A stretch of DNA of 64,000 nucleotides from Candidatus Moraniibacteriota bacterium. GTDB lineage: Bacteria; Patescibacteriota; Minisyncoccia; Moranbacterales; GCA-2747515. Under the pieces are notes generated by a model. That model searched no databases, was not told where the DNA came from, and worked only from the letters and a program-made list of their open reading frames with translations. Where the stretch lies: positions 577,734-641,733 of the forward strand of contig CP175956.1 in NCBI GenBank assembly GCA_046116545.1, given 5' to 3'. This document shows positions 1 to 64,000 of the stretch, piece by piece. The translations under genes and the position numbers were made by a program. Numbering within the stretch: the first letter of the stretch is position 1; each line of letters begins with the position of its first letter.

Positions 1-507
1 CTTATTCTTTTTGCTATAATAATTGGGGGATTTTTTGTATTTTATGAAAAAAATAATTTAAATGATGGAATAGTAGTAGAAGCAGATAACGTGCCGTATC
101 AGGAATATAATAACAAATCACAAATAGCAGATATAAACAAAAGTAATACAAATATTTTAACAATAAATGAATCAGAAGAAATAATAAAATCATTTTTTCT
201 TTTTTTAGAAGAGCAAAATGGACTTCACGGTGATCCAGAATATTATAAAAACCTAGACTTATATATAGATGTTGATAAAAAAACAGATGATAATCTTAAA
301 GGAATGATTAAAATTAGTAACGTTGAACGACATAGTACCCCGTATTTTTTGGCTACAAAAATTGATGATGAATGGAAGTTTATTTTTCAAGGACAAGATA
401 TGCCAAGTTGTGATTTAGTGGATAAATATAACATTCCAACAAAATTATTTTGGCCAAATACAGATAATGCTTGTTTTATAACAAAAACAGAAGTTAGAAG
501 ACATTAA
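1..507 (+). CDS. 5-prime-truncated CDS; membrane-anchored hypothetical protein (ORF-track start 91 is an internal GTG)
   Basis: The frame of ORF 91..507 stays open back to position 1 and encodes a hydrophobic helix (LILFAIIIGGFFVFY) ahead of the soluble domain. No recognisable family. Confidence 0.4.
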   Translation, partial: LILFAIIIGGFFVFYEKNNLNDGIVVEADNVPYQEYNNKSQIADINKSNTNILTINESEEIIKSFFLFLEEQNGLHGDPEYYKNLDLYIDVDKKTDDNLKGMIKISNVERHSTPYFLATKIDDEWKFIFQGQDMPSCDLVDKYNIPTKLFWPNTDNACFITKTEVRRH

Positions 508-611
508 AGGGGGTGTTTTTATGAGTTAGTGAGATGAAATAAAAGCTTTTAGAGTAGATGTTTCACCACAAAAAGTTCGAACGTCATTACCTACTCGGCT
601 CATCGATAAAA

Positions 612-635
612 AGCCCCATTTAATGGGGCTTTTTG
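612..635 (+). terminator. Rho-independent terminator hairpin inside repeat A1 (agcccca-ttta-tggggct + T-run)
   Basis: Perfect 7-bp GC-rich stem followed by TTTTT. Also reads as a hairpin on the minus strand. Confidence 0.7.
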
Positions 636-675
636 AGTACCCACTATGACAGGATCGAACTATTTTGAATTTTGA

Positions 676-704
676 TTGACTTTTTGTATATTTTATGCTA
701 ATAT
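676..704 (+). promoter_or_regulatory. Sigma70-like promoter TTGACT-17nt-TAATAT driving helicase gene 770..3013
   Basis: -35 TTGACT (676-681), 17-nt spacer, -10 TAATAT (699-704). A GGAGG RBS lies at ~759 ahead of ATG 770. Confidence 0.65.
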
Positions 705-769
705 TTAACGTTAGTATTTTTAACAAAAGAATATAAATTTTTCAAGAATTTCATATACGGAGGAGTAAA

Positions 770-3013
770 ATGATTGAATTATATCCAGAATATCAGGCAC
801 CAGCCTTTAAAAAGCTGGTTAAGCATTTTGTAAAGAATGTAGTTGGTCTTATGGTTATGGCAACAGGTCTAGGAAAGACAATTGTTGCTGCATTTTGGGC
901 TAAACGTGAATACAAAAAAGGTCGAAAGGGACTTTTCTTGTGTCACGATACAGGCATTCTTGATCAAGCAATGGATGAGTTTCAAAAAGTATTTGGGAGA
1001 AAAGTATCTCTTAAAACATTTTTTGGAAGTGATAAAGATTGGGATGCTGATAAAGGCGATATCGTTTTTGCAACATTTCAAACTTTACGTGAATCAAATC
1101 CATTTTTTAAAGATGAATTTGATTTTATTATTGTTGATGAGTCACATCATGCTCAGGCAGATACGTACAAAAAAGTGATTGAATATTTCAATCCAAAAAA
1201 ACTCTTAGGTATTACTGCTACTCCCAATAGGGAAGATGAACAGGATATTAGAGAGATATTTGGTGATGAAGTTGTAAACATCCCTTTGGAAGAAGCAATG
1301 GCTAAAGGGTGGTTGTCACAAGTTGAATATCACATTCTCAATGACAATTTAAGTCATTGGAAACTTAAAAAGATTGTTAAAGAGGTGCTTGAAGAGGGAA
1401 GAAGAATCTCTCGGAAACAACTTAATGAAACAATTTTTGTTAAAGCTCGTGATGAAGTAACTGCTCAGACGATTCAGGAATATGCAATTGGTAACAAAAA
1501 GGCGATAATCTTTTGCGAGAGTATCCCTCACGCAGATAACTTTCAAAAGTTTTTACCAAATGCACAAGTGTATCATTCAGAGAAATCAGAAAAGTACAAT
1601 CATAAAGTACTTCAAGATTTCAGAGAAGGTAATATCCAATATATCCTTACAATCAATAAGATGAATGAGGGTATTCATGTTTCTGATGCTGAGATTATCG
1701 TATTTCTTAGATGTACAGATTCAAAAACAATATTTTTTCAACAATTGGGCAGAGGATTAGAGAAACCTTTGAACAAGAAAAAAGTTATCGTTTTAGACTT
1801 TGTCGCAAATTGCGATAGAGTTGCAATGATTAAGGAGTTTTCACGAGAGATTAAGAAACGTGCAGGAAACAACTTTGAACTTACGAAGGATGTCCTTCAC
1901 GTTACTGGTAAAGCTTTTGATTTCATCTTTAATGATGAGCAAATTGATATTTTGGAGGTGATAAGAAAGATAACGACCAAAATTTATGTTTCAGATATTC
2001 CGCACTTACTTGCTGAGTATTCACTAAAGAATGATTTACTAGCAGATCAAGTGATTGCTGGTACGAATAAAAAACTTTGGTGGGTATGCTCTGCGTGTAA
2101 GTATGAATGGCAAGCACCTGGGAATAACCGTGTTACAGGAATCGGTTGCCCAGCATGTTCTGGTAGAGTTGCTACCAGAACCAATAATATTACCGTTACT
2201 CATCCTGAACTTACAAAAGAATATTCATCAGAGAATGAGTTGCTTGCGGATCAAATAAAATCTGGATCAAGTAAGAAGGTTTCGTGGATTTGTTCGAAAT
2301 GTGAACATGAATGGCAAGCAGTAGTGAATAGTCGAACTAGTGGCTGTGGTTGCCCATCTTGTAGAGGGATGGTTGTTACAAAAGCAAACAATCTTGCAGT
2401 TACCCATCCTGATCTTGCAAAGGAATATTCACCAAAAAATAAGTTACCAGCAAATCAGGTAATTGCTGGTACTGGTAAAAAGCTTTGGTGGATTTGTTCG
2501 AAATGCGAACATGAATGGCAGACAACAGGAGATAGTCGTAGTAAGCAGGGAACAGGTTGTTTAGCGTGTTTAAGAAGAATAGCTACAAAAGCAAACAATC
2601 TTGCAGTTACACATCCTGATCTTGCAAAGGAGTATTCATCAAAAAATAAATCATCAGCTGATCATGTAATTTCTGGATCACACGCAAAGCTTTGGTGGAT
2701 TTGTTCGAAATGTGAACATGAATGGCAAGCACCCGTAAGGAGACGTGCGGGAGGATCTGGTTGTCCTGCTTGTGCTAATCAAGTTGTAACAGATAAAAAC
2801 AATCTTACGGTCACCCATCCTAATCTTGCAAAGGAATATTCACCAAAAAATAAGTTACCAGCAAATCAGGTAATTGCTGGCACTGGTAAAAAGCTTTGGT
2901 GGATTTGTTCGAAATGCGAACATGAATGGCAAGCGACTGGAGCAAATCGAAGAACTGGTAGAGGATGTCCAGAATGTAAACGATGCAATAGCAGAAAAAA
3001 GAAGAAATCTTGA
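770..3013 (+). CDS. SF2 DEAD/DEAH-type helicase (type III restriction res-subunit-like ATPase core) with 5 C-terminal tandem zinc-ribbon-like repeats
   Basis: Walker A MATGLGKTIVAAF, DExH IIVDESHH, motif III GITATP and motif VI QQLGRGLE. The C-terminus carries 5 x ~68-aa units W-[WI]-C-S-x-C-E/K-H/Y-E-W-Q ... G-C-P-x-C. Confidence 0.75.
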   Translation: MIELYPEYQAPAFKKLVKHFVKNVVGLMVMATGLGKTIVAAFWAKREYKKGRKGLFLCHDTGILDQAMDEFQKVFGRKVSLKTFFGSDKDWDADKGDIVFATFQTLRESNPFFKDEFDFIIVDESHHAQADTYKKVIEYFNPKKLLGITATPNREDEQDIREIFGDEVVNIPLEEAMAKGWLSQVEYHILNDNLSHWKLKKIVKEVLEEGRRISRKQLNETIFVKARDEVTAQTIQEYAIGNKKAIIFCESIPHADNFQKFLPNAQVYHSEKSEKYNHKVLQDFREGNIQYILTINKMNEGIHVSDAEIIVFLRCTDSKTIFFQQLGRGLEKPLNKKKVIVLDFVANCDRVAMIKEFSREIKKRAGNNFELTKDVLHVTGKAFDFIFNDEQIDILEVIRKITTKIYVSDIPHLLAEYSLKNDLLADQVIAGTNKKLWWVCSACKYEWQAPGNNRVTGIGCPACSGRVATRTNNITVTHPELTKEYSSENELLADQIKSGSSKKVSWICSKCEHEWQAVVNSRTSGCGCPSCRGMVVTKANNLAVTHPDLAKEYSPKNKLPANQVIAGTGKKLWWICSKCEHEWQTTGDSRSKQGTGCLACLRRIATKANNLAVTHPDLAKEYSSKNKSSADHVISGSHAKLWWICSKCEHEWQAPVRRRAGGSGCPACANQVVTDKNNLTVTHPNLAKEYSPKNKLPANQVIAGTGKKLWWICSKCEHEWQATGANRRTGRGCPECKRCNSRKKKKS
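1990..3000 (+). repeat. In-frame tandem repeat array, 5 copies of ~204-207 bp (zinc-ribbon-like module) inside helicase 1
   Basis: THP[DE]LAKEYS...KLWWICSKCEHEWQ...GCPAC repeated. Copies starting ~2405 and ~2816 are almost identical at the DNA level. Confidence 0.85.
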
Positions 3014-3030
3014 AAAGGAGGAACATAAAG

Positions 3031-3068
3031 CCTCACCAATCATAACAATGATTGGTGAGGTTTTTTTT
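3031..3068 (+). terminator. Rho-independent terminator after helicase 1 (cctcaccaat ... attggtgagg + T8)
   Basis: 10-bp perfect stem followed by TTTTTTTT. Preceded by the conserved 3-prime flank AAGGAGGAACATAAA that is also found after helicase 2. Confidence 0.8.
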
Positions 3069-3074
3069 ATTATA

Positions 3075-3230
3075 TTTTAAGTGATTTTGTAGCAATAATG
3101 TAAGCTTTTAGCGAAGAATGAGCAATGCAAAAAGTTCGAACGTCATTACCTACTCGGCTCATCGATAAAGAGCTCCATTTAATGGAGTTTTTGTATGTTC
3201 CGCTATGGTATGGTTGAACTTTGAATTTGA
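3075..3230 (+). repeat. Family-A intergenic repeat, copy A2
   Basis: ...gtaagcttttagcgaagaatgagcaatgcaaaaaGTTCGAACGtcattacctactcggctcatcgataaagagctccatttaatggag...tggttgaactttgaatttgatcac. The internal hairpin is degenerate (agctccattt/aatggagtt). Confidence 0.8.
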
Positions 3231-3611
3231 TCACATTTTTAAATCAGTTGGTTTTACGTTGCAGTTTCTTTTTTTGTAATCTTTTATTAGTTGGGAGATG
3301 TGTTTTTTCATTTTTTTTAAAGTGATAATTTTTTCTTCAATGTCTTCTAAGTTGTTTTCTAGATAAGGCAGTAAGGATTGATGCTTGCACTTTGATGTAT
3401 TTAATTGTGTTGCCATTTCTTTTATCTCATTTAGAGAAAACCCGATTTTTTTTGCTTTCTTAATAAATAAGATAGCCTCTACATCAGCAGTGGAATAAAT
3501 TTTATAATTATTTGTACTATTTATAGTAGGCTTAACTAAATCGAGGTCGTTGTAGTGGCGAAGAGCGTCTTTGGTTATGTTCGTTTTTTGGAGCAAATCT
3601 TTTGTATACAT
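3231..3611 (-). CDS. MerR-family transcriptional regulator (CueR-like)
   Basis: N-terminal MerR HTH (MYTKDLLQKTNITKDALRHYNDLDLVKP...) with a coiled-coil C-terminus. Divergent from a MerR-type promoter with a 19-20 bp spacer. Confidence 0.8.
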   Translation of the reverse strand: MYTKDLLQKTNITKDALRHYNDLDLVKPTINSTNNYKIYSTADVEAILFIKKAKKIGFSLNEIKEMATQLNTSKCKHQSLLPYLENNLEDIEEKIITLKKMKKHISQLIKDYKKRNCNVKPTDLKM

Positions 3612-3617
3612 AAATAC

Positions 3618-3649
3618 TTGACAGTGGGGTTAACCCCATGGTTTATAAT
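3618..3649 (+). promoter_or_regulatory. MerR-type promoter/operator: TTGACA - 19/20-bp spacer containing palindrome TGGGGTTAACCCCA - TATAAT
   Basis: -35 TTGACA 3618-3623 and -10 TATAAT 3644-3649. The over-long spacer with a perfect dyad is the hallmark of MerR/CueR-activated promoters. It sits between the divergent merR-like gene and the HMA/copA genes. Confidence 0.8.
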
Positions 3650-3678
3650 GAAGTTAGTTTAGCATAATTATAAATAAT

Positions 3679-5049
3679 ATGACAGCAAAAAAGAATAAGT
3701 CACAAGAAAGAAAATTTTATATTAGTGGAATGCATTGTGCTTCTTGTAAAGGAATTGTAGAAGATCGTCTTCAAGAACAAAAAGAAGTACAAAGTGCAGA
3801 TGTTGATTTGAAAAAGGGAACAGTTGAAATTGTGTTTGAAAGTAGAGTATTAGAAGTAGATGAAATTACAAAAAAGTTTGAGGATGTAGGGTATTTTTTT
3901 TCAGAGCAACCTTTTAAGAAAAAAGCATATAAAAAGGTTGGGTTGGTCTTGCTTGTGGCTTTGATGGTAAGCTTTGTATTGATACAAAATGAACAGTTCA
4001 TGTTGTTTAGTGGAACAAATGTTGATGAAAATTCATCATTGATGGCATTTGTTGTGTTGGGGATAGTGGCTAGTTTATCTAGTTGTGTAGCCTTGGTGGG
4101 AGGAATCTTATTAGCTATGACAAAAAGTTGGACAAAGACAGTAGGCAAAGAAGCTTCACTTTCAAAAAAAATGGAACCACATATGAAATTTCATATTGGA
4201 AGGTTGGTGGCTTATTTTATAGGTGGTGGAATTTTGGGCTCTATCGGAAGTTTTATAACATTTGATAATCCAAGTGTGTATGCAGTACTTACTGCTTTAG
4301 TTGCAATTATAATGTTGTTGGTAGGATTGCAAATGTTAGGTGTAAAATGGGTTTTGAGAATGTATGTTTTTGCGTATGACAATACACTGAAAAAAATTCA
4401 TATTAATGATAACGTGAAAAATAAATCACCCTTTATTGCAGGTGCGGCAACATTTTTTATTCCTTGTGGATTTACCTTGATTGCACAAGGAGTGGCATTG
4501 ACTGCGGGCAGTTTTATGTCAGGAGCCGCAATTATGTCAGCATTTGCAATTGGAACATTACCAGTATTAATAGGTGTGAGCTTAGGAGGTGCTACTATGA
4601 TTGGCAAAAAAGGATTTGAAGTAATTTTTAATACTATAATAGGAACGATTATAATAATATTTGCAATTTATATATTAAATGGTCAATTTAATGTTTTGGG
4701 ATTACCTAGCTTAAATGATATTAGCTTTGAAAAAACAGGAGCTGTTGAGCAAATTGAAAATAGTAAAACTAACCAAAAGAATACTCAGGAGTTAAATATT
4801 GTAGCAGATGGTTTTGAATATGTAGTTTTGGGATCAAAAATACTGAAGGCAGGCGTGCCAACAACCATTATTGTGGATAATCAGGGTATTGTGGGATGTG
4901 GTGTTTTTATGGCAGCTAGAGGTTTGTTTGAGGGCATGATTGAATTAAAGCCAGGCATTAATAAAAAAGAATTTATACCAGAGGCGGGAACGTATAAATT
5001 AACATGTACTATGGGAATGGTTGCACCAGTTACAATTATTGTTAAATAA
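3679..5049 (+). CDS. Heavy-metal-associated (HMA) domain fused to a polytopic membrane domain and a C-terminal beta-rich (cupredoxin-like?) domain; copper-handling accessory protein
   Basis: N-terminal GMHCASCKG HMA motif, ~8 predicted TM helices (FFIPCGF segment) and a C-terminal soluble domain with a TCTMGM motif. Immediately upstream of copA. Confidence 0.55.
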   Translation: MTAKKNKSQERKFYISGMHCASCKGIVEDRLQEQKEVQSADVDLKKGTVEIVFESRVLEVDEITKKFEDVGYFFSEQPFKKKAYKKVGLVLLVALMVSFVLIQNEQFMLFSGTNVDENSSLMAFVVLGIVASLSSCVALVGGILLAMTKSWTKTVGKEASLSKKMEPHMKFHIGRLVAYFIGGGILGSIGSFITFDNPSVYAVLTALVAIIMLLVGLQMLGVKWVLRMYVFAYDNTLKKIHINDNVKNKSPFIAGAATFFIPCGFTLIAQGVALTAGSFMSGAAIMSAFAIGTLPVLIGVSLGGATMIGKKGFEVIFNTIIGTIIIIFAIYILNGQFNVLGLPSLNDISFEKTGAVEQIENSKTNQKNTQELNIVADGFEYVVLGSKILKAGVPTTIIVDNQGIVGCGVFMAARGLFEGMIELKPGINKKEFIPEAGTYKLTCTMGMVAPVTIIVK

Positions 5050-5056
5050 TAAAATT

Positions 5057-7345
5057 ATGATTACACAAAAATATTATGTTTCAGGAATGCATTGTGCTTC
5101 TTGTAAGGTGAATATAGAAAATGAGTTAAAGAAAAATGAATTAATTGAGGAAGCTTCCGTGAATTATAGTGCTGAAACAATGCAAGTTACATTTAATGAA
5201 AAAGAATTAAGTGATGGTGATATTCAAAAATTAGTTAGAGGCATTGGTGATTATGATACGCGTCCAGATAATGATGGGGGGCGAAGTAAACATCAGAAAG
5301 AGAAAAATGAAAATTTAAGTAAGATGAAGCGAAATTTAATATATGTATCAATTGCTGCAGCACCTTTTATCATGAGTATGGCATTCATGCTAATAAATGG
5401 AATATTTGATTTAAATATTTTGGGTGGTTTTTCAACAAGGTTAGATAGTATAATGCTTTTTGGAATATCAGTTGTGAGTATAGCTCAAATTGTATTAGCT
5501 GGATTTGTTCTGTTTGTTGGCGGAAGATTATTTTTTGTTAATGCATTTGCAGCGATAAAAAAAGGTTCAAGTAATATGGATACATTGGTAGTGCTAGGTG
5601 CAACTACTGCTTGGATTTATTCTACGATTGTTACGATATTTTTTGCAGGCAGTGAACAGGAGTTTGTTGTGTTTTTTGAGGCATCTGTGTTTATTATATT
5701 TTTTATTTTAGTAGGTAGATATTTTGAAGAAAAAGCTAGGACAGCGACACAAAAAAGTGTGGAAAGTTTATATGCAATACAATCAAAAGTAGCTGTTGTT
5801 TTGCGGGATTTGAAAAAGGTAGAGATTGCAATTAAGAACGTTGTAAAAAAAGACAATGTTGTCGTTATGCCGGGACAAAAAATTCCTGTAGATGGAGTTA
5901 TAATTGAAGGTAAAACAGCAATTGATGAGTCAATGATCTCTGGAGAAGCTTTTCCGGTGGATAAAAAAGAAGGTGATGCTGTCATAGGTGGCACACTTAA
6001 TACAACGGGTTATATTGTTTTTGAAGCAACTAAGGTTGGTAAGGATACAATGCTTTCACAAATTATTAAAATGGTTGAAGAAGCTCAGGGGAGTAGTGTG
6101 CCAATTCAAAAACTTGCAGACAAAATTTCAAGTATTTTTGTACCCATTGTAATAATTATTGCTGTAGGCACATTTATCTTTTGGTATTTTGTTGCGCCAA
6201 ATATGAACTTGATAGAGGCTTCACAAGCATTGCCATTTGCGGTATATGTGACAATTTCTGTTTTGGTCATAGCATGTCCATGTGCGCTTGGACTTGCAAC
6301 GCCAACTGCGATAATTGTATCGGTAGGACATGCAGCCAGAAAGGGAATTTTAATTAAAAATGCACAAATTATTGAAAATGCATTCAAGATTAAAAATATA
6401 GTTTTTGATAAAACAGGAACAATTACGCAAGGTAAACCAGCTGTAACAGATTCTGTTTATTTTGACGATGAAAAAAAATACGCAAATTATGTGTATGCTT
6501 TGGAAAATAAAACAGAGCATCCTGTGGCTAAGGCGATAATAAATTTTTTGGAAGTTAGTGAAAATAATTTAAGTGAAGAAAAGGTTGAGGATTTTCATAA
6601 TTTAGAAGGCGTAGGCGTGAGAGGTATTATTGACGGAGAAAAAGTCATGATGGTGAAAATGAGTTCTGTTAAAGAATATGCAAAACTGACTTTGGAACAA
6701 AAAAATGTTACAAACAGTTTTCTTGAAAAAAAATATACAATATCAGTGTTTATAGTTGGAGATTCAATAAAGGCAATTTTTGCAGTAACAGATCCAATAA
6801 AAGAAACTAGTTACAAGGCAATTAGTGCATTGAAAGAAAAAGGAATTAAAACAACTATGGTAACAGGTGATAATGAGAATATTGCACAGTGGGTTGCTTC
6901 TAGTGTTGGAATAGATAATGTAGTAAGTGATGCAGTGCCGCTAGACAAAGATAGAATCGTGCAAAAAATTAAAAAGGAATCAAAAGAAGGTGAATTAATT
7001 GCAGTTGCGGGTGATGGTGTGAATGATGCACCAGCGCTGGCTAGAGCTGATATTGGAATTGCGATGGGTACAGGTTCAGACGTTGCGATTGAATCAGGAG
7101 ATATTGTAATTGTTAAGGGATCATTGCAAAAGATTGTTGATGCAATAAATTTATCTAAAAAAACAATGCACATAATAAAACAAAATCTTTTTTGGGCGTT
7201 TGGATATAATGTTCTAGCTATTCCGATTGCAATGGGGTTCTTGTATCCATTTTTTGGTGTAGTTTTGTCACCGACTATTGCAAGCGCTGCAATGGCACTT
7301 AGTTCCATAAGCGTTGTTTTAAATAGTTTGCGTTTGAGGCGATAA
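5057..7345 (+). CDS. copA: Copper-translocating P1B-type ATPase
   Basis: N-terminal HMA GMHCASCK, TM CPC motif (ACPCALGLATP), phosphorylation site DKTGTIT and GDGVNDAPAL. The start moves to ATG 5057 (after the upstream stop 5047-5049) rather than ORF-track 5021. Confidence 0.9.
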   Translation: MITQKYYVSGMHCASCKVNIENELKKNELIEEASVNYSAETMQVTFNEKELSDGDIQKLVRGIGDYDTRPDNDGGRSKHQKEKNENLSKMKRNLIYVSIAAAPFIMSMAFMLINGIFDLNILGGFSTRLDSIMLFGISVVSIAQIVLAGFVLFVGGRLFFVNAFAAIKKGSSNMDTLVVLGATTAWIYSTIVTIFFAGSEQEFVVFFEASVFIIFFILVGRYFEEKARTATQKSVESLYAIQSKVAVVLRDLKKVEIAIKNVVKKDNVVVMPGQKIPVDGVIIEGKTAIDESMISGEAFPVDKKEGDAVIGGTLNTTGYIVFEATKVGKDTMLSQIIKMVEEAQGSSVPIQKLADKISSIFVPIVIIIAVGTFIFWYFVAPNMNLIEASQALPFAVYVTISVLVIACPCALGLATPTAIIVSVGHAARKGILIKNAQIIENAFKIKNIVFDKTGTITQGKPAVTDSVYFDDEKKYANYVYALENKTEHPVAKAIINFLEVSENNLSEEKVEDFHNLEGVGVRGIIDGEKVMMVKMSSVKEYAKLTLEQKNVTNSFLEKKYTISVFIVGDSIKAIFAVTDPIKETSYKAISALKEKGIKTTMVTGDNENIAQWVASSVGIDNVVSDAVPLDKDRIVQKIKKESKEGELIAVAGDGVNDAPALARADIGIAMGTGSDVAIESGDIVIVKGSLQKIVDAINLSKKTMHIIKQNLFWAFGYNVLAIPIAMGFLYPFFGVVLSPTIASAAMALSSISVVLNSLRLRR

Positions 7346-7423
7346 ATTTTAAATTATGTAAATTTAAGTTTTTTCTGTTAACAATATTGCATATGTGTTA
7401 ATGACATCATTTACTATTATTTT

Positions 7424-7600
7424 GTAAAACTAAAGGTTTTCAGTGAAGAACTAGTGGTATAAAAAGTTCGAATGTCAGTAACTATTCAGCTCATCGATAA
7501 AAAGCCCCATTTAAGGGGGCTTTTTGAGTACCCACTATGCAAGGATCAAACTATTTTGTATTTCGATTGACTTTTTATGTATTTTATGCTAATATTTAAT
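7424..7600 (+). repeat. Family-A intergenic repeat, copy A3 (full length with outward promoter)
   Basis: ~90% identical to A1 across the GTTCGAAT...terminator hairpin (aagcccca-ttta-agggggct)...GGATCAAACT...TTGACT...TAATAT module. Confidence 0.85.
7567..7595 (+). promoter_or_regulatory. Sigma70-like promoter TTGACT-17nt-TAATAT driving helicase gene 7663..9618
   Basis: Same promoter module as 676-704. Downstream RBS GAAGGAGA at 7651-7658. Confidence 0.65.
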
Positions 7601-7662
7601 GTTTGTTGACTTAATAATTGAAGATAATAAAATACGTTTCTCATAAAAGGGAAGGAGATAAT

Positions 7663-9618
7663 ATGAGTATTTCTAATTTTTGTAAATCTGTTGCAAAACT
7701 TCTTGAAACTCATTTAGAGTTTTCAAAAAGTAGTTTGCGTAGTGTACAGGTAGGCGGTTTTGAAAAGCTTATCAATTTTATCAATTCTGGTAAATTGAGT
7801 GGCTTAGTAAAACATCCTACAGGTGCAGGCAAAACTCGTTTTTTTTGCGAAGTTTTGTCAGCACTTAATATGCCTTCGCTCATTCTTGTACCAAGAACGA
7901 ACCTTGTAGCTGATACAAAGGAATCACTTGTTGGTAACGAGATGAGAGATGTAGAAGGTGTGGGTTATTTGGAAGAAGATATATTTCTTTTGAGTGATGA
8001 ATTTGGAAAAGCAGCCATTGCTTTAAAAAGCATTTTTGATAATATCATTAAAATGCAGGATTTTGGAGGAGTTGTCATCATGTCATATCAGTCGTTTTTG
8101 AGTATTTCAAAGCATGATATGTATACTCTTGATGATTTTATGAAACTCATCAAGGTAGTCATATCTGATGAAGCTCATAGAGGACTTGGAGATGAAACGC
8201 AAGAGGTTATCAAGCAATACAATGATGACATCATTGGAGATGGTGTTGATCGAGTGCATTTGCACATGACAGCAACTCCACAATTGGGTCATAAAAATGT
8301 ATGTGACATATATGATATTGAAGTGATAGATTGGGTACGTGTACAAGATTCTGTTGAAGATGGAATCCTTATCATGCCACAATTTCGTCATTTTGGTACA
8401 GCCACATACAAAACTACTGATGATATTAAATTTTCTGACAAGTTCTTTGAAAGTCTTGCAGAAAGTGAGAAGTTCGTCATGGATAATGGCCAATCTGTAA
8501 CTGAGGCAGCTATAGATGAATACATTATGTTAAAAGAAAAGCATGATGGATATTTACCTGGAGTTGTATTTTGTGGAACTATTGCTCATGCAGAGGCCAC
8601 TAAACAATATTTACTGTCACGAGGACTAAGGGCAATTCGCTCTACAAGTTCTAATAAACAGTATGATTGTGGCGTAAATCCTGACAGAGCAAGAGAGATG
8701 TTTCACAGCGAAGAAATCGATCTTGTAGTTACAGTAAGTAAGGTTGGAGAAGGTTGGGATGTGCCAACACTTCGCTGTGCCATTTGGCTTAGGCCAGTAG
8801 GTTCATCTGCAGTATATCTTCAAGGTACAGGTCGTGTGATGCGAACACTTCTTGATAATACCGTACATGCATTTAAGGATCGTTCAAATACTTATGTGAT
8901 TGAACCACTTTGGGAACTTGTACGTGTAAGTAGTGTAACAGAAGACAAAAAAGAAGATGAACATGAAAAAGAAATCGTAGAGAATGATTTAGCTGATACT
9001 GATTCTGATGCACAAACAACTGTATATCCGTCAAGAAATGGATATGAACATTTTGTTACAGCAGATGAATTTGATGTTGAAGCGCTACGTTCAATTGTTG
9101 GAGGAGATGCGCGTATTCATATGGATATTGATTTTCATAATGATGAGCATCTTCGAATCCTGATTGGTAGTGTAGACAAGCTTATTGTTAAAGGTAAGGG
9201 TGTGAATTTAGTAAAAGTGACTTTCATTAATACTGAACAAGATTGGAAAGTAACAGGTCGTGTTATTGGCAGAGTTTTGTGGAATAACTCAAGTCCAAAA
9301 ATTTATGATGCAGAAAAACTGGCTAAACAGTTATGGCCAGAGGAAGTTGAGAATTTGTTACCAAAGGAAAGATTTAATCCTAAGGATGATAATCACCTTC
9401 GAATACTAATAGGAAATGTAGATAATCTTATTGTTAATGGTAAGGGTGTGAGTTTAGTAAAAGCAACTTTCATTAATGCTGAACGAGGTTGGAAAGTAAC
9501 AGGTGGTGTTATTGGTAATGCTTTGTGGAAAAAGAAAAGTCCAAATATAGCTGATGCAGAAAAACTGGCTAAACAACTTTGGCTTGAAGAGGCTGAGAAG
9601 TTGTTGGACAAAAAATAA
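7663..9618 (+). CDS. SF2 DEAH-type helicase (ResIII-like core) with a C-terminal duplicated ~82-aa domain
   Basis: Walker A HPTGAGKTRF, DEAH VISDEAHR, motif III MTATPQ and motif VI QGTGRVMR. The start is moved to ATG 7663 (strong RBS) from ORF-track 7618. The C-terminus has 2 x (HLRILIG.VD.LIV.GKGV.LVK.TFIN.E..WKVTG.VIG..LW...SP.I.DAEKLAKQLW). Confidence 0.75.
   Translation: MSISNFCKSVAKLLETHLEFSKSSLRSVQVGGFEKLINFINSGKLSGLVKHPTGAGKTRFFCEVLSALNMPSLILVPRTNLVADTKESLVGNEMRDVEGVGYLEEDIFLLSDEFGKAAIALKSIFDNIIKMQDFGGVVIMSYQSFLSISKHDMYTLDDFMKLIKVVISDEAHRGLGDETQEVIKQYNDDIIGDGVDRVHLHMTATPQLGHKNVCDIYDIEVIDWVRVQDSVEDGILIMPQFRHFGTATYKTTDDIKFSDKFFESLAESEKFVMDNGQSVTEAAIDEYIMLKEKHDGYLPGVVFCGTIAHAEATKQYLLSRGLRAIRSTSSNKQYDCGVNPDRAREMFHSEEIDLVVTVSKVGEGWDVPTLRCAIWLRPVGSSAVYLQGTGRVMRTLLDNTVHAFKDRSNTYVIEPLWELVRVSSVTEDKKEDEHEKEIVENDLADTDSDAQTTVYPSRNGYEHFVTADEFDVEALRSIVGGDARIHMDIDFHNDEHLRILIGSVDKLIVKGKGVNLVKVTFINTEQDWKVTGRVIGRVLWNNSSPKIYDAEKLAKQLWPEEVENLLPKERFNPKDDNHLRILIGNVDNLIVNGKGVSLVKATFINAERGWKVTGGVIGNALWKKKSPNIADAEKLAKQLWLEEAEKLLDKK
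9139..9618 (+). repeat. In-frame direct duplication (2 x ~246 bp) forming the C-terminus of helicase 2
   Basis: The protein repeats begin DDEHLRILIGSVDKLIV... and DDNHLRILIGNVDNLIV.... Confidence 0.8.
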
Positions 9619-9636
9619 AGGAGGAACATAAACTCA

Positions 9637-9670
9637 AAAGCCATTACAGGAATAACTGTAATGGCTTTTT
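9637..9670 (+). terminator. Rho-independent terminator after helicase 2 (agccattacag ... ctgtaatggct + T5)
   Basis: 11-bp stem + TTTTT. Preceded by the conserved AAGGAGGAACATAAA 3-prime flank. Confidence 0.8.
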
Positions 9671-9671
9671 C

Positions 9672-9830
9672 ATATTTTGAGTGATCTTGGAGTAATAATG
9701 TAGGCTTTTAGGGAAGAATGGGCAATACAAAAAGTTCGAACGTCATTACCTAGTCGGCTCATCGATAAACAGCCCCATTAAATGGGGCTTTTTGAGTATC
9801 CACTATGATAGGATCGAACTATTGTGATAG
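9672..9830 (+). repeat. Family-A intergenic repeat, copy A4
   Basis: ...gtaggcttttagggaagaatgggcaatacaaaaaGTTCGAACGtcattacctagtcggctcatcgataaacagccccattaaatggggctttttgagtatccactatgataGGATCGAACTattgtg. Confidence 0.85.
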
Positions 9831-9877
9831 TATTATGACTGAATGATATATAAATAAATTATAAAAATATAGTATAT

Positions 9878-10660
9878 ATGAACAATTATTTAGAATTTGC
9901 AAAAAGTGTTGCGGAAGGTGCATCTGAAATAGCATTGAAATATTTTGGTTTTGATGTTGCAAATACTTGGAAAAGTGATAATACACCGTTAACAAAAGCT
10001 GATACAGAAATTAACTCGTATGTAATCAAAAGAATATCAGAAAAATATCCTGAACATAGCGTGGTAGGTGAAGAGGAGAGTAAACTAGTAAACGATTCAA
10101 AATATATATGGGTGTGTGATCCGATAGATGGAACAATCCCATATTCTTGTGGACTGCCTATGTGGACTTTTTCACTTGCTTTGGTTGATGTTAAAACAGG
10201 TCAGCCAATTGTTGGTATTGTGAATGATGTTATGATGAAAAATATGTATTGGGCACATAAGAATGGAGGAGCTTTTCGGAATGGTGAAAAAATTCAAGTT
10301 TCAAATAAAGACAGTCTCAAAAAGACTTATTTAAATGTTGATGGAACAGGTAAAGATATGAATTTTTCTGGTATAAATACAATAAATTCTCTACAAAACA
10401 ATGGAGCAAAAGTTATGAAATTGTTATCAATTATATATGGTGGTGTGCAGGTATCTAACGGTAAATTTGTAGGTACTGTATTTTTTCATCCATATGCTCA
10501 TGATGTTGCTGCATTAAAAATTATAATTGAAGAAGCTGGAGGTAAGGTTACAGATTTAAATGGTGATGAACGCAGATATGATAAAGATGGGATTGGATGT
10601 GTAATTTCAAATGGAACTTTGCATAATGAAATACTATCGTGTGTAAGTAAGTTGAATTAA
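9878..10660 (+). CDS. Inositol monophosphatase-family phosphatase
   Basis: IMPase signature WVCDPIDGT (W-x-x-D-P-[IL]-D-G-T) and an upstream metal-binding EEE segment (VVGEEES). Confidence 0.75.
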   Translation: MNNYLEFAKSVAEGASEIALKYFGFDVANTWKSDNTPLTKADTEINSYVIKRISEKYPEHSVVGEEESKLVNDSKYIWVCDPIDGTIPYSCGLPMWTFSLALVDVKTGQPIVGIVNDVMMKNMYWAHKNGGAFRNGEKIQVSNKDSLKKTYLNVDGTGKDMNFSGINTINSLQNNGAKVMKLLSIIYGGVQVSNGKFVGTVFFHPYAHDVAALKIIIEEAGGKVTDLNGDERRYDKDGIGCVISNGTLHNEILSCVSKLN

Positions 10661-10668
10661 ATTTTTGA

Positions 10669-10697
10669 TTGACTTTTTATATGTTTTATATTAGAGT
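10669..10697 (+). promoter_or_regulatory. Promoter-module fragment homologous to the A-repeat promoter (TTGACT-17-TAGAGT)
   Basis: ttgattgactttttatatgttttatattagag aligns with ttgattgactttttgtatattttatgctaatat of A1/A3. Confidence 0.5.
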
Positions 10698-10702
10698 ATA
10701 GT

Positions 10703-10779
10703 GTCCATTAGAGGACAGCAACTAACTAGCGGAATGCTAGTTCTTTAACAAAACTGGCGGAATGCCAAAGGAGAAAGTC
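10703..10779 (+). promoter_or_regulatory. Structured 5-prime leader: three short hairpins, two with identical GGAAU pentaloops (ctagcGGAATgctag; tggcGGAATgcca), ending at the RBS
   Basis: gtgtcc-atta-gaggacagc, aactagc-ggaat-gctagtt and tggc-ggaat-gcca run directly into AAGGAGAAAGTC-ATG. Confidence 0.4.
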
Positions 10780-11949
10780 ATGGAACACAAAACTGAAACT
10801 CAGATTGCTAAATTAATTATGGATTTTCCAATTGTAGGTCTAATTCGATTTGCACAACGATCTGGGAATGGTAAATTGCCAAAAACAGATGTTCATATTC
10901 AGCGAGCTGATCCAGGAACTATGCACTTACAAGCAAGTAATTGCAGATATAAAGATCGTTCATATATTGGCGGAAAAAATAATCTACGGGGTACCAGGAC
11001 TGAATATATGATTGCTATTGATTGTGATGGCAAGCCAATGGAATATTTGGAATGGGATAGGGGTGATTTTGAAAAAATGTCAAAGGACATATTTGAAATA
11101 GCATCTCCAGAAAAAGTAGATTATTTGGTGTGGGCAAGTGCTATAAATTGGTATACGCCTTCATCTGAAGAGCGAGAAGAAAAAACAGGTGGAAACCTGT
11201 TTGATCAGTTTGTTGATGCGGAAGTTGATATTATTATTTTTCAACAACCCAAAAATCAGACTTTTGCCGAACTGATAAAGATAGCTGATGAACAGAAAGA
11301 GAGGCGTGAAAATGCATATAAATTTCTTCCTGATGTAATGCCTGAATTTACAGGCATTTACAAAGGACTTAAAGATGGTGGTGAAATCCATGCATTTTGT
11401 TCTGGAGGTGGCTTAAGAGTTGTATATATGCGTCGCGATGGTAGTGATGATAATATGGCATACGGTGAACATCCACACATTGAAGATGCTTTAAATCATC
11501 TTGAAGAAGACTTTTTGGCTGGTAGCAGAAAGTATAAAGATGTGTACGGAGGTTTGTACCCACACTATCTTACTGGTGAATCTATTGCTACTAGTAATTT
11601 GGATTCTTGGATTTTACAGGGACGTACCTTTGATTGTTTTCAAGTGAGAGATGAAATTCATTTTGTATTAAATGGTTGTGGAGAATCTAAAATGCCAAAG
11701 GACGTGTATAATAAGGTAATAGGAACATTTGAACCCGTGCAATGGAAGCATCGAGGTTTTATATTTTTATCAAAACCTTCAAGTATTGGTACCTGCATGG
11801 GTGTCAGTGTTAACGTGATTGCATCGCCAATAAATGGTAAAGGCCTTAATCCACATCGGTATAATTTTGTAAAGTTGGGAAAAAGTAAAACCTTTTGGGA
11901 AGCTGTAAAAAAAGCGTTTGAAGCACCAGAGACTGAAGTTCAACCATAA
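10780..11949 (+). CDS. Hypothetical protein (390 aa)
   Basis: Long ORF with good RBS (AAGGAG, 6-nt spacing) at the second ATG, used instead of ORF-track 10762. No recognisable motifs. Confidence 0.5.
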   Translation: MEHKTETQIAKLIMDFPIVGLIRFAQRSGNGKLPKTDVHIQRADPGTMHLQASNCRYKDRSYIGGKNNLRGTRTEYMIAIDCDGKPMEYLEWDRGDFEKMSKDIFEIASPEKVDYLVWASAINWYTPSSEEREEKTGGNLFDQFVDAEVDIIIFQQPKNQTFAELIKIADEQKERRENAYKFLPDVMPEFTGIYKGLKDGGEIHAFCSGGGLRVVYMRRDGSDDNMAYGEHPHIEDALNHLEEDFLAGSRKYKDVYGGLYPHYLTGESIATSNLDSWILQGRTFDCFQVRDEIHFVLNGCGESKMPKDVYNKVIGTFEPVQWKHRGFIFLSKPSSIGTCMGVSVNVIASPINGKGLNPHRYNFVKLGKSKTFWEAVKKAFEAPETEVQP

Positions 11950-11962
11950 ATTAAACTATGTT

Positions 11963-12004
11963 AATACCACCATTCGATTTAATATCGAGTGGTGGTATTT
12001 TTTA
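11963..12004 (+). terminator. Rho-independent terminator (ataccacc ... ggtggtat + T6)
   Basis: 8-bp stem with a long loop, then TTTTTTATT. Confidence 0.55.
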
Positions 12005-12088
12005 TTGTAAAACAAAGACTTTTAGTGAAGAATTAACATCACAAAAAGTTCGAACGGTAGTACCTACTATAGATAGGATCGAACTAAG
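12005..12088 (+). repeat. Family-A repeat, short copy A5 (both ends present, internal hairpin deleted)
   Basis: tgtaaaacaaagacttttagtgaagaatt...aaaaGTTCGAACGgtagtacctactatagataGGATCGAACTaag. The two inverted termini lie only ~25 bp apart. Confidence 0.75.
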
Positions 12089-12178
12089 ATAGACAAAAGA
12101 TGTAGTTTGATATAGAATAAATAGTCAGTTCATTAAATAATTATTTTATTACAAATTCAATTAAAGGGGTATCGAATT

Positions 12179-12406
12179 ATGATTTCAGTTGGTAATATTG
12201 AAAGATTTATTGATAATCATCCAGAACTTAATCTCGATAAAGATAAGATTATGAGACAGGCTGATGAATTAGCTCGTCAAGAGGTCTTGTCTGGCGGAGT
12301 AGTTGGAGATTTACTTGGCAATTTGGACGCATTATTTTTTCGTGAATTTCATTTTGACATAGAGCATCTTAAGGTTGCTGCAAAAGATGTAATAAATATG
12401 GAGTAG
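12179..12406 (+). CDS. Hypothetical small protein (75 aa)
   Basis: ORF with RBS-like AAAGGGG upstream. No family recognised. Confidence 0.35.
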   Translation: MISVGNIERFIDNHPELNLDKDKIMRQADELARQEVLSGGVVGDLLGNLDALFFREFHFDIEHLKVAAKDVINME

Positions 12407-12426
12407 TTATATCTAATAAATTTGAA

Positions 12427-13227
12427 GTGAGGGAGATGAAAATGAGAGAATCACAACGATATTCTAAAAAGCTTATTATTATAATTACGGTTGTTATTAT
12501 TTGTGGAATTGTAAGCACTCTGTGGATGATGTTTGGCAAGGATAGTATATCTTTTTCTGAGCATGATGCACGTGAGCAAATTGCAAAACATATTCCAACA
12601 ACCAAGATTGATACAATTGTTGGTATGGAATATTCAATTACCATTGATCAGGTAAGTGTTGATTTTGTTGAGGGTGATCGAATTGGTATTGAAGCAAGTG
12701 GCATTGTTGATAGTAGTAAGGGGGGTGTTAATTTTTCTGTTGTAACTGTAGGTGTTCCAGATCTTAGAAATAATGCTTTTTATTTTAGACCTAACTCCTT
12801 TGAGTTTACTGAATTTGTGTTTTCAAAAAAGGCTCAAAAAAGCAGTCGTGTTCTAGGTATTGTGGCAGCTAATACTATTAAAAAGTATACTGGTGATCTT
12901 TTTAAGGGAACTGATATTAAGATTGATAAAAAGGCAATAACGGAAAAGATTCAGGCTAAGATTAAAATAATGACTCATAGTGCTATTGTGGGATATCTAA
13001 ATAAAAATCCAATCAAAAAACTTGAAACTGGCAAAGAGAAAATTATAGGTGCAGCTATCAAAAAGATTAGCGTAGATGGCGATAATATCACCATTCACTT
13101 TTCTTTTTGGAATTTAGCAAAATATGTTTTAGTGTTTATATTGGCTTTTATTGCAGCTATTGGACTTTTAGTTTCTGCTCCATGGTGGGCAGCTGACCTT
13201 GCATTTCTTGCGGCTATTTTAAGTTAA
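12427..13227 (+). CDS. Membrane-anchored hypothetical protein (N- and C-terminal TM helices)
   Basis: N-terminal helix LIIIITVVIICGIVSTLWMMF and C-terminal helix VLVFILAFIAAIGLLV. Confidence 0.45.
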   Translation: MREMKMRESQRYSKKLIIIITVVIICGIVSTLWMMFGKDSISFSEHDAREQIAKHIPTTKIDTIVGMEYSITIDQVSVDFVEGDRIGIEASGIVDSSKGGVNFSVVTVGVPDLRNNAFYFRPNSFEFTEFVFSKKAQKSSRVLGIVAANTIKKYTGDLFKGTDIKIDKKAITEKIQAKIKIMTHSAIVGYLNKNPIKKLETGKEKIIGAAIKKISVDGDNITIHFSFWNLAKYVLVFILAFIAAIGLLVSAPWWAADLAFLAAILS

Positions 13228-13328
13228 TCTCCTGAATATTACTGACTAAACAGGACTTGAATAAATTCAAGTCCTGTTTTACTTTTTATAACTAATAATA
13301 AATACTTTTAAATAGTTATTTTCATTAT

Positions 13329-13364
13329 AAAAAGTTTGAACGTTATTACCTACTCGGCGCTAGA
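13329..13364 (+). repeat. Family-A repeat fragment A6 (left end only)
   Basis: aaaaGTTTGAACGttattacctactcggcgc matches the first 35 bp of the A element. Confidence 0.6.
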
Positions 13365-13590
13365 TATTATAAAAAAGATGATTATGTTATGATATTGGTA
13401 TATTAATTTAAATTATATGTATTTTTCAATTTTATTTTTGCAGAAAATATACAGGTTAGGATTTTTATTAGTGAGCATTCTTTTTATTGTAGATTTGATA
13501 ACCTTTTTTTATTATCCGTAAACTATTTTTGGAGATATTTTTTTAGCTACTCGTGAACAGACGCCACTTACATGGGTAAGCGCTCTAACT

Positions 13591-14094
13591 TTGTTTGCTG
13601 TTGCTATTGCGTGTTTTTGTATTTACTTTGAGACAAAAAAGAATATTTGGTTTTTTATATCAGCAGTATTTCTATTTTTCAGTATGGATGATGCTATTTA
13701 TTTTCATGAGCGATTTAGTGGATATTTGGTCAATAATGTAGATTTTTTTATTATTTTTCCTACATATATTTGGGCATTTATTTATTCACCTATACTTATT
13801 TTTGCTATAGGAATGTTAGTGTATTTACTTTGGCAAGAGGTTTCAAATAAAGATAAAAAAATAATAAGTATAATATTAATAATGCTGATAATGGCGATTT
13901 GCTTAGATCTTATTGATGGGGTGATTCAAAAAGATGAAACAATAGTATTGTGTATTAATGAATTTTGTAATAAATCTGCGATACATCTAATGAGATTGGT
14001 AGAAGAAGTTCTGGAAGTTTTAGCTATTGGACTATTGGGATATATTATTTTAAAAAATAATTGTGTGAAATACTATTTAGAAACTTCTAAATAG
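13591..14094 (+). CDS. Polytopic membrane protein, hypothetical (TTG start in ORF track; true start uncertain)
   Basis: Several hydrophobic helices. No in-frame ATG upstream. Confidence 0.4.
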   Translation: MFAVAIACFCIYFETKKNIWFFISAVFLFFSMDDAIYFHERFSGYLVNNVDFFIIFPTYIWAFIYSPILIFAIGMLVYLLWQEVSNKDKKIISIILIMLIMAICLDLIDGVIQKDETIVLCINEFCNKSAIHLMRLVEEVLEVLAIGLLGYIILKNNCVKYYLETSK

Positions 14095-14140
14095 TATCTA
14101 ATGTGGTACAATTATATTGTAATAAGTAAGACTTTCGATT

Positions 14141-14776
14141 ATGTTTAAAATAGAGTCAAAAATAGAAAAGTTTTTATTAGCGTCTATGAGTGTCTTATTA
14201 TTTATATTTGTTTTTAGTGTATTTAGTAAGAATCCAGTCACAACAACTATAGTAAATGCAAAAAGTGAAGAAGGGACTTCTGAAGAATCAAGTAATAAAG
14301 AAAAATCAGAAAATAGTGAAGAATCTGAAAATGATGAAAAGTCGGAATATAGTGAGAATTCAGAGACTTCAAGTTATGGTGAAAAATCTGAAGGTGATTT
14401 ATCTGAAGAATCATATGACAATTCGTCTACAGTAACTACTACTGGGACACCTTCAAAGTCTGTAACTTCTGTGGGTGGTAATGAAGATAAAAGTGAGGCT
14501 ATGATGAAAACTGAAATGAAAACTGAAACTTCAGAGGAAAAAATGCAAACAAAAAATGAATCTAAAGAACAAGTTAGAAATACTGTACAAACCATAGAGG
14601 GTTTTGATACGGTTGTGTTGATTGATGGCAATAAAGCAATTGTAAAAAATTATGAAAAGTTATTTGGAATCTTCAAAATTTCTATTGAATCTAATGTTGA
14701 GCTTGATGATAATGGAAATGTAAAAAACACAAGACAAAATATTTGGAATAAATTTCTTTCAATAATTAGTGTTTAA
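14141..14776 (+). CDS. Secreted acidic Ser/Glu-rich low-complexity protein
   Basis: Signal-peptide-like N-terminus followed by SEESSNKEKSENSEESENDEKSEYSENSETS... repeats. Confidence 0.5.
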   Translation: MFKIESKIEKFLLASMSVLLFIFVFSVFSKNPVTTTIVNAKSEEGTSEESSNKEKSENSEESENDEKSEYSENSETSSYGEKSEGDLSEESYDNSSTVTTTGTPSKSVTSVGGNEDKSEAMMKTEMKTETSEEKMQTKNESKEQVRNTVQTIEGFDTVVLIDGNKAIVKNYEKLFGIFKISIESNVELDDNGNVKNTRQNIWNKFLSIISV

Positions 14777-14802
14777 GATGCAATACATTTATATGGGTTA
14801 AA

Positions 14803-14836
14803 AAAGTCTCCAGTCTTTTGGGGGACTTTTTTTATA
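14803..14836 (+). terminator. Rho-independent terminator (aagtctcc ... ggggactt + T7)
   Basis: Stem with one mismatch followed by TTTTTTT. Confidence 0.6.
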
Positions 14837-14933
14837 GGCTAAATAATATACTAATTAAATTAACAGTAGTTCCATATTCTCCTTGTGGTAGAATGTAGGT
14901 ATCATTGAATAAGTATATTTAAACAATAAATTT

Positions 14934-15644
14934 ATGAAACTTGATTTAGAAGCAATAAATTTTCATTCAATTCCAACAAAAGAAAAAGAAGTTTTATCTA
15001 TGAATGAAAAAAGAGTGGAATTATTGAAAAGTGCAGAACATTTAGCTGAGGGGCTTTATGGAGATATTCCTTATCATAATTTTCAACATGCAATTGATGC
15101 AGTTGAGTCGGGATATGAGCTTATTGCCAAGTGTCAGGCTAGTGGAATTGAAGTTGATAGTGATTTAGTTAGGTATTCGTTGTTATTTCATGATGCTGGA
15201 TATCATGAGGATCATGGGAAAGAAGGCTTTGATAGTAAAGAGGAATATTCTGCTCATCTTGCAGAGCAATCTTTGAGAAGTTTGGATATTGCTGAGGAGA
15301 CTATAGAAAATGTGAAAAAATGCATAATTAGTACACATAAAGATAAGGAGTTTAATAGATTGGAAGAAAAGATTGTTCGGGCAGCTGATCTGGTTGGACT
15401 TGCGGGTGATTATGAACAGTTTAGGAAGAATGCAGTAAAGCTTAGAGAAGAGGCAGAAATTATTTCTGGAAATAAAATATCTTGGGAGGATTGGAAGAAA
15501 AGCGTAGAGGTAATCATTGGATTTTATCTAAAACAAGATATTAAATTAACTGAATGTTATATGGATAAAGATGGTAAGTCTATATTTCATAATGAGGCTA
15601 AGAAAAATTTAGAAATATTTATGCAAGAAAATATTGCAATTTGA
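14934..15644 (+). CDS. HD-domain phosphohydrolase
   Basis: H...HD motif (FQHAIDAV ... LFHDAGYHEDHG). Confidence 0.6.
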   Translation: MKLDLEAINFHSIPTKEKEVLSMNEKRVELLKSAEHLAEGLYGDIPYHNFQHAIDAVESGYELIAKCQASGIEVDSDLVRYSLLFHDAGYHEDHGKEGFDSKEEYSAHLAEQSLRSLDIAEETIENVKKCIISTHKDKEFNRLEEKIVRAADLVGLAGDYEQFRKNAVKLREEAEIISGNKISWEDWKKSVEVIIGFYLKQDIKLTECYMDKDGKSIFHNEAKKNLEIFMQENIAI

Positions 15645-15745
15645 TTGATTTTTGTTGTAAATTATGTATAATTACTACATTAAAAAAGTAGTTCATTATA
15701 AAACTGGTCTTTGGGAGAGATTAGAAAATTAGAAAGGGGAGCATA

Positions 15746-16249
15746 ATGCAAAAAATTATTACATGGCCAAATTGTATAACTGTAAGCAGAGGCTTTATTG
15801 GTATTTTGGGAATAATGATTGCTACACAGTCGGGTATGTTTATGATAGGTGCAGCAATTTTTTTCTTATTTGGAATGTTACCTGATTTATTAGATGGTTG
15901 GGTTGCTAGAAAATATAATCAGCGGTCTAGATTGGGTGAAATATTAGATCCTCTTACTGATAAAATATTGTTTTATGTGGCGATGGGCGTTGTTTTTGTA
16001 GACATTGTATGGATGCCAGCTTTAGTCATTTTATTTTTTTGTGATGTAGTATCAACCTATTTGCATTTTACAAAATCTGGAGGAGCTGTTTCATCAGGTA
16101 AAAGAAAATTTGTATTACAATGTGTTGCACTTGGATTGTTTACAGCTTCTATCATTATAAATGATGTATTGATTTCTTTTGGAAATATCGCATTAATGTT
16201 AGCTACTATTTTTGCTATTCAGTCACTTAAACAAAGATTTATAAATTAA
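15746..16249 (+). CDS. CDP-alcohol phosphatidyltransferase family (PgsA-like)
   Basis: Signature D-G-x2-A-R-x8-G-x3-D-x3-D seen as DLLDGWVARKYNQRSRLGEILDPLTDK. Polytopic membrane protein. Confidence 0.7.
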   Translation: MQKIITWPNCITVSRGFIGILGIMIATQSGMFMIGAAIFFLFGMLPDLLDGWVARKYNQRSRLGEILDPLTDKILFYVAMGVVFVDIVWMPALVILFFCDVVSTYLHFTKSGGAVSSGKRKFVLQCVALGLFTASIIINDVLISFGNIALMLATIFAIQSLKQRFIN

Positions 16250-16368
16250 ATAATAAACATTCATAAGAATATTTATATATTTGAGAGGTGATTTTAATTA
16301 ATTACCTCTCTTTTTTTATTAGTTACTATGTACTATAATTAAAATAATATAATTTATATCAGAACTGT

Positions 16369-17238
16369 ATGAAAATTATCACATGGAATGTTAATGGAAT
16401 CAGAGCTGTTGAGAGAAAGGGTGCTCTACAGGATTTAATCGAAAAACAAGAGCCAGACATTTTATTTTTACAAGAAATTAAAGGCAAAAAGGAACAATTT
16501 AGTAAATATTTAACTGATAGTACTAAGTATAGACAGTTTTACCATAGCGCTGAGAAGCCTGGATATGCAGGTACTGGAATTTGGATTAAATATGAATTAC
16601 TTCGAGATGCGCGACGTATTAAATTTAATATGCATGTACCACAGCCTACAGATTCTTATGTTGAAAATGACGAATTGTTTAAAGGCGTGGAGGAGAATAT
16701 TGGTATTTATATGACGGATTTACCAAATAGTGATGAGGGTCGTGTTTCACATCTTTCTTTTTTATATAAGGGAAAAATTTATGATCTAGCATCAATTTAT
16801 TTTCCTAATGGAGGTAAAAGTGAGCAGGCTTGGGAAGATAAGTTAATATTTTTTGATAAGGTGTTGGATTATATGAATGGACTAAGGAAGCTTGGTCATG
16901 AAGTTATAATTGGTGGGGATATGAATGTTGCTCACGAAGAAATTGATCTTGCAAGATCAAAAGAGAATGATGGTAAAATAGGATTTCATCCTCGAGAAAG
17001 AGCATGGATGGATAAAGTAATGGAAAGTAATTGGGTAGATGTTTGGAGATATAAAAATCCAAATATTCAAAGTGTATACTCATGGTGGGATATGAAGACG
17101 AGAGCACGTGATAGAAATGTTGGTTGGAGAATAGATTATTTTTTTATGGATCGAGAGTCAGTTGATAATGTGCAAGATGTAAAATATTTAGGGGATCATA
17201 TAGGCTCCGATCATTGTCCTCTTATGATGGAAATATAA
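16369..17238 (+). CDS. xth: Exodeoxyribonuclease III (AP endonuclease, EEP family)
   Basis: Canonical N-terminus MKIITWNVNGIRA and a C-terminal GSDHCP motif. 289 aa. Confidence 0.9.
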   Translation: MKIITWNVNGIRAVERKGALQDLIEKQEPDILFLQEIKGKKEQFSKYLTDSTKYRQFYHSAEKPGYAGTGIWIKYELLRDARRIKFNMHVPQPTDSYVENDELFKGVEENIGIYMTDLPNSDEGRVSHLSFLYKGKIYDLASIYFPNGGKSEQAWEDKLIFFDKVLDYMNGLRKLGHEVIIGGDMNVAHEEIDLARSKENDGKIGFHPRERAWMDKVMESNWVDVWRYKNPNIQSVYSWWDMKTRARDRNVGWRIDYFFMDRESVDNVQDVKYLGDHIGSDHCPLMMEI

Positions 17239-17255
17239 AAGATTAAAATAAATAA

Positions 17256-18005
17256 ATGAAACATAGAATTATACCATCATTACATAGTTTAGTTATAATA
17301 ACATTGTGTCTTAGTATCGCAGGTGCTTTCATATATCTTAGTACTAGAGAGTTGAATAAAGATGTAGAATTAGCAAATCAAACTATAGATATAGAAAATA
17401 TGTATGGGAATTGGAATAAGCCTAAATATCAGACAAAACAAATTGATGTGTCTTTCAAATATGATACTAGGCAGGTGGATGATGTGCATATAGTTAATTA
17501 TGATTTAACAAACAAGGTTGGTGAAGATATGATAACTCAAAAAGAAATTGAAATATTGTTAAATTGCTATAAAAATGAAATTTGTGAAGATATTGATATA
17601 TCAGCAAGAACTGAATATTTGATAAATAATTATAAAAACTTTCTAATCAAGGATGATTTTGTGATAGTGTATGGTTTGTATCCAGATATGAGAGAAGAAT
17701 CTTTTGGTGAAATTGAAAATAATATATTTATAATAAATGAGCAGATGTTTGCAAATATTGTAAATTCAATTTATTCAAAAACAAATAAAAAATATGATGG
17801 TGTGAGGAGGGATTTCTTGATTAATAATGTGGATATTGAGTATAGTGATTATACGAATCAACATAGAATTGAAAAAAAAGATGATATGATACAACTTGCA
17901 GTAGAAGAAATTTTGGAGGAAGAAACTAGTTATGTAAGGGAAGATATTGATTTATTGAAGATAATAGCTGAGTCAGTATCTTTTTTAGATAAAGAAAATA
18001 ATTAA
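17256..18005 (+). CDS. Membrane-anchored hypothetical protein
   Basis: N-terminal TM helix. No family motif. Confidence 0.45.
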   Translation: MKHRIIPSLHSLVIITLCLSIAGAFIYLSTRELNKDVELANQTIDIENMYGNWNKPKYQTKQIDVSFKYDTRQVDDVHIVNYDLTNKVGEDMITQKEIEILLNCYKNEICEDIDISARTEYLINNYKNFLIKDDFVIVYGLYPDMREESFGEIENNIFIINEQMFANIVNSIYSKTNKKYDGVRRDFLINNVDIEYSDYTNQHRIEKKDDMIQLAVEEILEEETSYVREDIDLLKIIAESVSFLDKENN

Positions 18006-18016
18006 GTTTTATAAAT

Positions 18017-18625
18017 ATGGCAAAAGGTAGCAGAATTAGACATCATGTGAATCCACTTTCGGATTTAACAGAACATGAGTTTAGTGGATTTGAAAATAAT
18101 AATCCCATTATTATTGATATTGGAGCTGATAGGGGAGAATTCATAGAACAATTGTTAGAAAAATTTGAAAATAATAAAAATTTTATAGTAAGCGAAATAC
18201 GGAAACCTCTAGCAAGGAAATTAGAGAAAAAATTTGAAAAACATGGTAATGTTGTAGTTTTTGATGGTGATATGACAAGAAATTTTGAGAATATTGTAAG
18301 GACATCAATTAAAAAAAACGTGTTGATAGAAGAAATATATATAAATTTTCCAGATCCTTGGTTTAAAGAACGGCATAAAAAAAGGCGTGTTGTAAATATA
18401 AAATTTTTGGAAAGTATTAAAAAATGGACACAAAAAGAAACTAAATGGATTTTTCAAACAGACCAACAACAATTGTTCGACGAGACAGTAGAGCTATTAG
18501 AAAGTATTGACTGGATAGGTATAGAATTTTTTGATGAGTCTCCTTATGGAGCAACTACAAAGTGGGAAAATGCAAAAGTTGAGGATGGATTTAAAATTAA
18601 TAGATTGAAATTTCAGTTTGTATAG
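18017..18625 (+). CDS. trmB: tRNA (guanine46-N7)-methyltransferase
   Basis: SAM-binding IIDIGADRGEF and the TrmB hallmark NFPDPWFKERHKKRR. Confidence 0.85.
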   Translation: MAKGSRIRHHVNPLSDLTEHEFSGFENNNPIIIDIGADRGEFIEQLLEKFENNKNFIVSEIRKPLARKLEKKFEKHGNVVVFDGDMTRNFENIVRTSIKKNVLIEEIYINFPDPWFKERHKKRRVVNIKFLESIKKWTQKETKWIFQTDQQQLFDETVELLESIDWIGIEFFDESPYGATTKWENAKVEDGFKINRLKFQFV

Positions 18626-19001
18626 TATGAAAAAAAGTATAATAATAGCCATTTTAATATCTATTGCATTCCTATTATTTTTTTGGTATCTGGTAGCAAG
18701 TTCTTTTTATGATAAATCTACTGCTATTCAAAAAGAATTCATAACAGACGGTTGTACATTATTTATTGAGTTCACTTGGAAAGAATGTTGTATGAAGCAT
18801 GATGAACAATATTGGTTAGGTGGTAATACGCAAAAAAGAAAAAATGTAGATACAGAATTTAAGAAATGTGTGTATGAAAAATCTAATCAAAAAGTAGTTT
18901 CTCAAGTAATGTATGGAGTCGTGCGAGTTATGGGAACTCCATTTGTAGTGACTCCTTGGAGATGGGGATATGGGTGGGAATTTGGACGCGGGTATAGGTA
19001 G
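18618..19001 (+). CDS. Small secreted protein with a secretory-PLA2-like C-C-x-x-H-D-x-x-Y motif
   Basis: N-terminal TM/signal (IIIAILISIAFLLFFWYLVA), then KECCMKHDEQYW. 8-bp overlap with trmB. Confidence 0.45.
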   Translation: MYSMKKSIIIAILISIAFLLFFWYLVASSFYDKSTAIQKEFITDGCTLFIEFTWKECCMKHDEQYWLGGNTQKRKNVDTEFKKCVYEKSNQKVVSQVMYGVVRVMGTPFVVTPWRWGYGWEFGRGYR

Positions 19002-19059
19002 TATTGTATATACTGCAAAAATATGGTATGATTTAATTTAATATTTTTTAGATATAAAA

Positions 19060-19635
19060 ATGGAGGTAACAAGAGCAGAATTTATAAAGAGTGTTGTAGG
19101 GTCACATAACCTGATTGTTGATGATTTGCCACAAATCTCGTTTGTTGGACGTTCAAATGTTGGTAAGTCTAGTGTAATAAATAAACTTGTTAATCAAAAG
19201 AAACTTGTTAAATCATCTAGTAAGCCAGGAAAAACTCAACATATTAATTTTTTCTTGATAAATGAAGATACTTATTTTGTAGATTTGCCGGGGTATGGAT
19301 ATGCAAAGCTGGGACTTAAGTATCGGGAGAAGTTGAGGAGACTTATTTTGTGGTATTTTATTTCTGGTGAAGCTCCAGTCACAAAAGTGGTAGTAATCAT
19401 TGATGCAAAGGCAGGATTGAGAGAATTTGATGTTGAAATGATTGCAGTACTTAGGGAACATAATCATCCATTCATAGTTGTTGCAAATAAGGTTGATAAA
19501 TTGAATCAAAAAAAATTGCATAAATCACTTATTCAGATACAGGGAAAACTTGGTGATGAAATAGAAATTTTTCAGTTCAGTGCCAAAACAGGTAAAGGAA
19601 GGGAAAAACTTTTAAATAATCTCTTGAGTGAATAG
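19060..19635 (+). CDS. engB: Ribosome-biogenesis GTPase EngB/YsxC
   Basis: G1 GRSNVGKSS, G3 DLPGYG and G4 NKVDK. 191 aa. Confidence 0.85.
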   Translation: MEVTRAEFIKSVVGSHNLIVDDLPQISFVGRSNVGKSSVINKLVNQKKLVKSSSKPGKTQHINFFLINEDTYFVDLPGYGYAKLGLKYREKLRRLILWYFISGEAPVTKVVVIIDAKAGLREFDVEMIAVLREHNHPFIVVANKVDKLNQKKLHKSLIQIQGKLGDEIEIFQFSAKTGKGREKLLNNLLSE

Positions 19636-19643
19636 CTAACAGA

Positions 19644-20939
19644 TTATATTTTCTTTAAAGATAGTCCAGCTAGAATGAAAAAAGAAAGCAGTCCGAAATG
19701 AGATGTCCAAGGCCAGTGGTCAAAAAGTGAGATAAATAAAAATGAGATAAATAGTAATATAAACATAAATTGTGAAAGATTTATGTTTTTTCTTTGTAAA
19801 TAAATGTTGTATAAAATATAAAAAATAAATGATGTAAAGATAATAATTCCAATAAGCCCAAGTTCAGAAATTATTAGTAGATAAACATTATGGACTGGTT
19901 GAGTTTGCCAAATAGGGTTTGTATTTTGTGATAGGGTATGCAATGTATTTGTATAATTTCCAACGCCTGTTCCTAGTAAAGGACTTTCTTGAAAAAGATT
20001 TTTTGATTGGTTGATGTATAAAGTTCTATCTGTAATTGAATTGTGGGTAAGTGTCGAGTCTTGAGATGTTCTTATTGAGAATATAGACTGATAAAAAACA
20101 AAGAGCAAGATAATTGTTGAAGCTGTGACTAATGAAAATGGTAGGACTTGTTTTAATTTATATTTTTTATTTTTATAAATATAAATAATTATAAAAAATA
20201 TACATAAGAGGGTTGTTATCCATATCGTTCTAGAAAAAGTTAATAAAATATTAGCTGTAAAAAATGAGGAAATTAATAGTAAAATAAATTTGTATAAATT
20301 TTGTTTTTCTTCTAGATATAAATATAGACTAACTAAAAGTGCACATAGCATAAATCCTGCAAAAATATTTGGATGAGGAAAACCACCATAAATTCTAAGC
20401 CATCTTTCAGTATCAGTGTTAATAATGGCTGTGCCACCATGCCAGACATCATAAGTATTTAAGCCAAGAAATTTTTGTGAGAAAGTCTGTTGTGTTATGA
20501 ATTGTAGTAATCCAAGAATACTTTGTAAAAAAGCACTGATTATAAGAATTATACTTATAGTTTTAATTTTGAGGGGTACAATTTGAATTAGAAAAAAGAG
20601 GTCTATAATAATCGATAGTTTGAGCGCAAAATAGAATGCAAGCATTTTGTCAGTTGCCCAAAAAATAGACAAAAAACTCCACAGTGACAAGATAATTGCT
20701 AGTATGATTAGTTTTTGATTTTGTGTAATATATTCAAAAATTTTATCTTTATATAAATAAATGCTGAGTATAATCCATAGGAATAAGCTTATATCAGATA
20801 GGTATATACCAATAGTCCCATATTGCCATTTTTCACTACCATAAAAAACTTCACGTACTATATAAATAGTGTGCCATGGAATCAAAAAAATGAATGTATA
20901 AAATAAATAATTATTTATTTTATGTAAATTGAGGTTCAT
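19644..20939 (-). CDS. Polytopic membrane protein, O-antigen ligase/polymerase-like (tentative)
   Basis: ~11 TM helices with a periplasmic loop. Family assignment is by architecture only. Confidence 0.4.
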   Translation of the reverse strand: MNLNLHKINNYLFYTFIFLIPWHTIYIVREVFYGSEKWQYGTIGIYLSDISLFLWIILSIYLYKDKIFEYITQNQKLIILAIILSLWSFLSIFWATDKMLAFYFALKLSIIIDLFFLIQIVPLKIKTISIILIISAFLQSILGLLQFITQQTFSQKFLGLNTYDVWHGGTAIINTDTERWLRIYGGFPHPNIFAGFMLCALLVSLYLYLEEKQNLYKFILLLISSFFTANILLTFSRTIWITTLLCIFFIIIYIYKNKKYKLKQVLPFSLVTASTIILLFVFYQSIFSIRTSQDSTLTHNSITDRTLYINQSKNLFQESPLLGTGVGNYTNTLHTLSQNTNPIWQTQPVHNVYLLIISELGLIGIIIFTSFIFYILYNIYLQRKNINLSQFMFILLFISFLFISLFDHWPWTSHFGLLSFFILAGLSLKKI

Positions 20940-20990
20940 TAAAAAATAACATTATAATTTAATATAATGTTATTTTATCATGAGTTGGTT

Positions 20991-22118
20991 TTAATATACA
21001 ATCACAGGCGTTCCAATTTCTGCCCAGCTATATAATGTTTGGGCAGGTCCTACTCCAAGTCGCATACATCCATGAGATACGGGTATCCCTAGGTGATTCT
21101 GACCTTCTTTGTAGCCACTAGGCCATTCAGGCAACTCATGAATCCCATATTTACCATTTGATGTGATAGCCATCCAATATGGCATAAATAGTTCATATTT
21201 TTTGGACCAAGGCCTAGGATGTTTATTGTAAATTTGATGAGTTCCTGTTGGTGTTGTCATGCCAGCTTTACCACTTGATATCAAAAATGTATTAATTACG
21301 TGCCCATTTTCAAAAATAGTCATTATCTGAGTGGTTAAATTCACATCAATATATTTGCCAGTTTCTATTTTTGCCTTGGTCAATTCTTTTGCTTCAATAA
21401 GTCTATCTTCTAATTTTTCTGACCATGTTTTTGGTTTTGGTGGGAGTGTTGTGAATGTTGTAGTGTGGAGTGGCGCATAATTTTCACTATCAGCACCATC
21501 AGCTTTTGCTCGTATGGTTAATGTGTATAATTGTCCAGCTACAAGAGGTTCTGTTGGCAAAATATCAAATTGTGTCTTTCTCGCATTGTTTTGGTATTCT
21601 AGAGGTACACTTGGTTCAAGATTGAAATCAATATAAAAACCTTCAGTTGATTTATCAAATTGAATTGTAATGGGATCTTCTATATCGAGTTGTACATTAG
21701 TTGCTCCAGAATGTGGAGTAATATCAATAATTTTTGGGTAATCTGTTGTTGTGAAGTTGAATGTACCATTTGTTATTTGTGTAAAGTTTTTTGCACGACC
21801 TTCGGGTATATTTACTGTATATGTTGTATTAACATCCCATCCTTTTGTAGGAGTTAATGTTATTTGTGTATGACTATCATTTATAATAGCTTGCATCGGG
21901 GTTTTGGGCAGTAGAGAAATATTATTTTGGTAGTATTTTTTTTCAATGGGTTTCTCAAAATTAATCGTGAATGATTCTGTAGGTAGTATTTCCTGATTGT
22001 TTTTATATGCTTGTGGAGAGAAAGAAAATGAGGGTGAAAATGCATATATATAAGCAGCTGTGAGCAGTGTAGGTAATAGTAGTATCATGAAAAAGAGTAT
22101 TTTTTTTGTTTTTGACAT
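20991..22118 (-). CDS. Secreted L,D-transpeptidase (YkuD domain) with N-terminal Ig-like domains
   Basis: C-terminal catalytic motif SHGCMRL preceded by HELPEWP. Signal peptide present. Confidence 0.75.
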   Translation of the reverse strand: MSKTKKILFFMILLLPTLLTAAYIYAFSPSFSFSPQAYKNNQEILPTESFTINFEKPIEKKYYQNNISLLPKTPMQAIINDSHTQITLTPTKGWDVNTTYTVNIPEGRAKNFTQITNGTFNFTTTDYPKIIDITPHSGATNVQLDIEDPITIQFDKSTEGFYIDFNLEPSVPLEYQNNARKTQFDILPTEPLVAGQLYTLTIRAKADGADSENYAPLHTTTFTTLPPKPKTWSEKLEDRLIEAKELTKAKIETGKYIDVNLTTQIMTIFENGHVINTFLISSGKAGMTTPTGTHQIYNKHPRPWSKKYELFMPYWMAITSNGKYGIHELPEWPSGYKEGQNHLGIPVSHGCMRLGVGPAQTLYSWAEIGTPVIVY

Positions 22119-22152
22119 ATTTATGGATTTGTAGAAATTAGGTTGTATAATC

Positions 22153-22890
22153 TTATTCTCTTGCTAAAACTAGGCAAAAGACTTTATCAGCACCAGCTTT
22201 TTTTAGTACCATAGCACATTCTTTTAGTGTTGTGCCTGTGGTTATCACATCATCTATTAGTAGTATGTTTTTATTAATGATTTTTGAAGTATCACTAATT
22301 ATAAATGCATTTGCTAAATTTTCTTGTCGTTTATTTTTATTTTTTACTTTTACTTGCGGTGCCGTATATTTTACTCTTAGTAGTATATCAGTATTTATAG
22401 GAATTTGTAAGTCAAGATTAATAGCTAGTAATTCTGCTTGATTGAAACCTCTCCATCGTAAACGTCTTTTATGTAGTGGTATGGGTATTATAATATCTGG
22501 AGATGGTAAAGATGAGTTTTGAAGTGATTGTGCTAACAGTAATGCTAACGGTTCAGATAGGGCATACACAAATCTATATTTGTAATAGTGGATAGATTTT
22601 TTTAGGAGTTTATCACTATAATGAGATGCAATAAAAACACCAGCTATAGAATTATTGGAAGATAATAAACATTTAGGACATACTTGTCCATTTTTTGTTT
22701 CATGTTTTTTGCAAATAGGGCAATGTTGCTCAGTCAAAATTGGAAGTGTTGAGTGACAGTTTGTGCAAATCCACTCATCAAATACTCCACATCCTAGACA
22801 CCTAATAGGAAAAAGACCATCCAAAATTATTTTTTGAATTCCATTTAAAAAAGCCTTCAAATTATTTAAGGGTGATTTTATTTTTGACAT
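22153..22890 (-). CDS. comFC: ComF-family phosphoribosyltransferase (ComFC-like)
   Basis: N-terminal 4-Cys zinc finger (CLGCG...CPICKK...CPKC) and PRTase motif LLIDDVITTGTTL. Confidence 0.75.
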   Translation of the reverse strand: MSKIKSPLNNLKAFLNGIQKIILDGLFPIRCLGCGVFDEWICTNCHSTLPILTEQHCPICKKHETKNGQVCPKCLLSSNNSIAGVFIASHYSDKLLKKSIHYYKYRFVYALSEPLALLLAQSLQNSSLPSPDIIIPIPLHKRRLRWRGFNQAELLAINLDLQIPINTDILLRVKYTAPQVKVKNKNKRQENLANAFIISDTSKIINKNILLIDDVITTGTTLKECAMVLKKAGADKVFCLVLARE

Positions 22891-25294
22891 AGTCTAATTT
22901 GATAGAAGTATTAGATGGATCTTCTATTATAGTATGAGCAATCTTTCCTTCTATGTGTTCTTGTATAAATTGACGTACTCCACGAGCACCATCTTTTTTG
23001 TCAAATGCAAAATTAGCAATATGTGAAATTAATTTTGGTGTAACTGTTAAGGTTTTACCTTTTGTTTTTAATCGTTTTTTTAATTCGTTCATTTCAATGC
23101 GTGAAATTTTTTGTAAGTCTTTTTTTGTAAGTTGATTGAATATTATTATATGATCCAATCTAGATAGTAACTCAGGGGATAAAATTTCTTTTGTGGCAGC
23201 ACTTATTTTTTTGTTGTATTGTTTTTTGTCAGGCTTTGCTTCTCCAAATCCTAAGTTTTTTATATTACTTATGTCAGTTCCACCTATGTTGGATGTTAAT
23301 ATTATAACCGTATTTTTGAAATTTATCTCTCTGCCACTAGCATCTGTTATTAATCCATCTTCTAGAATTTGTAGTAATATATTGAAAACATCAGGATGTG
23401 CTTTTTCAATTTCATCAAAAAGTACAACACTATGAGGATTGCGACGTACTTTTTCTGTAAGTGTGCCACCTTCGCCATATCCAACATATCCAGCAGGTGC
23501 TCCAAGAAGTTTTGATGTATTGTGTTTTTCCATTAGCTCACTCATATCAATGCGAATAAGTGCATTTTTGTTGTCATAAAGTTCATTAGCTAGAACTTTG
23601 GCTGTGAGAGTTTTACCAGTTCCTGTTGTTCCTAAAAAGAGAAAAGAGCCATTTGGACGATTTTCATTTCCGATGCCACTAGCACTACGTACAAGTGTAT
23701 CTGCTATTTTATGTAGTGCATTATCTTGACCAATAACATGGGCAGATAGTTGTTTTGATATATTTGATAATGTTTTTGTGGAGGTTTGTAATATTTTTGA
23801 AGCAGGTACACCAGTTTGTAATGAAACAGTTTGGGCAATATCATCACGATTCATTGTTAATGTATTTGATTGTATTTCTTTTTTCAAAAGATCTTGTTTA
23901 GCTGAAATTTCACATATCAAAGCATCCTCAGCTGCTTTGAATTGAGAAGCTTCTTCGTATTGTTCAGTCTGAACAAGGTCAGTTTTTTGCTCTATCAATC
24001 TTTTCAAATCAGTTTCAAGAGAAATTATTTGTTTACGTAAGTCACTTTTTGTATGTGCATTACAAAGTCTAGCAGCAGTTTCATCTAATATATCCAAAGC
24101 TTTATCTGGGAAAAATTGTTCAGGCAAGTATCTGTTGCTATACTCTACAGTTGCATCAAGGGCATCTTTAGTAATATTAATATTGTGATGGTTTTCAAAT
24201 GACTTTCGTACACCAGTTAAAATTTTACGAGTACTTGAAATATCTGATTCTTCTAAAACCAGTTTTTGAAAACGTCTTTCTAATGCGGGATCTTTTTCAA
24301 TGTGTTTTTTGTATTCACTTAGTGTTGTAGCTCCTATTATACGGACATTTCCACGAGCTAGAGCAGGTTTTAATATATTTGCAGCGTCTAAGCTACCTCC
24401 AATGTTACCAGTACCTATAATTGTATGAATTTCATCTATGAAAAGTATAATGTTTTTATTTTCTTGAGCTTCTGTTATTATATTTTTTAAACGTTGTTCA
24501 AACTCACCTCTAAAACTTGTTCCAGCAACTAATAATGTTAAATCAAGTGTGATTATTTCTTTGCCGTATAAGTAGTGGGGAGCATCAGGGCTTTTTGCCA
24601 GGTGGGCAATATGTTCAATGATTGCAGTCTTTCCAATTCCAGGTTCACCAATAATCATTGGATTATTTTTATTTTTTCTACCTAAAATTGTTGTGATCCT
24701 TTCGATATCGGAACTTCTGCCTATAAAAGGCTCAGCTTCACAATCAGAGATATTAGTACAAAATTGATCCAATGAAGAATCTGATGCAGTATCACCGCCA
24801 TTCATAAGAGCTGATAAATTTTCAATTCCAAAAAGACCTTGATTGTTGTGAGGCATTGGTGGTGACATATTAGGGTTTCCTTGTTGTTTTTTTGGTTTTG
24901 CCATTGCTAATATTTTTTGAACTGATGTATTCTCAGAATTAAGCAGTGCATAAACGAGATGTTCTGTGCCTACATAATTGTAACCAAATTCAGAAGCTAA
25001 AGCATGTGCATTAGTTATTATTTTTTTTACAGATTCAGATAATTTTATTTTAGACAAAACTTTTTTTTCAGTGATTTTAGTAGCAAAAATTTGTTGTTCA
25101 AATATTTTTTTAGAAAGTCCAATATTTTTTAAAACGGTTGTACCAACGCTGCCACGCTCCAAAAAAATACCATAAAGCAGATGTTTTGGTGTAATAGTAT
25201 TAGATTTATTGGCACTAGCAATTTTTTCAGCATGCATTAAGCTATTGCGTGCATGTAATGTTAATTTGTGTGTAATTGAATTTTTTTCAGACAT
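22862..25294 (-). CDS. clpC: ATP-dependent Clp chaperone/ATPase subunit (ClpC-type, two AAA+ modules)
   Basis: Clp_N repeats, D1 Walker A GEPGIGKTAI, UVR-like linker, D2 Walker A GTTGTGKTLTAK. 810 aa. Confidence 0.85.
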   Translation of the reverse strand: MSEKNSITHKLTLHARNSLMHAEKIASANKSNTITPKHLLYGIFLERGSVGTTVLKNIGLSKKIFEQQIFATKITEKKVLSKIKLSESVKKIITNAHALASEFGYNYVGTEHLVYALLNSENTSVQKILAMAKPKKQQGNPNMSPPMPHNNQGLFGIENLSALMNGGDTASDSSLDQFCTNISDCEAEPFIGRSSDIERITTILGRKNKNNPMIIGEPGIGKTAIIEHIAHLAKSPDAPHYLYGKEIITLDLTLLVAGTSFRGEFEQRLKNIITEAQENKNIILFIDEIHTIIGTGNIGGSLDAANILKPALARGNVRIIGATTLSEYKKHIEKDPALERRFQKLVLEESDISSTRKILTGVRKSFENHHNINITKDALDATVEYSNRYLPEQFFPDKALDILDETAARLCNAHTKSDLRKQIISLETDLKRLIEQKTDLVQTEQYEEASQFKAAEDALICEISAKQDLLKKEIQSNTLTMNRDDIAQTVSLQTGVPASKILQTSTKTLSNISKQLSAHVIGQDNALHKIADTLVRSASGIGNENRPNGSFLFLGTTGTGKTLTAKVLANELYDNKNALIRIDMSELMEKHNTSKLLGAPAGYVGYGEGGTLTEKVRRNPHSVVLFDEIEKAHPDVFNILLQILEDGLITDASGREINFKNTVIILTSNIGGTDISNIKNLGFGEAKPDKKQYNKKISAATKEILSPELLSRLDHIIIFNQLTKKDLQKISRIEMNELKKRLKTKGKTLTVTPKLISHIANFAFDKKDGARGVRQFIQEHIEGKIAHTIIEDPSNTSIKLDYVKNKITLK

Positions 25295-25421
25295 AAAATA
25301 TTGTTAAGTTAGTACTCTATTATGCGCATATTTAATTTGTTTGTCAATGATTTCTTTGTATGTTCCTAGTTGTGTAGATATGTTACAATAGTATTATAAA
25401 ATAAATTATTAAAAATAAAGT

Positions 25422-28400
25422 ATGAAATTTTTTCTATCTAGCATCTTCACAATGTTATTTTTGTTTAATATACAAAGTATTGTTGCACAGGAAGTTACGC
25501 AAGATGATGTTAATGTAGTAGATGATTTATCTTTGACAGGATCGTTTGAAAATATAGAATTTGTAGATAATCAGCCGCTGTTAGATAGTGATGTAGATGG
25601 TGCGACATATGGCAGTGATGAGATATATGTACCAGAAGTGGTGGTAGAATTAAGTGATATATTGTTTGATGAAAATACTTATGAGCTTAATACTGTAACA
25701 ACGGTGACAAATACTACTGATACATTTTTGGCTAATCTAGAGTATACGCTGGAATTGGGAAAAGGTGATGAATTGGTAGAAAATGGAGATATCTTTGGAG
25801 CTACTGAATATGTATATCAAGAAACACATGACCTCGGTAAGTTGGCGCCATACGAGAAAAAGGAGTTTGAGCTTACGATGACAGTGCCAAATAATATCGA
25901 TCCAGCAAATTATGTTTTGCAAATTTTTGTCAATGATAAGAATTTGAAATTTCAAAATGGTACATACACAGAACAGCCGTTTGAATTATCGGGAACTGGC
26001 GGTCGCTTGACGGGGCTCAAGGTGTATTTTTACGCAGATCGTTATGGTGAAAAAACGTTTCCAGCAGCTGGACTTTCAACAGAACCAGATGATTATGTGA
26101 TGCTTATGTTGCCGCTTGATGAAAATCAAAGCGTAAAAGATCTCGTGGATGCTGGAGAGCAGTTGCGTGCAAAGGTGCAGATCTTTCGTACAGTAAAAGA
26201 TGGTGGTATGGTCAAAGAATTTGAGACGGGATTTGATCGCAAAGATGTAAATGGCCAAAATTCTATCACTGTTGATCTATTAGCTGATAATGAAGAGCTC
26301 AAAACTGGTGGTTCGTTTGATGTACATATTGCAGTATTAAATGAAGATGGGACAGAGTTATATGAGAGAAATATGCGGTGGCTTATTGAATTTGGACAGA
26401 TTGTTGGACGAGTTTTGAGTGTAGAATCTGGAAAGAATATGTACAAAAAGGGTGAGGCAATTGATCTTATGGTTACAACTGCACTTTTTAATTCTGAGGA
26501 TAAAAAAGGAAGATTTGATATTGTGTTGAAAGGGAGGAATGGCTTTGAACAAAAAATTACAAAGACAGTTACATTTGTTGGTGATGATGTGGAAGAAGTT
26601 CTTTTTTCTGATAAGAAGATTGAATCTGATGCACACCTTACGGATGTTGAAGTATCGTTAGTTGATGTTGAAAACAATATTGTAGTAGATGCTTACAATA
26701 CGGATATTGATTTTGACGAGATGTATGGTAGAGAAGTAGAAAAACAAAATGTTTTTCTAGTATTTTTGCAAAACAATAGATATATCATTTGGGTAGTGGG
26801 TACTATAATTTTTGGACTTTTAGCAATCGTGATCTATAAGACTATGGTAGGACGAAAGATGATGCGTATGGTGATAATAGTTCTTTTGGGAGTAAATATG
26901 TTTTTTATTACATCGTATGCTGTAGAGGCAGCGTGTGATTGTTCACGAACTCCAAGTGCTAATATTTGGATCACGCGTGCACCACCATCACGTGTAACAT
27001 GTGGTACTAATGCACGGATGGAAGTAGCGCTGCGCGTATCATGTCGCTCATGTATTAATGGAGTGGCAACACGAATCACCACGAGTGCTGGTACCAGAAA
27101 AGATTGGTCATATGGACATTATAGTAGTGCAACAAGATATTATGCATTTACACAGCGTATCTCACGAAGTACGCGGATGTGGGCAAAAGCATGGTTTATA
27201 CGTAATGGTTGTCATTGTTGTCCACGACCTGGTGGTAGTGGTTGTCATCCGGGCGTAACGAACGGGTCAATGTGTGGGATCAATGTTCCTATTGGGCAAG
27301 TTGCAAAAACGGTTACTTGTACAAATCCAGCACGTAACGGGGTATGTGGCACAAGACATAAGAGAACATATAATTATGATGCAGTTGGATGGGGTGGTTA
27401 TAGTCGTTGTAGTGTGGGAACACCTGTGCCGACATGGCCTTCATTTCCAGCTCAAGGAGCAACAACAACATGGACATGTAGTGGTTCAAATGGAGGTAGC
27501 ACGGCAAATTGTTGGGCAAAGAGGAGTGAACCGCCAAGAATTGATGGTGTATGTAAGCTACAAACATCCCCGATTAATACATTAGATAGTAAGCCGACAC
27601 AATCAAATTCAACTTTATGTAGTTCTGGAACTGCAACAACAATAACAGGAGATGGTTCTGTAGCAAGTCCATGGAGGTGGGATTGTAATGGATCCGGTCC
27701 AGTCCATACAGATCAAACGGGTTGTATTGTACGAATGAATCCAGGTAGATGTGGAACAACATCAACTCCATATGATTATAAAAGTGACTGGAATGGAACA
27801 GAAACATTTTGTAGCTTTGGTGTTGCAGTTCCAACACAAAATTCAAGTACCTTTCCTCAAATCGATGTTAATAATCCACAACCAATATCAACATCATGGA
27901 ATTGTAGAACTGTTGGAGGAGATAGCCCTACTTGTACAGCAATAAATAATCCACCATCAATAAGTTGTGGAGTTGCAAATAATGAGACAGAAATAAATAC
28001 AACGCCATCTCCAAGTTCAAGTTTATGCAGTGCTAATGCAGCTGAAATTAATTCACCAGCATTAAACAGTATAGGTAGATGGGAGTGGAATTGTAAATAT
28101 AATGGATTAAATCTAACAGCTGGACCATGTAGTGCACCATCATGCCTAGCAGGAGATCTACTAAACTATTCATCAAATGTGTACCTAAAACAAGATCCAA
28201 ATGATCAAACAGTTAGTGTATCAGTTGTGTGTGATAATCCAAATCCTCCTAAAATATGTTGTGACATAGATGCAGTAGAAGTAGGTTCGAATCCAGTGAA
28301 TAATCCAACACATATATGTACAGGAGAAGGAACAAAAGAAATAGTTGTGCCAGTAGCAGGAAGTTATCCAGCACAATGTTATTTTGTAGATCCTTCTGAT

Positions 28401-28604
28401 CCAACATGTGAGGACGACGGATCATGTCCGGATCCAGTAACAAAAACAGTTACAATATCAACTATGTGTGCTCAAAAAGAATGTAATGCACAAGGAAGCT
28501 GCCAATCAACACCAATAGCAGCTTCAGATCTAAGTCAATGTTCAAGTACATGTAATTCAAATGCAGATTGTTCTAGTGGTAGGATTATTGAGACTAGGCC
28601 ATAA
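25422..28604 (+). CDS. Large secreted/surface Cys-rich protein (N-terminal domain, TM helix, internal signal-peptide-like segment, then repeated W-x-C / C-x-G-x-G Cys modules)
   Basis: Signal peptide MKFFLSSIFTMLFLFNIQSIVAQE. TM at IIWVVGTIIFGLLAIVIY followed by MMRMVIIVLLGVNMFFITSYAVEA (in-frame ATGs at 26859/26862). The C-terminal ~570 aa contains >50 Cys. Confidence 0.6.
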   Translation: MKFFLSSIFTMLFLFNIQSIVAQEVTQDDVNVVDDLSLTGSFENIEFVDNQPLLDSDVDGATYGSDEIYVPEVVVELSDILFDENTYELNTVTTVTNTTDTFLANLEYTLELGKGDELVENGDIFGATEYVYQETHDLGKLAPYEKKEFELTMTVPNNIDPANYVLQIFVNDKNLKFQNGTYTEQPFELSGTGGRLTGLKVYFYADRYGEKTFPAAGLSTEPDDYVMLMLPLDENQSVKDLVDAGEQLRAKVQIFRTVKDGGMVKEFETGFDRKDVNGQNSITVDLLADNEELKTGGSFDVHIAVLNEDGTELYERNMRWLIEFGQIVGRVLSVESGKNMYKKGEAIDLMVTTALFNSEDKKGRFDIVLKGRNGFEQKITKTVTFVGDDVEEVLFSDKKIESDAHLTDVEVSLVDVENNIVVDAYNTDIDFDEMYGREVEKQNVFLVFLQNNRYIIWVVGTIIFGLLAIVIYKTMVGRKMMRMVIIVLLGVNMFFITSYAVEAACDCSRTPSANIWITRAPPSRVTCGTNARMEVALRVSCRSCINGVATRITTSAGTRKDWSYGHYSSATRYYAFTQRISRSTRMWAKAWFIRNGCHCCPRPGGSGCHPGVTNGSMCGINVPIGQVAKTVTCTNPARNGVCGTRHKRTYNYDAVGWGGYSRCSVGTPVPTWPSFPAQGATTTWTCSGSNGGSTANCWAKRSEPPRIDGVCKLQTSPINTLDSKPTQSNSTLCSSGTATTITGDGSVASPWRWDCNGSGPVHTDQTGCIVRMNPGRCGTTSTPYDYKSDWNGTETFCSFGVAVPTQNSSTFPQIDVNNPQPISTSWNCRTVGGDSPTCTAINNPPSISCGVANNETEINTTPSPSSSLCSANAAEINSPALNSIGRWEWNCKYNGLNLTAGPCSAPSCLAGDLLNYSSNVYLKQDPNDQTVSVSVVCDNPNPPKICCDIDAVEVGSNPVNNPTHICTGEGTKEIVVPVAGSYPAQCYFVDPSDPTCEDDGSCPDPVTKTVTISTMCAQKECNAQGSCQSTPIAASDLSQCSSTCNSNADCSSGRIIETRP

Positions 28605-28628
28605 GCTTAAGAATAAAAAATATTTTTA

Positions 28629-28662
28629 AAACCTCACTTTTTGCAAAAAGTGAGGTTTTTGA
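28629..28662 (+). terminator. Rho-independent terminator (aacctcacttttt ... aaaaagtgaggtt + T5)
   Basis: 13-bp perfect stem followed by TTTTT. Confidence 0.8.
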
Positions 28663-28778
28663 CAAAACTGATTTTTTATGATATACTATGTGTAGTGAGA
28701 AATCGGGTGATTTGTATGAGCTTTTGTTCGTGCGATTACTCGATTTTTTTCTTTTGTAACTTGTCTAAAAACAAAAAT

Positions 28779-28949
28779 ATGGTTCATGATAAACATTGCT
28801 CTGTTTGTGATGGAGATAATGTGCAGGAAGAAGTTGTGAAGAAGGGGCATGAAAAAATAGAGCAAAAGGAGGATATATCTTTTGCAGCATTACTTGCACT
28901 TGTGCCAGCAATGACTATGACACTTTTTAATCTTATGGGACTTATTTAA
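28779..28949 (+). CDS. Hypothetical mini-protein with a CxxC motif and C-terminal TM helix (ORF-track TTG start 28641 lies inside the terminator and is rejected)
   Basis: MVHDKHCSVCDGD...ISFAALLALVPAMTMTLFNLMGLI. Confidence 0.25.
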   Translation: MVHDKHCSVCDGDNVQEEVVKKGHEKIEQKEDISFAALLALVPAMTMTLFNLMGLI

Positions 28950-29050
28950 AATAAGATTAATAAAAAACAGATAATCAAAGCATCTGTTTTTTATTTTGAA
29001 AGTTTATTATAATGAATAAGTATAGTAATATATAAGTTATTAATTTATTA

Positions 29051-29455
29051 ATGAATTTTTTCATGAAAGAATATAAGATGTTTATTTGGGTAGGTATTTT
29101 TATGGTTTTTGCTGTAGGAGGCCTAGTTTGGCTTGCTGGACAAAGTGAAGATATTGTAGCAGAAGATAAAATAGAGCTGAATATGGACGGGATAACTTTA
29201 TTTTATGGAGACGGATGTCCACATTGTGAAGATGTTGATAAATTTAATGAGGAAAATGCTATAAAAAATAAGGTAGTTTTTGATGAATTGGAAGTTTGGA
29301 AAAATAAAGAAAATGCTGATCTCTTAGAAGAAGCGGCAACTATATGTGAATTTGATTTGGATACGATAGGAGTTCCTTTTCTTTTTTCAGATAATGAATG
29401 TTATATAGGCGGTCCTGATGTACAGGAATTTTTTAAGAAGGAGGCTGGACTATAA
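29051..29455 (+). CDS. Membrane-anchored thioredoxin-fold protein (CPHC active site)
   Basis: TM helix, then FYGDGCPHCE. Confidence 0.55.
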   Translation: MNFFMKEYKMFIWVGIFMVFAVGGLVWLAGQSEDIVAEDKIELNMDGITLFYGDGCPHCEDVDKFNEENAIKNKVVFDELEVWKNKENADLLEEAATICEFDLDTIGVPFLFSDNECYIGGPDVQEFFKKEAGL

Positions 29456-29473
29456 AAAGTATGTGAGTAAATA

Positions 29474-29503
29474 AAAACCATGGAATTAATTCCATGGTTT
29501 TTA
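29474..29503. terminator. Perfect palindromic bidirectional terminator (aaaaccatggaatt / aattccatggtttt)
   Basis: 14-bp perfect inverted repeat flanked by A-run / T-run. Lies between the convergent thioredoxin-like (+) and efp (-) genes. Confidence 0.8.
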
Positions 29504-29530
29504 AAATAGGTATAATTTAAGAGACTGATT

Positions 29531-30094
29531 TTATTTGTCAGACCTACTTACATAAGTGCCACTTTCCGTATTTATTATGATATTTTCGCCAGTTTCTATA
29601 AAAAGAGGAGTTGTTATCTTTGCTCCAGTAATTACAGTTACTAATTTATCACCACCTGATTGAGTATCTCCTTTTAATCCAGGAGGAGCTTCTGTGACTT
29701 CTAATGTTACTTTTACAGGGAGTTCAATATTAATTGGATTATCATTAAAATTTAACATAGTCACTTCAAGACCTTCTGTGAGGTAATCTTTTGCATCACC
29801 AATAGCCTTTTCGCCAATCACGAATTGATCATAGGTTTCATTGTCCATGAAGTTAAAATTTTCTCCTTCAGTATATAAAAATTGAGCTTTTGATTTAGAC
29901 ATATCAGCTTCTTGGACTTTGTCAGAGCCTTGAAATGTTTTTTCCATTACAGCTCCGTTTGTTAGGTTCTTTAACTTTGTACGCATTACAGCTCCAGCTC
30001 GTCCCATCTTAGAGTGTTCATTATATATAATTGCATAAGGAGTATTATCTAGCACAATTTTTTTGCCAGTTTTTAAATCACTTATATTTAACAT
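29531..30094 (-). CDS. efp: Translation elongation factor P
   Basis: MLNISDLKTGKKIVLDNTPYAII...KMGRAGAVMRTKLKNL. 187 aa. Confidence 0.9.
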   Translation of the reverse strand: MLNISDLKTGKKIVLDNTPYAIIYNEHSKMGRAGAVMRTKLKNLTNGAVMEKTFQGSDKVQEADMSKSKAQFLYTEGENFNFMDNETYDQFVIGEKAIGDAKDYLTEGLEVTMLNFNDNPINIELPVKVTLEVTEAPPGLKGDTQSGGDKLVTVITGAKITTPLFIETGENIIINTESGTYVSRSDK

Positions 30095-30146
30095 AGTTTT
30101 ATTTTAGTTAAGACAAAAGGCGGACATAAGCCCGCCATCATAATAT

Positions 30147-30353
30147 CTATTTTACAGTAAATGGTAATAGAGCCATATGTCGTGAACGCTTTACAGCGCG
30201 TGAAATTTGTCTTTGTGAATAAGCATCAACATTATATCTCTTTGGTGGATATATCTTTGCTTGTGAGTTTAGGAATCGACGTAAGTAGATGCTGTCTTTG
30301 TAATCAATAGCATCTAATGTTTTATCGCCAACTCTGATTTTTCGTTTAGCCAT
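30147..30353 (-). CDS. rpsR: 30S ribosomal protein S18
   Basis: DAIDYKDSIYLRRFLNSQAKIYPPKRYNVDAYSQRQISRAVKRSRHMALLPF. Confidence 0.9.
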   Translation of the reverse strand: MAKRKIRVGDKTLDAIDYKDSIYLRRFLNSQAKIYPPKRYNVDAYSQRQISRAVKRSRHMALLPFTVK

Positions 30354-30376
30354 AATAAATTAATTTTAACTTTTAC

Positions 30377-30859
30377 TTAAAAAGGTACATCTTCTATCTT
30401 CACTTCATCTGCTTCATCATCTAGGTTGATTGTTGGAATTTCTTCTTCCTTGGGTTGTTCAGGTGCAGCTGCTGGAGCAGTGTTTTGGTTATTATTGTAA
30501 CCACCCTGTTGTCCACCTCCGCCGGCACCAGCCTTAGCTCCAAATTCAAAGTTTTCCATTACAATCTCAGTGCGGTACATTTTTTTCCCAGTATCTTTGT
30601 CATCCCAGCTACTAGTCTCTAGGCGACCTTCAACATAGATTTCTTGTCCTTTAGTCATGTATTGTGCAATTACTTCTCCTCGTTTTCCCCAAGCTATTAC
30701 ATTATGAAATTCAGTTTTTTCATTTTGTTGTCCATCTTGTCCCTTCCATTTGCTTGAAGTAGCAACAGAGAAGTTAGTTATAGATTGACCTGTTTGGGTT
30801 GTCCGTTTTTCGGGGTCACGAGTCAAGCGTCCTACTACAATTGCTTTATTTACATTCAT
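30377..30859 (-). CDS. ssb: Single-stranded DNA-binding protein
   Basis: OB-fold N-terminus (NKAIVVGRLTRDPE...), Gly/Gln-rich linker and acidic C-terminal tail ...DVPF. Confidence 0.9.
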   Translation of the reverse strand: MNVNKAIVVGRLTRDPEKRTTQTGQSITNFSVATSSKWKGQDGQQNEKTEFHNVIAWGKRGEVIAQYMTKGQEIYVEGRLETSSWDDKDTGKKMYRTEIVMENFEFGAKAGAGGGGQQGGYNNNQNTAPAAAPEQPKEEEIPTINLDDEADEVKIEDVPF

Positions 30860-30876
30860 AATTTTGTGTTTACTTT

Positions 30877-31320
30877 TTAGATGTTCAATGCTTTTTCTAA
30901 TTTGCCATCAATTTTTTCACCTTTTTCCTTCAATTGTGTTTTTCCATCTTTATTTTCTTCTGCCAATGCTTTTGCAAATGATTCAAGTGAAGGAAGTTCT
31001 TCTGCACTTACTACGATATAACGTAGGATATCTTTCCTAAGATTCATTTGTCGTGTAACTTCACCAATTACGTTTGGTGCCATTTCATCAGCTTCTAGAT
31101 TTTCTTCTTTTGTATCTTTGTCAGGCAATGTAAATCTTTGCACAAAATATGTGCCACGCCAGTTGTGGTTGATTTTATATGAAAGTTTTCTTTCAAACTC
31201 AATAGACTCACCAGCCCATTCACCACCTGCAGTTTCTACAAGTGCTTTTACCTCATCTTTGATGCGAGGAAAATCTTGGTTGTCTTTCTCAGAAATGAGA
31301 AACATCAATTCGTATTCCAT
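30877..31320 (-). CDS. rpsF: 30S ribosomal protein S6 with acidic C-terminal extension
   Basis: MEYELMFLISEKD... S6 N-terminus. The start is trimmed to the internal Met; ORF-track uses 31335. Conserved rpsF-ssb-rpsR order. Confidence 0.8.
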   Translation of the reverse strand: MEYELMFLISEKDNQDFPRIKDEVKALVETAGGEWAGESIEFERKLSYKINHNWRGTYFVQRFTLPDKDTKEENLEADEMAPNVIGEVTRQMNLRKDILRYIVVSAEELPSLESFAKALAEENKDGKTQLKEKGEKIDGKLEKALNI

Positions 31321-31751
31321 AAGAATAGTTATCAATTAATTAATAAAAAATGAATAATTAAATAAAAAATCCATTCAAATATACAAAAATCCTGCATATT
31401 TCTAAAATGGAAATATTTTGTATCCTATCCATACTTAAGTAAAAAAGTGGCGGGATACATAAGGACTTTTCAATTTGTTAAAAGAATTATATCATAAAAA
31501 AAGATTGAGCGCAATACTAAAATAACACTTTATTAATATATTTTTGTATGTATAAAATTAAAATATAAAAATTTGATTATAAATATTTAATAGTATTGGT
31601 ATTCTACTTAAGATTGCATAATTATGACATGAAAGAAAAAATATATAGTTACGTAATAAGAAGCAGAACTGGCCATTCTAAAAAATAATTAATGTAAAAT
31701 CTATATATTTTATAGCACTATGAAAATAGGATTATAAAGTAAAATAAGTAA

Positions 31752-32213
31752 ATGAAAAAGAATTATAAAACAACAATTGGTGTATTTGCTCTTGCAGCAA
31801 TAGCATTAACAGGATCACAAATCGCAGCAAATGCGTATCAAGGTGATTACACAAAGCAAGGACCGAATTATTCTGAGGAACGACATACTACGATGACACA
31901 AGCATTTGAATCAGGTGATTATAACACTTGGAAAGGACAAATGGATGGTCGTGGTCGTGTAACAGCTGTAGTAACAGAAGAAAATTTTGCTAGATTTGCA
32001 GAAGCTCATCGATTAGGGTTGGCAGGAGACACTGCTGGAGCAGATGCAATTAGAGCTGAACTTGGACTTCGTACAAGTAATGGAGAAAAAGGTGGACATG
32101 GTTATGGTAAAGGTGAAGGACAGGGTCGTGGACAAGGTGAAAATCGTGGACAAAACAAAGGTGGAAATTTTGTTGACGCTGATGGTAATGGGACATGTGA
32201 CAACATGAACTAA
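31752..32213 (+). CDS. Secreted Gly-rich protein
   Basis: Signal peptide, then GEKGGHGYGKGEGQGRGQGENRGQNKGGN. Confidence 0.45.
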   Translation: MKKNYKTTIGVFALAAIALTGSQIAANAYQGDYTKQGPNYSEERHTTMTQAFESGDYNTWKGQMDGRGRVTAVVTEENFARFAEAHRLGLAGDTAGADAIRAELGLRTSNGEKGGHGYGKGEGQGRGQGENRGQNKGGNFVDADGNGTCDNMN

Positions 32214-32286
32214 TTATCTTATTTAAGGGAGAAATACATTTTCTCCCTTAGCATAAGATCATTAATTAATAAATAACAAATGATTT

Positions 32287-33090
32287 ATGAACAAGAAAAA
32301 TATATATATGTATGTGGGCGTTGCTGCAATGGGAGTAATGGCAACAACATCAGTTCAAGCTATAGGAGGTCAAGGTGCAGGAGGTGGAATGGGTAATGGA
32401 AGTGGACAAAGAGGTATACAAAATATGATAGATGAAGATGGCAATGGAATAGCAGATGGCTTAGATGACTTTGATGGTGATGGAATAATTAATCGTGACG
32501 ATGATGATTATGAAAAGCAATATATAAATATGCAAGATACAGATGAGGATGGTATTGCAAATCGTATTGATGAGGATTACGAGCCTGCAGAAAATGGAAT
32601 TAATCGTTCAGATACAGTAGGACAGAAGCAAATGATACAAAACAGAGAACAAATACAACAGCAAGATGCTGATGATATAGCATCTGAAATTCAGAATCGT
32701 GTGACAAATCGTAATCAAAATCGTGTTGCAAATCAAAATGATGGAGTTTTTGGAGAAAAAGTACGTGCAATAGCACAAGAACAAGAGAGGTTGCAAAAAG
32801 GTATTGCAGATGATATAGCAACTTTACAAAAACAAAGTGGTTTCAAAAGAATGTTTGTAGGTGCTAATAAAGCTAATGTACAAAGTGCAGAAGATCAACT
32901 TGCAAGGCATGAGGAACGTATTGTACAATTAAAAGACATTAGTGCATCAACAACAGATTTAGAAGATAAATCACTTATTGATGAACAAATTGAATTAATG
33001 GAATCTGCTGGTTCTCGATTGCAAAAGCAAATTGCAGATAGTAGTGGAGGATTTAGTTTATTTGGATGGGCTATGAATTTATTTAATTAA
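32287..33090 (+). CDS. Secreted protein with Asp-rich calcium-binding-like (TSP3-like DxDxDG) repeats and a C-terminal coiled coil
   Basis: DEDGNGIADGLDDFDGDGIINRDDDDYE and DTDEDGIANRIDEDYE. Confidence 0.5.
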   Translation: MNKKNIYMYVGVAAMGVMATTSVQAIGGQGAGGGMGNGSGQRGIQNMIDEDGNGIADGLDDFDGDGIINRDDDDYEKQYINMQDTDEDGIANRIDEDYEPAENGINRSDTVGQKQMIQNREQIQQQDADDIASEIQNRVTNRNQNRVANQNDGVFGEKVRAIAQEQERLQKGIADDIATLQKQSGFKRMFVGANKANVQSAEDQLARHEERIVQLKDISASTTDLEDKSLIDEQIELMESAGSRLQKQIADSSGGFSLFGWAMNLFN

Positions 33091-33104
33091 TTATATTAGG
33101 CAGG

Positions 33105-34322
33105 GTGAAACAAGATAAGAAATCGATGTATGTTCACATCAAAACAATTGAATTAGCATGGAAGAGTTTACATAAAAATAAATTTCGGTCTTTTCTGACG
33201 TCTTTGGGAATTATCATTGGTGCTGCGACAATTGTTTTAGTAATAGAAATGGGGGCTGGTGCGAGTGAAAAAATTGAAGAGCAGTATTCAAATATGAGTG
33301 TTACAACAATTTTGATTAATGCACCATCAGGGGCTGATGGTAATAGGTCTAAATTAAGTGATGAAGATATCGATGCTCTCCTTATGAGTGAAAATATTAC
33401 AAATGCTGTTCCACAGTTATCAGGCAAAATGCAGGTAACTGGTGGAGACAATTCATATCAGTCAAATATTGTCGGTACTACTTCGGGATTTACAGATATT
33501 GCAAGCATTGAGATGAGTAGTGGGGAGTTTTTTACTGATGAAGATGAGGATGATCATACTAAGGTTGTTGTAATTGGAGCAACAGTTGCAGAAGAGTTGT
33601 ATGGAGATAGAAACGCAAAAGTAGTTGGTGAAGATATTATGGTTGGAAAAAAGCAATTTGAAATTGTAGGTGTTGCTGCATATAAAGGTGGGTCAATTGG
33701 CCCAACGTCAGTTGATGATAGCGTGATGATGCCGTACTCATCTGCATATAGGTATGCACTAGGTAAAAGTGGTAAGTTTAATTTAAACGTACAAGCTGCA
33801 GATGTAGATGTATTGGATCTTGCTATGGAGGACGCGGGTAATATTTTACGTAAAGAACATAATATCCGTGTAGGTATGACAGATGATTTCAGACTGCGTG
33901 ATATGGGTGCAAATGTGCAATCTGCAAAAGATAGTGCACGGACAATGTCACTCCTACTAGGTAGTGTTGGATTTATAGTTTTGCTTGTTGGAGGCATTGG
34001 AATTATGAATGTTATGCATATTATAGTAAAAGAGCGTACAAAAGAAATTGGTATAAGAAAGGCAATTGGAGCAAAACGAATATACATATTATTACAGTTT
34101 TTGTTTGAAGCTATAATTCTAAGTGCTTTTGGTGCTATTGTTGGTATAATTATTGCCACAGGATTATTCTATATATTAGCGGGGTATGGATTAGATATTG
34201 TGTTTGTGTGGTGGAGTTATGTATTGTCAATATTTTTTACAGTTGCTATTGGTGTATTTTTTGGATACTATCCAGCACTGAATGCTTCACGATTAAAACC
34301 AATAGATACATTGCACGAATAA
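33105..34322 (+). CDS. ABC transporter permease, MacB/FtsX family
   Basis: N-terminal TM, large periplasmic domain, and a C-terminal 3-TM FtsX module with KEIGIRKAIGAKR. Confidence 0.75.
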   Translation: MKQDKKSMYVHIKTIELAWKSLHKNKFRSFLTSLGIIIGAATIVLVIEMGAGASEKIEEQYSNMSVTTILINAPSGADGNRSKLSDEDIDALLMSENITNAVPQLSGKMQVTGGDNSYQSNIVGTTSGFTDIASIEMSSGEFFTDEDEDDHTKVVVIGATVAEELYGDRNAKVVGEDIMVGKKQFEIVGVAAYKGGSIGPTSVDDSVMMPYSSAYRYALGKSGKFNLNVQAADVDVLDLAMEDAGNILRKEHNIRVGMTDDFRLRDMGANVQSAKDSARTMSLLLGSVGFIVLLVGGIGIMNVMHIIVKERTKEIGIRKAIGAKRIYILLQFLFEAIILSAFGAIVGIIIATGLFYILAGYGLDIVFVWWSYVLSIFFTVAIGVFFGYYPALNASRLKPIDTLHE

Positions 34323-34486
34323 AACTTATGTGTTTTGCACATTTCTGCGTCAGAAGTAAATTAATTCAATCAGTGTATTTTCATACACTTCAATCATTAA
34401 TGTACTTCTTCCTTGAACTGAACAAAACACATAAGTTTTATAAAAAAGGTTAAATATATTTTTTAAATTAATAACATAACAAAAGT

Positions 34487-34978
34487 ATGAAGAACTATAT
34501 TGTAGGAACAATTGTTTTACTGGGTGCTGTCACATTTTTAAGTGGTTGTGGGACTGAAGAAAATAATGATCTTGCACAATTACAGGATATTGTATCAAGT
34601 GATACAGAGTCTTTGAGTACACCTAGTCGGCCAGCTGAAATAAATGGTACAATTGCATCAATGGAAGGTAATCAACTTGTTGTAAAGAATGAAGTAGGAA
34701 GAGAAGTTCTATCTGATGAAGAACGGGAAGCACGAAAGGCAGATCGAGCAAGTATGACTCAGGAAGAAAAACAAGCAGCACGTGCGCAAGAAATGGAGGC
34801 TGTAGAGGTTGATGATGTGTCAGTAGTTGTACCTGTTGGAGCTATGATGATAAAAGGGACTGGAACTGGTGACGGAGGAAGTATGAAAGCTATTTTTGAT
34901 GATTTAAAAGAGGGTGCTTATATTTCTGTGTGGATGGATGGAGATAACGTGGAGGCTATTAAGATAAAAGGTTTATAA
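34487..34978 (+). CDS. Lipoprotein, hypothetical
   Basis: Lipobox LSGC. Confidence 0.5.
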   Translation: MKNYIVGTIVLLGAVTFLSGCGTEENNDLAQLQDIVSSDTESLSTPSRPAEINGTIASMEGNQLVVKNEVGREVLSDEEREARKADRASMTQEEKQAARAQEMEAVEVDDVSVVVPVGAMMIKGTGTGDGGSMKAIFDDLKEGAYISVWMDGDNVEAIKIKGL

Positions 34979-34984
34979 TTTTAT

Positions 34985-36172
34985 ATGAAAAAAGCAAAAG
35001 TGATAAAAATTGTAGGAATAATCGTAACGATTAGTTTGATAGCTTACGGTATAATTTATTTTGGATTTTTGAAAAAGGATGTCCCAGAGTTGGAATATAC
35101 TACAGAAAAAGTCATAAAGGGTAATATTCAATCATCAATTTCAGTTGATGGAACTATTGTTTTTGATACGTGGAATTTAGAGTTTTTGAATTCTGGTATT
35201 GTACAGACAATTGATGTTGAATTAGGTGATGAAGTTAAAAAAGATCAAGTCATTGCGGTTTTAGATGCAAGTGCAGAAAGTAATCGTATAGCTCAGTCGA
35301 CAGCAGATTTAAATGCAAGTGTTGCAAATAGAGATCGTATGAGTGAGGATGGTGTTGATTATGAACTTCAAAAAAAGAAGTATAGTGCATCTAAAGATAA
35401 GGCAGACACAGAAGATGATTTATATGATGAATATGTAGATCAATATGGCAAGGAATCAACACAAGCTTTGTCTCAAAAAATCAAAAAAGAATCAGCAGAA
35501 GATGATGTGAAAATAACTAAAAAACAATTAGAACAAGTGGAGGTTAGTTACGATAATGCACAATATCAAGTTGATAAAAGTAGCTCCGCATACCAACAGT
35601 CGTTGCAGGCATATGATGATTATGAAATCACAGCTCCTGTAAGTGGTGCAATAATTGCACAGATAAATGGTACTGAGGGTAGTGTTATTTTAAATAATAA
35701 CAACAGTACAACAGAGCCATTTATTGTTATGGTTGATCCAGATAGCTTTTGGTTTGAAACTTATGTGGAAGATGTGGAAGCACTAAAAATTACGCCAGAT
35801 ATGAAAGCATATATAACTCTGGATGCATATCCAAATGAAGAGTTTGAAGGCCGTGCAATTTTTGTATCACCTGTAGCTGAGCTTGATTCAAATGATTTAG
35901 CAACATACAAAGTAATTATTGCCGTTGATGATATTGAAGAGCAATTATTGAGTGATATGTTTGGTTCTGCTGAATTAGTGTCAGAAGAGGTGCGGGATGT
36001 ACTTATGATTTCAAGTGCAGCTGTTACAAATAAAAATGGTAAAAAAATTGTTATTATCAAAACTTCAAATGGATTTGAGGAGAAAGAAGTAAATACTGGA
36101 TTTACAAATGGTAAAAAAGTTGAAATTACATCAGGACTAAAGTTGGGAGAAGAAATTGTAATTATAAAATAA
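34985..36172 (+). CDS. HlyD/membrane-fusion-protein family periplasmic adaptor
   Basis: N-terminal TM, coiled coil, ITAPVSGAII beta-barrel motif. Confidence 0.7.
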   Translation: MKKAKVIKIVGIIVTISLIAYGIIYFGFLKKDVPELEYTTEKVIKGNIQSSISVDGTIVFDTWNLEFLNSGIVQTIDVELGDEVKKDQVIAVLDASAESNRIAQSTADLNASVANRDRMSEDGVDYELQKKKYSASKDKADTEDDLYDEYVDQYGKESTQALSQKIKKESAEDDVKITKKQLEQVEVSYDNAQYQVDKSSSAYQQSLQAYDDYEITAPVSGAIIAQINGTEGSVILNNNNSTTEPFIVMVDPDSFWFETYVEDVEALKITPDMKAYITLDAYPNEEFEGRAIFVSPVAELDSNDLATYKVIIAVDDIEEQLLSDMFGSAELVSEEVRDVLMISSAAVTNKNGKKIVIIKTSNGFEEKEVNTGFTNGKKVEITSGLKLGEEIVIIK

Positions 36173-36175
36173 GAC

Positions 36176-36835
36176 ATGGAAAAATTAATTTCATTGCAAA
36201 AAATTCATAAAGGATATCAATTGGGCAAAAACTTTGTTCCAATTATTAAAGGTGTTGATATTGAAATTGTAAAGGGAGAATTCATTGTACTCATGGGTCC
36301 ATCTGGATCAGGGAAGACAACACTTATGAATGTTTTGGGTTGTTTGGATGTGCCAGAAAAAGGAAAGTATTTTTTGGATGGGCAAGATGTGTCGCATATG
36401 AGTGAAGATGAATTATCAGAAATACGTAATAAACATATAGGATTTGTGTTTCAAAGTTTTAATCTAATACCAGATTTAACTGTGTTGGAAAATGTTTCAT
36501 TGCCAAGCCTGTATGCTGGAAATGAAGATATTGATAAAGCAAAAAAGATTTTAGAGGAAATTGGACTTGGTGAAAGATTAGAACATCAACCAAATGAATT
36601 GTCTGGTGGGCAAAAACAACGTGTGGCAATTGCAAGAGCACTTATTAATAGTCCAGATATAATTTTTGCAGATGAACCAACGGGAAATCTTGATTCAAAA
36701 TCGGGTAAGGAAGTGATGGAAATCTTTCGTAAATTAAATGAAGGTGGTACAACAATTATTTTGGTAACACACGATGCATTTACAGCAAGTTTTGCATCAC
36801 GTACAATTGATTTAAAGGATGGTCTTATTATTTAG
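36176..36835 (+). CDS. ABC transporter ATP-binding protein (MacB/LolD-type)
   Basis: Walker A GPSGSGKTT, signature LSGGQKQRVAIARAL and Walker B IIFADEPTGNLD. Confidence 0.9.
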   Translation: MEKLISLQKIHKGYQLGKNFVPIIKGVDIEIVKGEFIVLMGPSGSGKTTLMNVLGCLDVPEKGKYFLDGQDVSHMSEDELSEIRNKHIGFVFQSFNLIPDLTVLENVSLPSLYAGNEDIDKAKKILEEIGLGERLEHQPNELSGGQKQRVAIARALINSPDIIFADEPTGNLDSKSGKEVMEIFRKLNEGGTTIILVTHDAFTASFASRTIDLKDGLII

Positions 36836-36905
36836 TTTGAAATAATTACGCATAATATGCGTATTAATTAACTGAAGGCAATAATTAAGTTAATTTTAAA
36901 TAATT

Positions 36906-37718
36906 ATGAAGAAGAAAAAAATTATAGTCGCAACAATGACAATGATGATGGTAGTTATTTTTGCAGGTTGTGAACAAATTCAAAAAGAAAGTGCGGTAGA
37001 ACAAGTGAAGGATTTAGCAAGTGATATGGCAGCAGTTGATGAATATGTTGTAGATCCAAGTGATAATATACAACCGCATACTCTAATTAGTGACATTGCA
37101 GCTGGAGACTTGAGTGAGGCTGAGGAAGCTGGATTAATTTTGATGCGGGAAGAAGAAAAATTAGCACATGATGTATACATGACATTGTATGAAAAATGGG
37201 GTCAAAATACATTTCAAAATATTGCAAAAAGTGAGCAAACACATACAGACACTGTAAAAGTATTACTTGATAAGTATGGCATTACAGATCCTGTGGTGAG
37301 TAGTGAAGTTGGTGTGTTTACGGCACCAGAGATGCAAAAGTTGTATGATGATTTGGTTGCAAAGGGTAATGTAAGTCTTGTAGAAGCCTTAACTGTAGGG
37401 ACAATTGTTGAGGATTTAGATATTAGTGATTTAAATAAACTTTTGGCAGAAACTGATAATGAGGATATTCAAATTGCATACCAAAATCTTAATAAGGGTT
37501 CACGTAATCATTTGAGAGCTTATGTACGACAGTTGGAGCGCAATGGTGGAGAATATACACCACAATATATTAGTCAGGCAGAATATGATGAAATTATTGC
37601 AGGAGAACAAGAGCGTGGAAGTGTGGATGCAAAAGGTCAAGGGCAAAATACAGGAAGTCGTCAAGGCGGGGGTAGAGGTAATGGTGGCGGTGGGCAGGGT
37701 ATGAATCGTGTACAATAA
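36906..37718 (+). CDS. Lipoprotein with ferritin-like (DUF2202-type?) domain and Gly-rich C-terminus
   Basis: Lipobox FAGC, then EEKLAHDVY...SEQTHTDTV di-iron-like motifs. Assignment is tentative. Confidence 0.45.
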   Translation: MKKKKIIVATMTMMMVVIFAGCEQIQKESAVEQVKDLASDMAAVDEYVVDPSDNIQPHTLISDIAAGDLSEAEEAGLILMREEEKLAHDVYMTLYEKWGQNTFQNIAKSEQTHTDTVKVLLDKYGITDPVVSSEVGVFTAPEMQKLYDDLVAKGNVSLVEALTVGTIVEDLDISDLNKLLAETDNEDIQIAYQNLNKGSRNHLRAYVRQLERNGGEYTPQYISQAEYDEIIAGEQERGSVDAKGQGQNTGSRQGGGRGNGGGGQGMNRVQ

Positions 37719-37748
37719 GTATGTAAAAAATTCTCACTAATATTTTTA

Positions 37749-38360
37749 GTGAGAATTTTGTTTTTGTATAATAATAAAATTATGAAAAAAATAATTATAA
37801 TAAGTGTATTTTTATTAATGCCGTTATTTACGTTTGCACAGTGGGATGATTGTCCCTTTGGCGAAACAGATGATAGCTGTTCAGCACCTGGTAAATGTGG
37901 TAGATATACAGATTCGAATAGTGATCAGATTTGTGATCATTCGCAAGATGCTCCGATTCAAGAAATTAAGATAACAAAAGATACTGTTATATCAAGTGTG
38001 CAAGATGTGACTAAAAATAATGAATCTCAAATAGAAACACAAACAAGAAATCAGTATCCATTGTTTATGATTGTTATAGTAACTAGTTTATTGTATAGCA
38101 TGACATATATCCTTGCACAAAATAAGACAATAACGGTAGTTATGCATAAAAAGATTTGGAATAGCGTGCTTACAGTAGCATTTTTGGCAACATCTATTTT
38201 GGGCATAATGTTGATTATGCGTATTAATTCTGGTAATACATCTACACCTCCATTTAATATAATGTATTGGCATGTAGTAACAGGAATTGTAATGATGACA
38301 GTCACAGCATTTCATATAGGATGGCATTGGAGATATTATAAAAATCTTTTTAAAAAATAA
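37749..38360 (+). CDS. Membrane protein with N-terminal Cys-rich extracytoplasmic segment
   Basis: DCPFGETDDSCSAPGKCGRYTDSNSDQICDHS followed by 3-4 TM helices. Confidence 0.45.
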   Translation: MRILFLYNNKIMKKIIIISVFLLMPLFTFAQWDDCPFGETDDSCSAPGKCGRYTDSNSDQICDHSQDAPIQEIKITKDTVISSVQDVTKNNESQIETQTRNQYPLFMIVIVTSLLYSMTYILAQNKTITVVMHKKIWNSVLTVAFLATSILGIMLIMRINSGNTSTPPFNIMYWHVVTGIVMMTVTAFHIGWHWRYYKNLFKK

Positions 38361-38494
38361 ATTTGAGATGTAATAAAAATTAAAAAAACGCTGAAATAAG
38401 GCGTTTTTTTAAATTATCTAAGGTGTAATTTTGGTTAGTACTTAGTACATGGTATAATGTGAAGAACTTTTATTAGAAAAACACACATAAAAAT

Positions 38495-41400
38495 ATGAAA
38501 AAAAATATTGTCAAGCTTTTGGGTGTATTTGTTTTTTTTGCGTACCTTGTATCAATGTCCACTACTACAACTTTTGCAGTAGATGAAACAACTATTGAAG
38601 AAATTATTCCAAATGAATTTCAAGGAGGTGGAATAGCGCAAGGATGGCAAGGGGATGATGATAATTGGGATTATGCACTTCCATTCACATTCAATTTTTA
38701 TGGAGTAGATTATACTAATATAAAAATAGGTTCAAATGGAGCTATTTGTCTGGATAATGCACAAAACTGTACATGGTATGCAGAAATAAATAGTAGTTGG
38801 ATGGGGCCAGTTATAACAGCTCTAGGTAAAGACCTTATAACGAATGATATATTTATAACAGAAAGTTCGGATAATGTTGTTATACGGTGGGCTGTAACAG
38901 AATATGGTACATCAAATCAAATAAACTTTGAAGTAGTATTGTATAGTGATGGAAATATAAAGTTTAATTATGGAAATTCTGATATAGCACTTTCAGGTGG
39001 CGCAGTAGTTGGAATTCTTAAAGGTGATGGCATAATATATACAGAATCAGTCTATCATCAAAATACAGAGTTTGATCAAGTGGATACATCAGCATGGGGT
39101 GAGTTTGGAATAGGTGTTGAGAGTTTTTTTCCAGCAGATAATGAAGCTGGTGTGTTTTTGGATACAGACTTAAAAATAACTTTTGATACTGAAATATATC
39201 AAGGAATAGGCAATATTGAAATAAAGAAAAAATCAGATAATTCTATTGTAGAAATGATAGATGTTACAGCAGGTCAAGTAACGGGCTTTGGAACAGTAGA
39301 TATTACAATTTCAACAAATATTGAATTACAAACATATACGCAATATTATGTAACAGTAGATGAAAATACATTTAAAGATATAGATGATGAAGCATATTTA
39401 GAAATAAGTGATAATACAACATGGAACTTTTCAACAGGGGACGGTTATATTATAAAAACAATTTCAGAGGGACGATGTTATGAAATTGGCTCTGCTGAAA
39501 CACAAAAGCCAACAAATACAGAATTATCATACTCAAATGATAATCAAGTGACTTGGACTTATGTGCCTGAAGATCAGGGTACTGGAGGGGACTGTAATAT
39601 TACGGATGTACGACTTAATGTTTTTGCAGATACACAAACAATTGGTGAAAACTTAGAAACCGAGTTTGTGGGAACACTTATAGATACACAAGTTACTAAT
39701 AATGATGATGGAGAAGTTGGTTTAGTATATAATAATGTGGGAACATATGTGTTTGGTAGCACAAACAGAGATGATGGGCAGAGTATTGTAGTAGATACAC
39801 AAAATAATGTATATATTGCAGGAGCCTTTAGTGACACGGTAGACTTCAATCAATCGGGTATCGGGTTACCAGACAACCATACTAGCACTGGTTATCAAGA
39901 TATTTTCATTACAAAATATAATGCAGATAGTTCATATGGTTATACTTATGCAATGGGTGGAACAAATAATGACGTTGGATATGACATCGCAACAGATTCT
40001 CAAGATAATGTTTATATAATTGGAAGCTTTCATTTGACAGTTGATTTTAATCAAACGGGTAGTGGATTGCCAGATATACACACAAGTAATAGTAGACGTG
40101 ATATTTTTATCACAAAAATAAATGCAGATGGTAGCTATGGCTACACGTATACATTTGGAGGACTTCCAGATACTTTTGGAAATAATAATTATGGGTATGC
40201 AATTGCAATAGATTCTCAGGACAATGTTTACGGTATGGGAAATTTTTCTAGAACAATAGACTTCAATCAAACAGGTAGTGGTTCAGTAGATAATCATGTT
40301 AGCAATGGTTATTATGACATATTTATCACAAAAATAAATACAGATGGATCTTATGGTCATACGTATACAATGGGAGGAGTAGGTTATGATTATGGACATG
40401 AGATTACGACGGATACACAAAATAATGTATATATTACAGGTGCTTTTAGTGGCACGGTAGATTTTAATCAAACTGGCAGTGGCTCACCAGATAGTCATAC
40501 GAGCAATGGTAGTAGAGACATATTTATAACAAAATATAACGCAGATGGCTCATATGGCTATACTTATACAATGGGGGATGTAACCTATAATGCTGGACGA
40601 GGTCTTGTGGTGGATACACAAAATAATGTATATATTACAGGAGAGTTTAGTGGCACAGTGGACTTTAATCAAACAGGTAGTGGGTTACCAGATAGTCATA
40701 CTAGTAATGGTATTTTAGACATATTTATTACAAAATATAACCCCGATGGCTCATATGGTTACACTTATACAATGGGTGGATTGGGTTATGATTATGGAAA
40801 TGGAGTTACTCTGGATATGCAGGACAACGTATATATTACAGGATCCTTTAATAACACAGTAGATTTTAATCAAACGAACGGTGGTAGTTCAGATGTGTAT
40901 GTGAGCAATGGCGCTTATGATATTTTTATTACAAAGATAAATGTAGATGGTTCTTATGGTTGGACTAATACATTTGGTGGAACAGATTCAGATTTTGGCC
41001 TTGGTGTGGCACTGGATGATTCCAATGATGTTCTTGTGACAGGGATTTTTAAAGGCACTGTAGAGTTTAATCAAACAGGTGCAGGATTGGCAGAATCATA
41101 TGTAAGTAAGGGTGATTATGATATTTTTATTACAAAATATAACGCAGATGGTTCATATGGAACATTTTTTTCAGATAGTTACAAGACAGTAGGAGATTAT
41201 CAAGTACAGATAGCACATAATGATTCTATGGCGTGGCAACAGTTAGAGATAATGAGCAATGATCCAATAGACACAAACTTGGAATATACAATATTAGATA
41301 ATACTTGTGCAAACACGCTCGTAGGGCCAATATCTGATACTATGATAGATTTATCGTCAATTGGAAATAGTGATGCGGGGTTATGTTTTCAGACAAATTT

Positions 41401-44400
41401 TACAACAATAGATACACAAGTAACTCCGCAAATAAATTCATGGACGGCAACATATGCAATAGAGAGAAATATTACAGACTTTAATTTTAATACAATTTCA
41501 CAAAGTACAATACAAAATTGTGATTGTTATGTGATAGGGTCAGCCGAAGCTGAACAGCCAGAAAATTCAATATTATATTTTTCAAAAGATGATGGATTTT
41601 CATGGGATTATATACCAGTAGACAACGGAGGAGGAATGGATTGTAATGTCACAAATGTAAAAGTGAAATACAATGATGATACTCGTGAAGTAGGCGAAGA
41701 CTTGGAAGGTGAGTTTACTGGAGTAATTACAGACACAGAAATCGTCAATGTTGATGGTGGAGAGATTGAAATAAAAAAAGGTGGAATGGGAACTTATTCT
41801 GTTGGTACTGGTGGTGAAGTGGGTTATGGTGTTGTAGTAGATGGTAACAATAATATTTATGTTACAGGAGAATTTGGAGATACTACGGATTTTAATCAAA
41901 CGGGGGTAGGTGAGTCAGATATACATACTAATAATGGAGCTTATGATATTTTCATTACAAAATATAATGCAGATGGTTCATATGACTATACATATACAAT
42001 AGGTAGTACTGGCGATGATACTGGATTAGATATTATTACAGATGATCAAAATAATGTATATATTACAGGACGGTTTGAGAATACTGTTGATTTCAATCAA
42101 ACGGGTTCTGGTAGTTCAGATGAACATACAGCCATTGGTAGCCTAGAAAATATTTTCATAACAAAATACAATGCCGATGGTTCATATGCATACACATACA
42201 CAATAGGTAGCACTGGATATGACTATGGAGAGGGTGTTGTAGTTGACAGTGTAGGTAATGTATATATGATAGGGTTTTTTGAAAATAGCGTTGAATTTAA
42301 TACAACTGGCTCAGGTGTATCAGATATACACACAAGTCATGGCTCTCGTGATATTTTCATAACAAAATACAATGCAGATGGTTCATATGACTATACTTAC
42401 ACAATGGGTGGTTCAAGTTATGATTATGGGTATGGCATAGCAGTGGATAGTTCGGATAATATATATATGACAGGCTCATTTAGTGGTACTGTTGACTTCA
42501 ACCAAACTGGTTCAGGTGCATCAGATACACATACCAATAATGGCTCTCGTGATATTTTCATAACAAAATACAATGCAGATGGTTCATATGACTATACTTA
42601 CACAATGGGTGGTTCAAGTTATGATGATGGTAAAGATATTATCATAGATAATTTTGGGAATGCATATATTACAGGATATTTTCGAAGTTCAACAGCAGAA
42701 TTTAATCAAACTGGTTCAGGTGCATCAGATATGCATACAACCAATGGATCGTATGATATTTTTATCACAAAAATAAATGCAGATAATGGCTATGGTTACA
42801 CATATACAATGGGGAGTTCTCAATCTGAACATGGGGAAGGTGTCACGGTAGATAATTTAGGTAATGTATATGTTACAGGATATTTTGGGGGAGATATGGA
42901 TTTCAATCAAACTGGATCAGGTGATCCAGATGTTCATGCAATTAGTGGAGGAGGTTATGATGTTTTTATAACAAAATACAATGCAGATGGTTCATATGGC
43001 TACACGCACACAATAGGTGATAACCAAACTGTTTTTGGATTTAGCATTACAACAGACAATTTAAATAACCTTTATACAACTGGATTATTTAATGCCACTC
43101 TTGATTTCAATCAAACTGGAACAGGTGAATCAGATATTCACACAGGCTATATGAATGCGACTATGTTTCTTACAAAAATTAATGCAGATGGAACCTACGG
43201 AACGTTGTATGAATATTACAAATCACCAGGAATCTACCAAACCAAAATCCCCTCAACAAACATAAAAGAATGGAAAGAATTAACAATAGATCAAAATACC
43301 CCAGATGACACAACAATCAAATACGAAATATTAGATCAATTATGTACAAATACGTTGATAAATGAAACAGAGAATACAACAATAGACCTATCAAGTATAA
43401 ATACAATCAATATAGAACTTTGTCTCGAAATAACCTTTGAAACAACAGATGTACAAGAAACTCCAATCTTAAACAGTTGGCAAGCAACCTACACAACAGA
43501 TCCAGAAACAGATGAAGAAGAAATAGATTTTCAGACAATGAGAAATCCAGAATGTGATTTAGTAATATTGCCTATTAATCCAGTAGATCCAATAATTCCA
43601 CCAGAAGAACCAGAAGAAGAAAAAGAATGCAAAACCGACAATATAAAAGAAATAACAAAAGATTCAGTAACTCTAAGAGTAGAAGTAGATGAAGAATACG
43701 CAGATGAGAAAATAAAATTCAAAGTAGAAGTAGAGAATCTATATACAAATGAAAAAGAAACAATAAAACTAACGGATAAACCATCTGATAGTGGAAGAGT
43801 AACTCTAGAGATAGATAACCTAGAAGAAGATACCCAATATAGGTTCAAAGTATCATATCAAGAAGATGATAGCTACGAATACTGTCCACATTCTAAAACA
43901 GCAACAACAGAAAAAACAACTCTAGGACCTACAAAAGAAATAGTAAATCCAGAATGTGGAGAATCAAGTAAAACATATACAGAAGATGAATCAGAATTCA
44001 CAGGAGACTTCTGTCAAACAGGAGAAGTATTAAATATACCAGAATTTCCAAATCAAGGAGAATCATCTTCATGGACATGTACAAATGATGATGAAGAAAT
44101 AACATGTAGCGCTAGTAGAGAAGAAAAAGAAATAGTAACTCCTCCAGTAGTACAAGGAGGAAGTGATCCTGAACCACCAGCACAAGAAGTAACAGATCCT
44201 CCTGTACAAGAACCAACAAAGGAACAACAAAAAGAAAAACAATATCAAGCAGCTGCAGTAGTAGGATTAACAACAGGAACACTAATAGCTCTAGCTTCAA
44301 CAACAATCCCTCTATTCACAACAATCCCAATGGCAGCAACAGATATATTCATAATGCCTTTCTTAGGAATATTAGCTAGAAGAAAAAATGAACAAAACTG

Positions 44401-45142
44401 GGGAACAGTGTTTGAACAAACAACAAAACAACCATTGCCTGGAGTAAAACTAGTTCTAACTGATATAGAGGGCTTTGAAATAGAAACAACATACTCAGAT
44501 CAACATGGAAGATTTGGATTCTTAACAACAAATGGAACATATCTGATACATCCAGAAAAACCAAAATATGAAGAAGACCTAACTCATAACCATGATTCAC
44601 TATACGGAGATGTATATACAGGAGAAGCATTAACAATAGAAGAAAACAAAGTTCTAGCAACAAATATTGCAATGAATGCCCTGAATATAAACTGGAATGA
44701 ATATGCAGATAAAAAAGTAAAAAGCTATACAGGAACTTTCTCAGCAATAAAGAAATGGAGCTTCATAATTCTTTTTTACGTAGGATTTATAGCTACAGCA
44801 GCAATAACTTACCTGTACCCATCAACTCTAAATTACATATTCCTATCTCTATATATGGCACTGTTCATTTATGATAACTTCATAAAACAAAAGAAATATG
44901 GAACAGTAACAAAACATGATAAAAACCCAGTACCTTTTGCAGTAGTATCACTCCATAACAAAGAAACAAATCAAAAAACAGGATTCGCTGTAACAGATGC
45001 AATAGGAAGATATTATCTTCTAGCAGAAAATGGAGATTACAATATGAAAGTAAAAGGACAACCAATATCAGGACAACCTTTTGAAAAACAAGGTAATATC
45101 AATGTTAGGAAAGGTCTTGTTAGGGAGGATATTAAAGTTTAA
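38495..45142 (+). CDS. Giant (2215 aa) cell-surface protein: two blocks of ~10 SBBP beta-propeller repeats inside a duplicated super-module, FN3-like domain, Pro/Glu-rich linker, 3 TM helices and 2 CarboxypepD_reg-like domains
   Basis: Signal peptide, then the repeat unit VDTQNNVYITG.FSGTVDFNQTGSG..D.HTSNG..DIFITKYNADGSYGYTYTMGG. C-terminal modules VKLVLTDIEGFEIETTYSDQHGRFGF and FAVVSLHNKETNQKTGFAVTDAIGRYY. Confidence 0.8.
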   Translation: MKKNIVKLLGVFVFFAYLVSMSTTTTFAVDETTIEEIIPNEFQGGGIAQGWQGDDDNWDYALPFTFNFYGVDYTNIKIGSNGAICLDNAQNCTWYAEINSSWMGPVITALGKDLITNDIFITESSDNVVIRWAVTEYGTSNQINFEVVLYSDGNIKFNYGNSDIALSGGAVVGILKGDGIIYTESVYHQNTEFDQVDTSAWGEFGIGVESFFPADNEAGVFLDTDLKITFDTEIYQGIGNIEIKKKSDNSIVEMIDVTAGQVTGFGTVDITISTNIELQTYTQYYVTVDENTFKDIDDEAYLEISDNTTWNFSTGDGYIIKTISEGRCYEIGSAETQKPTNTELSYSNDNQVTWTYVPEDQGTGGDCNITDVRLNVFADTQTIGENLETEFVGTLIDTQVTNNDDGEVGLVYNNVGTYVFGSTNRDDGQSIVVDTQNNVYIAGAFSDTVDFNQSGIGLPDNHTSTGYQDIFITKYNADSSYGYTYAMGGTNNDVGYDIATDSQDNVYIIGSFHLTVDFNQTGSGLPDIHTSNSRRDIFITKINADGSYGYTYTFGGLPDTFGNNNYGYAIAIDSQDNVYGMGNFSRTIDFNQTGSGSVDNHVSNGYYDIFITKINTDGSYGHTYTMGGVGYDYGHEITTDTQNNVYITGAFSGTVDFNQTGSGSPDSHTSNGSRDIFITKYNADGSYGYTYTMGDVTYNAGRGLVVDTQNNVYITGEFSGTVDFNQTGSGLPDSHTSNGILDIFITKYNPDGSYGYTYTMGGLGYDYGNGVTLDMQDNVYITGSFNNTVDFNQTNGGSSDVYVSNGAYDIFITKINVDGSYGWTNTFGGTDSDFGLGVALDDSNDVLVTGIFKGTVEFNQTGAGLAESYVSKGDYDIFITKYNADGSYGTFFSDSYKTVGDYQVQIAHNDSMAWQQLEIMSNDPIDTNLEYTILDNTCANTLVGPISDTMIDLSSIGNSDAGLCFQTNFTTIDTQVTPQINSWTATYAIERNITDFNFNTISQSTIQNCDCYVIGSAEAEQPENSILYFSKDDGFSWDYIPVDNGGGMDCNVTNVKVKYNDDTREVGEDLEGEFTGVITDTEIVNVDGGEIEIKKGGMGTYSVGTGGEVGYGVVVDGNNNIYVTGEFGDTTDFNQTGVGESDIHTNNGAYDIFITKYNADGSYDYTYTIGSTGDDTGLDIITDDQNNVYITGRFENTVDFNQTGSGSSDEHTAIGSLENIFITKYNADGSYAYTYTIGSTGYDYGEGVVVDSVGNVYMIGFFENSVEFNTTGSGVSDIHTSHGSRDIFITKYNADGSYDYTYTMGGSSYDYGYGIAVDSSDNIYMTGSFSGTVDFNQTGSGASDTHTNNGSRDIFITKYNADGSYDYTYTMGGSSYDDGKDIIIDNFGNAYITGYFRSSTAEFNQTGSGASDMHTTNGSYDIFITKINADNGYGYTYTMGSSQSEHGEGVTVDNLGNVYVTGYFGGDMDFNQTGSGDPDVHAISGGGYDVFITKYNADGSYGYTHTIGDNQTVFGFSITTDNLNNLYTTGLFNATLDFNQTGTGESDIHTGYMNATMFLTKINADGTYGTLYEYYKSPGIYQTKIPSTNIKEWKELTIDQNTPDDTTIKYEILDQLCTNTLINETENTTIDLSSINTINIELCLEITFETTDVQETPILNSWQATYTTDPETDEEEIDFQTMRNPECDLVILPINPVDPIIPPEEPEEEKECKTDNIKEITKDSVTLRVEVDEEYADEKIKFKVEVENLYTNEKETIKLTDKPSDSGRVTLEIDNLEEDTQYRFKVSYQEDDSYEYCPHSKTATTEKTTLGPTKEIVNPECGESSKTYTEDESEFTGDFCQTGEVLNIPEFPNQGESSSWTCTNDDEEITCSASREEKEIVTPPVVQGGSDPEPPAQEVTDPPVQEPTKEQQKEKQYQAAAVVGLTTGTLIALASTTIPLFTTIPMAATDIFIMPFLGILARRKNEQNWGTVFEQTTKQPLPGVKLVLTDIEGFEIETTYSDQHGRFGFLTTNGTYLIHPEKPKYEEDLTHNHDSLYGDVYTGEALTIEENKVLATNIAMNALNINWNEYADKKVKSYTGTFSAIKKWSFIILFYVGFIATAAITYLYPSTLNYIFLSLYMALFIYDNFIKQKKYGTVTKHDKNPVPFAVVSLHNKETNQKTGFAVTDAIGRYYLLAENGDYNMKVKGQPISGQPFEKQGNINVRKGLVREDIKV
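39470..43500 (+). repeat. Internal duplication of a ~2 kb super-module ([Cys module]-[~10 SBBP repeats of ~180 bp]-[~95-aa module]) within the giant surface-protein gene
   Basis: CYEIGSAETQKP.. / CYVIGSAEAEQP.. and YKTVGDYQVQI.. / YKSPGIYQTKI.. flank the two SBBP blocks (39780-41170 and 41810-43200). Confidence 0.8.
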
Positions 45143-45165
45143 AGTAAAACCAACCAAAAACACAA

Positions 45166-45200
45166 AAAAGAAATGGGATGATTTAATCTCATTTCTTTTT
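45166..45200 (+). terminator. Rho-independent terminator after the giant gene (agaaatggga ... tctcatttct + T6)
   Basis: Stem with one mismatch plus a T-run. Confidence 0.55.
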
Positions 45201-45336
45201 TAATTAGAATTATTTAAAAATAGGGCACTCTATTTTAAAAAGAGTATGTAATATGGAGTTGACTTTTTTGGTTATTATGCTATAATAGCAAGTTATCATT
45301 TTTGAGTGGTAATTGTAGTAATTAATAAGTATTTTT

Positions 45337-45756
45337 ATGAATAAGAATCAAATAATCGGCATAATAATCTTAGTAGCATTTATTTTTGTTGCTATATTTT
45401 TGTATGTTGTATTTCGTGCAAATAAACAAGAGGTTACAGAAGATATGCTAAATAATGAAGGAGAATATACGGTAGATATCAATAACGATGTTACTTTAGA
45501 TTCATTTTTGAATGAAGATTCAAAAAATAGTGGGGATATTGATATTATCTCAGAAATATCTGATGAAAATGCAGGTCAACAAGTTATAGTAGAAATAATT
45601 GAAGAAAAAGAAGATATGAAAAAACCAGCTGTTGTAGTTAATGAAGTGAAAACTTCTCCTCAAACAGGGCCTGGTGCAAATGCTGCTTCTGTAGCATTAT
45701 TAACATCAGTTATTATTTCTGCAGCTATATTTAAAACTCAAAAATCAAGTAAATAA
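45337..45756 (+). CDS. Small membrane-anchored acidic protein, hypothetical
   Basis: N-terminal TM and C-terminal hydrophobic segment. Confidence 0.4.
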   Translation: MNKNQIIGIIILVAFIFVAIFLYVVFRANKQEVTEDMLNNEGEYTVDINNDVTLDSFLNEDSKNSGDIDIISEISDENAGQQVIVEIIEEKEDMKKPAVVVNEVKTSPQTGPGANAASVALLTSVIISAAIFKTQKSSK

Positions 45757-45844
45757 TAGAGGTTATTATTACTTTTAAAAAAGCTCATAGCAATATGAGC
45801 TTTTTTGTTTGCTTAAAGTGATTTTTTCAGATATACTTACATTC

Positions 45845-47650
45845 ATGAAAAACATTAGAAACTTTTGTATTATTGCGCATATTGATCACGGAAAATCCAC
45901 ATTGTCGGATCGTCTTTTAGAAGTTACTGGAACTATTGAGGAGAGAGATATGAAAGAACAATTGTTAGATACGATGGATTTAGAAAGGGAGCGTGGAATT
46001 ACTATAAAATTGCAACCAGTCCAAATGGCATATAAGTATAATGATGTAGATTATACTTTGAATTTAATTGATACTCCTGGACATGTGGATTTCGCTTATG
46101 AAGTATCACGGTCACTTGCTGCAGTTGAGGGTGCTGTTTTATTGGTTGACGCTTCTCAGGGAGTGCAAGCTCAAACTCTTACAAATTTATATTTTGCACT
46201 TGAACAAGATCTTGAAATTATACCAGTGCTAAACAAAATTGATTTACCTAATGCTGATGTTGAAAAGGTAAAAAAAGAAATTGTGCATATATTAGGTTGT
46301 GATGCTGATGATATCTTGGCCGTTAGTGGTAAAACGGGGGAAGGTGTAAAAGAAATGCTTGAGAAAGTTATAGATGATACACCTGCACCAAGTGGTCAAG
46401 AAGACGGAGCAACTAGAGCACTTATTTTCGATAGTGTATATGATTCTTATAAGGGTGTGTTGGCTTATGTTAGAGTTGTAGATGGTAAAATAAATAAAAG
46501 AGATGACATACACATGCTTATGACAAAAGGTCAGAGTAGTATTGTGGAGCTAGGTCATTTAAAGCCAGGCCATGAAATTTGTGATGATTTACTAACTGGA
46601 GATATAGGATATATTGCCACTGGATTTAAAAGTGTATCAGAATGTAAGGTTGGTGATACAATTACACTTAAACAGAATTCAAAAACAGAAAATTATGATG
46701 AAATAAACCCACTAGCAGGTTATAAAGAAGTGCAGCCTGTAGTATATGCTAGCTTTTATCCACTAGATGGTAGTGATTATAATTTAATGCGGGATGCATT
46801 AGAGAAGTTAACTTTAAATGATGGCGCATTTAGATTTGAGCCAGAAAGCAATAAGGCTCTCGGTAGAGGGTTTAGATGTGGTTTTTTAGGACTTCTTCAT
46901 TTAGAAATCATACAAGCAAGACTTGATAGAGAATTTGATATGAGTCCAACTATAACAACTCCAAGTGTTGTTTACAAAATACACAAAAAGGATACAGATG
47001 AAACTGTGGATATATTTTCCCCTACAGAACTCCCAGATCCTTCAGTGGTAGAATCAATAGAAGAGCCTTATGTGAAATTAGAAATCATAGCTCCAAGTGA
47101 ATATTTAGGGAGCGTAATGGAGCTTATGGGAAATACTAGAGCAGAATATAGAACTACTGAATATATAGATGAATCTCGTGTGCAACTAGTTTTTGATGCA
47201 CCTCTTATGGATGTGATTGTTGATTTTCATGATCAACTAAAAAGCATTTCAAGTGGTTATGCATCTATGAACTATGAACCAATGGGTTACAGAACAAGTG
47301 ATTTAGTTAAATTAGATATATTGGTTGCTGGAGATGTTGTTGATGCATTTGCAAGAATTATTCCTAGAGATAGCGCTCATAAAGAAGGAAAAGCAACGGT
47401 CAATAAGCTTAAAGACGTATTACCAAGACAAAACTTTACAGTTGCAATTCAAGCTGCAATTGGAGCAAAAGTTATAGCTAGAGCAACCATAAGTGCATTT
47501 AGAAAAGATGTTACAGCAGGATTGTATGGTGGAGATATAACTAGAAAAAGAAAACTTTTGGAAAAGCAAAAGAAAGGTAAAAAAAGAATGGCACAATCAG
47601 GAAAAGTAGATATTCCACCAGAAACATTCTTGAAAGTTTTAAGAAAATAA
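45845..47650 (+). CDS. lepA: Translation elongation factor 4 (LepA)
   Basis: MKNIRNFCIIAHIDHGKSTLSDRLLE and DTPGHVDF. The start moves to the canonical Met; ORF-track uses 45809. Confidence 0.9.
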   Translation: MKNIRNFCIIAHIDHGKSTLSDRLLEVTGTIEERDMKEQLLDTMDLERERGITIKLQPVQMAYKYNDVDYTLNLIDTPGHVDFAYEVSRSLAAVEGAVLLVDASQGVQAQTLTNLYFALEQDLEIIPVLNKIDLPNADVEKVKKEIVHILGCDADDILAVSGKTGEGVKEMLEKVIDDTPAPSGQEDGATRALIFDSVYDSYKGVLAYVRVVDGKINKRDDIHMLMTKGQSSIVELGHLKPGHEICDDLLTGDIGYIATGFKSVSECKVGDTITLKQNSKTENYDEINPLAGYKEVQPVVYASFYPLDGSDYNLMRDALEKLTLNDGAFRFEPESNKALGRGFRCGFLGLLHLEIIQARLDREFDMSPTITTPSVVYKIHKKDTDETVDIFSPTELPDPSVVESIEEPYVKLEIIAPSEYLGSVMELMGNTRAEYRTTEYIDESRVQLVFDAPLMDVIVDFHDQLKSISSGYASMNYEPMGYRTSDLVKLDILVAGDVVDAFARIIPRDSAHKEGKATVNKLKDVLPRQNFTVAIQAAIGAKVIARATISAFRKDVTAGLYGGDITRKRKLLEKQKKGKKRMAQSGKVDIPPETFLKVLRK

Positions 47651-47737
47651 GTGTTGACAAAATGCTATTATTGTGATATCATATATTGTTATCATAAATT
47701 TTTTGATATCAAAAATCAAATAAATAAGGAGGCTCAA

Positions 47738-47956
47738 ATGAGTAAAGATGAGTTTTTAATGACAAAAGATGATATCGAAATTGTTCGAAATCATATGGAA
47801 TTGGAAGTATTTGAAGAGTATAGCTCTGCAAATAAGGCAACTTTATTAGCAAAGTGGCGCAAAGAAGGCAAAAAAATTCCAGTGCTTACTGCCCGTGATA
47901 TTCCAAGTTTGCATAATGATGGAGATGACATCATGCAAGAGGGGAGAGATTATTGA
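47738..47956 (+). CDS. Hypothetical small protein (72 aa)
   Basis: RBS AAGGAGG 7 nt upstream of ATG 47738. The ORF-track N-terminal extension from 47651 has no RBS. Confidence 0.4.
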   Translation: MSKDEFLMTKDDIEIVRNHMELEVFEEYSSANKATLLAKWRKEGKKIPVLTARDIPSLHNDGDDIMQEGRDY

Positions 47957-47967
47957 AATCCTCTTGT

Positions 47968-48011
47968 AACGACATATTACATTAACAAATGTGGTATGTC
48001 GTTTTATTTTT
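47968..48011 (+). terminator. Rho-independent terminator (aacgacata ... tatgtcgtt + T-run)
   Basis: 9-bp stem followed by TTTTATTTTTT. Confidence 0.7.
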
Positions 48012-48157
48012 TCACATGAATAAGTTGTTAAACCAGCTTTGACTATAGTATGAAAAAAGAGTATTATTAAGTGAGTGAAAAATAAAAATACAAGAGGGGA
48101 GAATATCGGTTGCAAAGTAACTGATTTTTGGCGTGTTTTGAATATTAAGACAAAAGA

Positions 48158-49252
48158 ATGAAAAGAATCGTAGAAAAGTTATCTAAAGTTTCTAAGAAAA
48201 TGAGTGGAAAGTTTTTTGGAAACCTTTCAAAGGATATTGGCATTGACTTAGGAACTGCTAATACTTTGGTGTATGTTAGTGGTAGTGGAATTGTTATAAA
48301 TGAGCCATCGGTTGTTGCTATGAATACTCGCACAGGTCAGATATTAGCAATTGGAAAAGAAGCAAAAAGGATGGTTGGAAAAACACCAGCTCATATTGTG
48401 GCAACTCGTCCACTTGTAGATGGTGTAGTTAGTGATTTTGAAGTTACGGAGCAAATGCTTAAGTATTTTTTTGAGAAAGTGCATAAAGACCAGTTTTCAT
48501 TTTTGCCAAGACCTAGAGTGTTAATAGGGATACCTTCTGGAGTAACAGAAGTGGAAAAAAGAGCTGTGATAGACGCAGCAATGAGCGCAGGAGCTCGAGA
48601 GGCTTATTTGATAGATGAGCCTATGGCTGCATCTATTGGTGCGCGGATGCCTGTTACTGAAGCAAATGGAAATATGATTGTGGATATTGGAGGTGGAACT
48701 AGTGAAATTGCTGTCATATCACTTGGTGGTGTTGTTGCTGCACGTTCACTTAGAACAGCGGGAGATGAAATGAACGAAGATATTATAAGGTATATGAGAG
48801 ATGAGTTCAATCTTCTTATAGGCGAGAGGACTGCGGAAGAAGTGAAGATTACAGTAGGAAGCGCGTATCAACAAAAGACACAACTAACAACAAAGGTAAG
48901 AGGTAGGGATTTAGTTACAGGATTACCAAAAGAAGTGAAAGTAACAGATGATAATATTAGAGATGCTCTTTCAAGAAGCATTCGAATTATTGTAAATACA
49001 ATAAAAACAATCATAGAAGAAACCCCGCCAGAGCTGCTTGCAGATATAATGCAAAGTGGAATTATTTTGGCAGGTGGAGGCGGACTTATACGCGGACTTG
49101 ATAAGCTTATAGCAAATGAAACAAAGATACCTGTTATGAAAATGGAGGATCCTCTTACAGCTGTTGTACGAGGAACAGGTATTGTATTAGAAGATTTAGA
49201 AAATTTAAGAGAAGTTTTAATTGAAACTGATGAGATGGCACCATTACGATAA
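48158..49252 (+). CDS. mreB: Rod-shape-determining actin homologue MreB (true start possibly ATG 48200)
   Basis: DIGIDLGTANTLVYV phosphate-1 motif and DIGGGTSEIAVIS. Confidence 0.9.
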   Translation: MKRIVEKLSKVSKKMSGKFFGNLSKDIGIDLGTANTLVYVSGSGIVINEPSVVAMNTRTGQILAIGKEAKRMVGKTPAHIVATRPLVDGVVSDFEVTEQMLKYFFEKVHKDQFSFLPRPRVLIGIPSGVTEVEKRAVIDAAMSAGAREAYLIDEPMAASIGARMPVTEANGNMIVDIGGGTSEIAVISLGGVVAARSLRTAGDEMNEDIIRYMRDEFNLLIGERTAEEVKITVGSAYQQKTQLTTKVRGRDLVTGLPKEVKVTDDNIRDALSRSIRIIVNTIKTIIEETPPELLADIMQSGIILAGGGGLIRGLDKLIANETKIPVMKMEDPLTAVVRGTGIVLEDLENLREVLIETDEMAPLR

Positions 49253-49277
49253 ATAAATTGATTAATATTTATTATTC

Positions 49278-50081
49278 ATGCAAATAGTACATAAGGCAAA
49301 AAGAAAAAAAAGAATATTTATCTATGTTGCTGTAGCTATTGTTTTGATTATTATAAATCCATTTAATATTTTTAATTCTATTAGAAATATTATTATGATT
49401 CCTGCTACACCTATTTTGAAAATTGGATTTGGACCAGGTTCTTTTGTGCAAGATAAAACAAAAATGATATTTAATATAGGTAGCTTATACAAGGAAAATG
49501 AACAACTTAATAATCAAGTTATCCAGTTAAAATCAGAAGTGGAATTCTTGAGTGATATAAAAAATGAAAATGAAATATTAAGAAATTCTGTAAATTTGTT
49601 ACCAAAAAATAATCAAGAATTAATTGGGGCAGATGTTGTGCTTAGGGATCCTGTTGGTGGTAATCAGTGGATAATGATAAATAGAGGTAGTGAAGATGGC
49701 GTTCGAAATGGTACTGCTGTTATCGTAAATGATAATGTATTTGTAGGTGTTATAGATGAAGTAGATAAAAATTCATCACGTGTAAGACTTATGACGCATC
49801 CAGACAGCAGTGTTAATGTTGCTTCATCTAGAACGGGATCAGAAGCCATAGCTCGAGGCAGACATGGATTATCATTGACTGTAGAAGATATAAAAAAGAA
49901 TGATGATGTGAAAAATGGGGATATGTTTATTACATCAAATATTGGCAATTCATTTCCTAGAGGTTTAAGTGTAGGAAATGTCCAGAATATAACTACATCA
50001 GAGGATAATTTATTTCAAACTGCAAGTATTAATCCTTTGGTTGAATTGGATGATTTGAGGTTTGTATTTATTATAAAATAA
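49278..50081 (+). CDS. mreC: Rod-shape-determining protein MreC
   Basis: N-terminal TM + coiled coil and a C-terminal beta domain. Follows mreB. Confidence 0.7.
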   Translation: MQIVHKAKRKKRIFIYVAVAIVLIIINPFNIFNSIRNIIMIPATPILKIGFGPGSFVQDKTKMIFNIGSLYKENEQLNNQVIQLKSEVEFLSDIKNENEILRNSVNLLPKNNQELIGADVVLRDPVGGNQWIMINRGSEDGVRNGTAVIVNDNVFVGVIDEVDKNSSRVRLMTHPDSSVNVASSRTGSEAIARGRHGLSLTVEDIKKNDDVKNGDMFITSNIGNSFPRGLSVGNVQNITTSEDNLFQTASINPLVELDDLRFVFIIK

Positions 50082-50083
50082 TT

Positions 50084-50590
50084 ATGATAAAATTTTTTGT
50101 ACGATTAATTATTCTTTTAATATCGTTAGCGCTAACAATAGGATTTGCAGCAGGTATAGATATTAATGCTTTTTTGTTAGCTGTTATATTTTTATGTGTA
50201 TGGGTAATCGTAGTGCCATTTGAAGATATATTTTGGTGGTTATTTACATATTCCATTATATTTTCTATATTGAGTTATGATTATTTTGGGGTTTATATAA
50301 TTATTTTACTTGGTGTAGCTCTGGCTTTTGATTTCATATATGGACTTTTAAAAAGAAGTGCAAATGATGGAAATTTTGTATTGTTTGGAATAATGTTTTT
50401 ACTTGCGGGAGCTTCTAGTATTATTTTGAGTTTAGTTAAATATGGATCAATATCATTTAATCCATCATCAATAATATTAGATATTCTTATTACTACATGT
50501 ATATTTTTTATATTTAAATTTGTAATACAAAAATTAGAAAGATTTATAAATTTATATACACATGGAACTGATATGCGTTGTCATACATAA
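50084..50590 (+). CDS. mreD: Rod-shape-determining protein MreD (polytopic membrane)
   Basis: 5 TM helices. Position between mreC and PBP2. Confidence 0.6.
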   Translation: MIKFFVRLIILLISLALTIGFAAGIDINAFLLAVIFLCVWVIVVPFEDIFWWLFTYSIIFSILSYDYFGVYIIILLGVALAFDFIYGLLKRSANDGNFVLFGIMFLLAGASSIILSLVKYGSISFNPSSIILDILITTCIFFIFKFVIQKLERFINLYTHGTDMRCHT

Positions 50591-50593
50591 AAT

Positions 50594-52513
50594 ATGAAAT
50601 TTAAGAAAATAGATTTACAAACAAATGAAATAGATGATGCGATTCTCACAGCTTCTGAAAAAGAAGCTGCAAGAATGGCTTTTGATTTTGATAAAAAGTG
50701 GTTTATTATTTTATTTTCTATAATAATACTGGTTGTTGTATCACTCCTAGGTAGAGTATTTTATTTATCTGTTATAAAAGGTGAATATTATTCATTTGTA
50801 GCTAGTGGAAATAGTGTAAGGGAGATACCTATAATTGCTCCAAGAGGGACAATTTATGATGTGCATGGAGAGGTTTTGACAAATAATATGCCAAGCAGAA
50901 GTGTAATAGTTTTATCAGACTTATTACCTAAGGATGATGCATTAGTGAAAGAGATTGAAAATAAGCTTTCTAAGGCATTAAAAATTGATACAGGTAAAAT
51001 AAATGCAATTTTACAGGAAACTATACAATCAAAAACAGAAGGTGTTATAGCTGAAAATATAACGCATGAACAAGCAATGGAATTTAGAGCTATTGAAAAT
51101 GATGTGCCAGGAATTAACTTACAACAAACAGCTGTTAGAAATTATGTGGATGGTGAAAAATTTGCACACATCTTGGGCTACGAGGGATTAATACAAAAAG
51201 AAGAAAAAGAAGAGAATCCAGAGTATTTACTTATAGATAGAATAGGAAAAACAGGGATAGAATATCAATATGAAAAGTATTTGCATGGCGTACATGGTGC
51301 GCAGCGATCATTAGTTGATAGTCGTGGGAGGATGGTGAAAGATTTAGTTGATATTGAGCCAAGAAATGGATTTGAAGTGCATTTGAATATAGACAAAGAA
51401 TTACAAAGTTTTTTATATGACAGATTAGAAAAAGAGCTAGATAGAGCAAAGACAAAAAAAGCAATGGCAATAATTCTAGATCCTCGTGATGGAGCTGTTA
51501 GAGCTATGGTTAGTTTGCCTAGTTATGACAATAATATTTTTGCCAAGGGAATTGATTCAGAAACATATAGTAGGTGGATAACAGATGAAAATAGGCCACT
51601 TTTTAATCGTGCTATAGGAGGTGTTTATGCGCCAGGTTCAACGGTGAAACCAGTAATGGGGATAGCAGTATTATCAGAAAATATTATTTCAGCAAGCCAT
51701 AAAATAGAAAGTCGAGGAGGACTTCAATTGGGAAATTTCTTTTTTGGAGATTGGCGTGCTCATGGATTTACTGATTTGAGAAGAGCTATTGCTGTTTCAA
51801 GTGATGTATATTTTTATACTATTGGAGGTGGGTATGGTGATATTACAGGACTTGGAATAGAAAAAATGAAATATTATATGACAAAGTTTGGTTATGGTGA
51901 AAAAACAGGCATTGATTTACCAAGCGAGGCAAGGGGTCTATATCCAGATAAAAAATGGAAGGAAGATTATATAGGTGAGCGGTGGTATATAGGAAATACA
52001 TATCATGCATCAATTGGGCAAGGTTTTATAACTTCTACAGTATTGCAAGTTGCCAATTCTATAGCTGCCATTGTTAATGGTGGGACTTTGTATGAACCAC
52101 ATGTAGTCTCTCATATAATAGACAAAGAAACTGAAAAGCAAATTGATATAGAAAAAAAGATATTAAAAGATAATTTAGCAACGGATGAAGAAATAAAGAT
52201 TGTACAAGAAGGTATGCGACAAACCGTAACAGAAGGGACAGCAACAATGCTTTCATCATTAAATGTTGAGGTTGCGGGAAAGACCGGAACAGCACAGTTT
52301 GGTGGCGGTGAAGAAGTGCATTCATGGTTTGTATCATATGCCCCATATGATAATCCAGAAATGGTAATGGTGATAATGGTAGAGGGTCAAACAGGAGAAA
52401 TATCATCAGCAACAGTACCTGTAGCTCATGATGTTTACAAGTGGTACTTCAATGGACGTAATGAAGCTGAAAAAGTTGTTGAAGCAACTAGTATTATTGA
52501 ACAAGTTGATTGA
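50594..52513 (+). CDS. mrdA: Penicillin-binding protein 2 (elongasome transpeptidase)
   Basis: N-terminal TM and transpeptidase motifs STVKP (SxxK) and KTGTAQ. Confidence 0.85.
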   Translation: MKFKKIDLQTNEIDDAILTASEKEAARMAFDFDKKWFIILFSIIILVVVSLLGRVFYLSVIKGEYYSFVASGNSVREIPIIAPRGTIYDVHGEVLTNNMPSRSVIVLSDLLPKDDALVKEIENKLSKALKIDTGKINAILQETIQSKTEGVIAENITHEQAMEFRAIENDVPGINLQQTAVRNYVDGEKFAHILGYEGLIQKEEKEENPEYLLIDRIGKTGIEYQYEKYLHGVHGAQRSLVDSRGRMVKDLVDIEPRNGFEVHLNIDKELQSFLYDRLEKELDRAKTKKAMAIILDPRDGAVRAMVSLPSYDNNIFAKGIDSETYSRWITDENRPLFNRAIGGVYAPGSTVKPVMGIAVLSENIISASHKIESRGGLQLGNFFFGDWRAHGFTDLRRAIAVSSDVYFYTIGGGYGDITGLGIEKMKYYMTKFGYGEKTGIDLPSEARGLYPDKKWKEDYIGERWYIGNTYHASIGQGFITSTVLQVANSIAAIVNGGTLYEPHVVSHIIDKETEKQIDIEKKILKDNLATDEEIKIVQEGMRQTVTEGTATMLSSLNVEVAGKTGTAQFGGGEEVHSWFVSYAPYDNPEMVMVIMVEGQTGEISSATVPVAHDVYKWYFNGRNEAEKVVEATSIIEQVD

Positions 52514-52591
52514 TTTTTGTTGAAAAATATTGTATGATAGTGTGTTAATCAAGTTAACAATTTAACATAATTTAACTAGTGAGGTTACATC

Positions 52592-53017
52592 TTGGAAACA
52601 GCTGATTTGGATAGGATTAAAAATTTAGTAGAAGACCTTAGGCAGTGTAGTGGTTCGCTATATAGTGAAAAAAAGCAGGATGAATTGCTTACTGAAATAC
52701 ATAAATTGTCTGCGGACTTAGTTATAAACCCAGATAAGATTATTAAGGTTATAGAAAACAATGGTTATAGTATTTTTCATACATTGCAGGCATGGATTAT
52801 AGATAGCTCAAATGTCACGAGTATTAGTGTTAAAAAAGATCTTATGGCAGCTTTGCCTGATTATATGCAGATGATGTCAGTTGATATGCAAGATATGTTT
52901 AGTGATACTGTTAATGTTATGGTAAGCACTATTATAAAAGTGATAAATAGAGATTGCAAACCAGTTGAGTGCAGTCTTTGTATTTTAAGAATGCATTGTC
53001 CACTCAGATGTAATTAA
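52592..53017 (+). CDS. Hypothetical protein (141 aa)
   Basis: ORF only. Confidence 0.35.
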   Translation: METADLDRIKNLVEDLRQCSGSLYSEKKQDELLTEIHKLSADLVINPDKIIKVIENNGYSIFHTLQAWIIDSSNVTSISVKKDLMAALPDYMQMMSVDMQDMFSDTVNVMVSTIIKVINRDCKPVECSLCILRMHCPLRCN

Positions 53018-53035
53018 TGATTGTAGAATATTAAG

Positions 53036-53078
53036 AACAACGACACCTATATAAGTATGGGTGTCGTTTTATATTTGA
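53036..53078 (+). terminator. Rho-independent terminator (aacgacaccta ... tgggtgtcgtt + T-run); stem sequence related to the terminator at 47968
   Basis: 11-bp stem followed by TTTTATATTT. Confidence 0.65.
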
Positions 53079-53161
53079 ATATGCAAGTAATAATTCAGTA
53101 GAAATAGCGGGAAGTATTTTTTCATGGTATTATAAAGATAATAAATCATAACAAAAGTAAT

Positions 53162-54097
53162 ATGAATAAAATTACATATTGGCTTAGGAAAGTTGGAATG
53201 TTACGTACTTCATCATATAAAGTTAGCGGTGATGCTGACAAATTAAATAAAATACAGGCAAATGATGGAGGAATGATTCAAAGTCCAAAAGAGATTGATG
53301 AAATGTATAAAGAATCAAATGTAGGACAAGAGAAACCACAACAAAAAAATGATACGGCATCACAAAATAATGACAATCAAAACAATGAAGATCCAAAGAG
53401 TAAAATTTTATTTTGGATATTTCTTGTAGTTGGAGTTATCCTTTCATGCATGGTTTTATTAATGGATTTTTCAATTTGGTTTGTTGTTACAGCTGTTTTA
53501 TGGGCATGGTTTTTACGAAATATATGGATAAAGACTGTAGCAAATTCATTAATAGTAGGAAAAACAATTCTTGTGGGTGTAATACTTATTTTTACATCTT
53601 TTGTTTTTATGGGAGTTGCGGTGTCGGGGTCAGAAGAGACTGAAAATGATGTGGTCGTAAAATCAGAAAAAACACAAGAGACTGAAAAAGCTAAAGCAGA
53701 GGAAAAGAATGATGTTGTAAAAAAAGAAGTGAAGCAGGATAAAATTTCACAATTTATGATGGACTTAAAAAAAGAAACAAATATCAATTTTGGTGAAATT
53801 GCAGGGGATAAAAATGTATTATGGACATCTACATCCATGGCACTTGTACCAACGGATGCAAAAACAATGATAGTAAATGATGTATCAGATAAAAAATGGT
53901 CCAAAATGAAAAGTTATTTCAAAGACAGGAAAGGTCATCATGGAACTATAGGGTTTGAATTTGTAGATAAAAGTGATAATAAACAGGATGGATATTTGTT
54001 TGATGATGGTGACTATAGACATTTGATGTGTATACTTACAAAAGCAGAAAAAACAATGAGTATAAGTTGTGGTTGGGGTCCAGGTGGAGGTGAATAA
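53162..54097 (+). CDS. Membrane protein, hypothetical (central 3-TM block, Lys/Glu-rich region)
   Basis: Hydrophobic helices at aa ~85-150. Confidence 0.45.
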   Translation: MNKITYWLRKVGMLRTSSYKVSGDADKLNKIQANDGGMIQSPKEIDEMYKESNVGQEKPQQKNDTASQNNDNQNNEDPKSKILFWIFLVVGVILSCMVLLMDFSIWFVVTAVLWAWFLRNIWIKTVANSLIVGKTILVGVILIFTSFVFMGVAVSGSEETENDVVVKSEKTQETEKAKAEEKNDVVKKEVKQDKISQFMMDLKKETNINFGEIAGDKNVLWTSTSMALVPTDAKTMIVNDVSDKKWSKMKSYFKDRKGHHGTIGFEFVDKSDNKQDGYLFDDGDYRHLMCILTKAEKTMSISCGWGPGGGE

Positions 54098-54130
54098 ATA
54101 TATTAAAAATAAATATTAAATATAAGTCTT

Positions 54131-55795
54131 ATGAATAATAAATATATATTTCCATTAGTTTTACTTGCAGTTGGTGCTTTTATTTTTGTAGCGTTTTTTA
54201 CGTTTAGTCCAACCGCTACAGATAACAATAATGTGCGTGTTTCAGAAGACGTGAGCACTCTGTTGCAGGAAGAACAACCAGAACCCACATATTTATTCAC
54301 ACATTCAACAGGCGGAGGAATATTTGAAAATATTGGAGGAGATAAATATATTTTGACATTGTCAAATCCAGAAAGTGATGTGATTTATTTTTCAGACAGA
54401 CCTTTTAGAGAGGTTGGACAAGAAAAGCTAGGAATATTTTTAAATACATTAGGATTTGAGGTAGGCGATGCTCCAAATGCAACAATCGTAGTAGAAAATG
54501 AAGACGGAGATAAAACGATGATTGTTGCAGAACTTACAGAGCCGATTTTCAATAGAGATGATAATACTCTTACATATACAGCAACAATTTTACGAGAAGA
54601 AACAGGTGAATTGGCAGAATATGGAGAAGCTAAGATACCAGAAAATTTTGCAAATGCTACATTATTTATAGATAGTTCAAAAAAGCACACTAACAAAAAA
54701 GATACATGGAAAGATCATAAAGATGAAAAATGTGGTAAAAAAGATTATAGAATGACACTGGGTGATGCGTATGACATAGCAAGCGGAACAGAAAGTGAGT
54801 GTTTGATTTATGATGATGCAAAGTTAAGCAAAACAGATTTCGAATGTAAGGATGATGTATGGAAAATTAATATGGACACAAGTCTGAAGGGTGAAGCAAG
54901 TAAGTGTAAAGCATATTGCATTGTTGTGCCAAATGAAAAATATAAAAAAGGAGAAGGTGTTGCTCGTATAGAATATGATTGCAAACATTCAGCTGATGAA
55001 AAAGGAGATAAAAATAAATATTGTTCTAGTCCAGATGTGAAAAAAGGACATGAATATGCGGATGCTAGAAGTGATTTGATTAGTGAATACCATCATATTT
55101 TAAATAAAGCAAAGGATAAAAAAACTAGTTATGAACATCATTATTGTGTAGAAACAGGAATGCCGTATTCATCAAATAAACATTGGGCAACAGATTGTTC
55201 TGGTCTTGGAGGCTATGCATTATTTCACAAATTACCATATCATTATAAGTTGTTAGATGACAGTAGGAAAGCACATGCAAAAGCAGATAGACCATTAGCT
55301 ATGGATTTTTATAATTTTATAGATAATGTAAATGATGATGGTAACAAAGAAGAAAAGTCTTGTTGGGAGAGAATTCATAAATTGGAAAATGCTAAACAGG
55401 GAGACTTCCTTGTAGTTAAATATAATGAACACACAAAAAGTAATTCAACAGGACATGTTATGTGGATTGATGAAGTTCATAGTAAAACAGGAGATCATCG
55501 TAAGATAACAGTAATTGATTCTGCAAATAGTGGTCATGGTAGCGATACAAGAAAAGATAAAAATACATACAACTGTAAAGGTGAACACGACTGCGGTATA
55601 GGAATGGGTGATATGTGGTTTTATACAGATGACAAAGGACATCCAACACAATACACATGGAAAGCACATCCAGGACAGCATACACGATATTGCAAATATG
55701 AAGACAAAGACTGTGATTGCAGTAAGAATGGTGATGATAAATGTGAGCTAGAAGGAATCGTTATTGGTCGCGTAAAAAATTGTACAGCTAAATAA
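54131..55795 (+). CDS. Secreted protein with C-terminal NlpC/P60 (CHAP-like) cysteine peptidase domain; putative cell-wall hydrolase
   Basis: Signal/TM N-terminus, then Lys/Asp/Cys-rich region. Catalytic Cys context HWATDCSGLGGYALFH and His context GHVMWIDEVH. Confidence 0.55.
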   Translation: MNNKYIFPLVLLAVGAFIFVAFFTFSPTATDNNNVRVSEDVSTLLQEEQPEPTYLFTHSTGGGIFENIGGDKYILTLSNPESDVIYFSDRPFREVGQEKLGIFLNTLGFEVGDAPNATIVVENEDGDKTMIVAELTEPIFNRDDNTLTYTATILREETGELAEYGEAKIPENFANATLFIDSSKKHTNKKDTWKDHKDEKCGKKDYRMTLGDAYDIASGTESECLIYDDAKLSKTDFECKDDVWKINMDTSLKGEASKCKAYCIVVPNEKYKKGEGVARIEYDCKHSADEKGDKNKYCSSPDVKKGHEYADARSDLISEYHHILNKAKDKKTSYEHHYCVETGMPYSSNKHWATDCSGLGGYALFHKLPYHYKLLDDSRKAHAKADRPLAMDFYNFIDNVNDDGNKEEKSCWERIHKLENAKQGDFLVVKYNEHTKSNSTGHVMWIDEVHSKTGDHRKITVIDSANSGHGSDTRKDKNTYNCKGEHDCGIGMGDMWFYTDDKGHPTQYTWKAHPGQHTRYCKYEDKDCDCSKNGDDKCELEGIVIGRVKNCTAK

Positions 55796-55929
55796 TAATA
55801 AATTAACATGTTAGTTTTTCTAACATGTTTTTTATTTACAATTTATATAAAATGTGTTAATCTTTTACATTGTTCTTTAATTTGAAAAGGGTTGTTTTTT
55901 TTATCAAAAAATTTATTGGAGGAGATATA

Positions 55930-56556
55930 ATGTCAAAAGCATCTCGCAGGAAGTCTAATAAGAATAAGAAACATAAACGTAAAAAACAAGAAAGAGAGCA
56001 ATCTTGTTTGAAGCATACTAAAGAAATGCGGCAGTTGAGGTTTGTGGCGTATATGTGGGAGGATGATGCTTGTGATTTTTCTGGTGTTTTGTGTAATATG
56101 AAGGTTGATAACATTATAAAAGCAAAATATCAAAACTTTTGTTTTGATGATGTTATGTATACCAGAATTTCCTTACATGTATACAATGACAATGTTTGTA
56201 AAGCTTATCAGCTTATGGAAAGTTCTGCATTGACTGCTGTCGGTTCTGAACAATTTATTTCGCCAAAGTGTAGAGGTTTGTTTTCACATCGAATTACACA
56301 GGAAAATCTTTGTGTAGTTGGCCAAATAACTCATGAAACTGTTGATCAATTTAATGGTGATGTAAAAGAATCTCAAGCCTTGTATGATTCTGAAATATTG
56401 TTTTATCAATTGCCCCATAGTGTAAATATTTTTGTGGAAATTTATACTAATGATATAAATCGTGAATCTGCCATAGCAGTGTTAGATGATGGTTGGATGA
56501 GTAATAAATGGGGTAGTCAATTCCAGCAAGTTAAACGAACGGGAGCATTGCAATGA
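55930..56556 (+). CDS. Hypothetical protein with highly basic N-terminus (start moved to the RBS-supported Met)
   Basis: GGAGG RBS 6 nt upstream of ATG 55930. SKASRRKSNKNKKHKRKKQEREQ. Confidence 0.45.
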   Translation: MSKASRRKSNKNKKHKRKKQEREQSCLKHTKEMRQLRFVAYMWEDDACDFSGVLCNMKVDNIIKAKYQNFCFDDVMYTRISLHVYNDNVCKAYQLMESSALTAVGSEQFISPKCRGLFSHRITQENLCVVGQITHETVDQFNGDVKESQALYDSEILFYQLPHSVNIFVEIYTNDINRESAIAVLDDGWMSNKWGSQFQQVKRTGALQ

Positions 56557-57137
56557 GTAAAAAAACTTTTTTGAGCAGAATGTATTTTAGTTCAACTTTG
56601 TCAAAAATGTTGTGCGACAAAAAGAGTCTTCAGGCACTTTTTTGTACCTATGGAAGTGTCATGGACTATGAAAAGGGTTGTGTAGAAACAGATGAGGATA
56701 ATCTGAATATAACTATTGTTGCAGACACAGAAGATGGTGTAAGCGCGCGACATCGGGCAGTTAACTCTATGGTGGATTATGCAAATGAAGACTTGACATT
56801 AGCAGCAGAGAAACAACAAGAAATGGAGGATTGTTTTCTGGGTGAAAAAGCTGGTGATTTCTGCAAAGCAGATGATGTTATGTTCGTCGTGTACATGGGA
56901 CTTAATGGCTTTGAAGCAACAGTCCAATTCTTGAATTTTTTGAGAATTAATTATCCGCAGGCGTGTATCATAACATTAACTTGTGATTGTAATATTAATT
57001 ATAAGGAAGCTGCTACAAGGATGCTTCAAAAAACTAATGTAGTTAATGCAAGTTTTGTAACGGGTGACTGTGGTGGTGCTGTTGTGATGAGAGAGATGAT
57101 TAATGACTTGATTGAGGTATGGTCAAATAAATCATGA
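56553..57137 (+). CDS. Hypothetical protein (194 aa), translationally coupled to the upstream gene (ATGA overlap)
   Basis: 4-bp overlap. No family recognised. Confidence 0.45.
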   Translation: MSKKTFLSRMYFSSTLSKMLCDKKSLQALFCTYGSVMDYEKGCVETDEDNLNITIVADTEDGVSARHRAVNSMVDYANEDLTLAAEKQQEMEDCFLGEKAGDFCKADDVMFVVYMGLNGFEATVQFLNFLRINYPQACIITLTCDCNINYKEAATRMLQKTNVVNASFVTGDCGGAVVMREMINDLIEVWSNKS

Positions 57138-57146
57138 ATTAAGGAC

Positions 57147-57190
57147 TAGAGCAATGAATCTATATAGATTTATTGCTCTTTATTTTTATT
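57147..57190 (+). terminator. Rho-independent terminator (tagagcaatgaatcta ... tagatttattgctct + T-run)
   Basis: 15-bp stem with one mismatch followed by TTATTTTTATT. Confidence 0.75.
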
Positions 57191-57217
57191 GACAGTAAAT
57201 ATAATTAGTTGTACATT
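57189..57217 (+). promoter_or_regulatory. Sigma70-like promoter TTGACA-17nt-TACATT upstream of the RT leader
   Basis: -35 at 57189-57194 and -10 at 57212-57217. Confidence 0.5.
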
Positions 57218-57224
57218 ATTGAGC

Positions 57225-57460
57225 AGGAGCCGATTTGTTGGGTTTGTTGATTTTTTACGCGACGCCCATAGAGGCTGTCTGTTATCGGATAGCTAAATAA
57301 GTGTAAGGATGATTCCAAGTATGGCAAAGACTATGCTGACTTAGTTTCTTGCAGAGTAATAAATACGGTGTGTTATTGACAATGGTGAATATCCAAAGCA
57401 CATAACTACCGTGCTAGGGCTCTATGGGAGAAAGAGAATTTATCTTTCTCCCATTTTTTT
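57225..57460 (+). ncRNA. Candidate retron non-coding RNA (msr-msd) / structured leader upstream of the RT
   Basis: ~235-nt untranslated region between promoter and RT RBS. Inverted 9-mers GCCCATAGAG (57264-57273) / CTCTATGGG (57420-57428). Perfect 10-bp hairpin gggagaaaga-gaatttat-ctttctccc (57426-57452). Confidence 0.3.
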
Positions 57461-57497
57461 AAAATAAAGGTACTTTAACATAAAAGGAGATTACAAA

Positions 57498-58529
57498 ATG
57501 ATAAGAGATGATGCGGTTGATATTTTATCAAATTTAATTGATGGGCAATATACATCAGTTCAAATTCATGATGTATTAGATAGTTGGGTGTGTTATCGTC
57601 AATTTTATCAAAGAAAGAAAAGTGGTGCTAAACGATTGTTGAGTGCACCAGATGATTCTTTGAAAAAATTGCAATATTACATTTTACGTTACATTTTATA
57701 TAGATTTCCTGTGCATAAAAATTTGTATGGATTTGTGCCAGGTGTCACCATGAAAGATGGCGTGTATACACATTTACTCAATCAGCACACAAGAGATGGT
57801 GGTATGCCGCGGTGGATATTGCATATTGATTTGAAAAACTGTTTTCCATCTGTGAAATCAGAAATTTTACAAAACATGTTTGAAGATATGTCTGCAGGCT
57901 TACTGTATGAATATGGCGTGCACAATACAGATGTATTTCTAGAGTTTTGTCGTATTATGGTAGAGCTTACTACATACAAAGGTAGGTTGACTCAAGGAGC
58001 ACCAACATCACCTTATTTGACGAATCTTGTAATTTCATGGTCGGGTATTGCAGATAATTTAGATGCTTATTGCAGAGAAAATAAATTACATTTTTCTATA
58101 TACGCAGATGATATCGTAGTATCTTCAGTGAATCATGAACAAATATCAAAACGTCAAATAATTAAATGTGTAGAAGCAAATAAAATATTTAGGGTTAATC
58201 CCAAAAAAACGCATTTAAACAATGTCAGACATAGATCACATTGTATTACAGGAATAATAGTTCACACACCTATAGTTGGTGTTGATAAGTGTGCCAGACT
58301 GACTCTTTCACAAAAAAAGCAGAAGTTTTATCGTGGTAGAATTTGGTATGCTACACGTTTTTTGCAACAAGGATATGAACCAAGTATACAGAATGATGGT
58401 ATTTCTGTAGAGCAGGTTAGGGGTTATATTGCGTGGATACGTCATGTCTGTGGTGGACATATCCCATCAAGCCTACAAAAACCAATTAGTTACTTTGAAA
58501 AAATCACAGCAACTTTAAATGACATCTGA
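57498..58529 (+). CDS. Retron-type reverse transcriptase (343 aa)
   Basis: RT motifs RLLSAPDDSLKKLQ (1), ILHIDLKNCFPSV (2), LTQGAPTSPYLTNLV (4), FSIYADDIVVSS (5, YADD), plus the retron-typical ITGIIVH (VTG) region. No maturase/X or endonuclease domain. Confidence 0.75.
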   Translation: MIRDDAVDILSNLIDGQYTSVQIHDVLDSWVCYRQFYQRKKSGAKRLLSAPDDSLKKLQYYILRYILYRFPVHKNLYGFVPGVTMKDGVYTHLLNQHTRDGGMPRWILHIDLKNCFPSVKSEILQNMFEDMSAGLLYEYGVHNTDVFLEFCRIMVELTTYKGRLTQGAPTSPYLTNLVISWSGIADNLDAYCRENKLHFSIYADDIVVSSVNHEQISKRQIIKCVEANKIFRVNPKKTHLNNVRHRSHCITGIIVHTPIVGVDKCARLTLSQKKQKFYRGRIWYATRFLQQGYEPSIQNDGISVEQVRGYIAWIRHVCGGHIPSSLQKPISYFEKITATLNDI

Positions 58530-58554
58530 ATCTCAGATGTCATTTTTGATTTTT
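58519..58554 (+). terminator. Rho-independent terminator spanning the RT stop codon (atgacatctga-atc-tcagatgtcat + TTTTGATTTTT)
   Basis: Perfect 11-bp stem. Its left arm supplies the spurious ORF-track ATG 58519 for recQ. Confidence 0.75.
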
Positions 58555-58584
58555 AAACAGATAGATTGTATTATAGTAATTACT

Positions 58585-60723
58585 ATGCAAAAACTTTTGA
58601 AAAAACATTTTGGACATGAAGATTTTCGTAGCGTACAAAAAGATGTGATTGATCATTTTGTAGCAGGAAATGATGTGGCAGTTATTATGCCTACTGGTGG
58701 TGGTAAGTCACTTTGTTTTCAGCTACCTGCTGTTATGCGTGACGGAGTTACTATTGTTATATCTCCACTTATTTCACTTATGAAAGATCAGGTGGATGCA
58801 CTAAATGCAAATGGTATAGCAGCGACGATGCTTAATTCATCTGTATCACATGAAGAGCTAGACCAGAGAATGCAACTAGCACAAATGGGAGGATATAAAC
58901 TCATATATCTCGCACCAGAGAGACTTTCAAATGATTATATACAAAACTGGCTAGGCAAGATAAACATCACAGCGCTTGCAGTTGATGAGGCTCATTGTAT
59001 TTCACAATGGGGACATGATTTTCGACCAGACTATAGAAATCTAAAGCTATTTCGCCAGAGATTTCCACAAGTCCCTATTATAGCTTTAACAGCGAGTGCA
59101 ACTGAGCGTGTGAGAGAAGATATTGTCAAAGAGTTAGCACTTACAAATCATAAGGTTTTTGTATCTGGATTTTATCGTGAAAACTTAAATATTACAGTAA
59201 TGCCAAAGTCTGGTGCAAATGACAAAATTTTGCATTTTGTAGAAAAATATAAAAATGAATCAGCAATTATATATTGTTTTTCTCGCAAAGAAACAGAAGA
59301 ACTTGCAGAAGTATTAAGAGAGGAAGGCATAAATGCAGGAGCTTATCATGCAGGGCTTACACAAGAAAAAAGAACTGAAGTGCAAGATGCATTTGTGCGA
59401 GATGATATAAATGTAGTGGTGGCTACAATTGCTTTTGGTATGGGGATAGATAAGCCTGATGTACGATTGGTGATGCATAAGACGTTTCCAAAAACTATCG
59501 AAGGATACTATCAAGAGATTGGGAGAGCTGGTCGTGATGGTTTACCAAGTGAATGCGTGATGCTCTTTTCTGCTGGAGATAAGATGAAATTAGATTATTT
59601 TCTCAGACAGATGGATGAGGCTAGGCGACAAAGTGAAGAAAAGAAGATTAGAGAGGTGATAGATTATGCAGAATCTAGAATTTGTCGTTGGCAATGGCTT
59701 ACTAGTTATTTTGGACAAGGTGGACTCCCAGCTTGTGGTACTTGTGATGTATGTACATCAAATGACGAAACAGAAGATGTGACAGAACTAGTACAAAAAA
59801 TTCTATCCGCAGTAGTAAGAACAGGGAATACTTTTGGCAAAGGTCATGTTGTAAAAGTGCTAAGGGGTTCACGAGATAAAAACGTACTTAGTAGGGGGCA
59901 TGAAGAGTTAACTGTGTGGGGAATTGCAAAAGAATATTCCACAGCAGAACTCATGGAGGTAATGACACATCTAGTAGCTCGAGGATTGATGGTACGGAAT
60001 ACTGGAGAATATGAAACATACAGAGTATCACAAGTAGGTGCAGATTTTTTGAATAATAGAGAATCAATAGAATTACCAAAGATAAAGAAAGAATATAAAT
60101 ATATTAGTTCAAATAGTCAAAAGCAAGAACTTGATTATAACAAGGAAATATTTGAAGCGCTTAGGGAATTAAGAAAAGAAATTGCAGATGATGTAGGTGT
60201 ACCAGCATTTGTGATTTTTGGGGATGTTTCACTGCAGGAGATGGCATATTATTTACCAACATCAAGAATTGCATTTTCAAATATATCAGGAGTAGGAGCT
60301 CAAAAATTGGAAAAATATTCAGAAACATTTACAGAATTTATAAGTGAACTAAAACAAGAAAAAGGACTAGAAAGCAAAGAACATAAAAAAAATAGAAAAC
60401 CAAAAAAATCAAAAGGAAATACATCCTCAGCAAAGCAACTACGATTGAATAGAACAAAAGAAATGCTGGAAGATAAATTATCAATGGAAGAAATGTCTGA
60501 AGAATTACAATTAGCACAAAGAACTATTATAAATTATATAGAAGAAATAGCAGAAAAAAATGATGTAGATGTAGAATATTTACTACCAAACAAAAAAGTA
60601 CAAAAAGAAATTAAAGAAGCATTCAAAAAACATGGCAATGATGCGCTTAGACCAATATTTGACCATTGTAATGAAAAATATAGTTATGATGAGATAAAGT
60701 TGGTTCAAATTGCAGATTTGTAA
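58585..60723 (+). CDS. recQ: ATP-dependent DNA helicase RecQ (helicase core, Zn-binding, RQC, HRDC, C-terminal HTH-like extension)
   Basis: MQKLLKKHFGHEDFRSVQ N-terminus, Walker A PTGGGKSLCFQ, DEAH VDEAHCISQWGHDFRPDY, Zn-finger CRWQW...CGTCDVC and HRDC FGDVSLQEMAYYLP. Start moved to ATG 58585. Confidence 0.85.
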   Translation: MQKLLKKHFGHEDFRSVQKDVIDHFVAGNDVAVIMPTGGGKSLCFQLPAVMRDGVTIVISPLISLMKDQVDALNANGIAATMLNSSVSHEELDQRMQLAQMGGYKLIYLAPERLSNDYIQNWLGKINITALAVDEAHCISQWGHDFRPDYRNLKLFRQRFPQVPIIALTASATERVREDIVKELALTNHKVFVSGFYRENLNITVMPKSGANDKILHFVEKYKNESAIIYCFSRKETEELAEVLREEGINAGAYHAGLTQEKRTEVQDAFVRDDINVVVATIAFGMGIDKPDVRLVMHKTFPKTIEGYYQEIGRAGRDGLPSECVMLFSAGDKMKLDYFLRQMDEARRQSEEKKIREVIDYAESRICRWQWLTSYFGQGGLPACGTCDVCTSNDETEDVTELVQKILSAVVRTGNTFGKGHVVKVLRGSRDKNVLSRGHEELTVWGIAKEYSTAELMEVMTHLVARGLMVRNTGEYETYRVSQVGADFLNNRESIELPKIKKEYKYISSNSQKQELDYNKEIFEALRELRKEIADDVGVPAFVIFGDVSLQEMAYYLPTSRIAFSNISGVGAQKLEKYSETFTEFISELKQEKGLESKEHKKNRKPKKSKGNTSSAKQLRLNRTKEMLEDKLSMEEMSEELQLAQRTIINYIEEIAEKNDVDVEYLLPNKKVQKEIKEAFKKHGNDALRPIFDHCNEKYSYDEIKLVQIADL

Positions 60724-60725
60724 TA

Positions 60726-60760
60726 GGTTGGCCCTATGGGAGGAAGTTTGAACTTTTTTA
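60726..60760 (+). repeat. Family-B short repeat, copy B1 (GGTTGGCCCTATGGGAGGAAGTTTGAAC)
   Basis: One of 4 copies of TTGGCCCTATGGGAKGARGTTCGAAC in 3.1 kb, all in the same orientation. Confidence 0.8.
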
Positions 60761-60828
60761 TGTAATGAATAGGATATTATGGCAAATTTTGATATAATTG
60801 GGGCATATAAATAATAACTTAATTATAT

Positions 60829-61173
60829 ATGAAACTTGATTCAGCTGTTTTTTATTCAAATAATCTTAATGTCACAATTCCTTTTTATAGAGATGTTTTA
60901 GGTTTGGATGTTAATTATATTCAAGAAAATAGATTTGCATCTTTTAATTTTGAGAATGGAAAAATTGGAATTAAGCAGAAAAAAGAAGATAGAGAAATTC
61001 CAGGACATCAAACAGTTTTTGTAGAAGTAGATAATATAGAAGAGGTATATAAAAAATTTCAAGAAAGAGGTATCATTTTTTTGAAAAAACTTACTAGGGA
61101 AGATTGGGCTATCAACTTTAGTTTGTTAGATCCAGACAAAAACAAAATTCAATTTATTTCAAATCAAATATAA
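60829..61173 (+). CDS. VOC/glyoxalase-bleomycin-resistance family protein
   Basis: FYRDVLGLDV and the paired betaalphabetabetabeta layout. 114 aa. Confidence 0.6.
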   Translation: MKLDSAVFYSNNLNVTIPFYRDVLGLDVNYIQENRFASFNFENGKIGIKQKKEDREIPGHQTVFVEVDNIEEVYKKFQERGIIFLKKLTREDWAINFSLLDPDKNKIQFISNQI

Positions 61174-61176
61174 AAT

Positions 61177-61206
61177 CAAAACCACCTTGCAAAGAGGTGG
61201 TTTTTG
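61177..61206 (+). terminator. Rho-independent terminator (aaaccacctc-tttgcaaa-gaggtggttttt)
   Basis: 9-bp stem + TTTTT. Confidence 0.8.
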
Positions 61207-61214
61207 TAAATAAT

Positions 61215-61250
61215 CAGTTAGTCCTATGGGATGAGGTTCGAACGGTTTTA
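61215..61250 (+). repeat. Family-B short repeat, copy B2 (TTAGTCCTATGGGATGAGGTTCGAACGG)
   Basis: See B1. Confidence 0.8.
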
Positions 61251-61288
61251 TTGTAATAAATATACAATTTATTTTTTTAGTATGAAAA

Positions 61289-61320
61289 AGCGATAGCTGA
61301 CTATTATGTCAGCTATCGCT
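61289..61320 (-). terminator. Minus-strand terminator for gene 61353..62483 (agcgatagctgaca-ta-tgtcagctatcgct, T-run on minus strand)
   Basis: 14-bp perfect inverted repeat. On the minus strand it is followed by TTTTTCATACTAAAAAAA. Confidence 0.7.
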
Positions 61321-61352
61321 TGGGGGTTCATTTTTTTGCTTAAGTTCTTACT

Positions 61353-62483
61353 TTAAGCAAAAATCTCTCTTCGTGCAGAATCAAAAATACCAAATTCTTC
61401 AAGTAATGCTATCTTCAGATGAGATGGAGCATGCTCAAATATAACATCTTCTTCAGTTAGGGCATCAGGCAAAACTTGAAGCATTAAACCTGTATATCCT
61501 TCAGCAACTTCTGCATCGTCTGATTTTGACAATTTTAAGATGTATTCAAGGTGGTTTCCTATTTGTGTAGGATTGTACTCTTGCAATACCTTCAATACCA
61601 ATTGCGCAGAAACATGTTTAGTCTGCTTGAGTTCGTGGTTATAACAAGTCGTCTCTTCATCCTCTAACTTTTCAATAGATAGTAGGTAGTTCAGATTTGA
61701 TTCCAAATCTCTTGTGTGTATCTCCATCAGGAGTGTCTTAATTCTTTTTTCATTGGCATCATCTGAAGCTCCTCCGATAAGATAACACTCAAAAAGATAC
61801 TTAATATGATCAGCCAAGTTCTCTTTCGGGAAGACATCTGACATTAGCACTTGTAAAACTAACCTTATAGAAGTCCTCTGTGCTATTGTGTCATATTCAT
61901 TTTTGCGAGCAACCAATTCATCAAACTGCGCAATAATATACCCTGAGGGTACTTTATTTATCAATTTCACAGTTATAGCTTGATGCTCACGTTGTTCACC
62001 ATCAAGCCATTGACAAGTAATAAGGTCCTGTAAGATATCACCAAGTTCCTCCGGAGAGAAATCAGCAACAGCCTTCAAGTAAGCTTTACCTAAGTGAGAC
62101 TCAAAATATTGATGCTCCCCAATATCATATCTCCAATACTTTGTAAGCAATGTTAAATCATCCTTAGTAAACATTTTGGCTGGTATTTTTTGAACCCACC
62201 AAAACAATTTATTTGCAAGTAAGTCAGGTAGCGCGTAGTATAGCTCTTCTCCAGAGACGTAGCCATCCAGTAATATTTTTGATAATTTGTTAACAGAAGG
62301 GTCTTCAGATTTCATACCACCTATAAGTGTCTTGATACATTCGATGTTGTTAACCTCAAATTTTAAAGATAACTTATTTTCTGGTGTCAGCGTTTCCAAA
62401 ATATGACTAACAACCATTGCGCCTTTTTCACCTTCTGCATTTTTTGCAAATAACTTTTTGACAATACTCATTTCACCCTCCAT
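61353..62483 (-). CDS. Hypothetical all-alpha (HEAT/ARM-like?) protein, 376 aa; visibly more GC-rich than its surroundings
   Basis: Long ORF on the minus strand between B2 and B3. No motif recognised. Confidence 0.45.
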   Translation of the reverse strand: MEGEMSIVKKLFAKNAEGEKGAMVVSHILETLTPENKLSLKFEVNNIECIKTLIGGMKSEDPSVNKLSKILLDGYVSGEELYYALPDLLANKLFWWVQKIPAKMFTKDDLTLLTKYWRYDIGEHQYFESHLGKAYLKAVADFSPEELGDILQDLITCQWLDGEQREHQAITVKLINKVPSGYIIAQFDELVARKNEYDTIAQRTSIRLVLQVLMSDVFPKENLADHIKYLFECYLIGGASDDANEKRIKTLLMEIHTRDLESNLNYLLSIEKLEDEETTCYNHELKQTKHVSAQLVLKVLQEYNPTQIGNHLEYILKLSKSDDAEVAEGYTGLMLQVLPDALTEEDVIFEHAPSHLKIALLEEFGIFDSARREIFA

Positions 62484-62561
62484 GAAGTTTTGTTATTCTT
62501 CCATTTAGTGGTGGAAGAAATTTGTTTTTTTATGAGACAGCTTTTGTTGCCTATTTTTAAA

Positions 62562-62587
62562 AGAACTATTCAATTATGAATAGTTCT
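62562..62587. promoter_or_regulatory. Candidate operator: perfect 10-bp inverted repeat AGAACTATTC-aattat-GAATAGTTCT, ~80 bp upstream of the minus-strand gene start
   Basis: Perfect dyad with 6-bp spacer in the promoter region of gene 61353..62483. Confidence 0.4.
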
Positions 62588-62716
62588 TTAGGTTATAACA
62601 GGAACTGGTTTGTGTCAATTCAAGGTTCAGGAATCATAATTTCTGAAAGCATATTATATCTGGTAGATTTATTTGAGACTACCGGGTTTTTAAATTTTAA
62701 AAACACAAAAAATCGA

Positions 62717-62750
62717 ATTGGCCCTATGGGATGAGGTTCGAACACTTTTA
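62717..62750 (+). repeat. Family-B short repeat, copy B3 (TTGGCCCTATGGGATGAGGTTCGAACAC)
   Basis: See B1. Confidence 0.8.
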
Positions 62751-62934
62751 AATTCAGTTTTGAAGTAGAGAATAAGTAGTAAAGGTTGTTAACAAAGGTT
62801 TCATCAAAAGATTTGGATTAGAATTTAAGTCATATGAGTTGACAAGTTGATGAATTTGTGACATAGTTAGATGTTGATTAAAATCAACTATTATGTGTAA
62901 TTTATACATGATAAAATTAGGAATTCTTTAATAA

Positions 62935-63720
62935 TTGGGAGATATTATGAAAAAGACATTGTTAAATGTATTAACTTTGTGTTTGTGTGGTTTGTTGTTG
63001 GCTGGATGTTCTGACGATTCTGTTGATTCTGATACCATTGGTTATCAGAGACCGCCAACTAAACAATTGGTACAATTCTTGGATGACATGGATCAATGGA
63101 TTGAGAATCAACCTGAAGACATTTCTTCAGAACAGTTCTTAGTGGAGGTTTACAGAATTTGGCCTGATATCGACCAGGAAATTTTGCAAAACTTGCGTGC
63201 CGAAAAGGTGATTGCTGAGGGCGAGTTACCTCGCATAGAATATCATTTTTTCAAAGATGGTAAATGCGATATGCAAGATGAAGACGGCGCTTATGTGCCC
63301 GTGCGTTTAGTGAGAGCAAATAAATTTGCTTTGAGACTTATACGTGAGGGTGTTGAAGATTCTTGGATTAGTTTGGCATGTCTGAATGGTATGCTAAATC
63401 TTGATAGAGAATCGGATGTAAATGCTATTGCTAGAATGGAGTTTGAGATTGGACCTGGTAAAGGACTATCTTACTACACTCAGGACAATTTACTCAGCAT
63501 TAGAATAGCTGAAGTATTTGGTCTTTGGTTATTTGAAGGCAAGGGCTACAATAAGCGGATTACGCCAGAAAAAGCTAGAGACATCGTAACTGCTGTTAAG
63601 CAAGTAACGGTTAAAGTGAAAACTGGCTGGAAATTTCGTATCAACGGCATAGATGATATGCAAATTTTTCTTCCACAGGAAGATTGGATGAGTCCTGAGG
63701 AATTTAAACAAAAACATTAA
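62935..63720 (+). CDS. Lipoprotein, hypothetical (lipobox LAGCSD); relatively GC-rich
   Basis: MKKTLLNVLTLCLCGLLLAGCSDDS. Confidence 0.5.
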   Translation: MGDIMKKTLLNVLTLCLCGLLLAGCSDDSVDSDTIGYQRPPTKQLVQFLDDMDQWIENQPEDISSEQFLVEVYRIWPDIDQEILQNLRAEKVIAEGELPRIEYHFFKDGKCDMQDEDGAYVPVRLVRANKFALRLIREGVEDSWISLACLNGMLNLDRESDVNAIARMEFEIGPGKGLSYYTQDNLLSIRIAEVFGLWLFEGKGYNKRITPEKARDIVTAVKQVTVKVKTGWKFRINGIDDMQIFLPQEDWMSPEEFKQKH

Positions 63721-63740
63721 TTGCAGGAAATCTGCGAAAA

Positions 63741-63771
63741 GCAATTCACTCAAATGAGAGAATTGCTTTTT
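63741..63771 (+). terminator. Rho-independent terminator (gcaattc ... gaattgc + T5)
   Basis: Stem + TTTTT. Confidence 0.7.
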
Positions 63772-63788
63772 AATTTGTCAAAATATAG

Positions 63789-63823
63789 AGTTGGCCCTAT
63801 GGGAGGAAGTTCGAACACTTCTA
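63789..63823 (+). repeat. Family-B short repeat, copy B4 (GTTGGCCCTATGGGAGGAAGTTCGAACAC)
   Basis: See B1. Confidence 0.8.
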
Positions 63824-63908
63824 TTGCAATAGTAATGGATATTTGATAGTATTTAGTATCGTTTATTTAACATATTGATAAGTCATCATTCAAAATAAGG
63901 AGTAGAGA

Positions 63909-64000
63909 ATGAAAAATATTAACCCAAAGGTGTTTTGGAGTGCTTTTCTATTCATAGGCTCCATTATCGGTGGACTAGTATTTGTTATGGTCGGTGTAGT
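63909..64000 (+). CDS. 3-prime-truncated CDS: membrane protein N-terminus
   Basis: RBS AAGGAG 7 nt upstream. MKNINPKVFWSAFLFIGSIIGGLVFVMVGV. Confidence 0.35.
   Translation, partial: MKNINPKVFWSAFLFIGSIIGGLVFVMVGV

Follow-up and report, generated by a model that had tools for sequence, protein, structure and literature searches.

Envelope glycoprotein precursors of bunyaviruses and hantaviruses (Gn-Gc) and of flaviviruses (prM-E) consist of a signal peptide, a first ectodomain, a transmembrane (TM) segment, a short loop, an internal signal peptide with an A-x-A-type site and a second ectodomain. They are inserted at the eukaryotic ER, where signal peptidase cuts them into two chains, made 1:1, that act together. 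In bacteria, FbcH of Bradyrhizobium japonicum is a cytochrome b-c1 polyprotein that is cut at an internal segment resembling a signal peptide, and its two parts are separate genes in other bacteria. The beta-sandwich stalk SlaB of Sulfolobus, which carries a TM segment, and the canopy protein SlaA are likewise encoded by separate genes, and the SlpA precursor of Clostridioides difficile is cut into two associated chains by a dedicated protease, Cwp84, rather than by signal peptidase. CPR bacteria (Patescibacteria) depend on contact with other cells; to our knowledge, almost nothing is known about the proteins of that contact beyond type IV pili. Large Cys-rich extracellular proteins that vary between strains were described from Peribacteria genomes as candidate attachment factors (PMC4736985).

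Here we describe a gene in a window of 64,000 nucleotides, the whole stretch of DNA that was analysed, from a Candidatus Moraniibacteriota bacterium. We are moderately confident that the gene encodes a polyprotein-type surface precursor with both large parts outside the cell, which signal peptidase I (SPase I) would cut after A503 into an anchored stalk and a variable head, free or docked. The order of elements is that of the viral precursors, although those are inserted at the ER, the second ectodomain here has no TM anchor of its own, and the cut here is predicted only; no sequence or fold relationship between the window protein and viral envelope glycoprotein precursors was found. As in FbcH, export of the distal part of a bacterial membrane polyprotein would be resumed by an internal signal. 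FbcH differs in being a respiratory enzyme, unrelated in sequence, in a multi-spanning membrane context. With SlaB/SlaA and SlpA it shares the pairing of an anchored beta-sandwich stalk with a more variable exposed chain, co-encoded and stoichiometric; no homology to SlaA, SlaB or SlpA was detected, and any lattice here would be hypothetical. The Peribacteria proteins are also large, exported and Cys-rich, but the architecture of stalk, TM segments and internal signal is undescribed in that paper.

Gene, signal peptide and stalk

The gene (25422..28604 including the stop codon, + strand) is a single uninterrupted open reading frame (ORF) encoding 1060 aa in the ORF list, as the earlier note had reported, and its product is collinear with full-length homologues from Patescibacteria at 34-68% identity. 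The same layout recurs in homologues down to 34% identity. Judged by this recurrence, and by that in about 43 of 150 listed cluster representatives described below, the arrangement is more than a chance occurrence. G+C is higher in the distal than in the proximal half because of amino-acid composition, with a distal GC2 of 0.61 and a GC3 below that of the proximal half.

Residues 1-22 (25422..25487, +) form a predicted N-terminal Sec signal peptide, MKFFLSSIFTMLFLFNIQSIVA|QE, recognised from a hydropathy peak and from homologues with ..VFA|QE and ..VSA|QD at the same place. This ordinary signal peptide had been overlooked in the earlier note. The stalk, or N-domain, that follows (residues 23-452; 25488..26777, +) was delimited by composition and by an AF2 model; it is Cys-free and acidic (pI 4.2), with a disordered leader and then three beta-sandwich domains at about residues 72-188, 202-322 and 328-428. 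Its AF2 model is all-beta (pLDDT 69.6), and Foldseek searches with that model returned only generic Fn3/Ig/MG-type matches (TM-score ~0.2). The stalk is the better conserved part of the protein, with identities to the window protein of 81-38% against 54-30% for the distal half. In overall layout (signal peptide, beta domains, C-terminal TM) it resembles WxL-interacting proteins; WxLIP_HBD (PF11797) matched the stalks below threshold only, with 19.2 bits for the paralogue P0041 against a cut-off of 28.9 and E = 0.035 for one of ten stalks, and this identity was set aside since the Pfam gathering score was missed.

Several other identities were also rejected. A motif search and hydropathy found neither an LPXTG motif nor a C-terminal hydrophobic segment in the protein, which ends in ...GRIIETRP, and this rules out a sortase-anchored wall protein. 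The class III prepilin motif G|[FM]TL[IL]E was absent from the window protein in a regular-expression search and Pfam N_methyl (PF07963) was unmatched, so that a type IV prepilin was rejected as well; no pilus genes adjoin the gene in the window. A reverse transcriptase (RT) lies at 57468..58526 of the window, but repeats connecting it to the present gene or elsewhere in the window were not found, and the gene is therefore not taken as the target of a diversity-generating retroelement. Downstream, a small gene (28779..28949, +) encodes a 56-aa protein that has a CxxC motif and, at its C-terminus, a TM segment, ...SFAALLALVPAMTMTLFNLMGLI. It has no Pfam match and is possibly associated with the precursor gene, on the basis of synteny: the same small protein lies directly downstream of IETRP-tail genes at loci L002 and L017/L018.

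The internal hydrophobic segment and its equivalents in relatives

Between the stalk and the distal half lie two hydrophobic segments, at the positions where the earlier note had placed a TM helix followed in frame by a stretch resembling a signal peptide. TM1 (YIIWVVGTIIFGLLAIVIY, residues 454-472; 26781..26837, +; KD 2.46) is a putative stop-transfer anchor, predicted as a helix at 453-474 and present in all relatives. The basic loop KTMVGRKMMR (residues 473-482; 26838..26867, +) has a charge of +4, against +2 to +5 in relatives; from its charge and the breakpoints of split genes it would be cytoplasmic and would also serve as the n-region of an internal signal peptide. TM2 (MVIIVLLGVNMFFITSYAVEA, residues 483-503; 26868..26930, +; KD 2.23), with its conserved -1 Ala, would supply the h- and c-regions. 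AF2 gives adjacent helices at 453-474 and 478-503 between all-beta regions. Hydropathy, charge, Cys distribution and the AF2 helices all display the layout of upstream ectodomain, stop-transfer TM segment, short loop, internal signal and downstream domain. The re-entrant topology suggested earlier has some basis, but a better fit is a simple helical hairpin of TM1, loop and TM2 with both large domains outside, which we infer from the positive-inside rule.

The segment 473-503 has the features of an SPase I substrate: a charged n-region, the h-region MVIIVLLGVNMFFI, a polar c-region TSYAVEA|A, small uncharged residues at both -1 and -3, and a residue other than Pro at +1. It departs from ordinary signal peptides in its location, being internal and starting only at residue 473. 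The predicted site is V501-E-A503|A504, between nucleotides 26930 and 26931. A503 is invariant in the close subfamily (8 sequences), where -3 is V, A, I or T. Among more divergent relatives, [AVSTILGC]-x-A follows the polar c-region of TM2 in 42 of 43, against a frequency of 0.50 in random windows of their own ectodomains; the usual sites are VFA|Q, VSA|Q, VLA|D and VEA|A. The small-x-Ala motif is in itself permissive, being present in 50% of control windows. No lipobox [LVI][ASTVI][GAS]C was found in the protein, V-E-A-A-C having Glu at -3 relative to the Cys, and distant relatives have no Cys at the site; a bacterial lipoprotein processed by SPase II was therefore rejected.

In three independent relatives, of which one is labelled as a DPANN archaeon, two overlapping genes encode the protein, the break falling exactly within the loop; the counterpart of TM2 then stands at the start of gene 2, as an ordinary signal peptide at the N-terminus (L009, L010, L012 and L019). 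At L010, gene 1 encodes the stalk, TM1 and KKKGDSK-stop, and gene 2 overlaps it by ATGA, starts MNREGKAFSQKIMLLLILVFISLLVFGHSGG... and continues into the NGCHC domain. L012 and L019 have an 11-nt overlap with AGGAGG inside the loop codons and a gene 2 that starts METKFIVFTVVWFSCLLLFATPVCA|DYG..., an arrangement reproduced on a 65-kb contig, and gene 2 of L009 starts MSKNKFALLFTFMAVLLIIGIAYA|DG.... The gene-2 products of the split loci match the post-TM2 domain of the window protein (domain E = 1e-6 to 5e-5). The L010 gene-1 cluster has five members, drawn from several assemblies, that are as long as the N-part alone (442 or 430 aa), and a sequencing error is therefore an unlikely source of the L010 split. 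The two parts of the presumed polyprotein thus occur in relatives as separate gene products, encoded by the overlapping pairs.

Together, the comparative data support the second hydrophobic segment as a probable true signal peptide. The internal signal peptide with an AVEA site proposed in the earlier note is upheld in its features, its conservation and its split-gene equivalents, which are N-terminal there, while its cleavage is predicted only.

The Cys-rich ectodomain and its family

All 41 Cys of the protein lie downstream of TM2, and residues 1-503 have none; the more than 50 counted earlier for the distal half is too high. The ectodomain begins with a membrane-proximal Cys-containing beta domain ("NGCHCC"; residues 504-641; 26931..27344, +), defined by the alignment invariants C505-x-C507, CxxCxNG and N595-G-C-H-C-C600 and by an all-beta model (pLDDT ~60-80). 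HMMs built from canonical repeats of other proteins, evaluated by domain E-value, then detected four Cys/Trp modules on the + strand: a long type at residues 642-699 (27345..27518; E = 8.7e-21), a short type at ~711-770 (27552..27731; E = 1.6e-8), a second long type at 777-840 (27750..27941; E = 5.5e-7) and a second short type at ~849-905 (27966..28136; E = 3.4e-5). Plain BLASTP self-comparison, in contrast, found no repeats in the window protein. The four W-x-C strings quoted in the earlier note are all present, but its ~570 aa of repeated modules reduce to four units over ~265 aa.

The distal end of the protein is a conserved C-terminal region (residues 908-1060; 28143..28601, +), the regional HMM of which matches many proteins, with or without a stalk. 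Its last residues form a C-terminal Cys knot and tail, CSSTCNSNADCSSGRIIETRP-COOH (residues 1040-1060; 28539..28601, +). Near-identical tails (...SGRIIETRP here) occur in about 45 of the listed representatives, and many of the other stalk-bearing subfamilies end in [IV]-x-E-x(1-3)-COOH. The full-length AF2 model is poor (pLDDT 56), and in it the tail falls below 50 and gives no sign of docking on the stalk.

When 1.84 billion representatives were searched with a profile, 1062 hits were obtained, and architecture was read in the best 150 listed. About 43 of these combine a stalk, TM1 (~18-23 aa), a basic loop (+2 to +5) and TM2, and their ectodomains beyond TM2 vary both in sequence and in length (~400-2400 aa). 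Neither half of the window protein gave a significant Pfam or NCBIfam match, and Pfam does not cover the Cys/Trp repeat. The precursor belongs to a large family of Patescibacteria (CPR) that lacks a Pfam or NCBIfam model and is apparently undescribed, to judge from literature searches. The earlier remark that neither half belongs to a known family is correct for the curated libraries, but the Cys modules are a widespread repeat. Copies of ~45-60 aa with the pattern CG...C...W-x-C-x-G-x-N-G-G-x(4)-C-S-A occur in tandem, and the same modules are found on the CPR type IV prepilin-like (N_methyl) proteins P0010, P0017 and P0018, which start with the class III signal (G|FTLIE) that the window protein lacks. 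A further point in common with the Peribacteria proteins is weak similarity to Myxococcus Cys-rich repeats, the paralogue P0041 matching PF13948 (Myxococcus cysteine-rich repeat / DUF4215) at 45 bits. The window protein itself does not match this model even at E <= 1, and was not assigned to it. Genomes carry tandem paralogues with different heads, and in Campbellbacteria tandem family genes lie directly upstream of pilB/pilC and pilin-size ORFs.

Based on these observations, the N-terminal signal peptide would direct the stalk, acidic, Cys-free and made of three beta-sandwich domains, through the membrane via Sec, and TM1 would halt transfer, leaving the basic loop in the cytoplasm. Translocation would resume at the second hydrophobic segment, serving as an internal signal peptide for the Cys-rich ectodomain of 557 aa, and SPase I would cut after A503 (V-E-A|A-C-D-C). 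The probable outcome is cleavage of the chain into two surface proteins in a 1:1 ratio, a 54-kDa stalk (pI 4.3) anchored by the TM1-loop-TM2 hairpin and an anchorless head of 59 kDa (pI 7.8), rich in disulfides. The head may be held non-covalently on the stalk or envelope, possibly via its C-terminal ...IETRP tail, or it may be released; since the stalk has no Cys, a disulfide tether is not possible and any retention of the head is something we purely infer. In the split relatives the head is a pre-protein of its own (AYA|D, VCA|D), so that its function does not require covalent attachment to the stalk. By analogy and by module sharing, the head would most likely mediate attachment to, or recognition of, host cells or surfaces, because this variable part is built from the modules of CPR type IV pilin-like proteins.

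Alternative explanations and significance

An identical topology would result if the chain, minus its N-terminal signal peptide, stayed in one piece, with both ectodomains held by TM1 and TM2 and the small-x-Ala motif an unused relic of an ancestral fusion. In relatives TM2 often has 18-22 uncharged residues in a row, enough for a stable TM helix, AF2 gives a continuous helix at 478-503, and the motif arises by chance in about half of the control windows; furthermore, a head without another evident anchor would be retained simply by staying attached. We nevertheless consider this rather unlikely, given that no member of the close subfamily departs from Ala at -1, that the c-region and the small residues at -3/-1 are kept in 42 of 43 divergent members despite unconserved surroundings, and that the head of the split relatives is a separate pre-protein with a canonical signal peptide. 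It is hardly credible that a frameshift error of sequencing or assembly in the Lys/Arg-rich loop has joined two ordinary adjacent genes, one for a stalk with its anchor and one for a secreted Cys-rich protein. The split versions in relatives, the purine-rich loop codons and homopolymers at some loci (G7/A6 in L009) would fit such an error, but there is no long homopolymer at the window junction, an identical protein (its start called at Met11) is on record from a 112-kb metagenome contig in two samples, and the frame is likewise uninterrupted in seven more full-length homologues and dozens of fused representatives that come from independent assemblies. The case of two ordinary genes raised in the earlier note accordingly fails for the window, where the ORF is intact and collinear, and holds for some relatives.

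The Cys-rich protein might instead be made mainly as its own pre-protein from an ATG at 26859, 26862 or 26868, the full-length chain being minor or separate. The two in-frame ATGs at 26859 and 26862 noted earlier are present, together with three more (26844, 26868 and 26898); those at 26844, 26859 and 26862 fall in the loop, and TM2 opens with the codon at 26868. An AGGA precedes 26859 by 6 nt, a Met is kept at this position in the five closest homologues, and the loop codons of the split relatives provide a purine-rich Shine-Dalgarno for gene 2 (AGGAGG in L012). However, internal initiation cannot be a general mechanism, because neither the loop nor the beginning of TM2 holds a Met in most fused relatives (P0006, P0007 and P0041 among them), and a recognisable Shine-Dalgarno precedes only 1 of 25 called genes in the genome region. 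A promoter-like site near 26800 was not found, and the open frame across the junction in ~43 of the 150 listed cluster representatives would be left unexplained; we regard this possibility as improbable. A still more doubtful reading keeps the same processing and assigns the products to an S-layer lattice, a stalk and canopy as in archaeal SlaB/SlaA rather than an adhesin. The stalk does have Ig-like domains and a TM anchor, the two products would be made 1:1, and S-layer candidates with Ig-like domains were reported for Patescibacteria including Paceibacterales (bioRxiv 10.1101/2024.05.28.596244). Of the stalk and canopy, only a stalk-like fold is seen here. The tandem paralogues with different heads, the great variability of the heads in sequence and length across the family and the modules shared with pilin-like proteins fit a variable adhesin better than a lattice protein.

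The reading that we prefer, a precursor cut at an internal signal peptide, may have wider implications. The fused and split pairs are a natural experiment suggesting that the internal hydrophobic segment is a signal peptide. If so, processing of a polyprotein by signal peptidase, rare among bacteria, would be exemplified by this family, which would also be useful for testing topology and signal-peptide predictors, since these generally expect such signals at the N-terminus. The conserved C-terminal tail is a new candidate sorting or docking motif. More tentatively, CPR bacteria and DPANN archaea, both radiations of ultra-small episymbionts, might share a dedicated two-component surface-display system, in which a conserved Ig-like membrane stalk carries interchangeable, fast-evolving Cys-rich heads made from translationally coupled genes or, in bacteria, from a polyprotein, and the ...I-x-E-x(1-3)-COOH tail would be a docking tag, including for heads encoded elsewhere in the genome. 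Such a system, if real, would be a cellular counterpart of the viral glycoprotein precursors. With a conserved anchor, highly variable Cys-rich heads, 1062 profile hits and paralogues within genomes, the family offers a concrete candidate for host attachment or recognition in these bacteria.

Organization of the window protein and its relatives

The reading frame at 25422..28604 (+) appears in the ORF list as a single uninterrupted ORF of 1060 aa, as the earlier note had described it. Hydropathy analysis identified three hydrophobic segments in the window protein: an N-terminal signal peptide at residues 1-22 (MKFFLSSIFTMLFLFNIQSIVA|QE), TM1 at residues 454-472 (YIIWVVGTIIFGLLAIVIY) and TM2 at residues 483-503 (MVIIVLLGVNMFFITSYAVEA), with a basic loop, KTMVGRKMMR (+4), between TM1 and TM2. 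All Cys residues lie after residue 504, and residues 1-503 contain none; since 41 were counted, the figure of more than 50 previously given for the distal half was an overcount. The proposal that neither half belongs to a known family held, as no Pfam or NCBIfam match was obtained for either. Pfam searches did not detect PF13948 or WxLIP_HBD in the window protein or its stalk, and a lipobox, a type IV prepilin motif and a sortase LPXTG motif were each absent from the window protein. No promoter or terminator was detected near the TM1/TM2 junction. In the distal half, G+C is raised at codon position 2 (0.61) but GC3 is reduced. The excess is thus an effect of amino-acid composition and gives no sign of foreign origin, and horizontal transfer of the distal half was rejected.

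Seven full-length homologues (34-68% identity), assigned to the Patescibacteria group, Pacebacteria/Paceibacterota, Campbellbacteria and Moraniibacteriota, are collinear with the window protein, and in all seven the two hydrophobic segments are retained and Ala is invariant where the window protein has A503. When 1.84 billion cluster representatives were searched with a profile, 1062 matched, 124 of them at E <= 1e-30, and the best 150 of the 1062 were dissected by regional HMMs and hydropathy. About 43 of these 150 listed matches share one layout, in which a signal peptide and stalk are followed by TM1 (about 18-23 aa), a basic loop (5-17 aa, +2 to +5), TM2 and a subfamily-specific ectodomain (400-2400 aa). 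In 42 of the 43 layout-bearing relatives a short polar stretch after TM2 closes in small-x-Ala (for example VFA|Q, VSA|Q, VLA|D, VEA|A and VDA|K), a permissive motif that also occurs in 0.50 of random windows from the relatives' own ectodomains. The position of the site, the polar c-region and the Q/D/A at +1 resemble the N-terminal signal peptides of the same proteins.

An AF2 model of residues 23-452, built on an 8-sequence alignment, is all-beta (pLDDT 69.6) and has three beta-sandwich domains behind an acidic, disordered leader; the pI of this ectodomain is 4.2. Foldseek comparison of the stalk with the PDB returned only generic Fn3/Ig/macroglobulin-type arrays at a TM-score of about 0.2, and searches with the stalk and the full-length model gave multi-beta-sandwich proteins at 0.1-0.25 without a functional lead, including C5a peptidase Fn3 domains, RbmA, alpha-2-macroglobulins and a mastigoneme protein. 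Similarly, a Pfam scan of ten stalks yielded no match above threshold, the weaker ones being to Ig-like families such as DUF4625 and WxLIP_HBD. We conclude that residues 23-452 are a stalk without a recognisable enzyme or binding domain. A homology search with the stalk alignment found one protein only, TM words having probably swamped the candidates, and a locus search of GTDB representatives with the close alignment found only 3 loci.

The Cys-rich head opens with a beta domain at residues 504-641, defined by alignment and AF2, that carries invariant C505-x-C507, CxxCxNG and N-G-C-H-C-C (595-600) elements. Four Cys/Trp modules follow, at residues 642-699 (E = 9e-21), about 711-770 (E = 1.6e-8), 777-840 (E = 5.5e-7) and about 849-905 (E = 3.4e-5), as detected by repeat HMMs trained on canonical copies from other proteins; a BLASTP self-comparison of the window protein detected no repeats. 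The modules proposed for the distal half therefore exist, but they extend over about 265 aa rather than the ~570 aa first suggested. A conserved C-terminal region (residues 908-1060) ends in a small Cys knot and the tail ...CNSNADCSSGRIIETRP. The canonical repeat unit, CGSSNGxxxxxAPTxNLCSxGTAxxVxGxGPWxWxCxGxNGGxxAxCSA, which also has a longer variant, forms long tandem arrays in many proteins (such as P0008, P0009, P0011 and P0019), and it occurs on proteins that open with a type IV prepilin signal (PF07963; P0010, P0017 and P0018) or with a SipW/camelysin-like signal (P0012). The repeat falls outside all Pfam models and is a mobile module of extracellular proteins, frequent in Patescibacteria. 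One copy (residues about 1803-1884, E = 5e-8) lies in the product of 38477..45139 (+), a 2221-codon stop-to-stop ORF whose gene is called from about 38498; the other domains of this surface protein include Big_5, SBBP/DUF5122 beta-propeller repeats and CarboxypepD_reg.

Split-gene relatives and the proposed processing of the precursor

Five stalk-only representatives end 5-12 residues past TM1, within the basic loop, and at three such loci an overlapping downstream gene follows. At L010, gene 1 ends ...MKKKGDSK-TGA and gene 2 opens at the overlapping ATGA, encoding MNREGKAFSQKIMLLLILVFISLLVFGHSGG... and then a ...CxxCMNG...NGCHC domain. At L012 the genes overlap by 11 nt, with AGGAGG within the Lys/Arg/Gly loop codons, and a 65-kb contig (L019) independently shows the same arrangement; gene 2 at both loci encodes METKFIVFTVVWFSCLLLFATPVCA|DYG...CHHCINGV...DGCHC. 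Similarly, gene 2 of L009 encodes MSKNKFALLFTFMAVLLIIGIAYA|DG...SCKNCINGV. The proteins encoded by gene 2 match the domain that follows TM2 in the window family (E = 1e-6 to 5e-5). Because several assemblies contribute to the L010 stalk cluster, whose five members have N-only lengths (442 or 430 aa), the split state is unlikely to be a sequencing error. One member of this cluster is labelled Candidatus Diapherotrites / Iainarchaeum, a DPANN archaeon, by NCBI and UniRef, which suggests, if the source label is correct, that the stalk family is common to CPR bacteria and DPANN archaea. At L010 (2218-4379; the cluster of P0148/P0190) the split form adjoins a RuBisCO large-subunit gene. Two further loci differ: at L013 the stalk-only gene sits 3' of two secreted Cys-rich genes, and at L017 a gene with a signal peptide and an IETRP tail comes after one for a short, acidic protein with a TM anchor. 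The split pairs suggest that TM2 is equivalent to an ordinary N-terminal signal peptide and show that stalk and head can work as separate chains with coupled production.

Purine-rich, Shine-Dalgarno-like tracts occupy the loop codons at L012 (~1395-1416, with AGGAGG), L009 (~3672-3688, with homopolymers G7/A6), L010 (~3527-3545) and in the window (26847-26861), just upstream of the gene-2 start in the split pairs. One sequence thus encodes the loop and may serve as a ribosome-binding site, and these codons may be a hotspot for gene fusion or fission.

The best reading of the window protein is a polyprotein-type precursor with predicted cleavage. By the positive-inside rule the loop would be cytoplasmic and both large parts outside. 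The N-terminal signal peptide would export the stalk, TM1 would stop transfer, and TM2 would restart export for the head, followed by a predicted signal peptidase I cut at V501-E-A503|A504. The expected products are an anchored stalk of 54 kDa and a head of 59 kDa that contains the 41 Cys and has a pI of 7.8. Since the stalk has no Cys, a disulfide tether between the two is impossible. Retention of TM1 and TM2 as an uncleaved hairpin, with the same topology, is possible though rather unlikely: many members have a TM2 of sufficient length, and in the AF2 model it is a continuous helix, but a hairpin leaves unexplained both the conserved c-region and the split relatives.

Translation of the head from an internal start, which the earlier note had raised, is improbable. 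The in-frame ATGs it placed at 26859 and 26862 are present, along with others at 26844, 26868 and 26898 and an AGGA, and the five closest homologues retain a Met at this place; in most fused relatives, however, there is none. The upstream regions of about 25 window genes are A/T-rich and only 1/25 of the called genes has a recognisable Shine-Dalgarno sequence, so that the AGGA argument is weak; the lineage seems to rely little on Shine-Dalgarno-led initiation. An assembly artefact joining two genes is contradicted by many independent fused sequences and can hardly be credited.

The C-terminal tail is the only element common to heads of otherwise different make-up. The form ...G[RK][MI]IET[RK]P ends about 45 of the 150 listed representatives, some of which lack a stalk and have just an ordinary signal peptide at the N-terminus, while many other stalk-bearing subfamilies end ...[IV]-x-E-x(1-3)-COOH (for example VIEF, IKEI and IREQ). 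We propose the tail as a candidate docking or sorting tag. The full-length AF2 model (pLDDT 56, with the tail below 50) neither supports nor excludes docking of the tail to the stalk.

The closest working analogues of the precursor reading are viral glycoprotein precursors that carry internal signal peptides and, among bacteria, the FbcH cytochrome b-c1 precursor. Structurally, the closest analogues are stalk/canopy surface pairs, and an S-layer-like stalk/canopy role is a minority alternative. None of these systems is homologous to the window protein.

Gene neighbourhood and possible role of the family

The window gene is flanked by clpC and efp-rpsR-ssb-rpsF, and its neighbourhood contains no pilus genes. 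Directly downstream, 28779..28949 (+) encodes a 56-aa protein with an N-terminal CxxC and a C-terminal hydrophobic tail, ...SFAALLALVPAMTMTLFNLMGLI; proteins of 54-61 aa with a near-identical tail also directly follow IETRP-tail genes at L002 (12529-12714) and L017 (2339-2503). These have no Pfam match and may be a conserved partner or reflect mere synteny among close relatives. Also downstream, 29051..29455 (+) encodes a 134-aa protein that combines GCPHC and GVPF (cis-Pro-like) motifs with an N-terminal TM. It resembles a membrane-anchored oxidoreductase of the thioredoxin/glutaredoxin fold, with no Pfam match and non-significant PDB matches (E about 0.4), and could serve disulfide formation, which would fit an exported neighbour with 41 Cys.

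Elsewhere in the window, 737..3010 (+) encodes a fusion of a ResIII/DEAD-type helicase with five DUF4379 treble-clef zinc-finger repeats (26 Cys), and 7618..9615 encodes another ResIII helicase; the interval between the two contains a CcdA/DsbD_2-HMA fusion (3658..5046) as well as a copper-type P-ATPase (5003..7342). The reverse transcriptase (RVT_1) encoded at 57468..58526 (+) is 353 aa long; two short palindromes precede its gene, at 57148-57179 and 57424-57454, and the end of the gene runs into the start of one for a RecQ helicase (58519..60720). The window yielded no template/variable repeat pair of a DGR, and the enzyme looks more like a retron-type or orphan reverse transcriptase. About 1.7 kb upstream of it, 54113..55792 (+) is a 560-aa ORF with 17 Cys and no Pfam match.

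Tandem family paralogues occur at four loci: L002 (6001-9048 and 9241-12171), L003 (3275-5881 and 6001-9234), L007 (5205-7745 and 7866-11081) and L008 (7989-10817 and 10949-14275). The L002 copies have very different stalks, and their C-terminal parts are about 95% identical over about 200 aa, a pattern that suggests gene conversion or recombination. In Campbellbacteria, paralogues lie directly upstream of pilB, pilC and pilin-size ORFs.

Because no curated family covers the stalk, NGCHCC domain, repeat or tail, and literature searches found no description of the stalk/TM1/loop/TM2/head architecture, these proteins appear to form an undescribed CPR/DPANN surface-protein family with inferred polyprotein-style processing. 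The greater conservation of the stalk (81-38% identity to the window protein) than of the head (54-30%), the tandem paralogues, the pil adjacency and the head modules common to the window family and pilin-like proteins together point to a probable role in contact or recognition, in agreement with the attachment role suggested earlier for large Cys-rich exported CPR proteins (PMC4736985).

Follow-up and report, generated by a model that had tools for sequence, protein, structure and literature searches.

A single open reading frame, running from an ATG to a stop codon at positions 38495..45142 of the window (the whole 64,000-nt stretch of DNA that was analysed), encodes a 2215-aa SBBP repeat-containing surface protein, and the ORF list and translation indicate that the gene is real. 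It lies on the + strand, as do all features given below. The product is identical to the 2215-aa P0019 (NCBI XLQ20730.1; 100% identity, 100% coverage), which was deposited from a 1,286,331-bp contig as 'MAG: SBBP repeat-containing protein [Candidatus Moraniibacteriota bacterium]', a name that covers the SBBP repeats but neither their 7+7 arrangement nor the super-module duplication, the head or the anchor cassette. From the N- to the C-terminus, the protein consists of a signal peptide, a NIDO-like head, a Big_5 domain, two ~670-aa super-modules, an FN3-like domain, a 4-Cys domain, a Pro/Glu-rich stalk and a 300-aa C-terminal cassette. The best explanation of the gene product is a Sec-exported, membrane-anchored, modular surface protein of an ultra-small bacterium of Candidatus Moraniibacteriota (Patescibacteria/CPR), in line with the initial annotation of a giant surface protein with TM helices, SBBP propeller repeats and a super-module that is duplicated internally.

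A hydrophobicity scan showed a signal-like N-terminal segment, as well as C-terminal hydrophobic segments at aa 1919-1961 and 2089-2130. The signal peptide-like N-terminus spans aa 1-28 (38495..38578), with cleavage predicted at MKKNIVKLLGVFVFFAYLVSMSTTTTFA/VDE; scanning the sequence for a lipobox Cys at the N-terminus found none, the first Cys being aa 85. The conserved N-terminal head domain that follows (aa ~43-205, ~165 aa; 38621..39109) shares 54-66% identity with the N-termini of P0020-P0023 and P0026. This domain has no direct Pfam match, and its NIDO-like character was assigned by transitive homology: it aligns with four repeats in P0025 at 31-38% identity (E 1e-26 to 7e-28), and the Pfam NIDO match of P0025 (aa 675-727) falls inside one of these four repeats. 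Both the head and the 4-Cys domain at aa 1811-1880 had been missed at first reading. The head is followed by a Big_5 bacterial Ig-like domain at aa 208-314 (39116..39436; PF13205, E 7e-8, 33.6 bits against a cutoff of 23.6).

The profile search supported the identification of the repeats as SBBP (Pfam E 1e-29, 102.6 bits against a cutoff of 20.5, 11 stretches), whereas their number, length and share of the protein had to be revised: there are 14 repeats, arranged as 7+7, rather than ~20, with a period of 67 aa (201 nt) rather than 60 aa, and they make up about 42% of the protein (946/2215 aa) rather than ~30%. The repeats form two blocks, as had been described, each preceded by a ~100-aa Cys-containing module and followed by another ~100-aa module. 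The first block (aa 423-896; 39761..41182), delimited by repeat anchors, the 201-nt DNA period and the Pfam SBBP match, comprises seven blades of ~67 aa with seven DIFITK[YI]N anchors at aa 469-876. The second (aa 1105-1576; 41807..43222) likewise has seven blades, with seven anchors at aa 1151-1556, and was modelled by AF2 with a pLDDT of 85-95; a Foldseek search ranked the propeller of CylK first (E 1.3e-23, 484 columns, rmsd 3.8 Å), and phmmer also matched CylK (1e-17). Since each block carries seven repeat anchors and the confident AF2 propeller matches that of CylK, which is seven-bladed (PMC8916777), each block models as one seven-bladed propeller. CylK, the Friedel-Crafts alkylase of cylindrocyclophane biosynthesis (PDB 7ron, 7fh6), belongs to the same repeat family, but it is a soluble two-domain enzyme with ~21% identity to the multi-domain, membrane-anchored protein studied here. 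The SBBP propeller repeat is also shared with the Leptospira SBBP lipoproteins of the LipL53 family, whose NCBIfam profile (NF047494) gave a partial match at aa 1110-1547 (E 3e-47) with 161 bits, far under the 400-bit family cutoff. In contrast to these lipoproteins, the Moraniibacteriota protein has no lipobox and a TM anchor in place of a lipid anchor, is ~5x longer and contains two propellers instead of one.

The claim of an in-frame duplication of a ~2-kb segment was substantiated, since aa 322-990 are collinear with aa 1005-1669 (52% identity over 672 aa). In the first super-module, the pre-propeller Cys module (aa 322-422; 39458..39760) contains the conserved Cys328 and Cys367 and aligns with aa 1005-1104 and with P0020, P0022 and P0023, while the post-propeller all-beta module with a short spacer (aa 897-1004; 41183..41506; Cys938 and Cys964) aligns with aa 1577-1670, P0020 and P0022. 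The corresponding modules of the second copy are the pre-propeller Cys module at aa 1005-1104 (41507..41806), identified by alignment with copy 1 and relatives and modelled by AF2 with low confidence, and a post-propeller beta-sandwich module at aa 1577-1680 (43223..43534; Cys1617 and Cys1643), for which AF2 draws seven strands (pLDDT 55-85) and which is 52-55% identical to its equivalents in P0020 and P0022. No Pfam family matched either the pre- or the post-propeller module. The duplication appears to be old, because the copies are only 52% identical in protein and 66-68% in DNA, because their flanking modules are no more similar to each other than to the modules of other species, and because P0020, from another MAG, likewise has two super-modules. 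An assembly artefact, in which the array was collapsed or expanded, is hardly credible: the 201-nt units are repeated in tandem and include one exact 69-nt repeat (42341-42409 = 42542-42610), but the units share only 60-87% DNA identity, and the super-modules are too divergent to have been duplicated recently or to be identical repeats that were wrongly assembled. Moreover, the reading frame is open throughout 6.6 kb, each block has exactly the seven blades that a closed propeller needs, and the two-super-module layout recurs in an independent species.

Downstream of the second super-module lies a linker (aa 1681-1715; 43535..43639) with the sequence PPEEPEEE at aa ~1701-1708. This motif had been noted correctly, but it precedes rather than follows the FN3-like domain (aa 1716-1810; 43640..43924), which has a sub-threshold Pfam fn3 match (E 3.2e-4, 21.3 bits, under the 25-bit cutoff) and aligns with aa 1702-1794 of P0021 at 60% identity. 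The small 4-Cys domain that comes next (43925..44134), with the pattern CGxxxxxY..F.G.FC...W.C....C, has no Pfam match and was recognized by its recurrence in P0021, which contains three copies, and in P0013, where it lies upstream of the same type of anchor. A Pro/Glu/Gln-rich stalk (aa 1881-1918; 44135..44248) then leads to the membrane.

The C-terminal cassette begins with a hydrophobic region delimited by a family profile built on 149 representatives (aa 1919-1967; 44249..44395), comprising TM1 with a GxxxG motif (aa 1919-1942), an uncharged loop, an 11-aa hydrophobic segment (aa 1951-1961) and a basic RRK cluster (aa 1962-1967). It is followed by a CarboxypepD_reg/transthyretin-like beta-sandwich (aa ~1969-2065; 44399..44689; PF13620, PF13715), predicted to be cytoplasmic, with an AF2 pLDDT of 80-93 and Foldseek matches to CnaB and transthyretin-like domains. 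A TM2-TM3 helical hairpin at aa 2089-2130 (44759..44884) was found by the family profile, in which G2097, the P2109..N2113 loop and Y2120 are conserved, and corresponds to AF2 helices 166-192 and 196-215 of the 300-aa model. A second beta-sandwich, also predicted to be cytoplasmic, forms the C-terminal end (aa 2136-2215; 44900..45139; AF2, best Pfam stretch aa 2136-2187). The two stretches matching CarboxypepD_reg (1.5e-13, 51.3 bits against a cutoff of 32.3) confirmed the initial annotation of one such domain on either side of the last TM pair.

The topology of this C-terminus had been regarded as unusual, but it is no oddity of this protein: thousands of surface proteins of Patescibacteria end in the same standard cassette. 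The 300-aa cassette gave 18 close matches, some of them ~390-aa 'mini' proteins that have a signal peptide themselves, and occurs at 38 loci in Moraniibacteriota, Parcubacteria, Saccharibacteria, Dojkabacteria and others, in ORFs of 387-2197 aa; it was found in 5,771 protein clusters at E<=1e-3, and in at least 1,597 at E<=1e-30. The match ended within 12 aa of the C-terminus in 130 of the 132 full matches (median upstream length 508 aa), and 91 of 114 cassette proteins have a signal-like N-terminus. The ectodomains that it carries include RCC1, DUF285, DUF7948+SBBP+GLUG, fn3 and Big_5; P0042, with the same anchor, is encoded on the same 1.29-Mb contig, and three anchor loci come from the MAG JBBQZC01. 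Judged from these sequences, the cassette is a cargo-independent, lineage-typical anchor on very different Patescibacteria ectodomains, common to thousands of surface proteins and seemingly without prior description. It is the part worth following, while the protein itself belongs to a known kind.

The relatives in Moraniibacteriota comprise P0020 (2474 aa), P0021 (2197 aa), P0022 (1634 aa; MCK4636152.1, 'Ig-like domain-containing protein'), P0023 (2415 aa) and P0026, all of which share the head and Big_5 with our protein. The same type of super-module is present twice in P0020 and once each in P0022 and P0023. P0021 resembles our protein in its anchor (66%) and in having the FN3-like and 4-Cys domains, but instead of SBBP repeats it carries an RCC1 propeller along with repeats of other types. 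P0020 and P0022 share the anchor at 32-33% and differ from our protein by additional DUF4215 Cys-rich repeats, whereas P0023 and P0026 have no anchor.

The three TM helices proposed initially, with beta-sandwiches on both membrane faces, agree with family-wide positive-inside statistics. In the family profile, K/R clusters with up to 90-94% occupancy stand at three places, after the first hydrophobic region, before TM2 and after TM3, while both short loops are uncharged. The ectodomain has a pI of ~4.05, a net charge of -219 and all 18 Cys, and the first and second C-terminal sandwiches have pI values of 5.6 and 9.8, respectively, and no Cys. We infer that the cassette makes three membrane passes (TM1, then the TM2-TM3 hairpin), so that both CarboxypepD_reg/transthyretin-like sandwiches would be cytoplasmic and the 1,890-aa ectodomain, which is acidic and contains Cys, would face the outside. 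It counts against this placement that domains of the CarboxypepD_reg/transthyretin-like and CnaB-like types usually occur outside the cell. Both C-terminal domains pass the Pfam threshold and are modelled with the same sandwich fold as the known examples (PF13620, PF13715; SdrD B, the carboxypeptidase D C-terminal domain), but the known examples are extracellular stalk or regulatory domains, whereas those found here are interleaved with TM helices at the extreme C-terminus. An anchor with four passes, leaving only short loops inside and both sandwiches outside as wall-proximal spacers or peptidoglycan-contacting domains, would fit the folds matched by Foldseek (SdrD B, CnaB, UafA, the carboxypeptidase D transthyretin-like domain) and the length of the first hydrophobic region, in whose 43 aa AF2 draws two helices (aa 1917-1942 and 1947-1958). 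Because AF2 gives this region a pLDDT <50, the choice between one and two passes turns on the positive-inside rule and segment length. The second hydrophobic segment is only ~11 aa throughout the family, with four passes the three conserved K/R clusters would all lie outside and the uncharged loops inside, contrary to that rule, and the sandwiches differ sharply from the ectodomain in composition and lack Cys, so we consider this topology rather unlikely. With three passes, the cytoplasmic sandwiches would stabilise or cluster the anchor, or couple it to intracellular partners; a search for a conserved neighbouring gene as a candidate cytoplasmic partner found none.

We favor, with a probability of roughly 0.6, the reading that this is an adhesin-like surface protein of modular build, carried by an anchor typical of the lineage. 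Its ectodomain would be an arm for adhesion or ligand binding, whose head and propeller faces would attach to glycans or proteins of a partner cell or of a substrate; the propellers are probably for binding, and host attachment is plausible by analogy only. Two membrane-anchored propeller adhesins of tiny, genome-reduced, host-dependent bacteria offer a functional analogy in their beta-propeller ectodomains, sequence kinship not being part of the likeness: in Mycoplasma genitalium P110, a single TM helix comes after a propeller N-domain and a stalk domain (PMC6203739), and the pilus-borne pilin PilX2 of the patescibacterium TM7x (Saccharibacteria) has a heptabladed RCC1-propeller required for efficient host binding (PMC11623550). 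Unlike the Moraniibacteriota protein, both are without the three-TM double beta-sandwich cassette and without tandem propellers. The RCC1 propeller of P0021 on the same head and anchor scaffold is a further adhesion analogy. It counts against the adhesin reading that the solved structure nearest to the propeller is that of an enzyme, CylK. Catalytic propellers, CylK-like or lactonase/lyase-like, on an enzyme displayed at the surface to modify or degrade components of the host envelope would account for CylK being the best PDB match by both sequence and structure, and for several lower Foldseek matches to propeller hydrolases or lyases. However, the sequence match is confined to the propeller part of CylK (chain residues ~271-517) at the low identity given above, and the blades are highly regular, without blade-specific insertions hinting at an active site. 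The CylK active site lies between the propeller and an N-terminal Ca2+-binding domain that packs on it and is needed for activity (PMC8916777); the Pfam search detected no such domain in the 2215-aa protein, and catalysis thus appears quite improbable. A structural envelope or S-layer-type coat protein, one of several abundant ones with the cassette as the coat's membrane attachment, is unlikely, although the same anchor occurs on very many ectodomains and several times per genome, S-layer proteins are on record from Patescibacteria, Dehalococcoides has an S-layer protein with a beta-propeller (bioRxiv 10.1101/2024.05.28.596244), and the ectodomain is highly acidic and Thr/Asn/Ser/Gly-rich, as is typical for surface-layer proteins. 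Against a coat stand the elongated beads-on-a-string architecture with a conserved head at its distal end, the lack of an SLH or other lattice domain in the Pfam search, and the strong differences in the middle modules among relatives, which are more adhesin-like than lattice-former-like. In an adhesin-like protein, specificity would be determined by this variable middle part, since the shared scaffold bears SBBP, RCC1 or other repeats depending on the relative.

The gene is a single open reading frame on the forward strand that runs from the ATG at 38495 to the stop codon at 45142 and encodes a protein of 2215 aa. The product is identical over its full length (100% identity) to XLQ20730.1, entered as 'MAG: SBBP repeat-containing protein [Candidatus Moraniibacteriota bacterium]' from a 1,286,331-bp contig, and no strain-level variants of it were found in the databases searched. 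Taken alone it is an ordinary, already annotated, large repeat-rich surface protein; the unusual element of the locus is the widespread cassette of three TM helices and two beta-sandwiches. What the initial annotation had described is essentially real, with its numbers corrected here. Its assignment of the repeats to the SBBP family was confirmed by Pfam (PF06739; 102.6 bits against a gathering score of 20.5, E 1e-29, 11 stretches), which also gave the related propeller family DUF5122. The estimate of about 20 repeats of 60 aa, making up some 30% of the protein, did not hold: we found 14 DIFITK[YI]N anchors with a period of 67 aa (201 nt in the DNA), at aa 469, 536, 608, 675, 742, 809 and 876 in the first block and at aa 1151, 1219, 1286, 1353, 1421, 1489 and 1556 in the second. 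The units thus form two runs of exactly seven 67-aa units each (aa 423-896 and 1105-1576), which together occupy 946 aa, or about 42% of the protein.

Each run is the centre of a super-module, in which it lies between a Cys module and a post-propeller module. Six homologous super-modules served as input for an AF2 model of super-module 2, which had a mean pLDDT of 76 and a pTM of 0.71, with pLDDT values of 85-95 in the propeller part and 55-85 in the all-beta post-propeller module. The Cys module, which together with the post-propeller module might form one split beta-sandwich around a nested propeller, was modelled at a pLDDT below 50. CylK was the top match of this model in a Foldseek search of PDB structures (E 1.3e-23, 484 columns, rmsd 3.8 Å) and the sole match in a sequence search of the PDB (1e-17); its C-terminal domain forms a propeller of seven blades, and a Ca2+ site lies at every blade junction (PMC8916777). 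The seven units per block, together with the match to CylK, make the predicted presence of two seven-bladed propellers well supported, the fold of the first being extrapolated from its 57% sequence identity to the second. The NCBIfam equivalog model of the Leptospira LipL53-family SBBP lipoproteins (NF047494) matched at 161.3 bits, below its cutoff of 400, and no lipobox ([LVI][ASTVI][GAS]C) was present within residues 1-35, the earliest Cys being at aa 85, so that the protein differs from LipL53-type lipoproteins both in the curated score and in the lipobox Cys.

The proposal that a super-module had been duplicated in frame was borne out by the self-alignment, in which aa 322-990 are collinear with aa 1005-1669 (52% identity over 672 aa). 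In DNA, identity is 66-68% between the two copies and 60-87% between single blade units, a divergence that counts against an assembly artefact and makes collapse or expansion of the repeats very unlikely. The longest exact repeat noticed in the gene is a direct repeat of 69 nt between blades 3 and 4 of propeller 2 (42341-42409 = 42542-42610), the likeliest spot for recombination or read mis-mapping. Whereas the propellers share 57% identity, the Cys modules of the two copies are 44% identical and the post-propeller modules 40%, a pattern that we take to reflect an old duplication whose blades were homogenised later. The Cys and post-propeller modules are 46-53% identical to their counterparts in two Moraniibacteriota relatives, P0020 and P0022, and the copies within the window protein are no closer to each other than this; independent duplications are also conceivable. 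A duplicated propeller super-module is in itself unsurprising modular evolution.

The ectodomain begins with a signal-peptide-like segment without a lipobox (aa 1-28), followed by a head domain of about 165 aa (aa ~43-205), a Big_5 Ig-like domain found by Pfam (aa 208-314), super-module 1 (Cys module 322-422, seven blades 423-896, post-propeller module 897-~1000) and super-module 2 (Cys module 1005-1104, seven blades 1105-1576, post-propeller module 1577-~1670). A linker with PPEEPEEE then leads to an FN3-like domain (aa 1716-1810), for which the Pfam fn3 match is sub-threshold (PF00041; 21.3 bits against 25, E 3.2e-4, profile positions 8-73 of 84), a 70-aa domain with four Cys, a Pro/Glu/Gln-rich stalk and the 300-aa cassette that ends the protein. 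Pfam gave nothing significant for the Cys module, the post-propeller module or the 4-Cys domain, and an F5_F8_type_C match in the scan of these modules (E 0.04) was disregarded. The head has no direct Pfam match to NIDO (PF06119) even at E<=1. It aligns with four repeats of P0025, an unrelated protein of 3386 aa (31-38% identity, E 1e-26 to 7e-28), and the P0025 segment at aa 642-806, which aligns with the head at 31% identity (E 1e-26), contains the NIDO match of that protein (aa 675-727; 44.4 bits against 25); by transitive inference, the head may be called NIDO-like.

Relatives built on a common scaffold were found in other Moraniibacteriota MAGs. Two super-modules are present in P0020 (2474 aa) and a single one in each of P0022 (1634 aa) and P0023 (2415 aa); P0021 (2197 aa) keeps the head, the Big_5, FN3-like and 4-Cys domains and the anchor (66% identical) and carries an RCC1 propeller and other repeats in place of the SBBP super-modules. 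Among these relatives the head is the best-conserved part of the ectodomain (54-66% identity), and identity between species is as low as 36-46% in the propellers.

The assignment of the C-terminal domains to CarboxypepD_reg was likewise upheld by Pfam (PF13620; 51.3 bits against 32.3, E 1.5e-13, two stretches). In the AF2 model of the cassette, the sandwiches and the hairpin of TM2 and TM3 reached a pLDDT of 80-93 and TM1 was below 50. Foldseek returned single-domain matches only (CnaB, SdrD B and the carboxypeptidase D transthyretin-like domain, with TM-scores of 0.2-0.28), and a match to the BOS complex (9c7u_B) was too poor for interpretation. We defined the cassette family by a length of ~300 aa at the extreme C-terminus and by a fixed order of elements: TM1 with GxxxG, a basic cluster then W-G, sandwich 1 bearing GRFGFL, a TM hairpin marked by a conserved G, a P..N loop and a Y, then another basic cluster, and sandwich 2 bearing GRYY. 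Every conserved position is present in the window protein, which scores 488 bits against the cassette profile A1 over aa 1818-2215, a match that runs to the last residue. A sortase signal (LPXTG) or another short C-terminal sorting signal of the PEP-CTERM or GlyGly-CTERM type was rejected, since LPxTG is absent anywhere in the protein and the C-terminus is a folded beta-sandwich of 80 aa and not a basic tail.

A search with aa 1916-2215 returned 18 proteins at 44-61% identity and another at 25%; the cassette matches include 'mini' proteins of ~390 aa, in which only a short Thr-rich segment separates the signal peptide from the cassette. Across one genome per species, 38 cassette loci were detected, the majority in Moraniibacteriota and others in Parcubacteria, Saccharibacteria, Dojkabacteria, Harrisonbacteria, Nealsonbacteria and Paceibacteria MAGs, with cassette ORFs of 387-2197 aa and a signal-like N-terminus in nearly all complete ones. 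An HMM search with A1 against 1.84 billion representatives yielded 5,771 clusters at E<=1e-3, of which 1,597 reach E<=1e-30. Among the best 150 matches, the cassette lies <=12 aa from the C-terminus in 130 of 132 full-length matches, the part upstream of it has a median of 508 aa (up to 3,820 aa), and the N-terminus is hydrophobic in 91 of 114 complete proteins. The ectodomains carried on the cassette include RCC1, DUF285, DUF7948+SBBP+GLUG, fn3 and Big_5. Furthermore, the 1.29-Mb contig that encodes the window protein encodes a second cassette-bearing giant, P0042 (XLQ20016.1, 1878 aa); no further copies occur within the window. The C-terminal position, the varied ectodomains and P0042 together identify the cassette, as judged from sequence, as a cargo-independent C-terminal anchor. 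We found no Pfam or NCBIfam model that spans it as a unit, and no description of it in the literature on CarboxypepD_reg, SBBP or Moranbacteria together with Patescibacteria surface anchoring; it is apparently undescribed, its absence from these searches being no proof of this. The cassette offers a simple sequence handle for listing surface proteins with a membrane anchor in any genome of Patescibacteria.

Cassette genes 26-66% identical to that of the window were also present in MAGs labelled as non-Patescibacteria, namely DYDB01 'Micavibrio sp.' (L003, L007), CAZHQB01 'uncultured Micavibrio sp.' (L009, L018), 'Bacteroidales' (L016), 'Bdellovibrionales' (L019) and 'Gammaproteobacteria' (L029). 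One of these loci is on a 388-kb contig, and the G+C of most is low (0.30-0.41); the picture suggests mislabelled or contaminated bins and not a wider taxonomic range.

The topology of the cassette was analyzed on a profile of 149 family representatives. TM1 (aa 1919-1942), with its GxxxG conserved at ~80%, is followed by an uncharged loop of 8 aa (P1945 conserved at 69%), a hydrophobic segment no longer than 11 aa (aa 1951-1961) and the first basic cluster (K/R occupancy up to 90%), and W1969 (nearly invariant) and G1970 (invariant) stand just before sandwich 1. A Lys-rich amphipathic helix separates sandwich 1 from TM2 (aa 2089-2108; G2097 97%), which is joined by a 5-aa loop (P2109 85%, N2113 94%) to TM3 (aa 2114-2130; Y2120 93%); after TM3 come a further basic cluster (K2133 94%) and sandwich 2. 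In the profile, the three basic clusters share one side, opposite both uncharged loops. Given the exported N-terminus, the positive-inside rule therefore points to three passes, N-out, with both sandwiches in the cytoplasm, a prediction to which we assign a probability of roughly 0.7-0.75. The composition is consistent with this, since the ectodomain of 1,890 aa is acidic (pI ~4.05, net charge -219) and holds 18 of the 18 Cys of the protein, whereas the sandwiches (pI 5.6 and 9.8) hold none. The rival arrangement, with four passes and both sandwiches outside, is less probable on the sidedness of the basic clusters and on this composition. C-terminal extensions among family members yielded no extra domain that could reveal the compartment. 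The initial annotation had placed beta-sandwiches on both faces of the membrane, which is probably right under the predicted topology but is a trait of the family and not an anomaly of this protein. If the sandwiches are truly cytoplasmic, the cassette would suggest that surface binding is physically linked to the cell interior.

To our knowledge, little has been established about partner recognition and attachment in Patescibacteria/CPR beyond a few cultivated Saccharibacteria, in which the genetic tests of attachment that we know of concern type IV pili only. The present locus apparently represents a second, general display system, made up of a conserved head/Ig scaffold, swappable propellers (SBBP here, RCC1 in a relative) and the cassette. 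The window protein itself is most likely a putative adhesin-like binding arm, because its predicted ectodomain is long, acidic, disulfide-bearing and arranged as beads on a string, its distal head is conserved, its propeller modules vary or swap between relatives, and PilX2 offers a precedent within the same superphylum. PilX2 of TM7x is a pilin with a heptabladed RCC1 propeller that is needed for efficient host binding (PMC11623550), and a functional analogue from another bacterium with a reduced genome is P110 of Mycoplasma, in which a propeller and a stalk domain are combined with a TM helix (PMC6203739). A surface enzyme is a rival suggested by the similarity of the propeller to the enzyme CylK, but the active site of CylK is formed by an N-terminal Ca2+-binding beta-roll domain packed on the propeller, and this required partner is missing here: the match is restricted to CylK chain residues ~271-517, that is, to the propeller, and Pfam found no beta-roll or Ca-binding family in the window protein, so that the domain content does not match that of a CylK-type enzyme. 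A coat or S-layer component and a receptor are further rivals; the conserved head and the variable propellers incline us to the adhesin-like reading.

A bolder proposal, which we consider rather improbable and which proceeds by analogy, is that the cassette might be a Patescibacteria-wide transmembrane coupling module, whose cytoplasmic sandwiches would tie diverse adhesins to a partner inside the cell (the cytoskeleton, the division machinery or a signalling protein, for instance) and might promote clustering of the adhesins as well. On this view, the twin-propeller protein would count among the cargoes of a general 'outside-in' attachment system of these ultra-small epibionts. Mycoplasma adhesins, which are tied to the terminal organelle, provide the analogy. 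An all-against-all ORF BLAST of the 38 loci and the window found no universal partner gene beside the cassette genes, the biggest neighbour cluster comprising 8 loci from close relatives, and the operon-partner hypothesis is thus unsupported.

Large genes lie directly upstream of 'mini' anchor genes or of the P0021 gene at four loci (L012 698-4267; L013 72-2678; L011 159-2342; L002 343-4107). The products at L012, L013 and L002, the three covered by the Pfam scan, combine a beta-propeller (DUF5122 or FG-GAP) with a Peptidase_S74 intramolecular-chaperone domain, a hallmark of trimeric tail-fibre-like proteins, and BLAST clustering groups the L011 ORF with them. Fibres encoded by separate genes may use the mini anchors as docks at the membrane.

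The giant gene lies among ordinary chromosomal genes, and its neighbourhood shows no sign of a mobile element or operon partner. Directly upstream is a MacB-type tripartite-style ABC set (33105-36835; MacB_PCD/FtsX permease, HlyD-like adaptor and ATPase), although an outer membrane is not expected in this organism, followed by a DUF2202 gene (36906-37718). Two ORFs without a Pfam match, of 203 aa (37749-38360) and 139 aa (45337-45756), immediately flank the gene, and LepA (45809-47650), MreB, MreC and PBP2 are encoded downstream. lepA also occurs within a few kb of the cassette gene, on the opposite strand, at three distant loci from Saccharibacteria, Harrisonbacteria and Parcubacteria MAGs (L025 5511-6923; L028 2101-3510; L032 6729-8180), which could be an ancestral position of the cassette gene or coincidence. 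A promoter and terminator scan was at or near chance and was left unused (51 promoter-like sites against 49.7 expected; 5 terminator-like against 2.5).

The window has a G+C of 33%, and elsewhere it encodes a ClpB-like ATPase, EF-P, RecQ and a Cu-ATPase. Of its 32 2-kb bins, 31 show a positive GC skew, and the cumulative value climbs almost monotonically, which, with nearly every gene on the forward strand and no tRNA genes in the 64 kb, fits a leading-strand stretch of one replichore. A forward-strand ORF of 1060 aa (25422-28604), without a Pfam match at E<=1e-4, lies in the stretch of highest G+C (0.397), and another of 554 aa (54131-55795, forward strand) also lacks a Pfam match. On the forward strand at 770-3013, a ResIII/DEAD-type helicase is fused to five DUF4379 treble-clef zinc-finger repeats (E 1.4e-78), and a second ResIII helicase is encoded at 7618-9618.

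Follow-up and report, generated by a model that had tools for sequence, protein, structure and literature searches.

An RT gene with a long untranslated leader, lying between two coupled genes of unknown function and recQ on the chromosome of a member of Candidatus Moraniibacteriota (CPR/Patescibacteria), raises the question of which of these parts belong together and what they might do. The original prediction, made from the letters of the DNA, read the RT, the leader and the two upstream genes as a candidate retron/defence system with the two proteins as effectors. DGRs constitute roughly 80% of the RTs in CPR/Patescibacteria and retrons are rarely reported there (PMC8632793); a literature search found no published description of a retron in this group. 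Here we present an analysis of the locus within its window, the whole stretch of 64 kb that was analysed, which points to a compact retron composed of the RT and its own conserved structured RNA.

Layout of the locus and identity of the reverse transcriptase

The retron unit comprises about 1.36 kb (57189-58545) and is located between a two-gene operon and recQ. The features of the unit and of its flanks are as follows.

55930..56556, + strand: 208-aa conserved hypothetical protein, syntenic with PBP2 and recQ in relatives (context, outside the retron)
56553..57137, + strand: 194-aa protein; its family, about 200 aa in length and with the motifs YxGL, LTCDCD and CGG, is uncharacterised (context, outside the retron)
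57148-57179: terminator of the operon, after the ORF 56553-57137
57189..57217, + strand: sigma-70-type promoter TTGACA-17-TACATT, matching at 10 of 12 positions; the best promoter-like site in 55.7-58.7 kb
about 57224-57226, + strand: predicted transcript start, corresponding to the first base of P1
57226..57231, + strand: 5' strand of closing stem P1, GGAGCC (a2-equivalent), pairing with 57418-57423
57232, + strand: junction G directly 3' of P1, candidate branching (priming) guanosine
57239..57268, + strand: SL1, msr-like stem-loop of variable sequence
57272..57295, + strand: SL2, near-invariant 10-bp stem-loop AGGCUGUCUG-UUAU-CGGAUAGCUA
57296..57417, + strand: variable central domain of 122 nt with two hairpins in MFE folds, candidate msd template
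57418..57423, + strand: 3' strand of P1, GGCUCU (a1-equivalent), from folds and alignment
57424..57460, + strand: intrinsic terminator between ncRNA and RT, 12-bp stem GGGAGAAAG.../...CUUUCUCCC followed by U7
57484..57489, + strand: Shine-Dalgarno sequence AAGGAG of the RT gene, read from the sequence
57498..58529, + strand: retron-type RT, 343 aa (YADD; region X ...DGVYTH, H92; region Y ITG, G252)
58517..58545, + strand: intrinsic terminator closing the retron unit, with its 5' arm inside the RT stop region
58546-58574, + strand: promoter-like site of recQ (context, outside the retron)
58585..60723, + strand: recQ coding sequence, with its true start at 58585 (context, outside the retron)

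The promoter, the untranslated leader of about 235 nt, the ORF with all RT motifs named in the original prediction and the terminator at its end are present as described there, and so are the translationally coupled upstream ORFs, which overlap in the bases ATGA and have a terminator after them. The perfect hairpin that had been noted in the leader (57424-57454) proves to be an intrinsic terminator, with seven T behind it (57454-57460). In the homologue sequences an equivalent TTGACA/-10 pair is found at the same distance from P1.

By its profile matches the 343-aa protein is classified as a retron-type RT and not as a group II, DGR, Abi or DRT enzyme, which agrees with the proposed assignment. 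The top 25 PADLOC families are all retron RTs, led by RT_II-A (2.5e-43, 146.4 bits) and RT_III-A (3e-42); retron RTs are also the top PADLOC matches of all 16 clade members, and none of these improves on 2.5e-43 with any PADLOC retron type. The best NCBIfam match, retron_St85_RT, reaches 131.6 bits versus a cut-off of 235 bits, and the RT stays below the cut-off of every curated retron family; it is nevertheless far ahead of group II (TIGR04416, 50.2 bits versus a cut-off of 300 bits), Drt2 (17.7 bits) and Drt3a (16.1 bits). No Rfam group II match was found in the window. The nearest solved structures in the PDB are retron Ec86 (1e-20), Kva2, Ec78 and Ec67, whereas group II RTs follow only at 2e-7. 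RVT_1 is the only Pfam domain, and searches of Pfam and PADLOC revealed no extra domain.

The hallmark residues of retron RTs are NAxxH in region X and VTG in region Y, with H and G, respectively, the most conserved (PMC7736814). The window RT carries DGVYTH and ITG, and both H92 and G252 are invariant in the 16 clade members. The NA of NAxxH, kept in the more distant members, is replaced by DG in the window RT and lost in its subclade. Eight of the proteins, at 45-60% identity, share 90 invariant columns.

The clade is small: about 16 proteins were found at E < 1e-44 among 5.8 billion sequences, mostly from Patescibacteria MAGs. A scan of genome contigs with the single RT as query yielded no match. 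A metagenome scan with the 16-member RT alignment was swamped by generic retron patterns and delivered only three clade loci, namely L018 (a duplicate of L016), L019 and L021. The viral contigs scanned contained only other retron types with at most 31% identity.

Structure and conservation of the leader RNA

The leader folds better than its shuffles (z = -5.2). The same architecture, in the order promoter, closing stem P1, junction G, SL1, SL2, variable central domain, P1 3' strand and intrinsic terminator, occurs directly upstream of the RT in 13 related loci besides the window, and was recovered when nine homologous leaders were folded independently (MFE). P1 closes the RNA in the MFE folds of all nine; it is only 5-8 bp long, shorter than many a1/a2 stems, and all eight of its columns vary on both sides. 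The junction position is G in eight of nine aligned homologues and U in L021; it faces an unpaired G in six and pairs with C in two. By its position G57232 may be the branch point. SL1 shows compensatory changes in six of seven basal pairs. SL2, with the family consensus CGGUCGUCUG-N4-CGGACGGCUG, has two pairs with double-sided and three with single-sided changes; matches to its regular expression and to the covariance model are confined to sites upstream of this clade's RTs, and SL2 is likely the RT recognition element. The central domain measures about 90-400 nt in the homologues and is conserved neither in length nor in sequence. The homologue leaders examined also have a terminator between ncRNA and RT; to our knowledge this has not been described for retrons.

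The covariation alignment was fitted by hand with stem interiors and one bulged base removed, which favours structure; in it, 94% of the cells are paired versus 26-46% with partners slid, and 16 of 25 pairs change on both sides, a score reached by none of 500 shuffles. A covariance model of SL1 and SL2 hits exactly one site in the 64-kb window and also matches upstream of the RT in three loci outside its training set (L105, 5e-5; L102, 9e-5; L103, 1e-3); nothing significant was found in about 150 other retron loci. Rfam delivered no match at gathering thresholds and only hairpin noise at permissive ones. Because of the covariation across homologues and the restriction of covariance-model matches to the region upstream of this RT clade, the leader is interpreted as a genuine conserved, RT-associated structured ncRNA of msr-msd type, as had been proposed from its appearance. 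The RTs form a small clade centred on Patescibacteria, with an RNA family of its own that is absent from Rfam.

The original prediction also proposed to look for conserved a1/a2 repeats and a branching G. A stem pairing the ends of the RNA is indeed conserved, and a G lies at its junction in eight of nine aligned homologues, but the stem is not formed by the inverted 9-mers that had been pointed out, about 145 nt apart, as the candidates. These 9-mers, CCCATAGAG (57265-57273) and CTCTATGGG (57420-57428), exist and overlap the 3' arm of SL1 and the P1 3' strand plus terminator, respectively; by our own estimate, chance alone would yield about 0.25 such pairs in 361 nt. In the equivalent regions of five homologues at most four complementary bases occur at these positions, and a role of the 9-mers as conserved a1/a2 stem or as antiterminator was rejected on this ground.

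The 3' end of the ncRNA had further been likened to the repeat that punctuates the cassettes downstream (copies at 60722, 61212, 62712 and 63785 in the window). The likeness is real, with 15 of 17 bases identical to two of the copies, but statistically borderline, and the statistical case for a link between RT and cassettes is weak. An nhmmer profile built from six repeat copies gives 43-52 bits for true copies and 4.1 bits for the retron site, with a window-wide E = 1.9 that equals those of several unrelated partial matches; restricted to the approximately 470 nt (both strands) of the leader, the score corresponds to a p of about 0.007 by our own rescaling. The site covers only profile positions 10-25 of the repeat of about 50 nt and lacks its most conserved half with the core GGTTCGAAC; it is not a whole copy of the repeat. 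Other RT loci contain neither the cassette repeat nor extra copies of their own ncRNA 3' end. The GGTTCGAA-containing repeats were also considered as tRNA fragments, which was rejected as a search of the window with ARAGORN gave neither tRNA nor tmRNA.

Neighbouring genes and insertion site

In the retron-less locus L181, whose RecQ is 80% identical, homologues of the 208-aa and 194-aa proteins are followed by a homologous terminator and recQ, with the 194-aa homologue in the same operon position before recQ. In L099 recQ lies directly after the 208-aa homologue, and in L098 the 208-aa gene lies after PBP2. Relatives that have no retron also conserve the operon terminator. Judged by these gene orders, recQ and the two genes upstream belong to the resident genes of the host and are not retron partners. 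Since L181 has the operon, the terminator and recQ without a retron, the unit of about 1.36 kb is best read as an insertion between the terminator of the operon and the recQ promoter. A target-site duplication was considered; alignment to the empty site requires none. Both insertion junctions carry T-rich segments. The G+C content of the retron equals that of the host.

Neither upstream protein could be assigned to a known effector class, as had been stated before: both lack a PADLOC match. In a k-mer-based homologue search the 194-aa protein looked like an ORFan, which was rejected after an exhaustive HMMER search found 159 relatives; the profile of this family has no match in Pfam, PADLOC or PDB. 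For the 194-aa protein, single-sequence AlphaFold prediction gave an unusable model (pLDDT 37). The model of the 208-aa protein (pLDDT 57) gave nothing below E = 0.001 in a Foldseek search against PDB, only generic ferredoxin-like folds.

An all-against-all BLASTP of the 17 RT loci revealed no neighbour family common to the clade, and the neighbours have no PADLOC effector match. In L015 a sodA-like gene and bipA directly flank the ncRNA-RT unit, leaving no room for a partner. The associated effector or fused domain that marks the tripartite retron defence systems (types I-XIII) was not found. Because no neighbour is conserved across the clade, the system appears to be an orphan two-component retron with no effector in cis. 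In 4 of 17 loci a TrmB-like HTH protein is encoded at most 3 kb from the RT, and small ORFs of unknown function follow the RT in L001, L013, L005 and L008; lineage-specific partners are therefore conceivable.

Alternative readings, proposed function and known systems

A tripartite defence system with the coupled 208-aa and 194-aa proteins as effectors could appeal to their adjacency on the same strand with only a terminator between, to their lack of known function and to the frequent position of retron effectors beside the ncRNA-RT unit (PMC7736814). It is largely refuted, as none of the 16 other RT loci contains a homologue of either protein, L181 has the pair with recQ and no retron, the synteny of the 208-aa gene with PBP2 and recQ in L098 and L099 and the conserved operon terminator mark a resident arrangement, and PADLOC matches are lacking. 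With it falls the effector role originally suggested for the pair. A functional tie to recQ or to the downstream cassettes, in which one recognition sequence would be common to the RNA 3' end and the junction repeats, is very unlikely. It draws on the 15/17 identity and the leader-restricted p-value, on a family-wide 3' pattern GGCCY-TAY-GGGAG that resembles the repeat and on the presence of recQ within 3.4 kb of the RT also in L104; against it stand the window-wide E-value, the missing repeat half, the absence of repeats and extra 3'-end copies from other RT loci and a recQ adjacency that is ancestral to the insertion.

The unit might also represent another RT-ncRNA system that copies the P1-enclosed central domain, for example by DRT2-like rolling-circle cDNA synthesis or DRT9-like homopolymer synthesis. 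P1 brings both ends of the variable, template-like domain together, no effector is encoded and the RT reaches none of the retron family cut-offs. We nevertheless regard this as improbable: the Drt2 and Drt3a models give 16-18 bits versus 131-146 bits for retron models, and the retron hallmark residues are kept. The central domains of three homologues have stops in most frames and, at about 120, 173 and 175 nt, lengths that are mostly not multiples of 3, which makes a neo-like endless ORF impossible. It is scarcely credible that the retron is inactive, a relic in decay that no longer has a function. The missing effector, the loss of NA from NAxxH in the window subclade and a G+C content equal to the host's would fit such decay. 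Yet YADD and all RT blocks stand in an intact ORF, the RT keeps its invariant columns, and compensatory changes accompany the conservation of promoter, SL2, P1 and terminator; the conserved RT columns and the compensated RNA elements therefore argue for purifying selection on both protein and RNA.

The locus is thus probably a self-contained, two-component retron module of about 1.36 kb, inserted between the conserved operon terminator and the recQ promoter, with no effector in cis. Its own promoter would drive the ncRNA of about 235 nt, whose ends would pair in the short stem P1 (a2/a1 equivalent) with SL1, SL2 and then the central domain inside. As the intrinsic terminator would stop most transcripts before the RT gene, the RT probably arises from read-through and in small amounts relative to the RNA. 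All steps after transcription are proposed by analogy with characterised retrons: the RT would bind the SL1/SL2 region, prime from the 2'-OH of the junction G and copy part of the central domain into msDNA. A defence role is possible; any downstream function, most likely phage sensing, would depend on a trans-encoded partner or on the RT-msDNA complex itself. A bolder version, to which we give a rather small chance, holds that the retron is genuinely two-component and that RT-msDNA acts without any protein effector in these minimal-genome CPR bacteria, being itself the toxic or sensing entity or supplying ssDNA to host recombination and repair, with the ncRNA-RT terminator setting the RNA:RT stoichiometry.

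The analysis removes a false lead, as the two supposed effector genes form a conserved host operon beside recQ. It also bears on how orphan retrons work, a question left open by Mestre et al. (PMC7736814), and the unit is small enough to be easily tested in a heterologous host.

Among known systems, the DRT2 (UG2) defence system likewise consists of two components, an RT and a structured ncRNA upstream of it, and has no gene for a separate effector. It differs in its RT family (17.7 bits on the Drt2 model versus a cut-off of 390 bits) and in the stop-free repeat ORF, which the central domain of the window lacks; the locus does not match the DRT2 type. Divergent retron RT lineages recovered from metagenomes also keep regions X and Y and have de novo predicted upstream ncRNAs, but stand-alone accessory proteins recur in them no more than two genes from the RT, and the window clade has none of these. 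The PADLOC type XI models are not the best for the window RT (114.7 versus 146.4 bits). The orphan retrons of the Retron-Eco5/Ec107 branch resemble the window retron in having RT and ncRNA with no identifiable associated protein (PMC7736814), and whether their effector acts in trans or their function is a different one is an open question (PMC7736814). The window retron differs from Retron-Eco5/Ec107 in RT clade (only 99.6 bits on PADLOC RT_Ec107-like), ncRNA architecture and hosts.

By HMM score the closest of the retrons described by Mestre et al. 2020 (PMC7736814) are those with type II-A (Ec86/Eco1-like) and III-A RTs. Unlike these, the window RT is far below family level (146 bits; NCBIfam cut-off 235), and the retron has no NDT-like or PRTase effector nor any conserved neighbour; its clade has a conserved terminator between ncRNA and RT, no Rfam family and mostly Patescibacteria as hosts. 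It resembles the retrons of that survey (PMC7736814) in that its RT measures about 340 aa and has the histidine of region X and the xTG of region Y, a structured ncRNA immediately precedes the RT on the same strand, and the ends of this RNA are complementary and enclose 5' stem-loops and a variable template-like domain, with a G, the candidate branching base, at the inner end of the 5' segment.

The reverse transcriptase and its clade

All sequence features named in the original prediction are there. The 343-aa ORF at 57498-58529 encodes a reverse transcriptase (RT) with all motifs quoted in the prediction and is 100% identical to an annotated protein from a Candidatus Moraniibacteriota MAG, which places the window on a CPR/Patescibacteria chromosome. 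RVT_1 is its only Pfam domain. The predicted retron type was borne out by PADLOC, NCBIfam and structure-profile matches, all of which rank retrons first. The best 25 PADLOC families are all retron RTs (RT_II-A 2.5e-43, RT_III-A 3e-42, then XIII, XII, XI, X, VI and others). The best NCBIfam match is retron_St85_RT with 131.6 bits, below the cut-off of 235 bits, while group II RT/maturase scores 50 bits, Drt2 17.7 and Drt3a 16.1. A profile of the eight closest proteins, compared with solved structures, recovers retron RTs first (Ec86 at 1e-20, Kva2, Ec78, Ec67 and Ec83) and group II RTs only at about 2e-7.

The clade is small, with only about 16 proteins at E < 1e-44 among 5.8 billion clustered proteins; the named members are Moraniibacteriota, Moranbacteria or "Patescibacteria group". 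All 16 likewise match retron RT families first in PADLOC, and none scores better than 2.5e-43 on any type. According to Mestre et al. (PMC7736814) the most conserved retron hallmarks are the H of NAxxH (region X) and the G of VTG (region Y). These hallmark residues, H92 and G252, are invariant in the clade; the subclade of the window carries DGVYTH in region X and ITG in region Y, and NAxxH is kept in more distant members. Given these best matches, the scores below cut-off and the invariant residues, the enzyme is therefore retron-type, yet outside every curated retron family.

The structured leader RNA

No site within 55.7-58.7 kb looks more like a promoter than the predicted TTGACA-17-TACATT at 57189-57217, and the leader behind it, said to be structured, folds at z = -5.2 relative to shuffles. 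Terminator-like sites in the region number five on both strands, versus 0.9 expected from shuffles. The elements are as follows:

57148-57179, + strand: terminator-like hairpin after the upstream two-gene operon
57226-57231 paired with 57418-57423: P1, the closing stem of the non-coding RNA (ncRNA)
57232: junction G
57239-57268: first stem-loop, SL1
57272-57295: second stem-loop, SL2
57296-57417: central domain
57424-57454, + strand: terminator-like hairpin between ncRNA and RT
57424-57460: ncRNA terminator
58517-58545, + strand: terminator-like hairpin at the end of the RT

Upstream DNA of homologous RT loci was retrieved and read locus by locus. A common layout is present in every close homologue with enough upstream sequence (loci L001, L005, L008, L013, L015, L016 and L101) and in the distant loci L019, L021, L102, L103 and L105, whose RTs are 32-37% identical. 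A TTGACA/-10 promoter is followed by a 5-8-nt segment pairing with a segment just before the terminator (P1), and by a junction base that is usually G. SL1 is a stem-loop of variable sequence, immediately adjoined by SL2, a nearly invariant 10-bp stem-loop (CGGUCGUCUG-N4-CGGACGGCUG). The central domain of about 90-400 nt is conserved neither in length nor in sequence; it precedes the 3' strand of P1 and a hairpin with a purine-rich arm and a U-run. The RT starts about 30-45 nt after this hairpin, behind a Shine-Dalgarno sequence. Nine independent MFE folds reproduce the layout.

Covariation was counted on equal-length mini-sequences of the P1, SL1-base and SL2 segments only, in a hand-fitted alignment biased toward the structure; removed from it were the insides of the stems, a single bulged A of L001 and a portion of one loop. 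In this hand-fitted alignment 94.2% of the cells are paired, versus 26-46% with the 3' partners slid by 1-3 columns; two-sided changes occur in 16 of 25 pairs, all 8 columns of P1 and 6 of 7 of SL1 covary, and the observed score was reached by none of 500 shuffles. Because such an alignment favours the structure, an independent test was added with a covariance model of SL1 and SL2 built from ten real sequences. It recovers exactly one site in the 64-kb window (57232-57298). Three loci outside the training set also have a site, again upstream of the RT (L105 at 5e-5, L102 at 9e-5, L103 at 1e-3), and L104 has a marginal match. Across about 150 loci of other retron types, and likewise in L098-L100 and L181, which lack a retron, no match was better than E = 0.2. 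Rfam holds no match to the ncRNA. Layout, covariation and clade-limited model matches show the leader to be a conserved, RT-associated structured RNA.

The inverted 9-mers at 57265-57273 and 57420-57428, originally taken for the a1/a2 stem, overlap the 3' arm of SL1 and the 3' strand of P1 with the terminator. They were rejected as a conserved closing stem because, in five homologues, the equivalent stretches have no more than 4 complementary bases in common. The 9-bp complementarity is specific to the window and, if formed, would compete against the ncRNA terminator's 5' arm, so that it could act as a lineage-specific antiterminator; being unconserved in homologues, it may also be chance.

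Genomic neighbourhood

The upstream proteins of 208 and 194 aa, encoded within 55930-57179 by ORFs that overlap by ATGA as described, had been favoured as effectors. All-against-all BLASTP of ORFs, run on 10 RT loci and then on 17, found no homologue of either close to another RT, and homologues of both are present in the retron-less L181; their genes are host genes, not effectors. The 208-aa protein has six relatives (50-60% identity). Its homologue follows MreC, a 168-aa ORF and PBP2 in L098, directly precedes recQ in L099, and in L100 stands between a homologue of the 554-aa protein of the window and a small zinc-ribbon ORF. Gene order in the window is the same, running from MreB/MreC/PBP2 as far as recQ. 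The slot that separates recQ from the 208-aa gene varies among relatives in the Moraniibacteriota: empty in L099, occupied by a 194-aa homologue in L181 and by an 87-aa zinc-ribbon ORF in L098 and L100, and in the window by the 194-aa ORF and the retron. L098 and L100 retain the terminator hairpin (…AATCTATATAGATT…).

The 194-aa protein seemed ORFan-like in a k-mer-based search; this status was rejected after an exhaustive HMMER search brought up 159 relatives (E <= 1e-3), roughly 200 aa in length. The family has the conserved motifs YxGL, LTCDCD and CGG, the invariant residues Y33, G42, Y114-x-G116, C144-D-C146 and C173-G-G175, and matches nothing in Pfam, PADLOC or PDB. NCBI annotates the protein from M37 onward (158 aa); alignments with homologues begin at residue 2-12, in support of the longer ORF that is coupled by ATGA (56553-57137). 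Its closest relative is protein P0063 of L181 (49% identical).

Region 1-1340 of L181 reads 208-aa homologue (54%), 194-aa homologue (47.5%), 88 nt and recQ (80% identical), with no detectable RT. The 88-nt gap contains a terminator homologous to 57148-57179 of the window, and the recQ upstream regions of L099 and L181 align with 58546-58584. From these alignments and the retron-less L181 it follows that the ancestral arrangement is operon, terminator, recQ promoter, recQ. The window carries an insertion of about 1.36 kb (57189-58545), made up of promoter, ncRNA, RT and terminator alone. At 0.342 the G+C content of this insertion equals that of the host (0.33).

In L015 (1068-2728) the unit lies directly between a superoxide-dismutase gene and bipA, and L005 (6001-10023) likewise has its retron upstream of bipA, at the same locus. 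BipA is 84% identical between the two, the RTs only 55%, which suggests rapid divergence or cassette-like replacement at this locus. The central domains of the two ncRNAs are unrelated. The RT is followed by a pair of paralogous unknown proteins in L001 and L013 and by unrelated small ORFs in L005 and L008. In 4 of 17 loci a TrmB-like winged-helix HTH protein of about 250 aa occurs no more than 3 kb from the RT (L008 251-1021; L019 7384-8133, - strand; L021 7611-8342; L104 3491-4231); the window has none. This protein could be a partner specific to some lineages, or its proximity could be accidental, as regulators like TrmB may be frequent in these genomes. Among the 17 RT loci no neighbour appears to be associated clade-wide.

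Every small gene downstream of recQ has a repeat of about 40-80 nt behind it, with at least six copies and the core TTGGCCCTATGGGA[T/G]GA[G/A]GTTCGAAC:

60722-60772, 61212-61262, 62712-62762 and 63785-63835: copies in the window
17017-17055 and 17935-17973 of L009: copies beyond the window end

With spacings of 490-1500 nt the layout resembles a cassette array; the repeat has no Rfam match, and a search of the window for tRNAs found none. The likeness noted between leader and repeat is real in that 15 of 17 bases of the ncRNA 3' end are identical to two copies, but a link, while conceivable, is unsupported: the 3' end lacks the GGTTCGAAC core, the retron site scores 4.1 bits against a six-copy profile (E = 1.9 for the whole window), equalled by several unrelated partial matches, and no other RT locus has the repeat or extra copies of its own ncRNA 3' end. 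For the leader by itself, in a comparison picked post hoc, the score rescales to p ~0.007 by our own estimate. A second short repeat, ATGACGTTCGAACTTTTT (570-587, 3129-3146, 9729-9746 on the - strand, 12046-12058), shares the GTTCGAAC palindrome and may be a genome-wide intergenic motif. The window also contains a 2215-aa ORF (38495-45142, + strand).

Proposed function and comparison with known systems

The promoter is placed for transcription to start at P1, the conserved terminator before the RT leaves no room for a separate RT promoter, and the catalytic RT is intact and followed by a terminator. By analogy with characterised retrons, the terminator would keep the RNA abundant relative to the RT, which would recognise the invariant SL2 and SL1, prime from the 2'-OH of the junction G and reverse-transcribe part of the central domain into msDNA; the unit might sense phage and act alone or through a trans partner. 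Presence/absence polymorphism among close relatives and fast RT divergence at a shared locus point indirectly to an accessory or defence role. A DRT2-like endless-ORF mechanism was excluded because of stop codons in most frames.

Literature searches found no paper describing a retron in Patescibacteria, CPR or Parcubacteria. DGRs form roughly 80% of CPR RTs according to a review (PMC8632793), and the only CPR-associated unknown RT group mentioned in the literature found is UG38 of the UG/Abi family, which the window RT does not resemble. The analysis defines a divergent clade of retrons that has an RNA family of its own, carries a terminator between the RNA and the RT, and lacks a cis effector. 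In having no conserved partner, the clade corresponds to what Mestre et al. (PMC7736814) discuss as orphan retrons.
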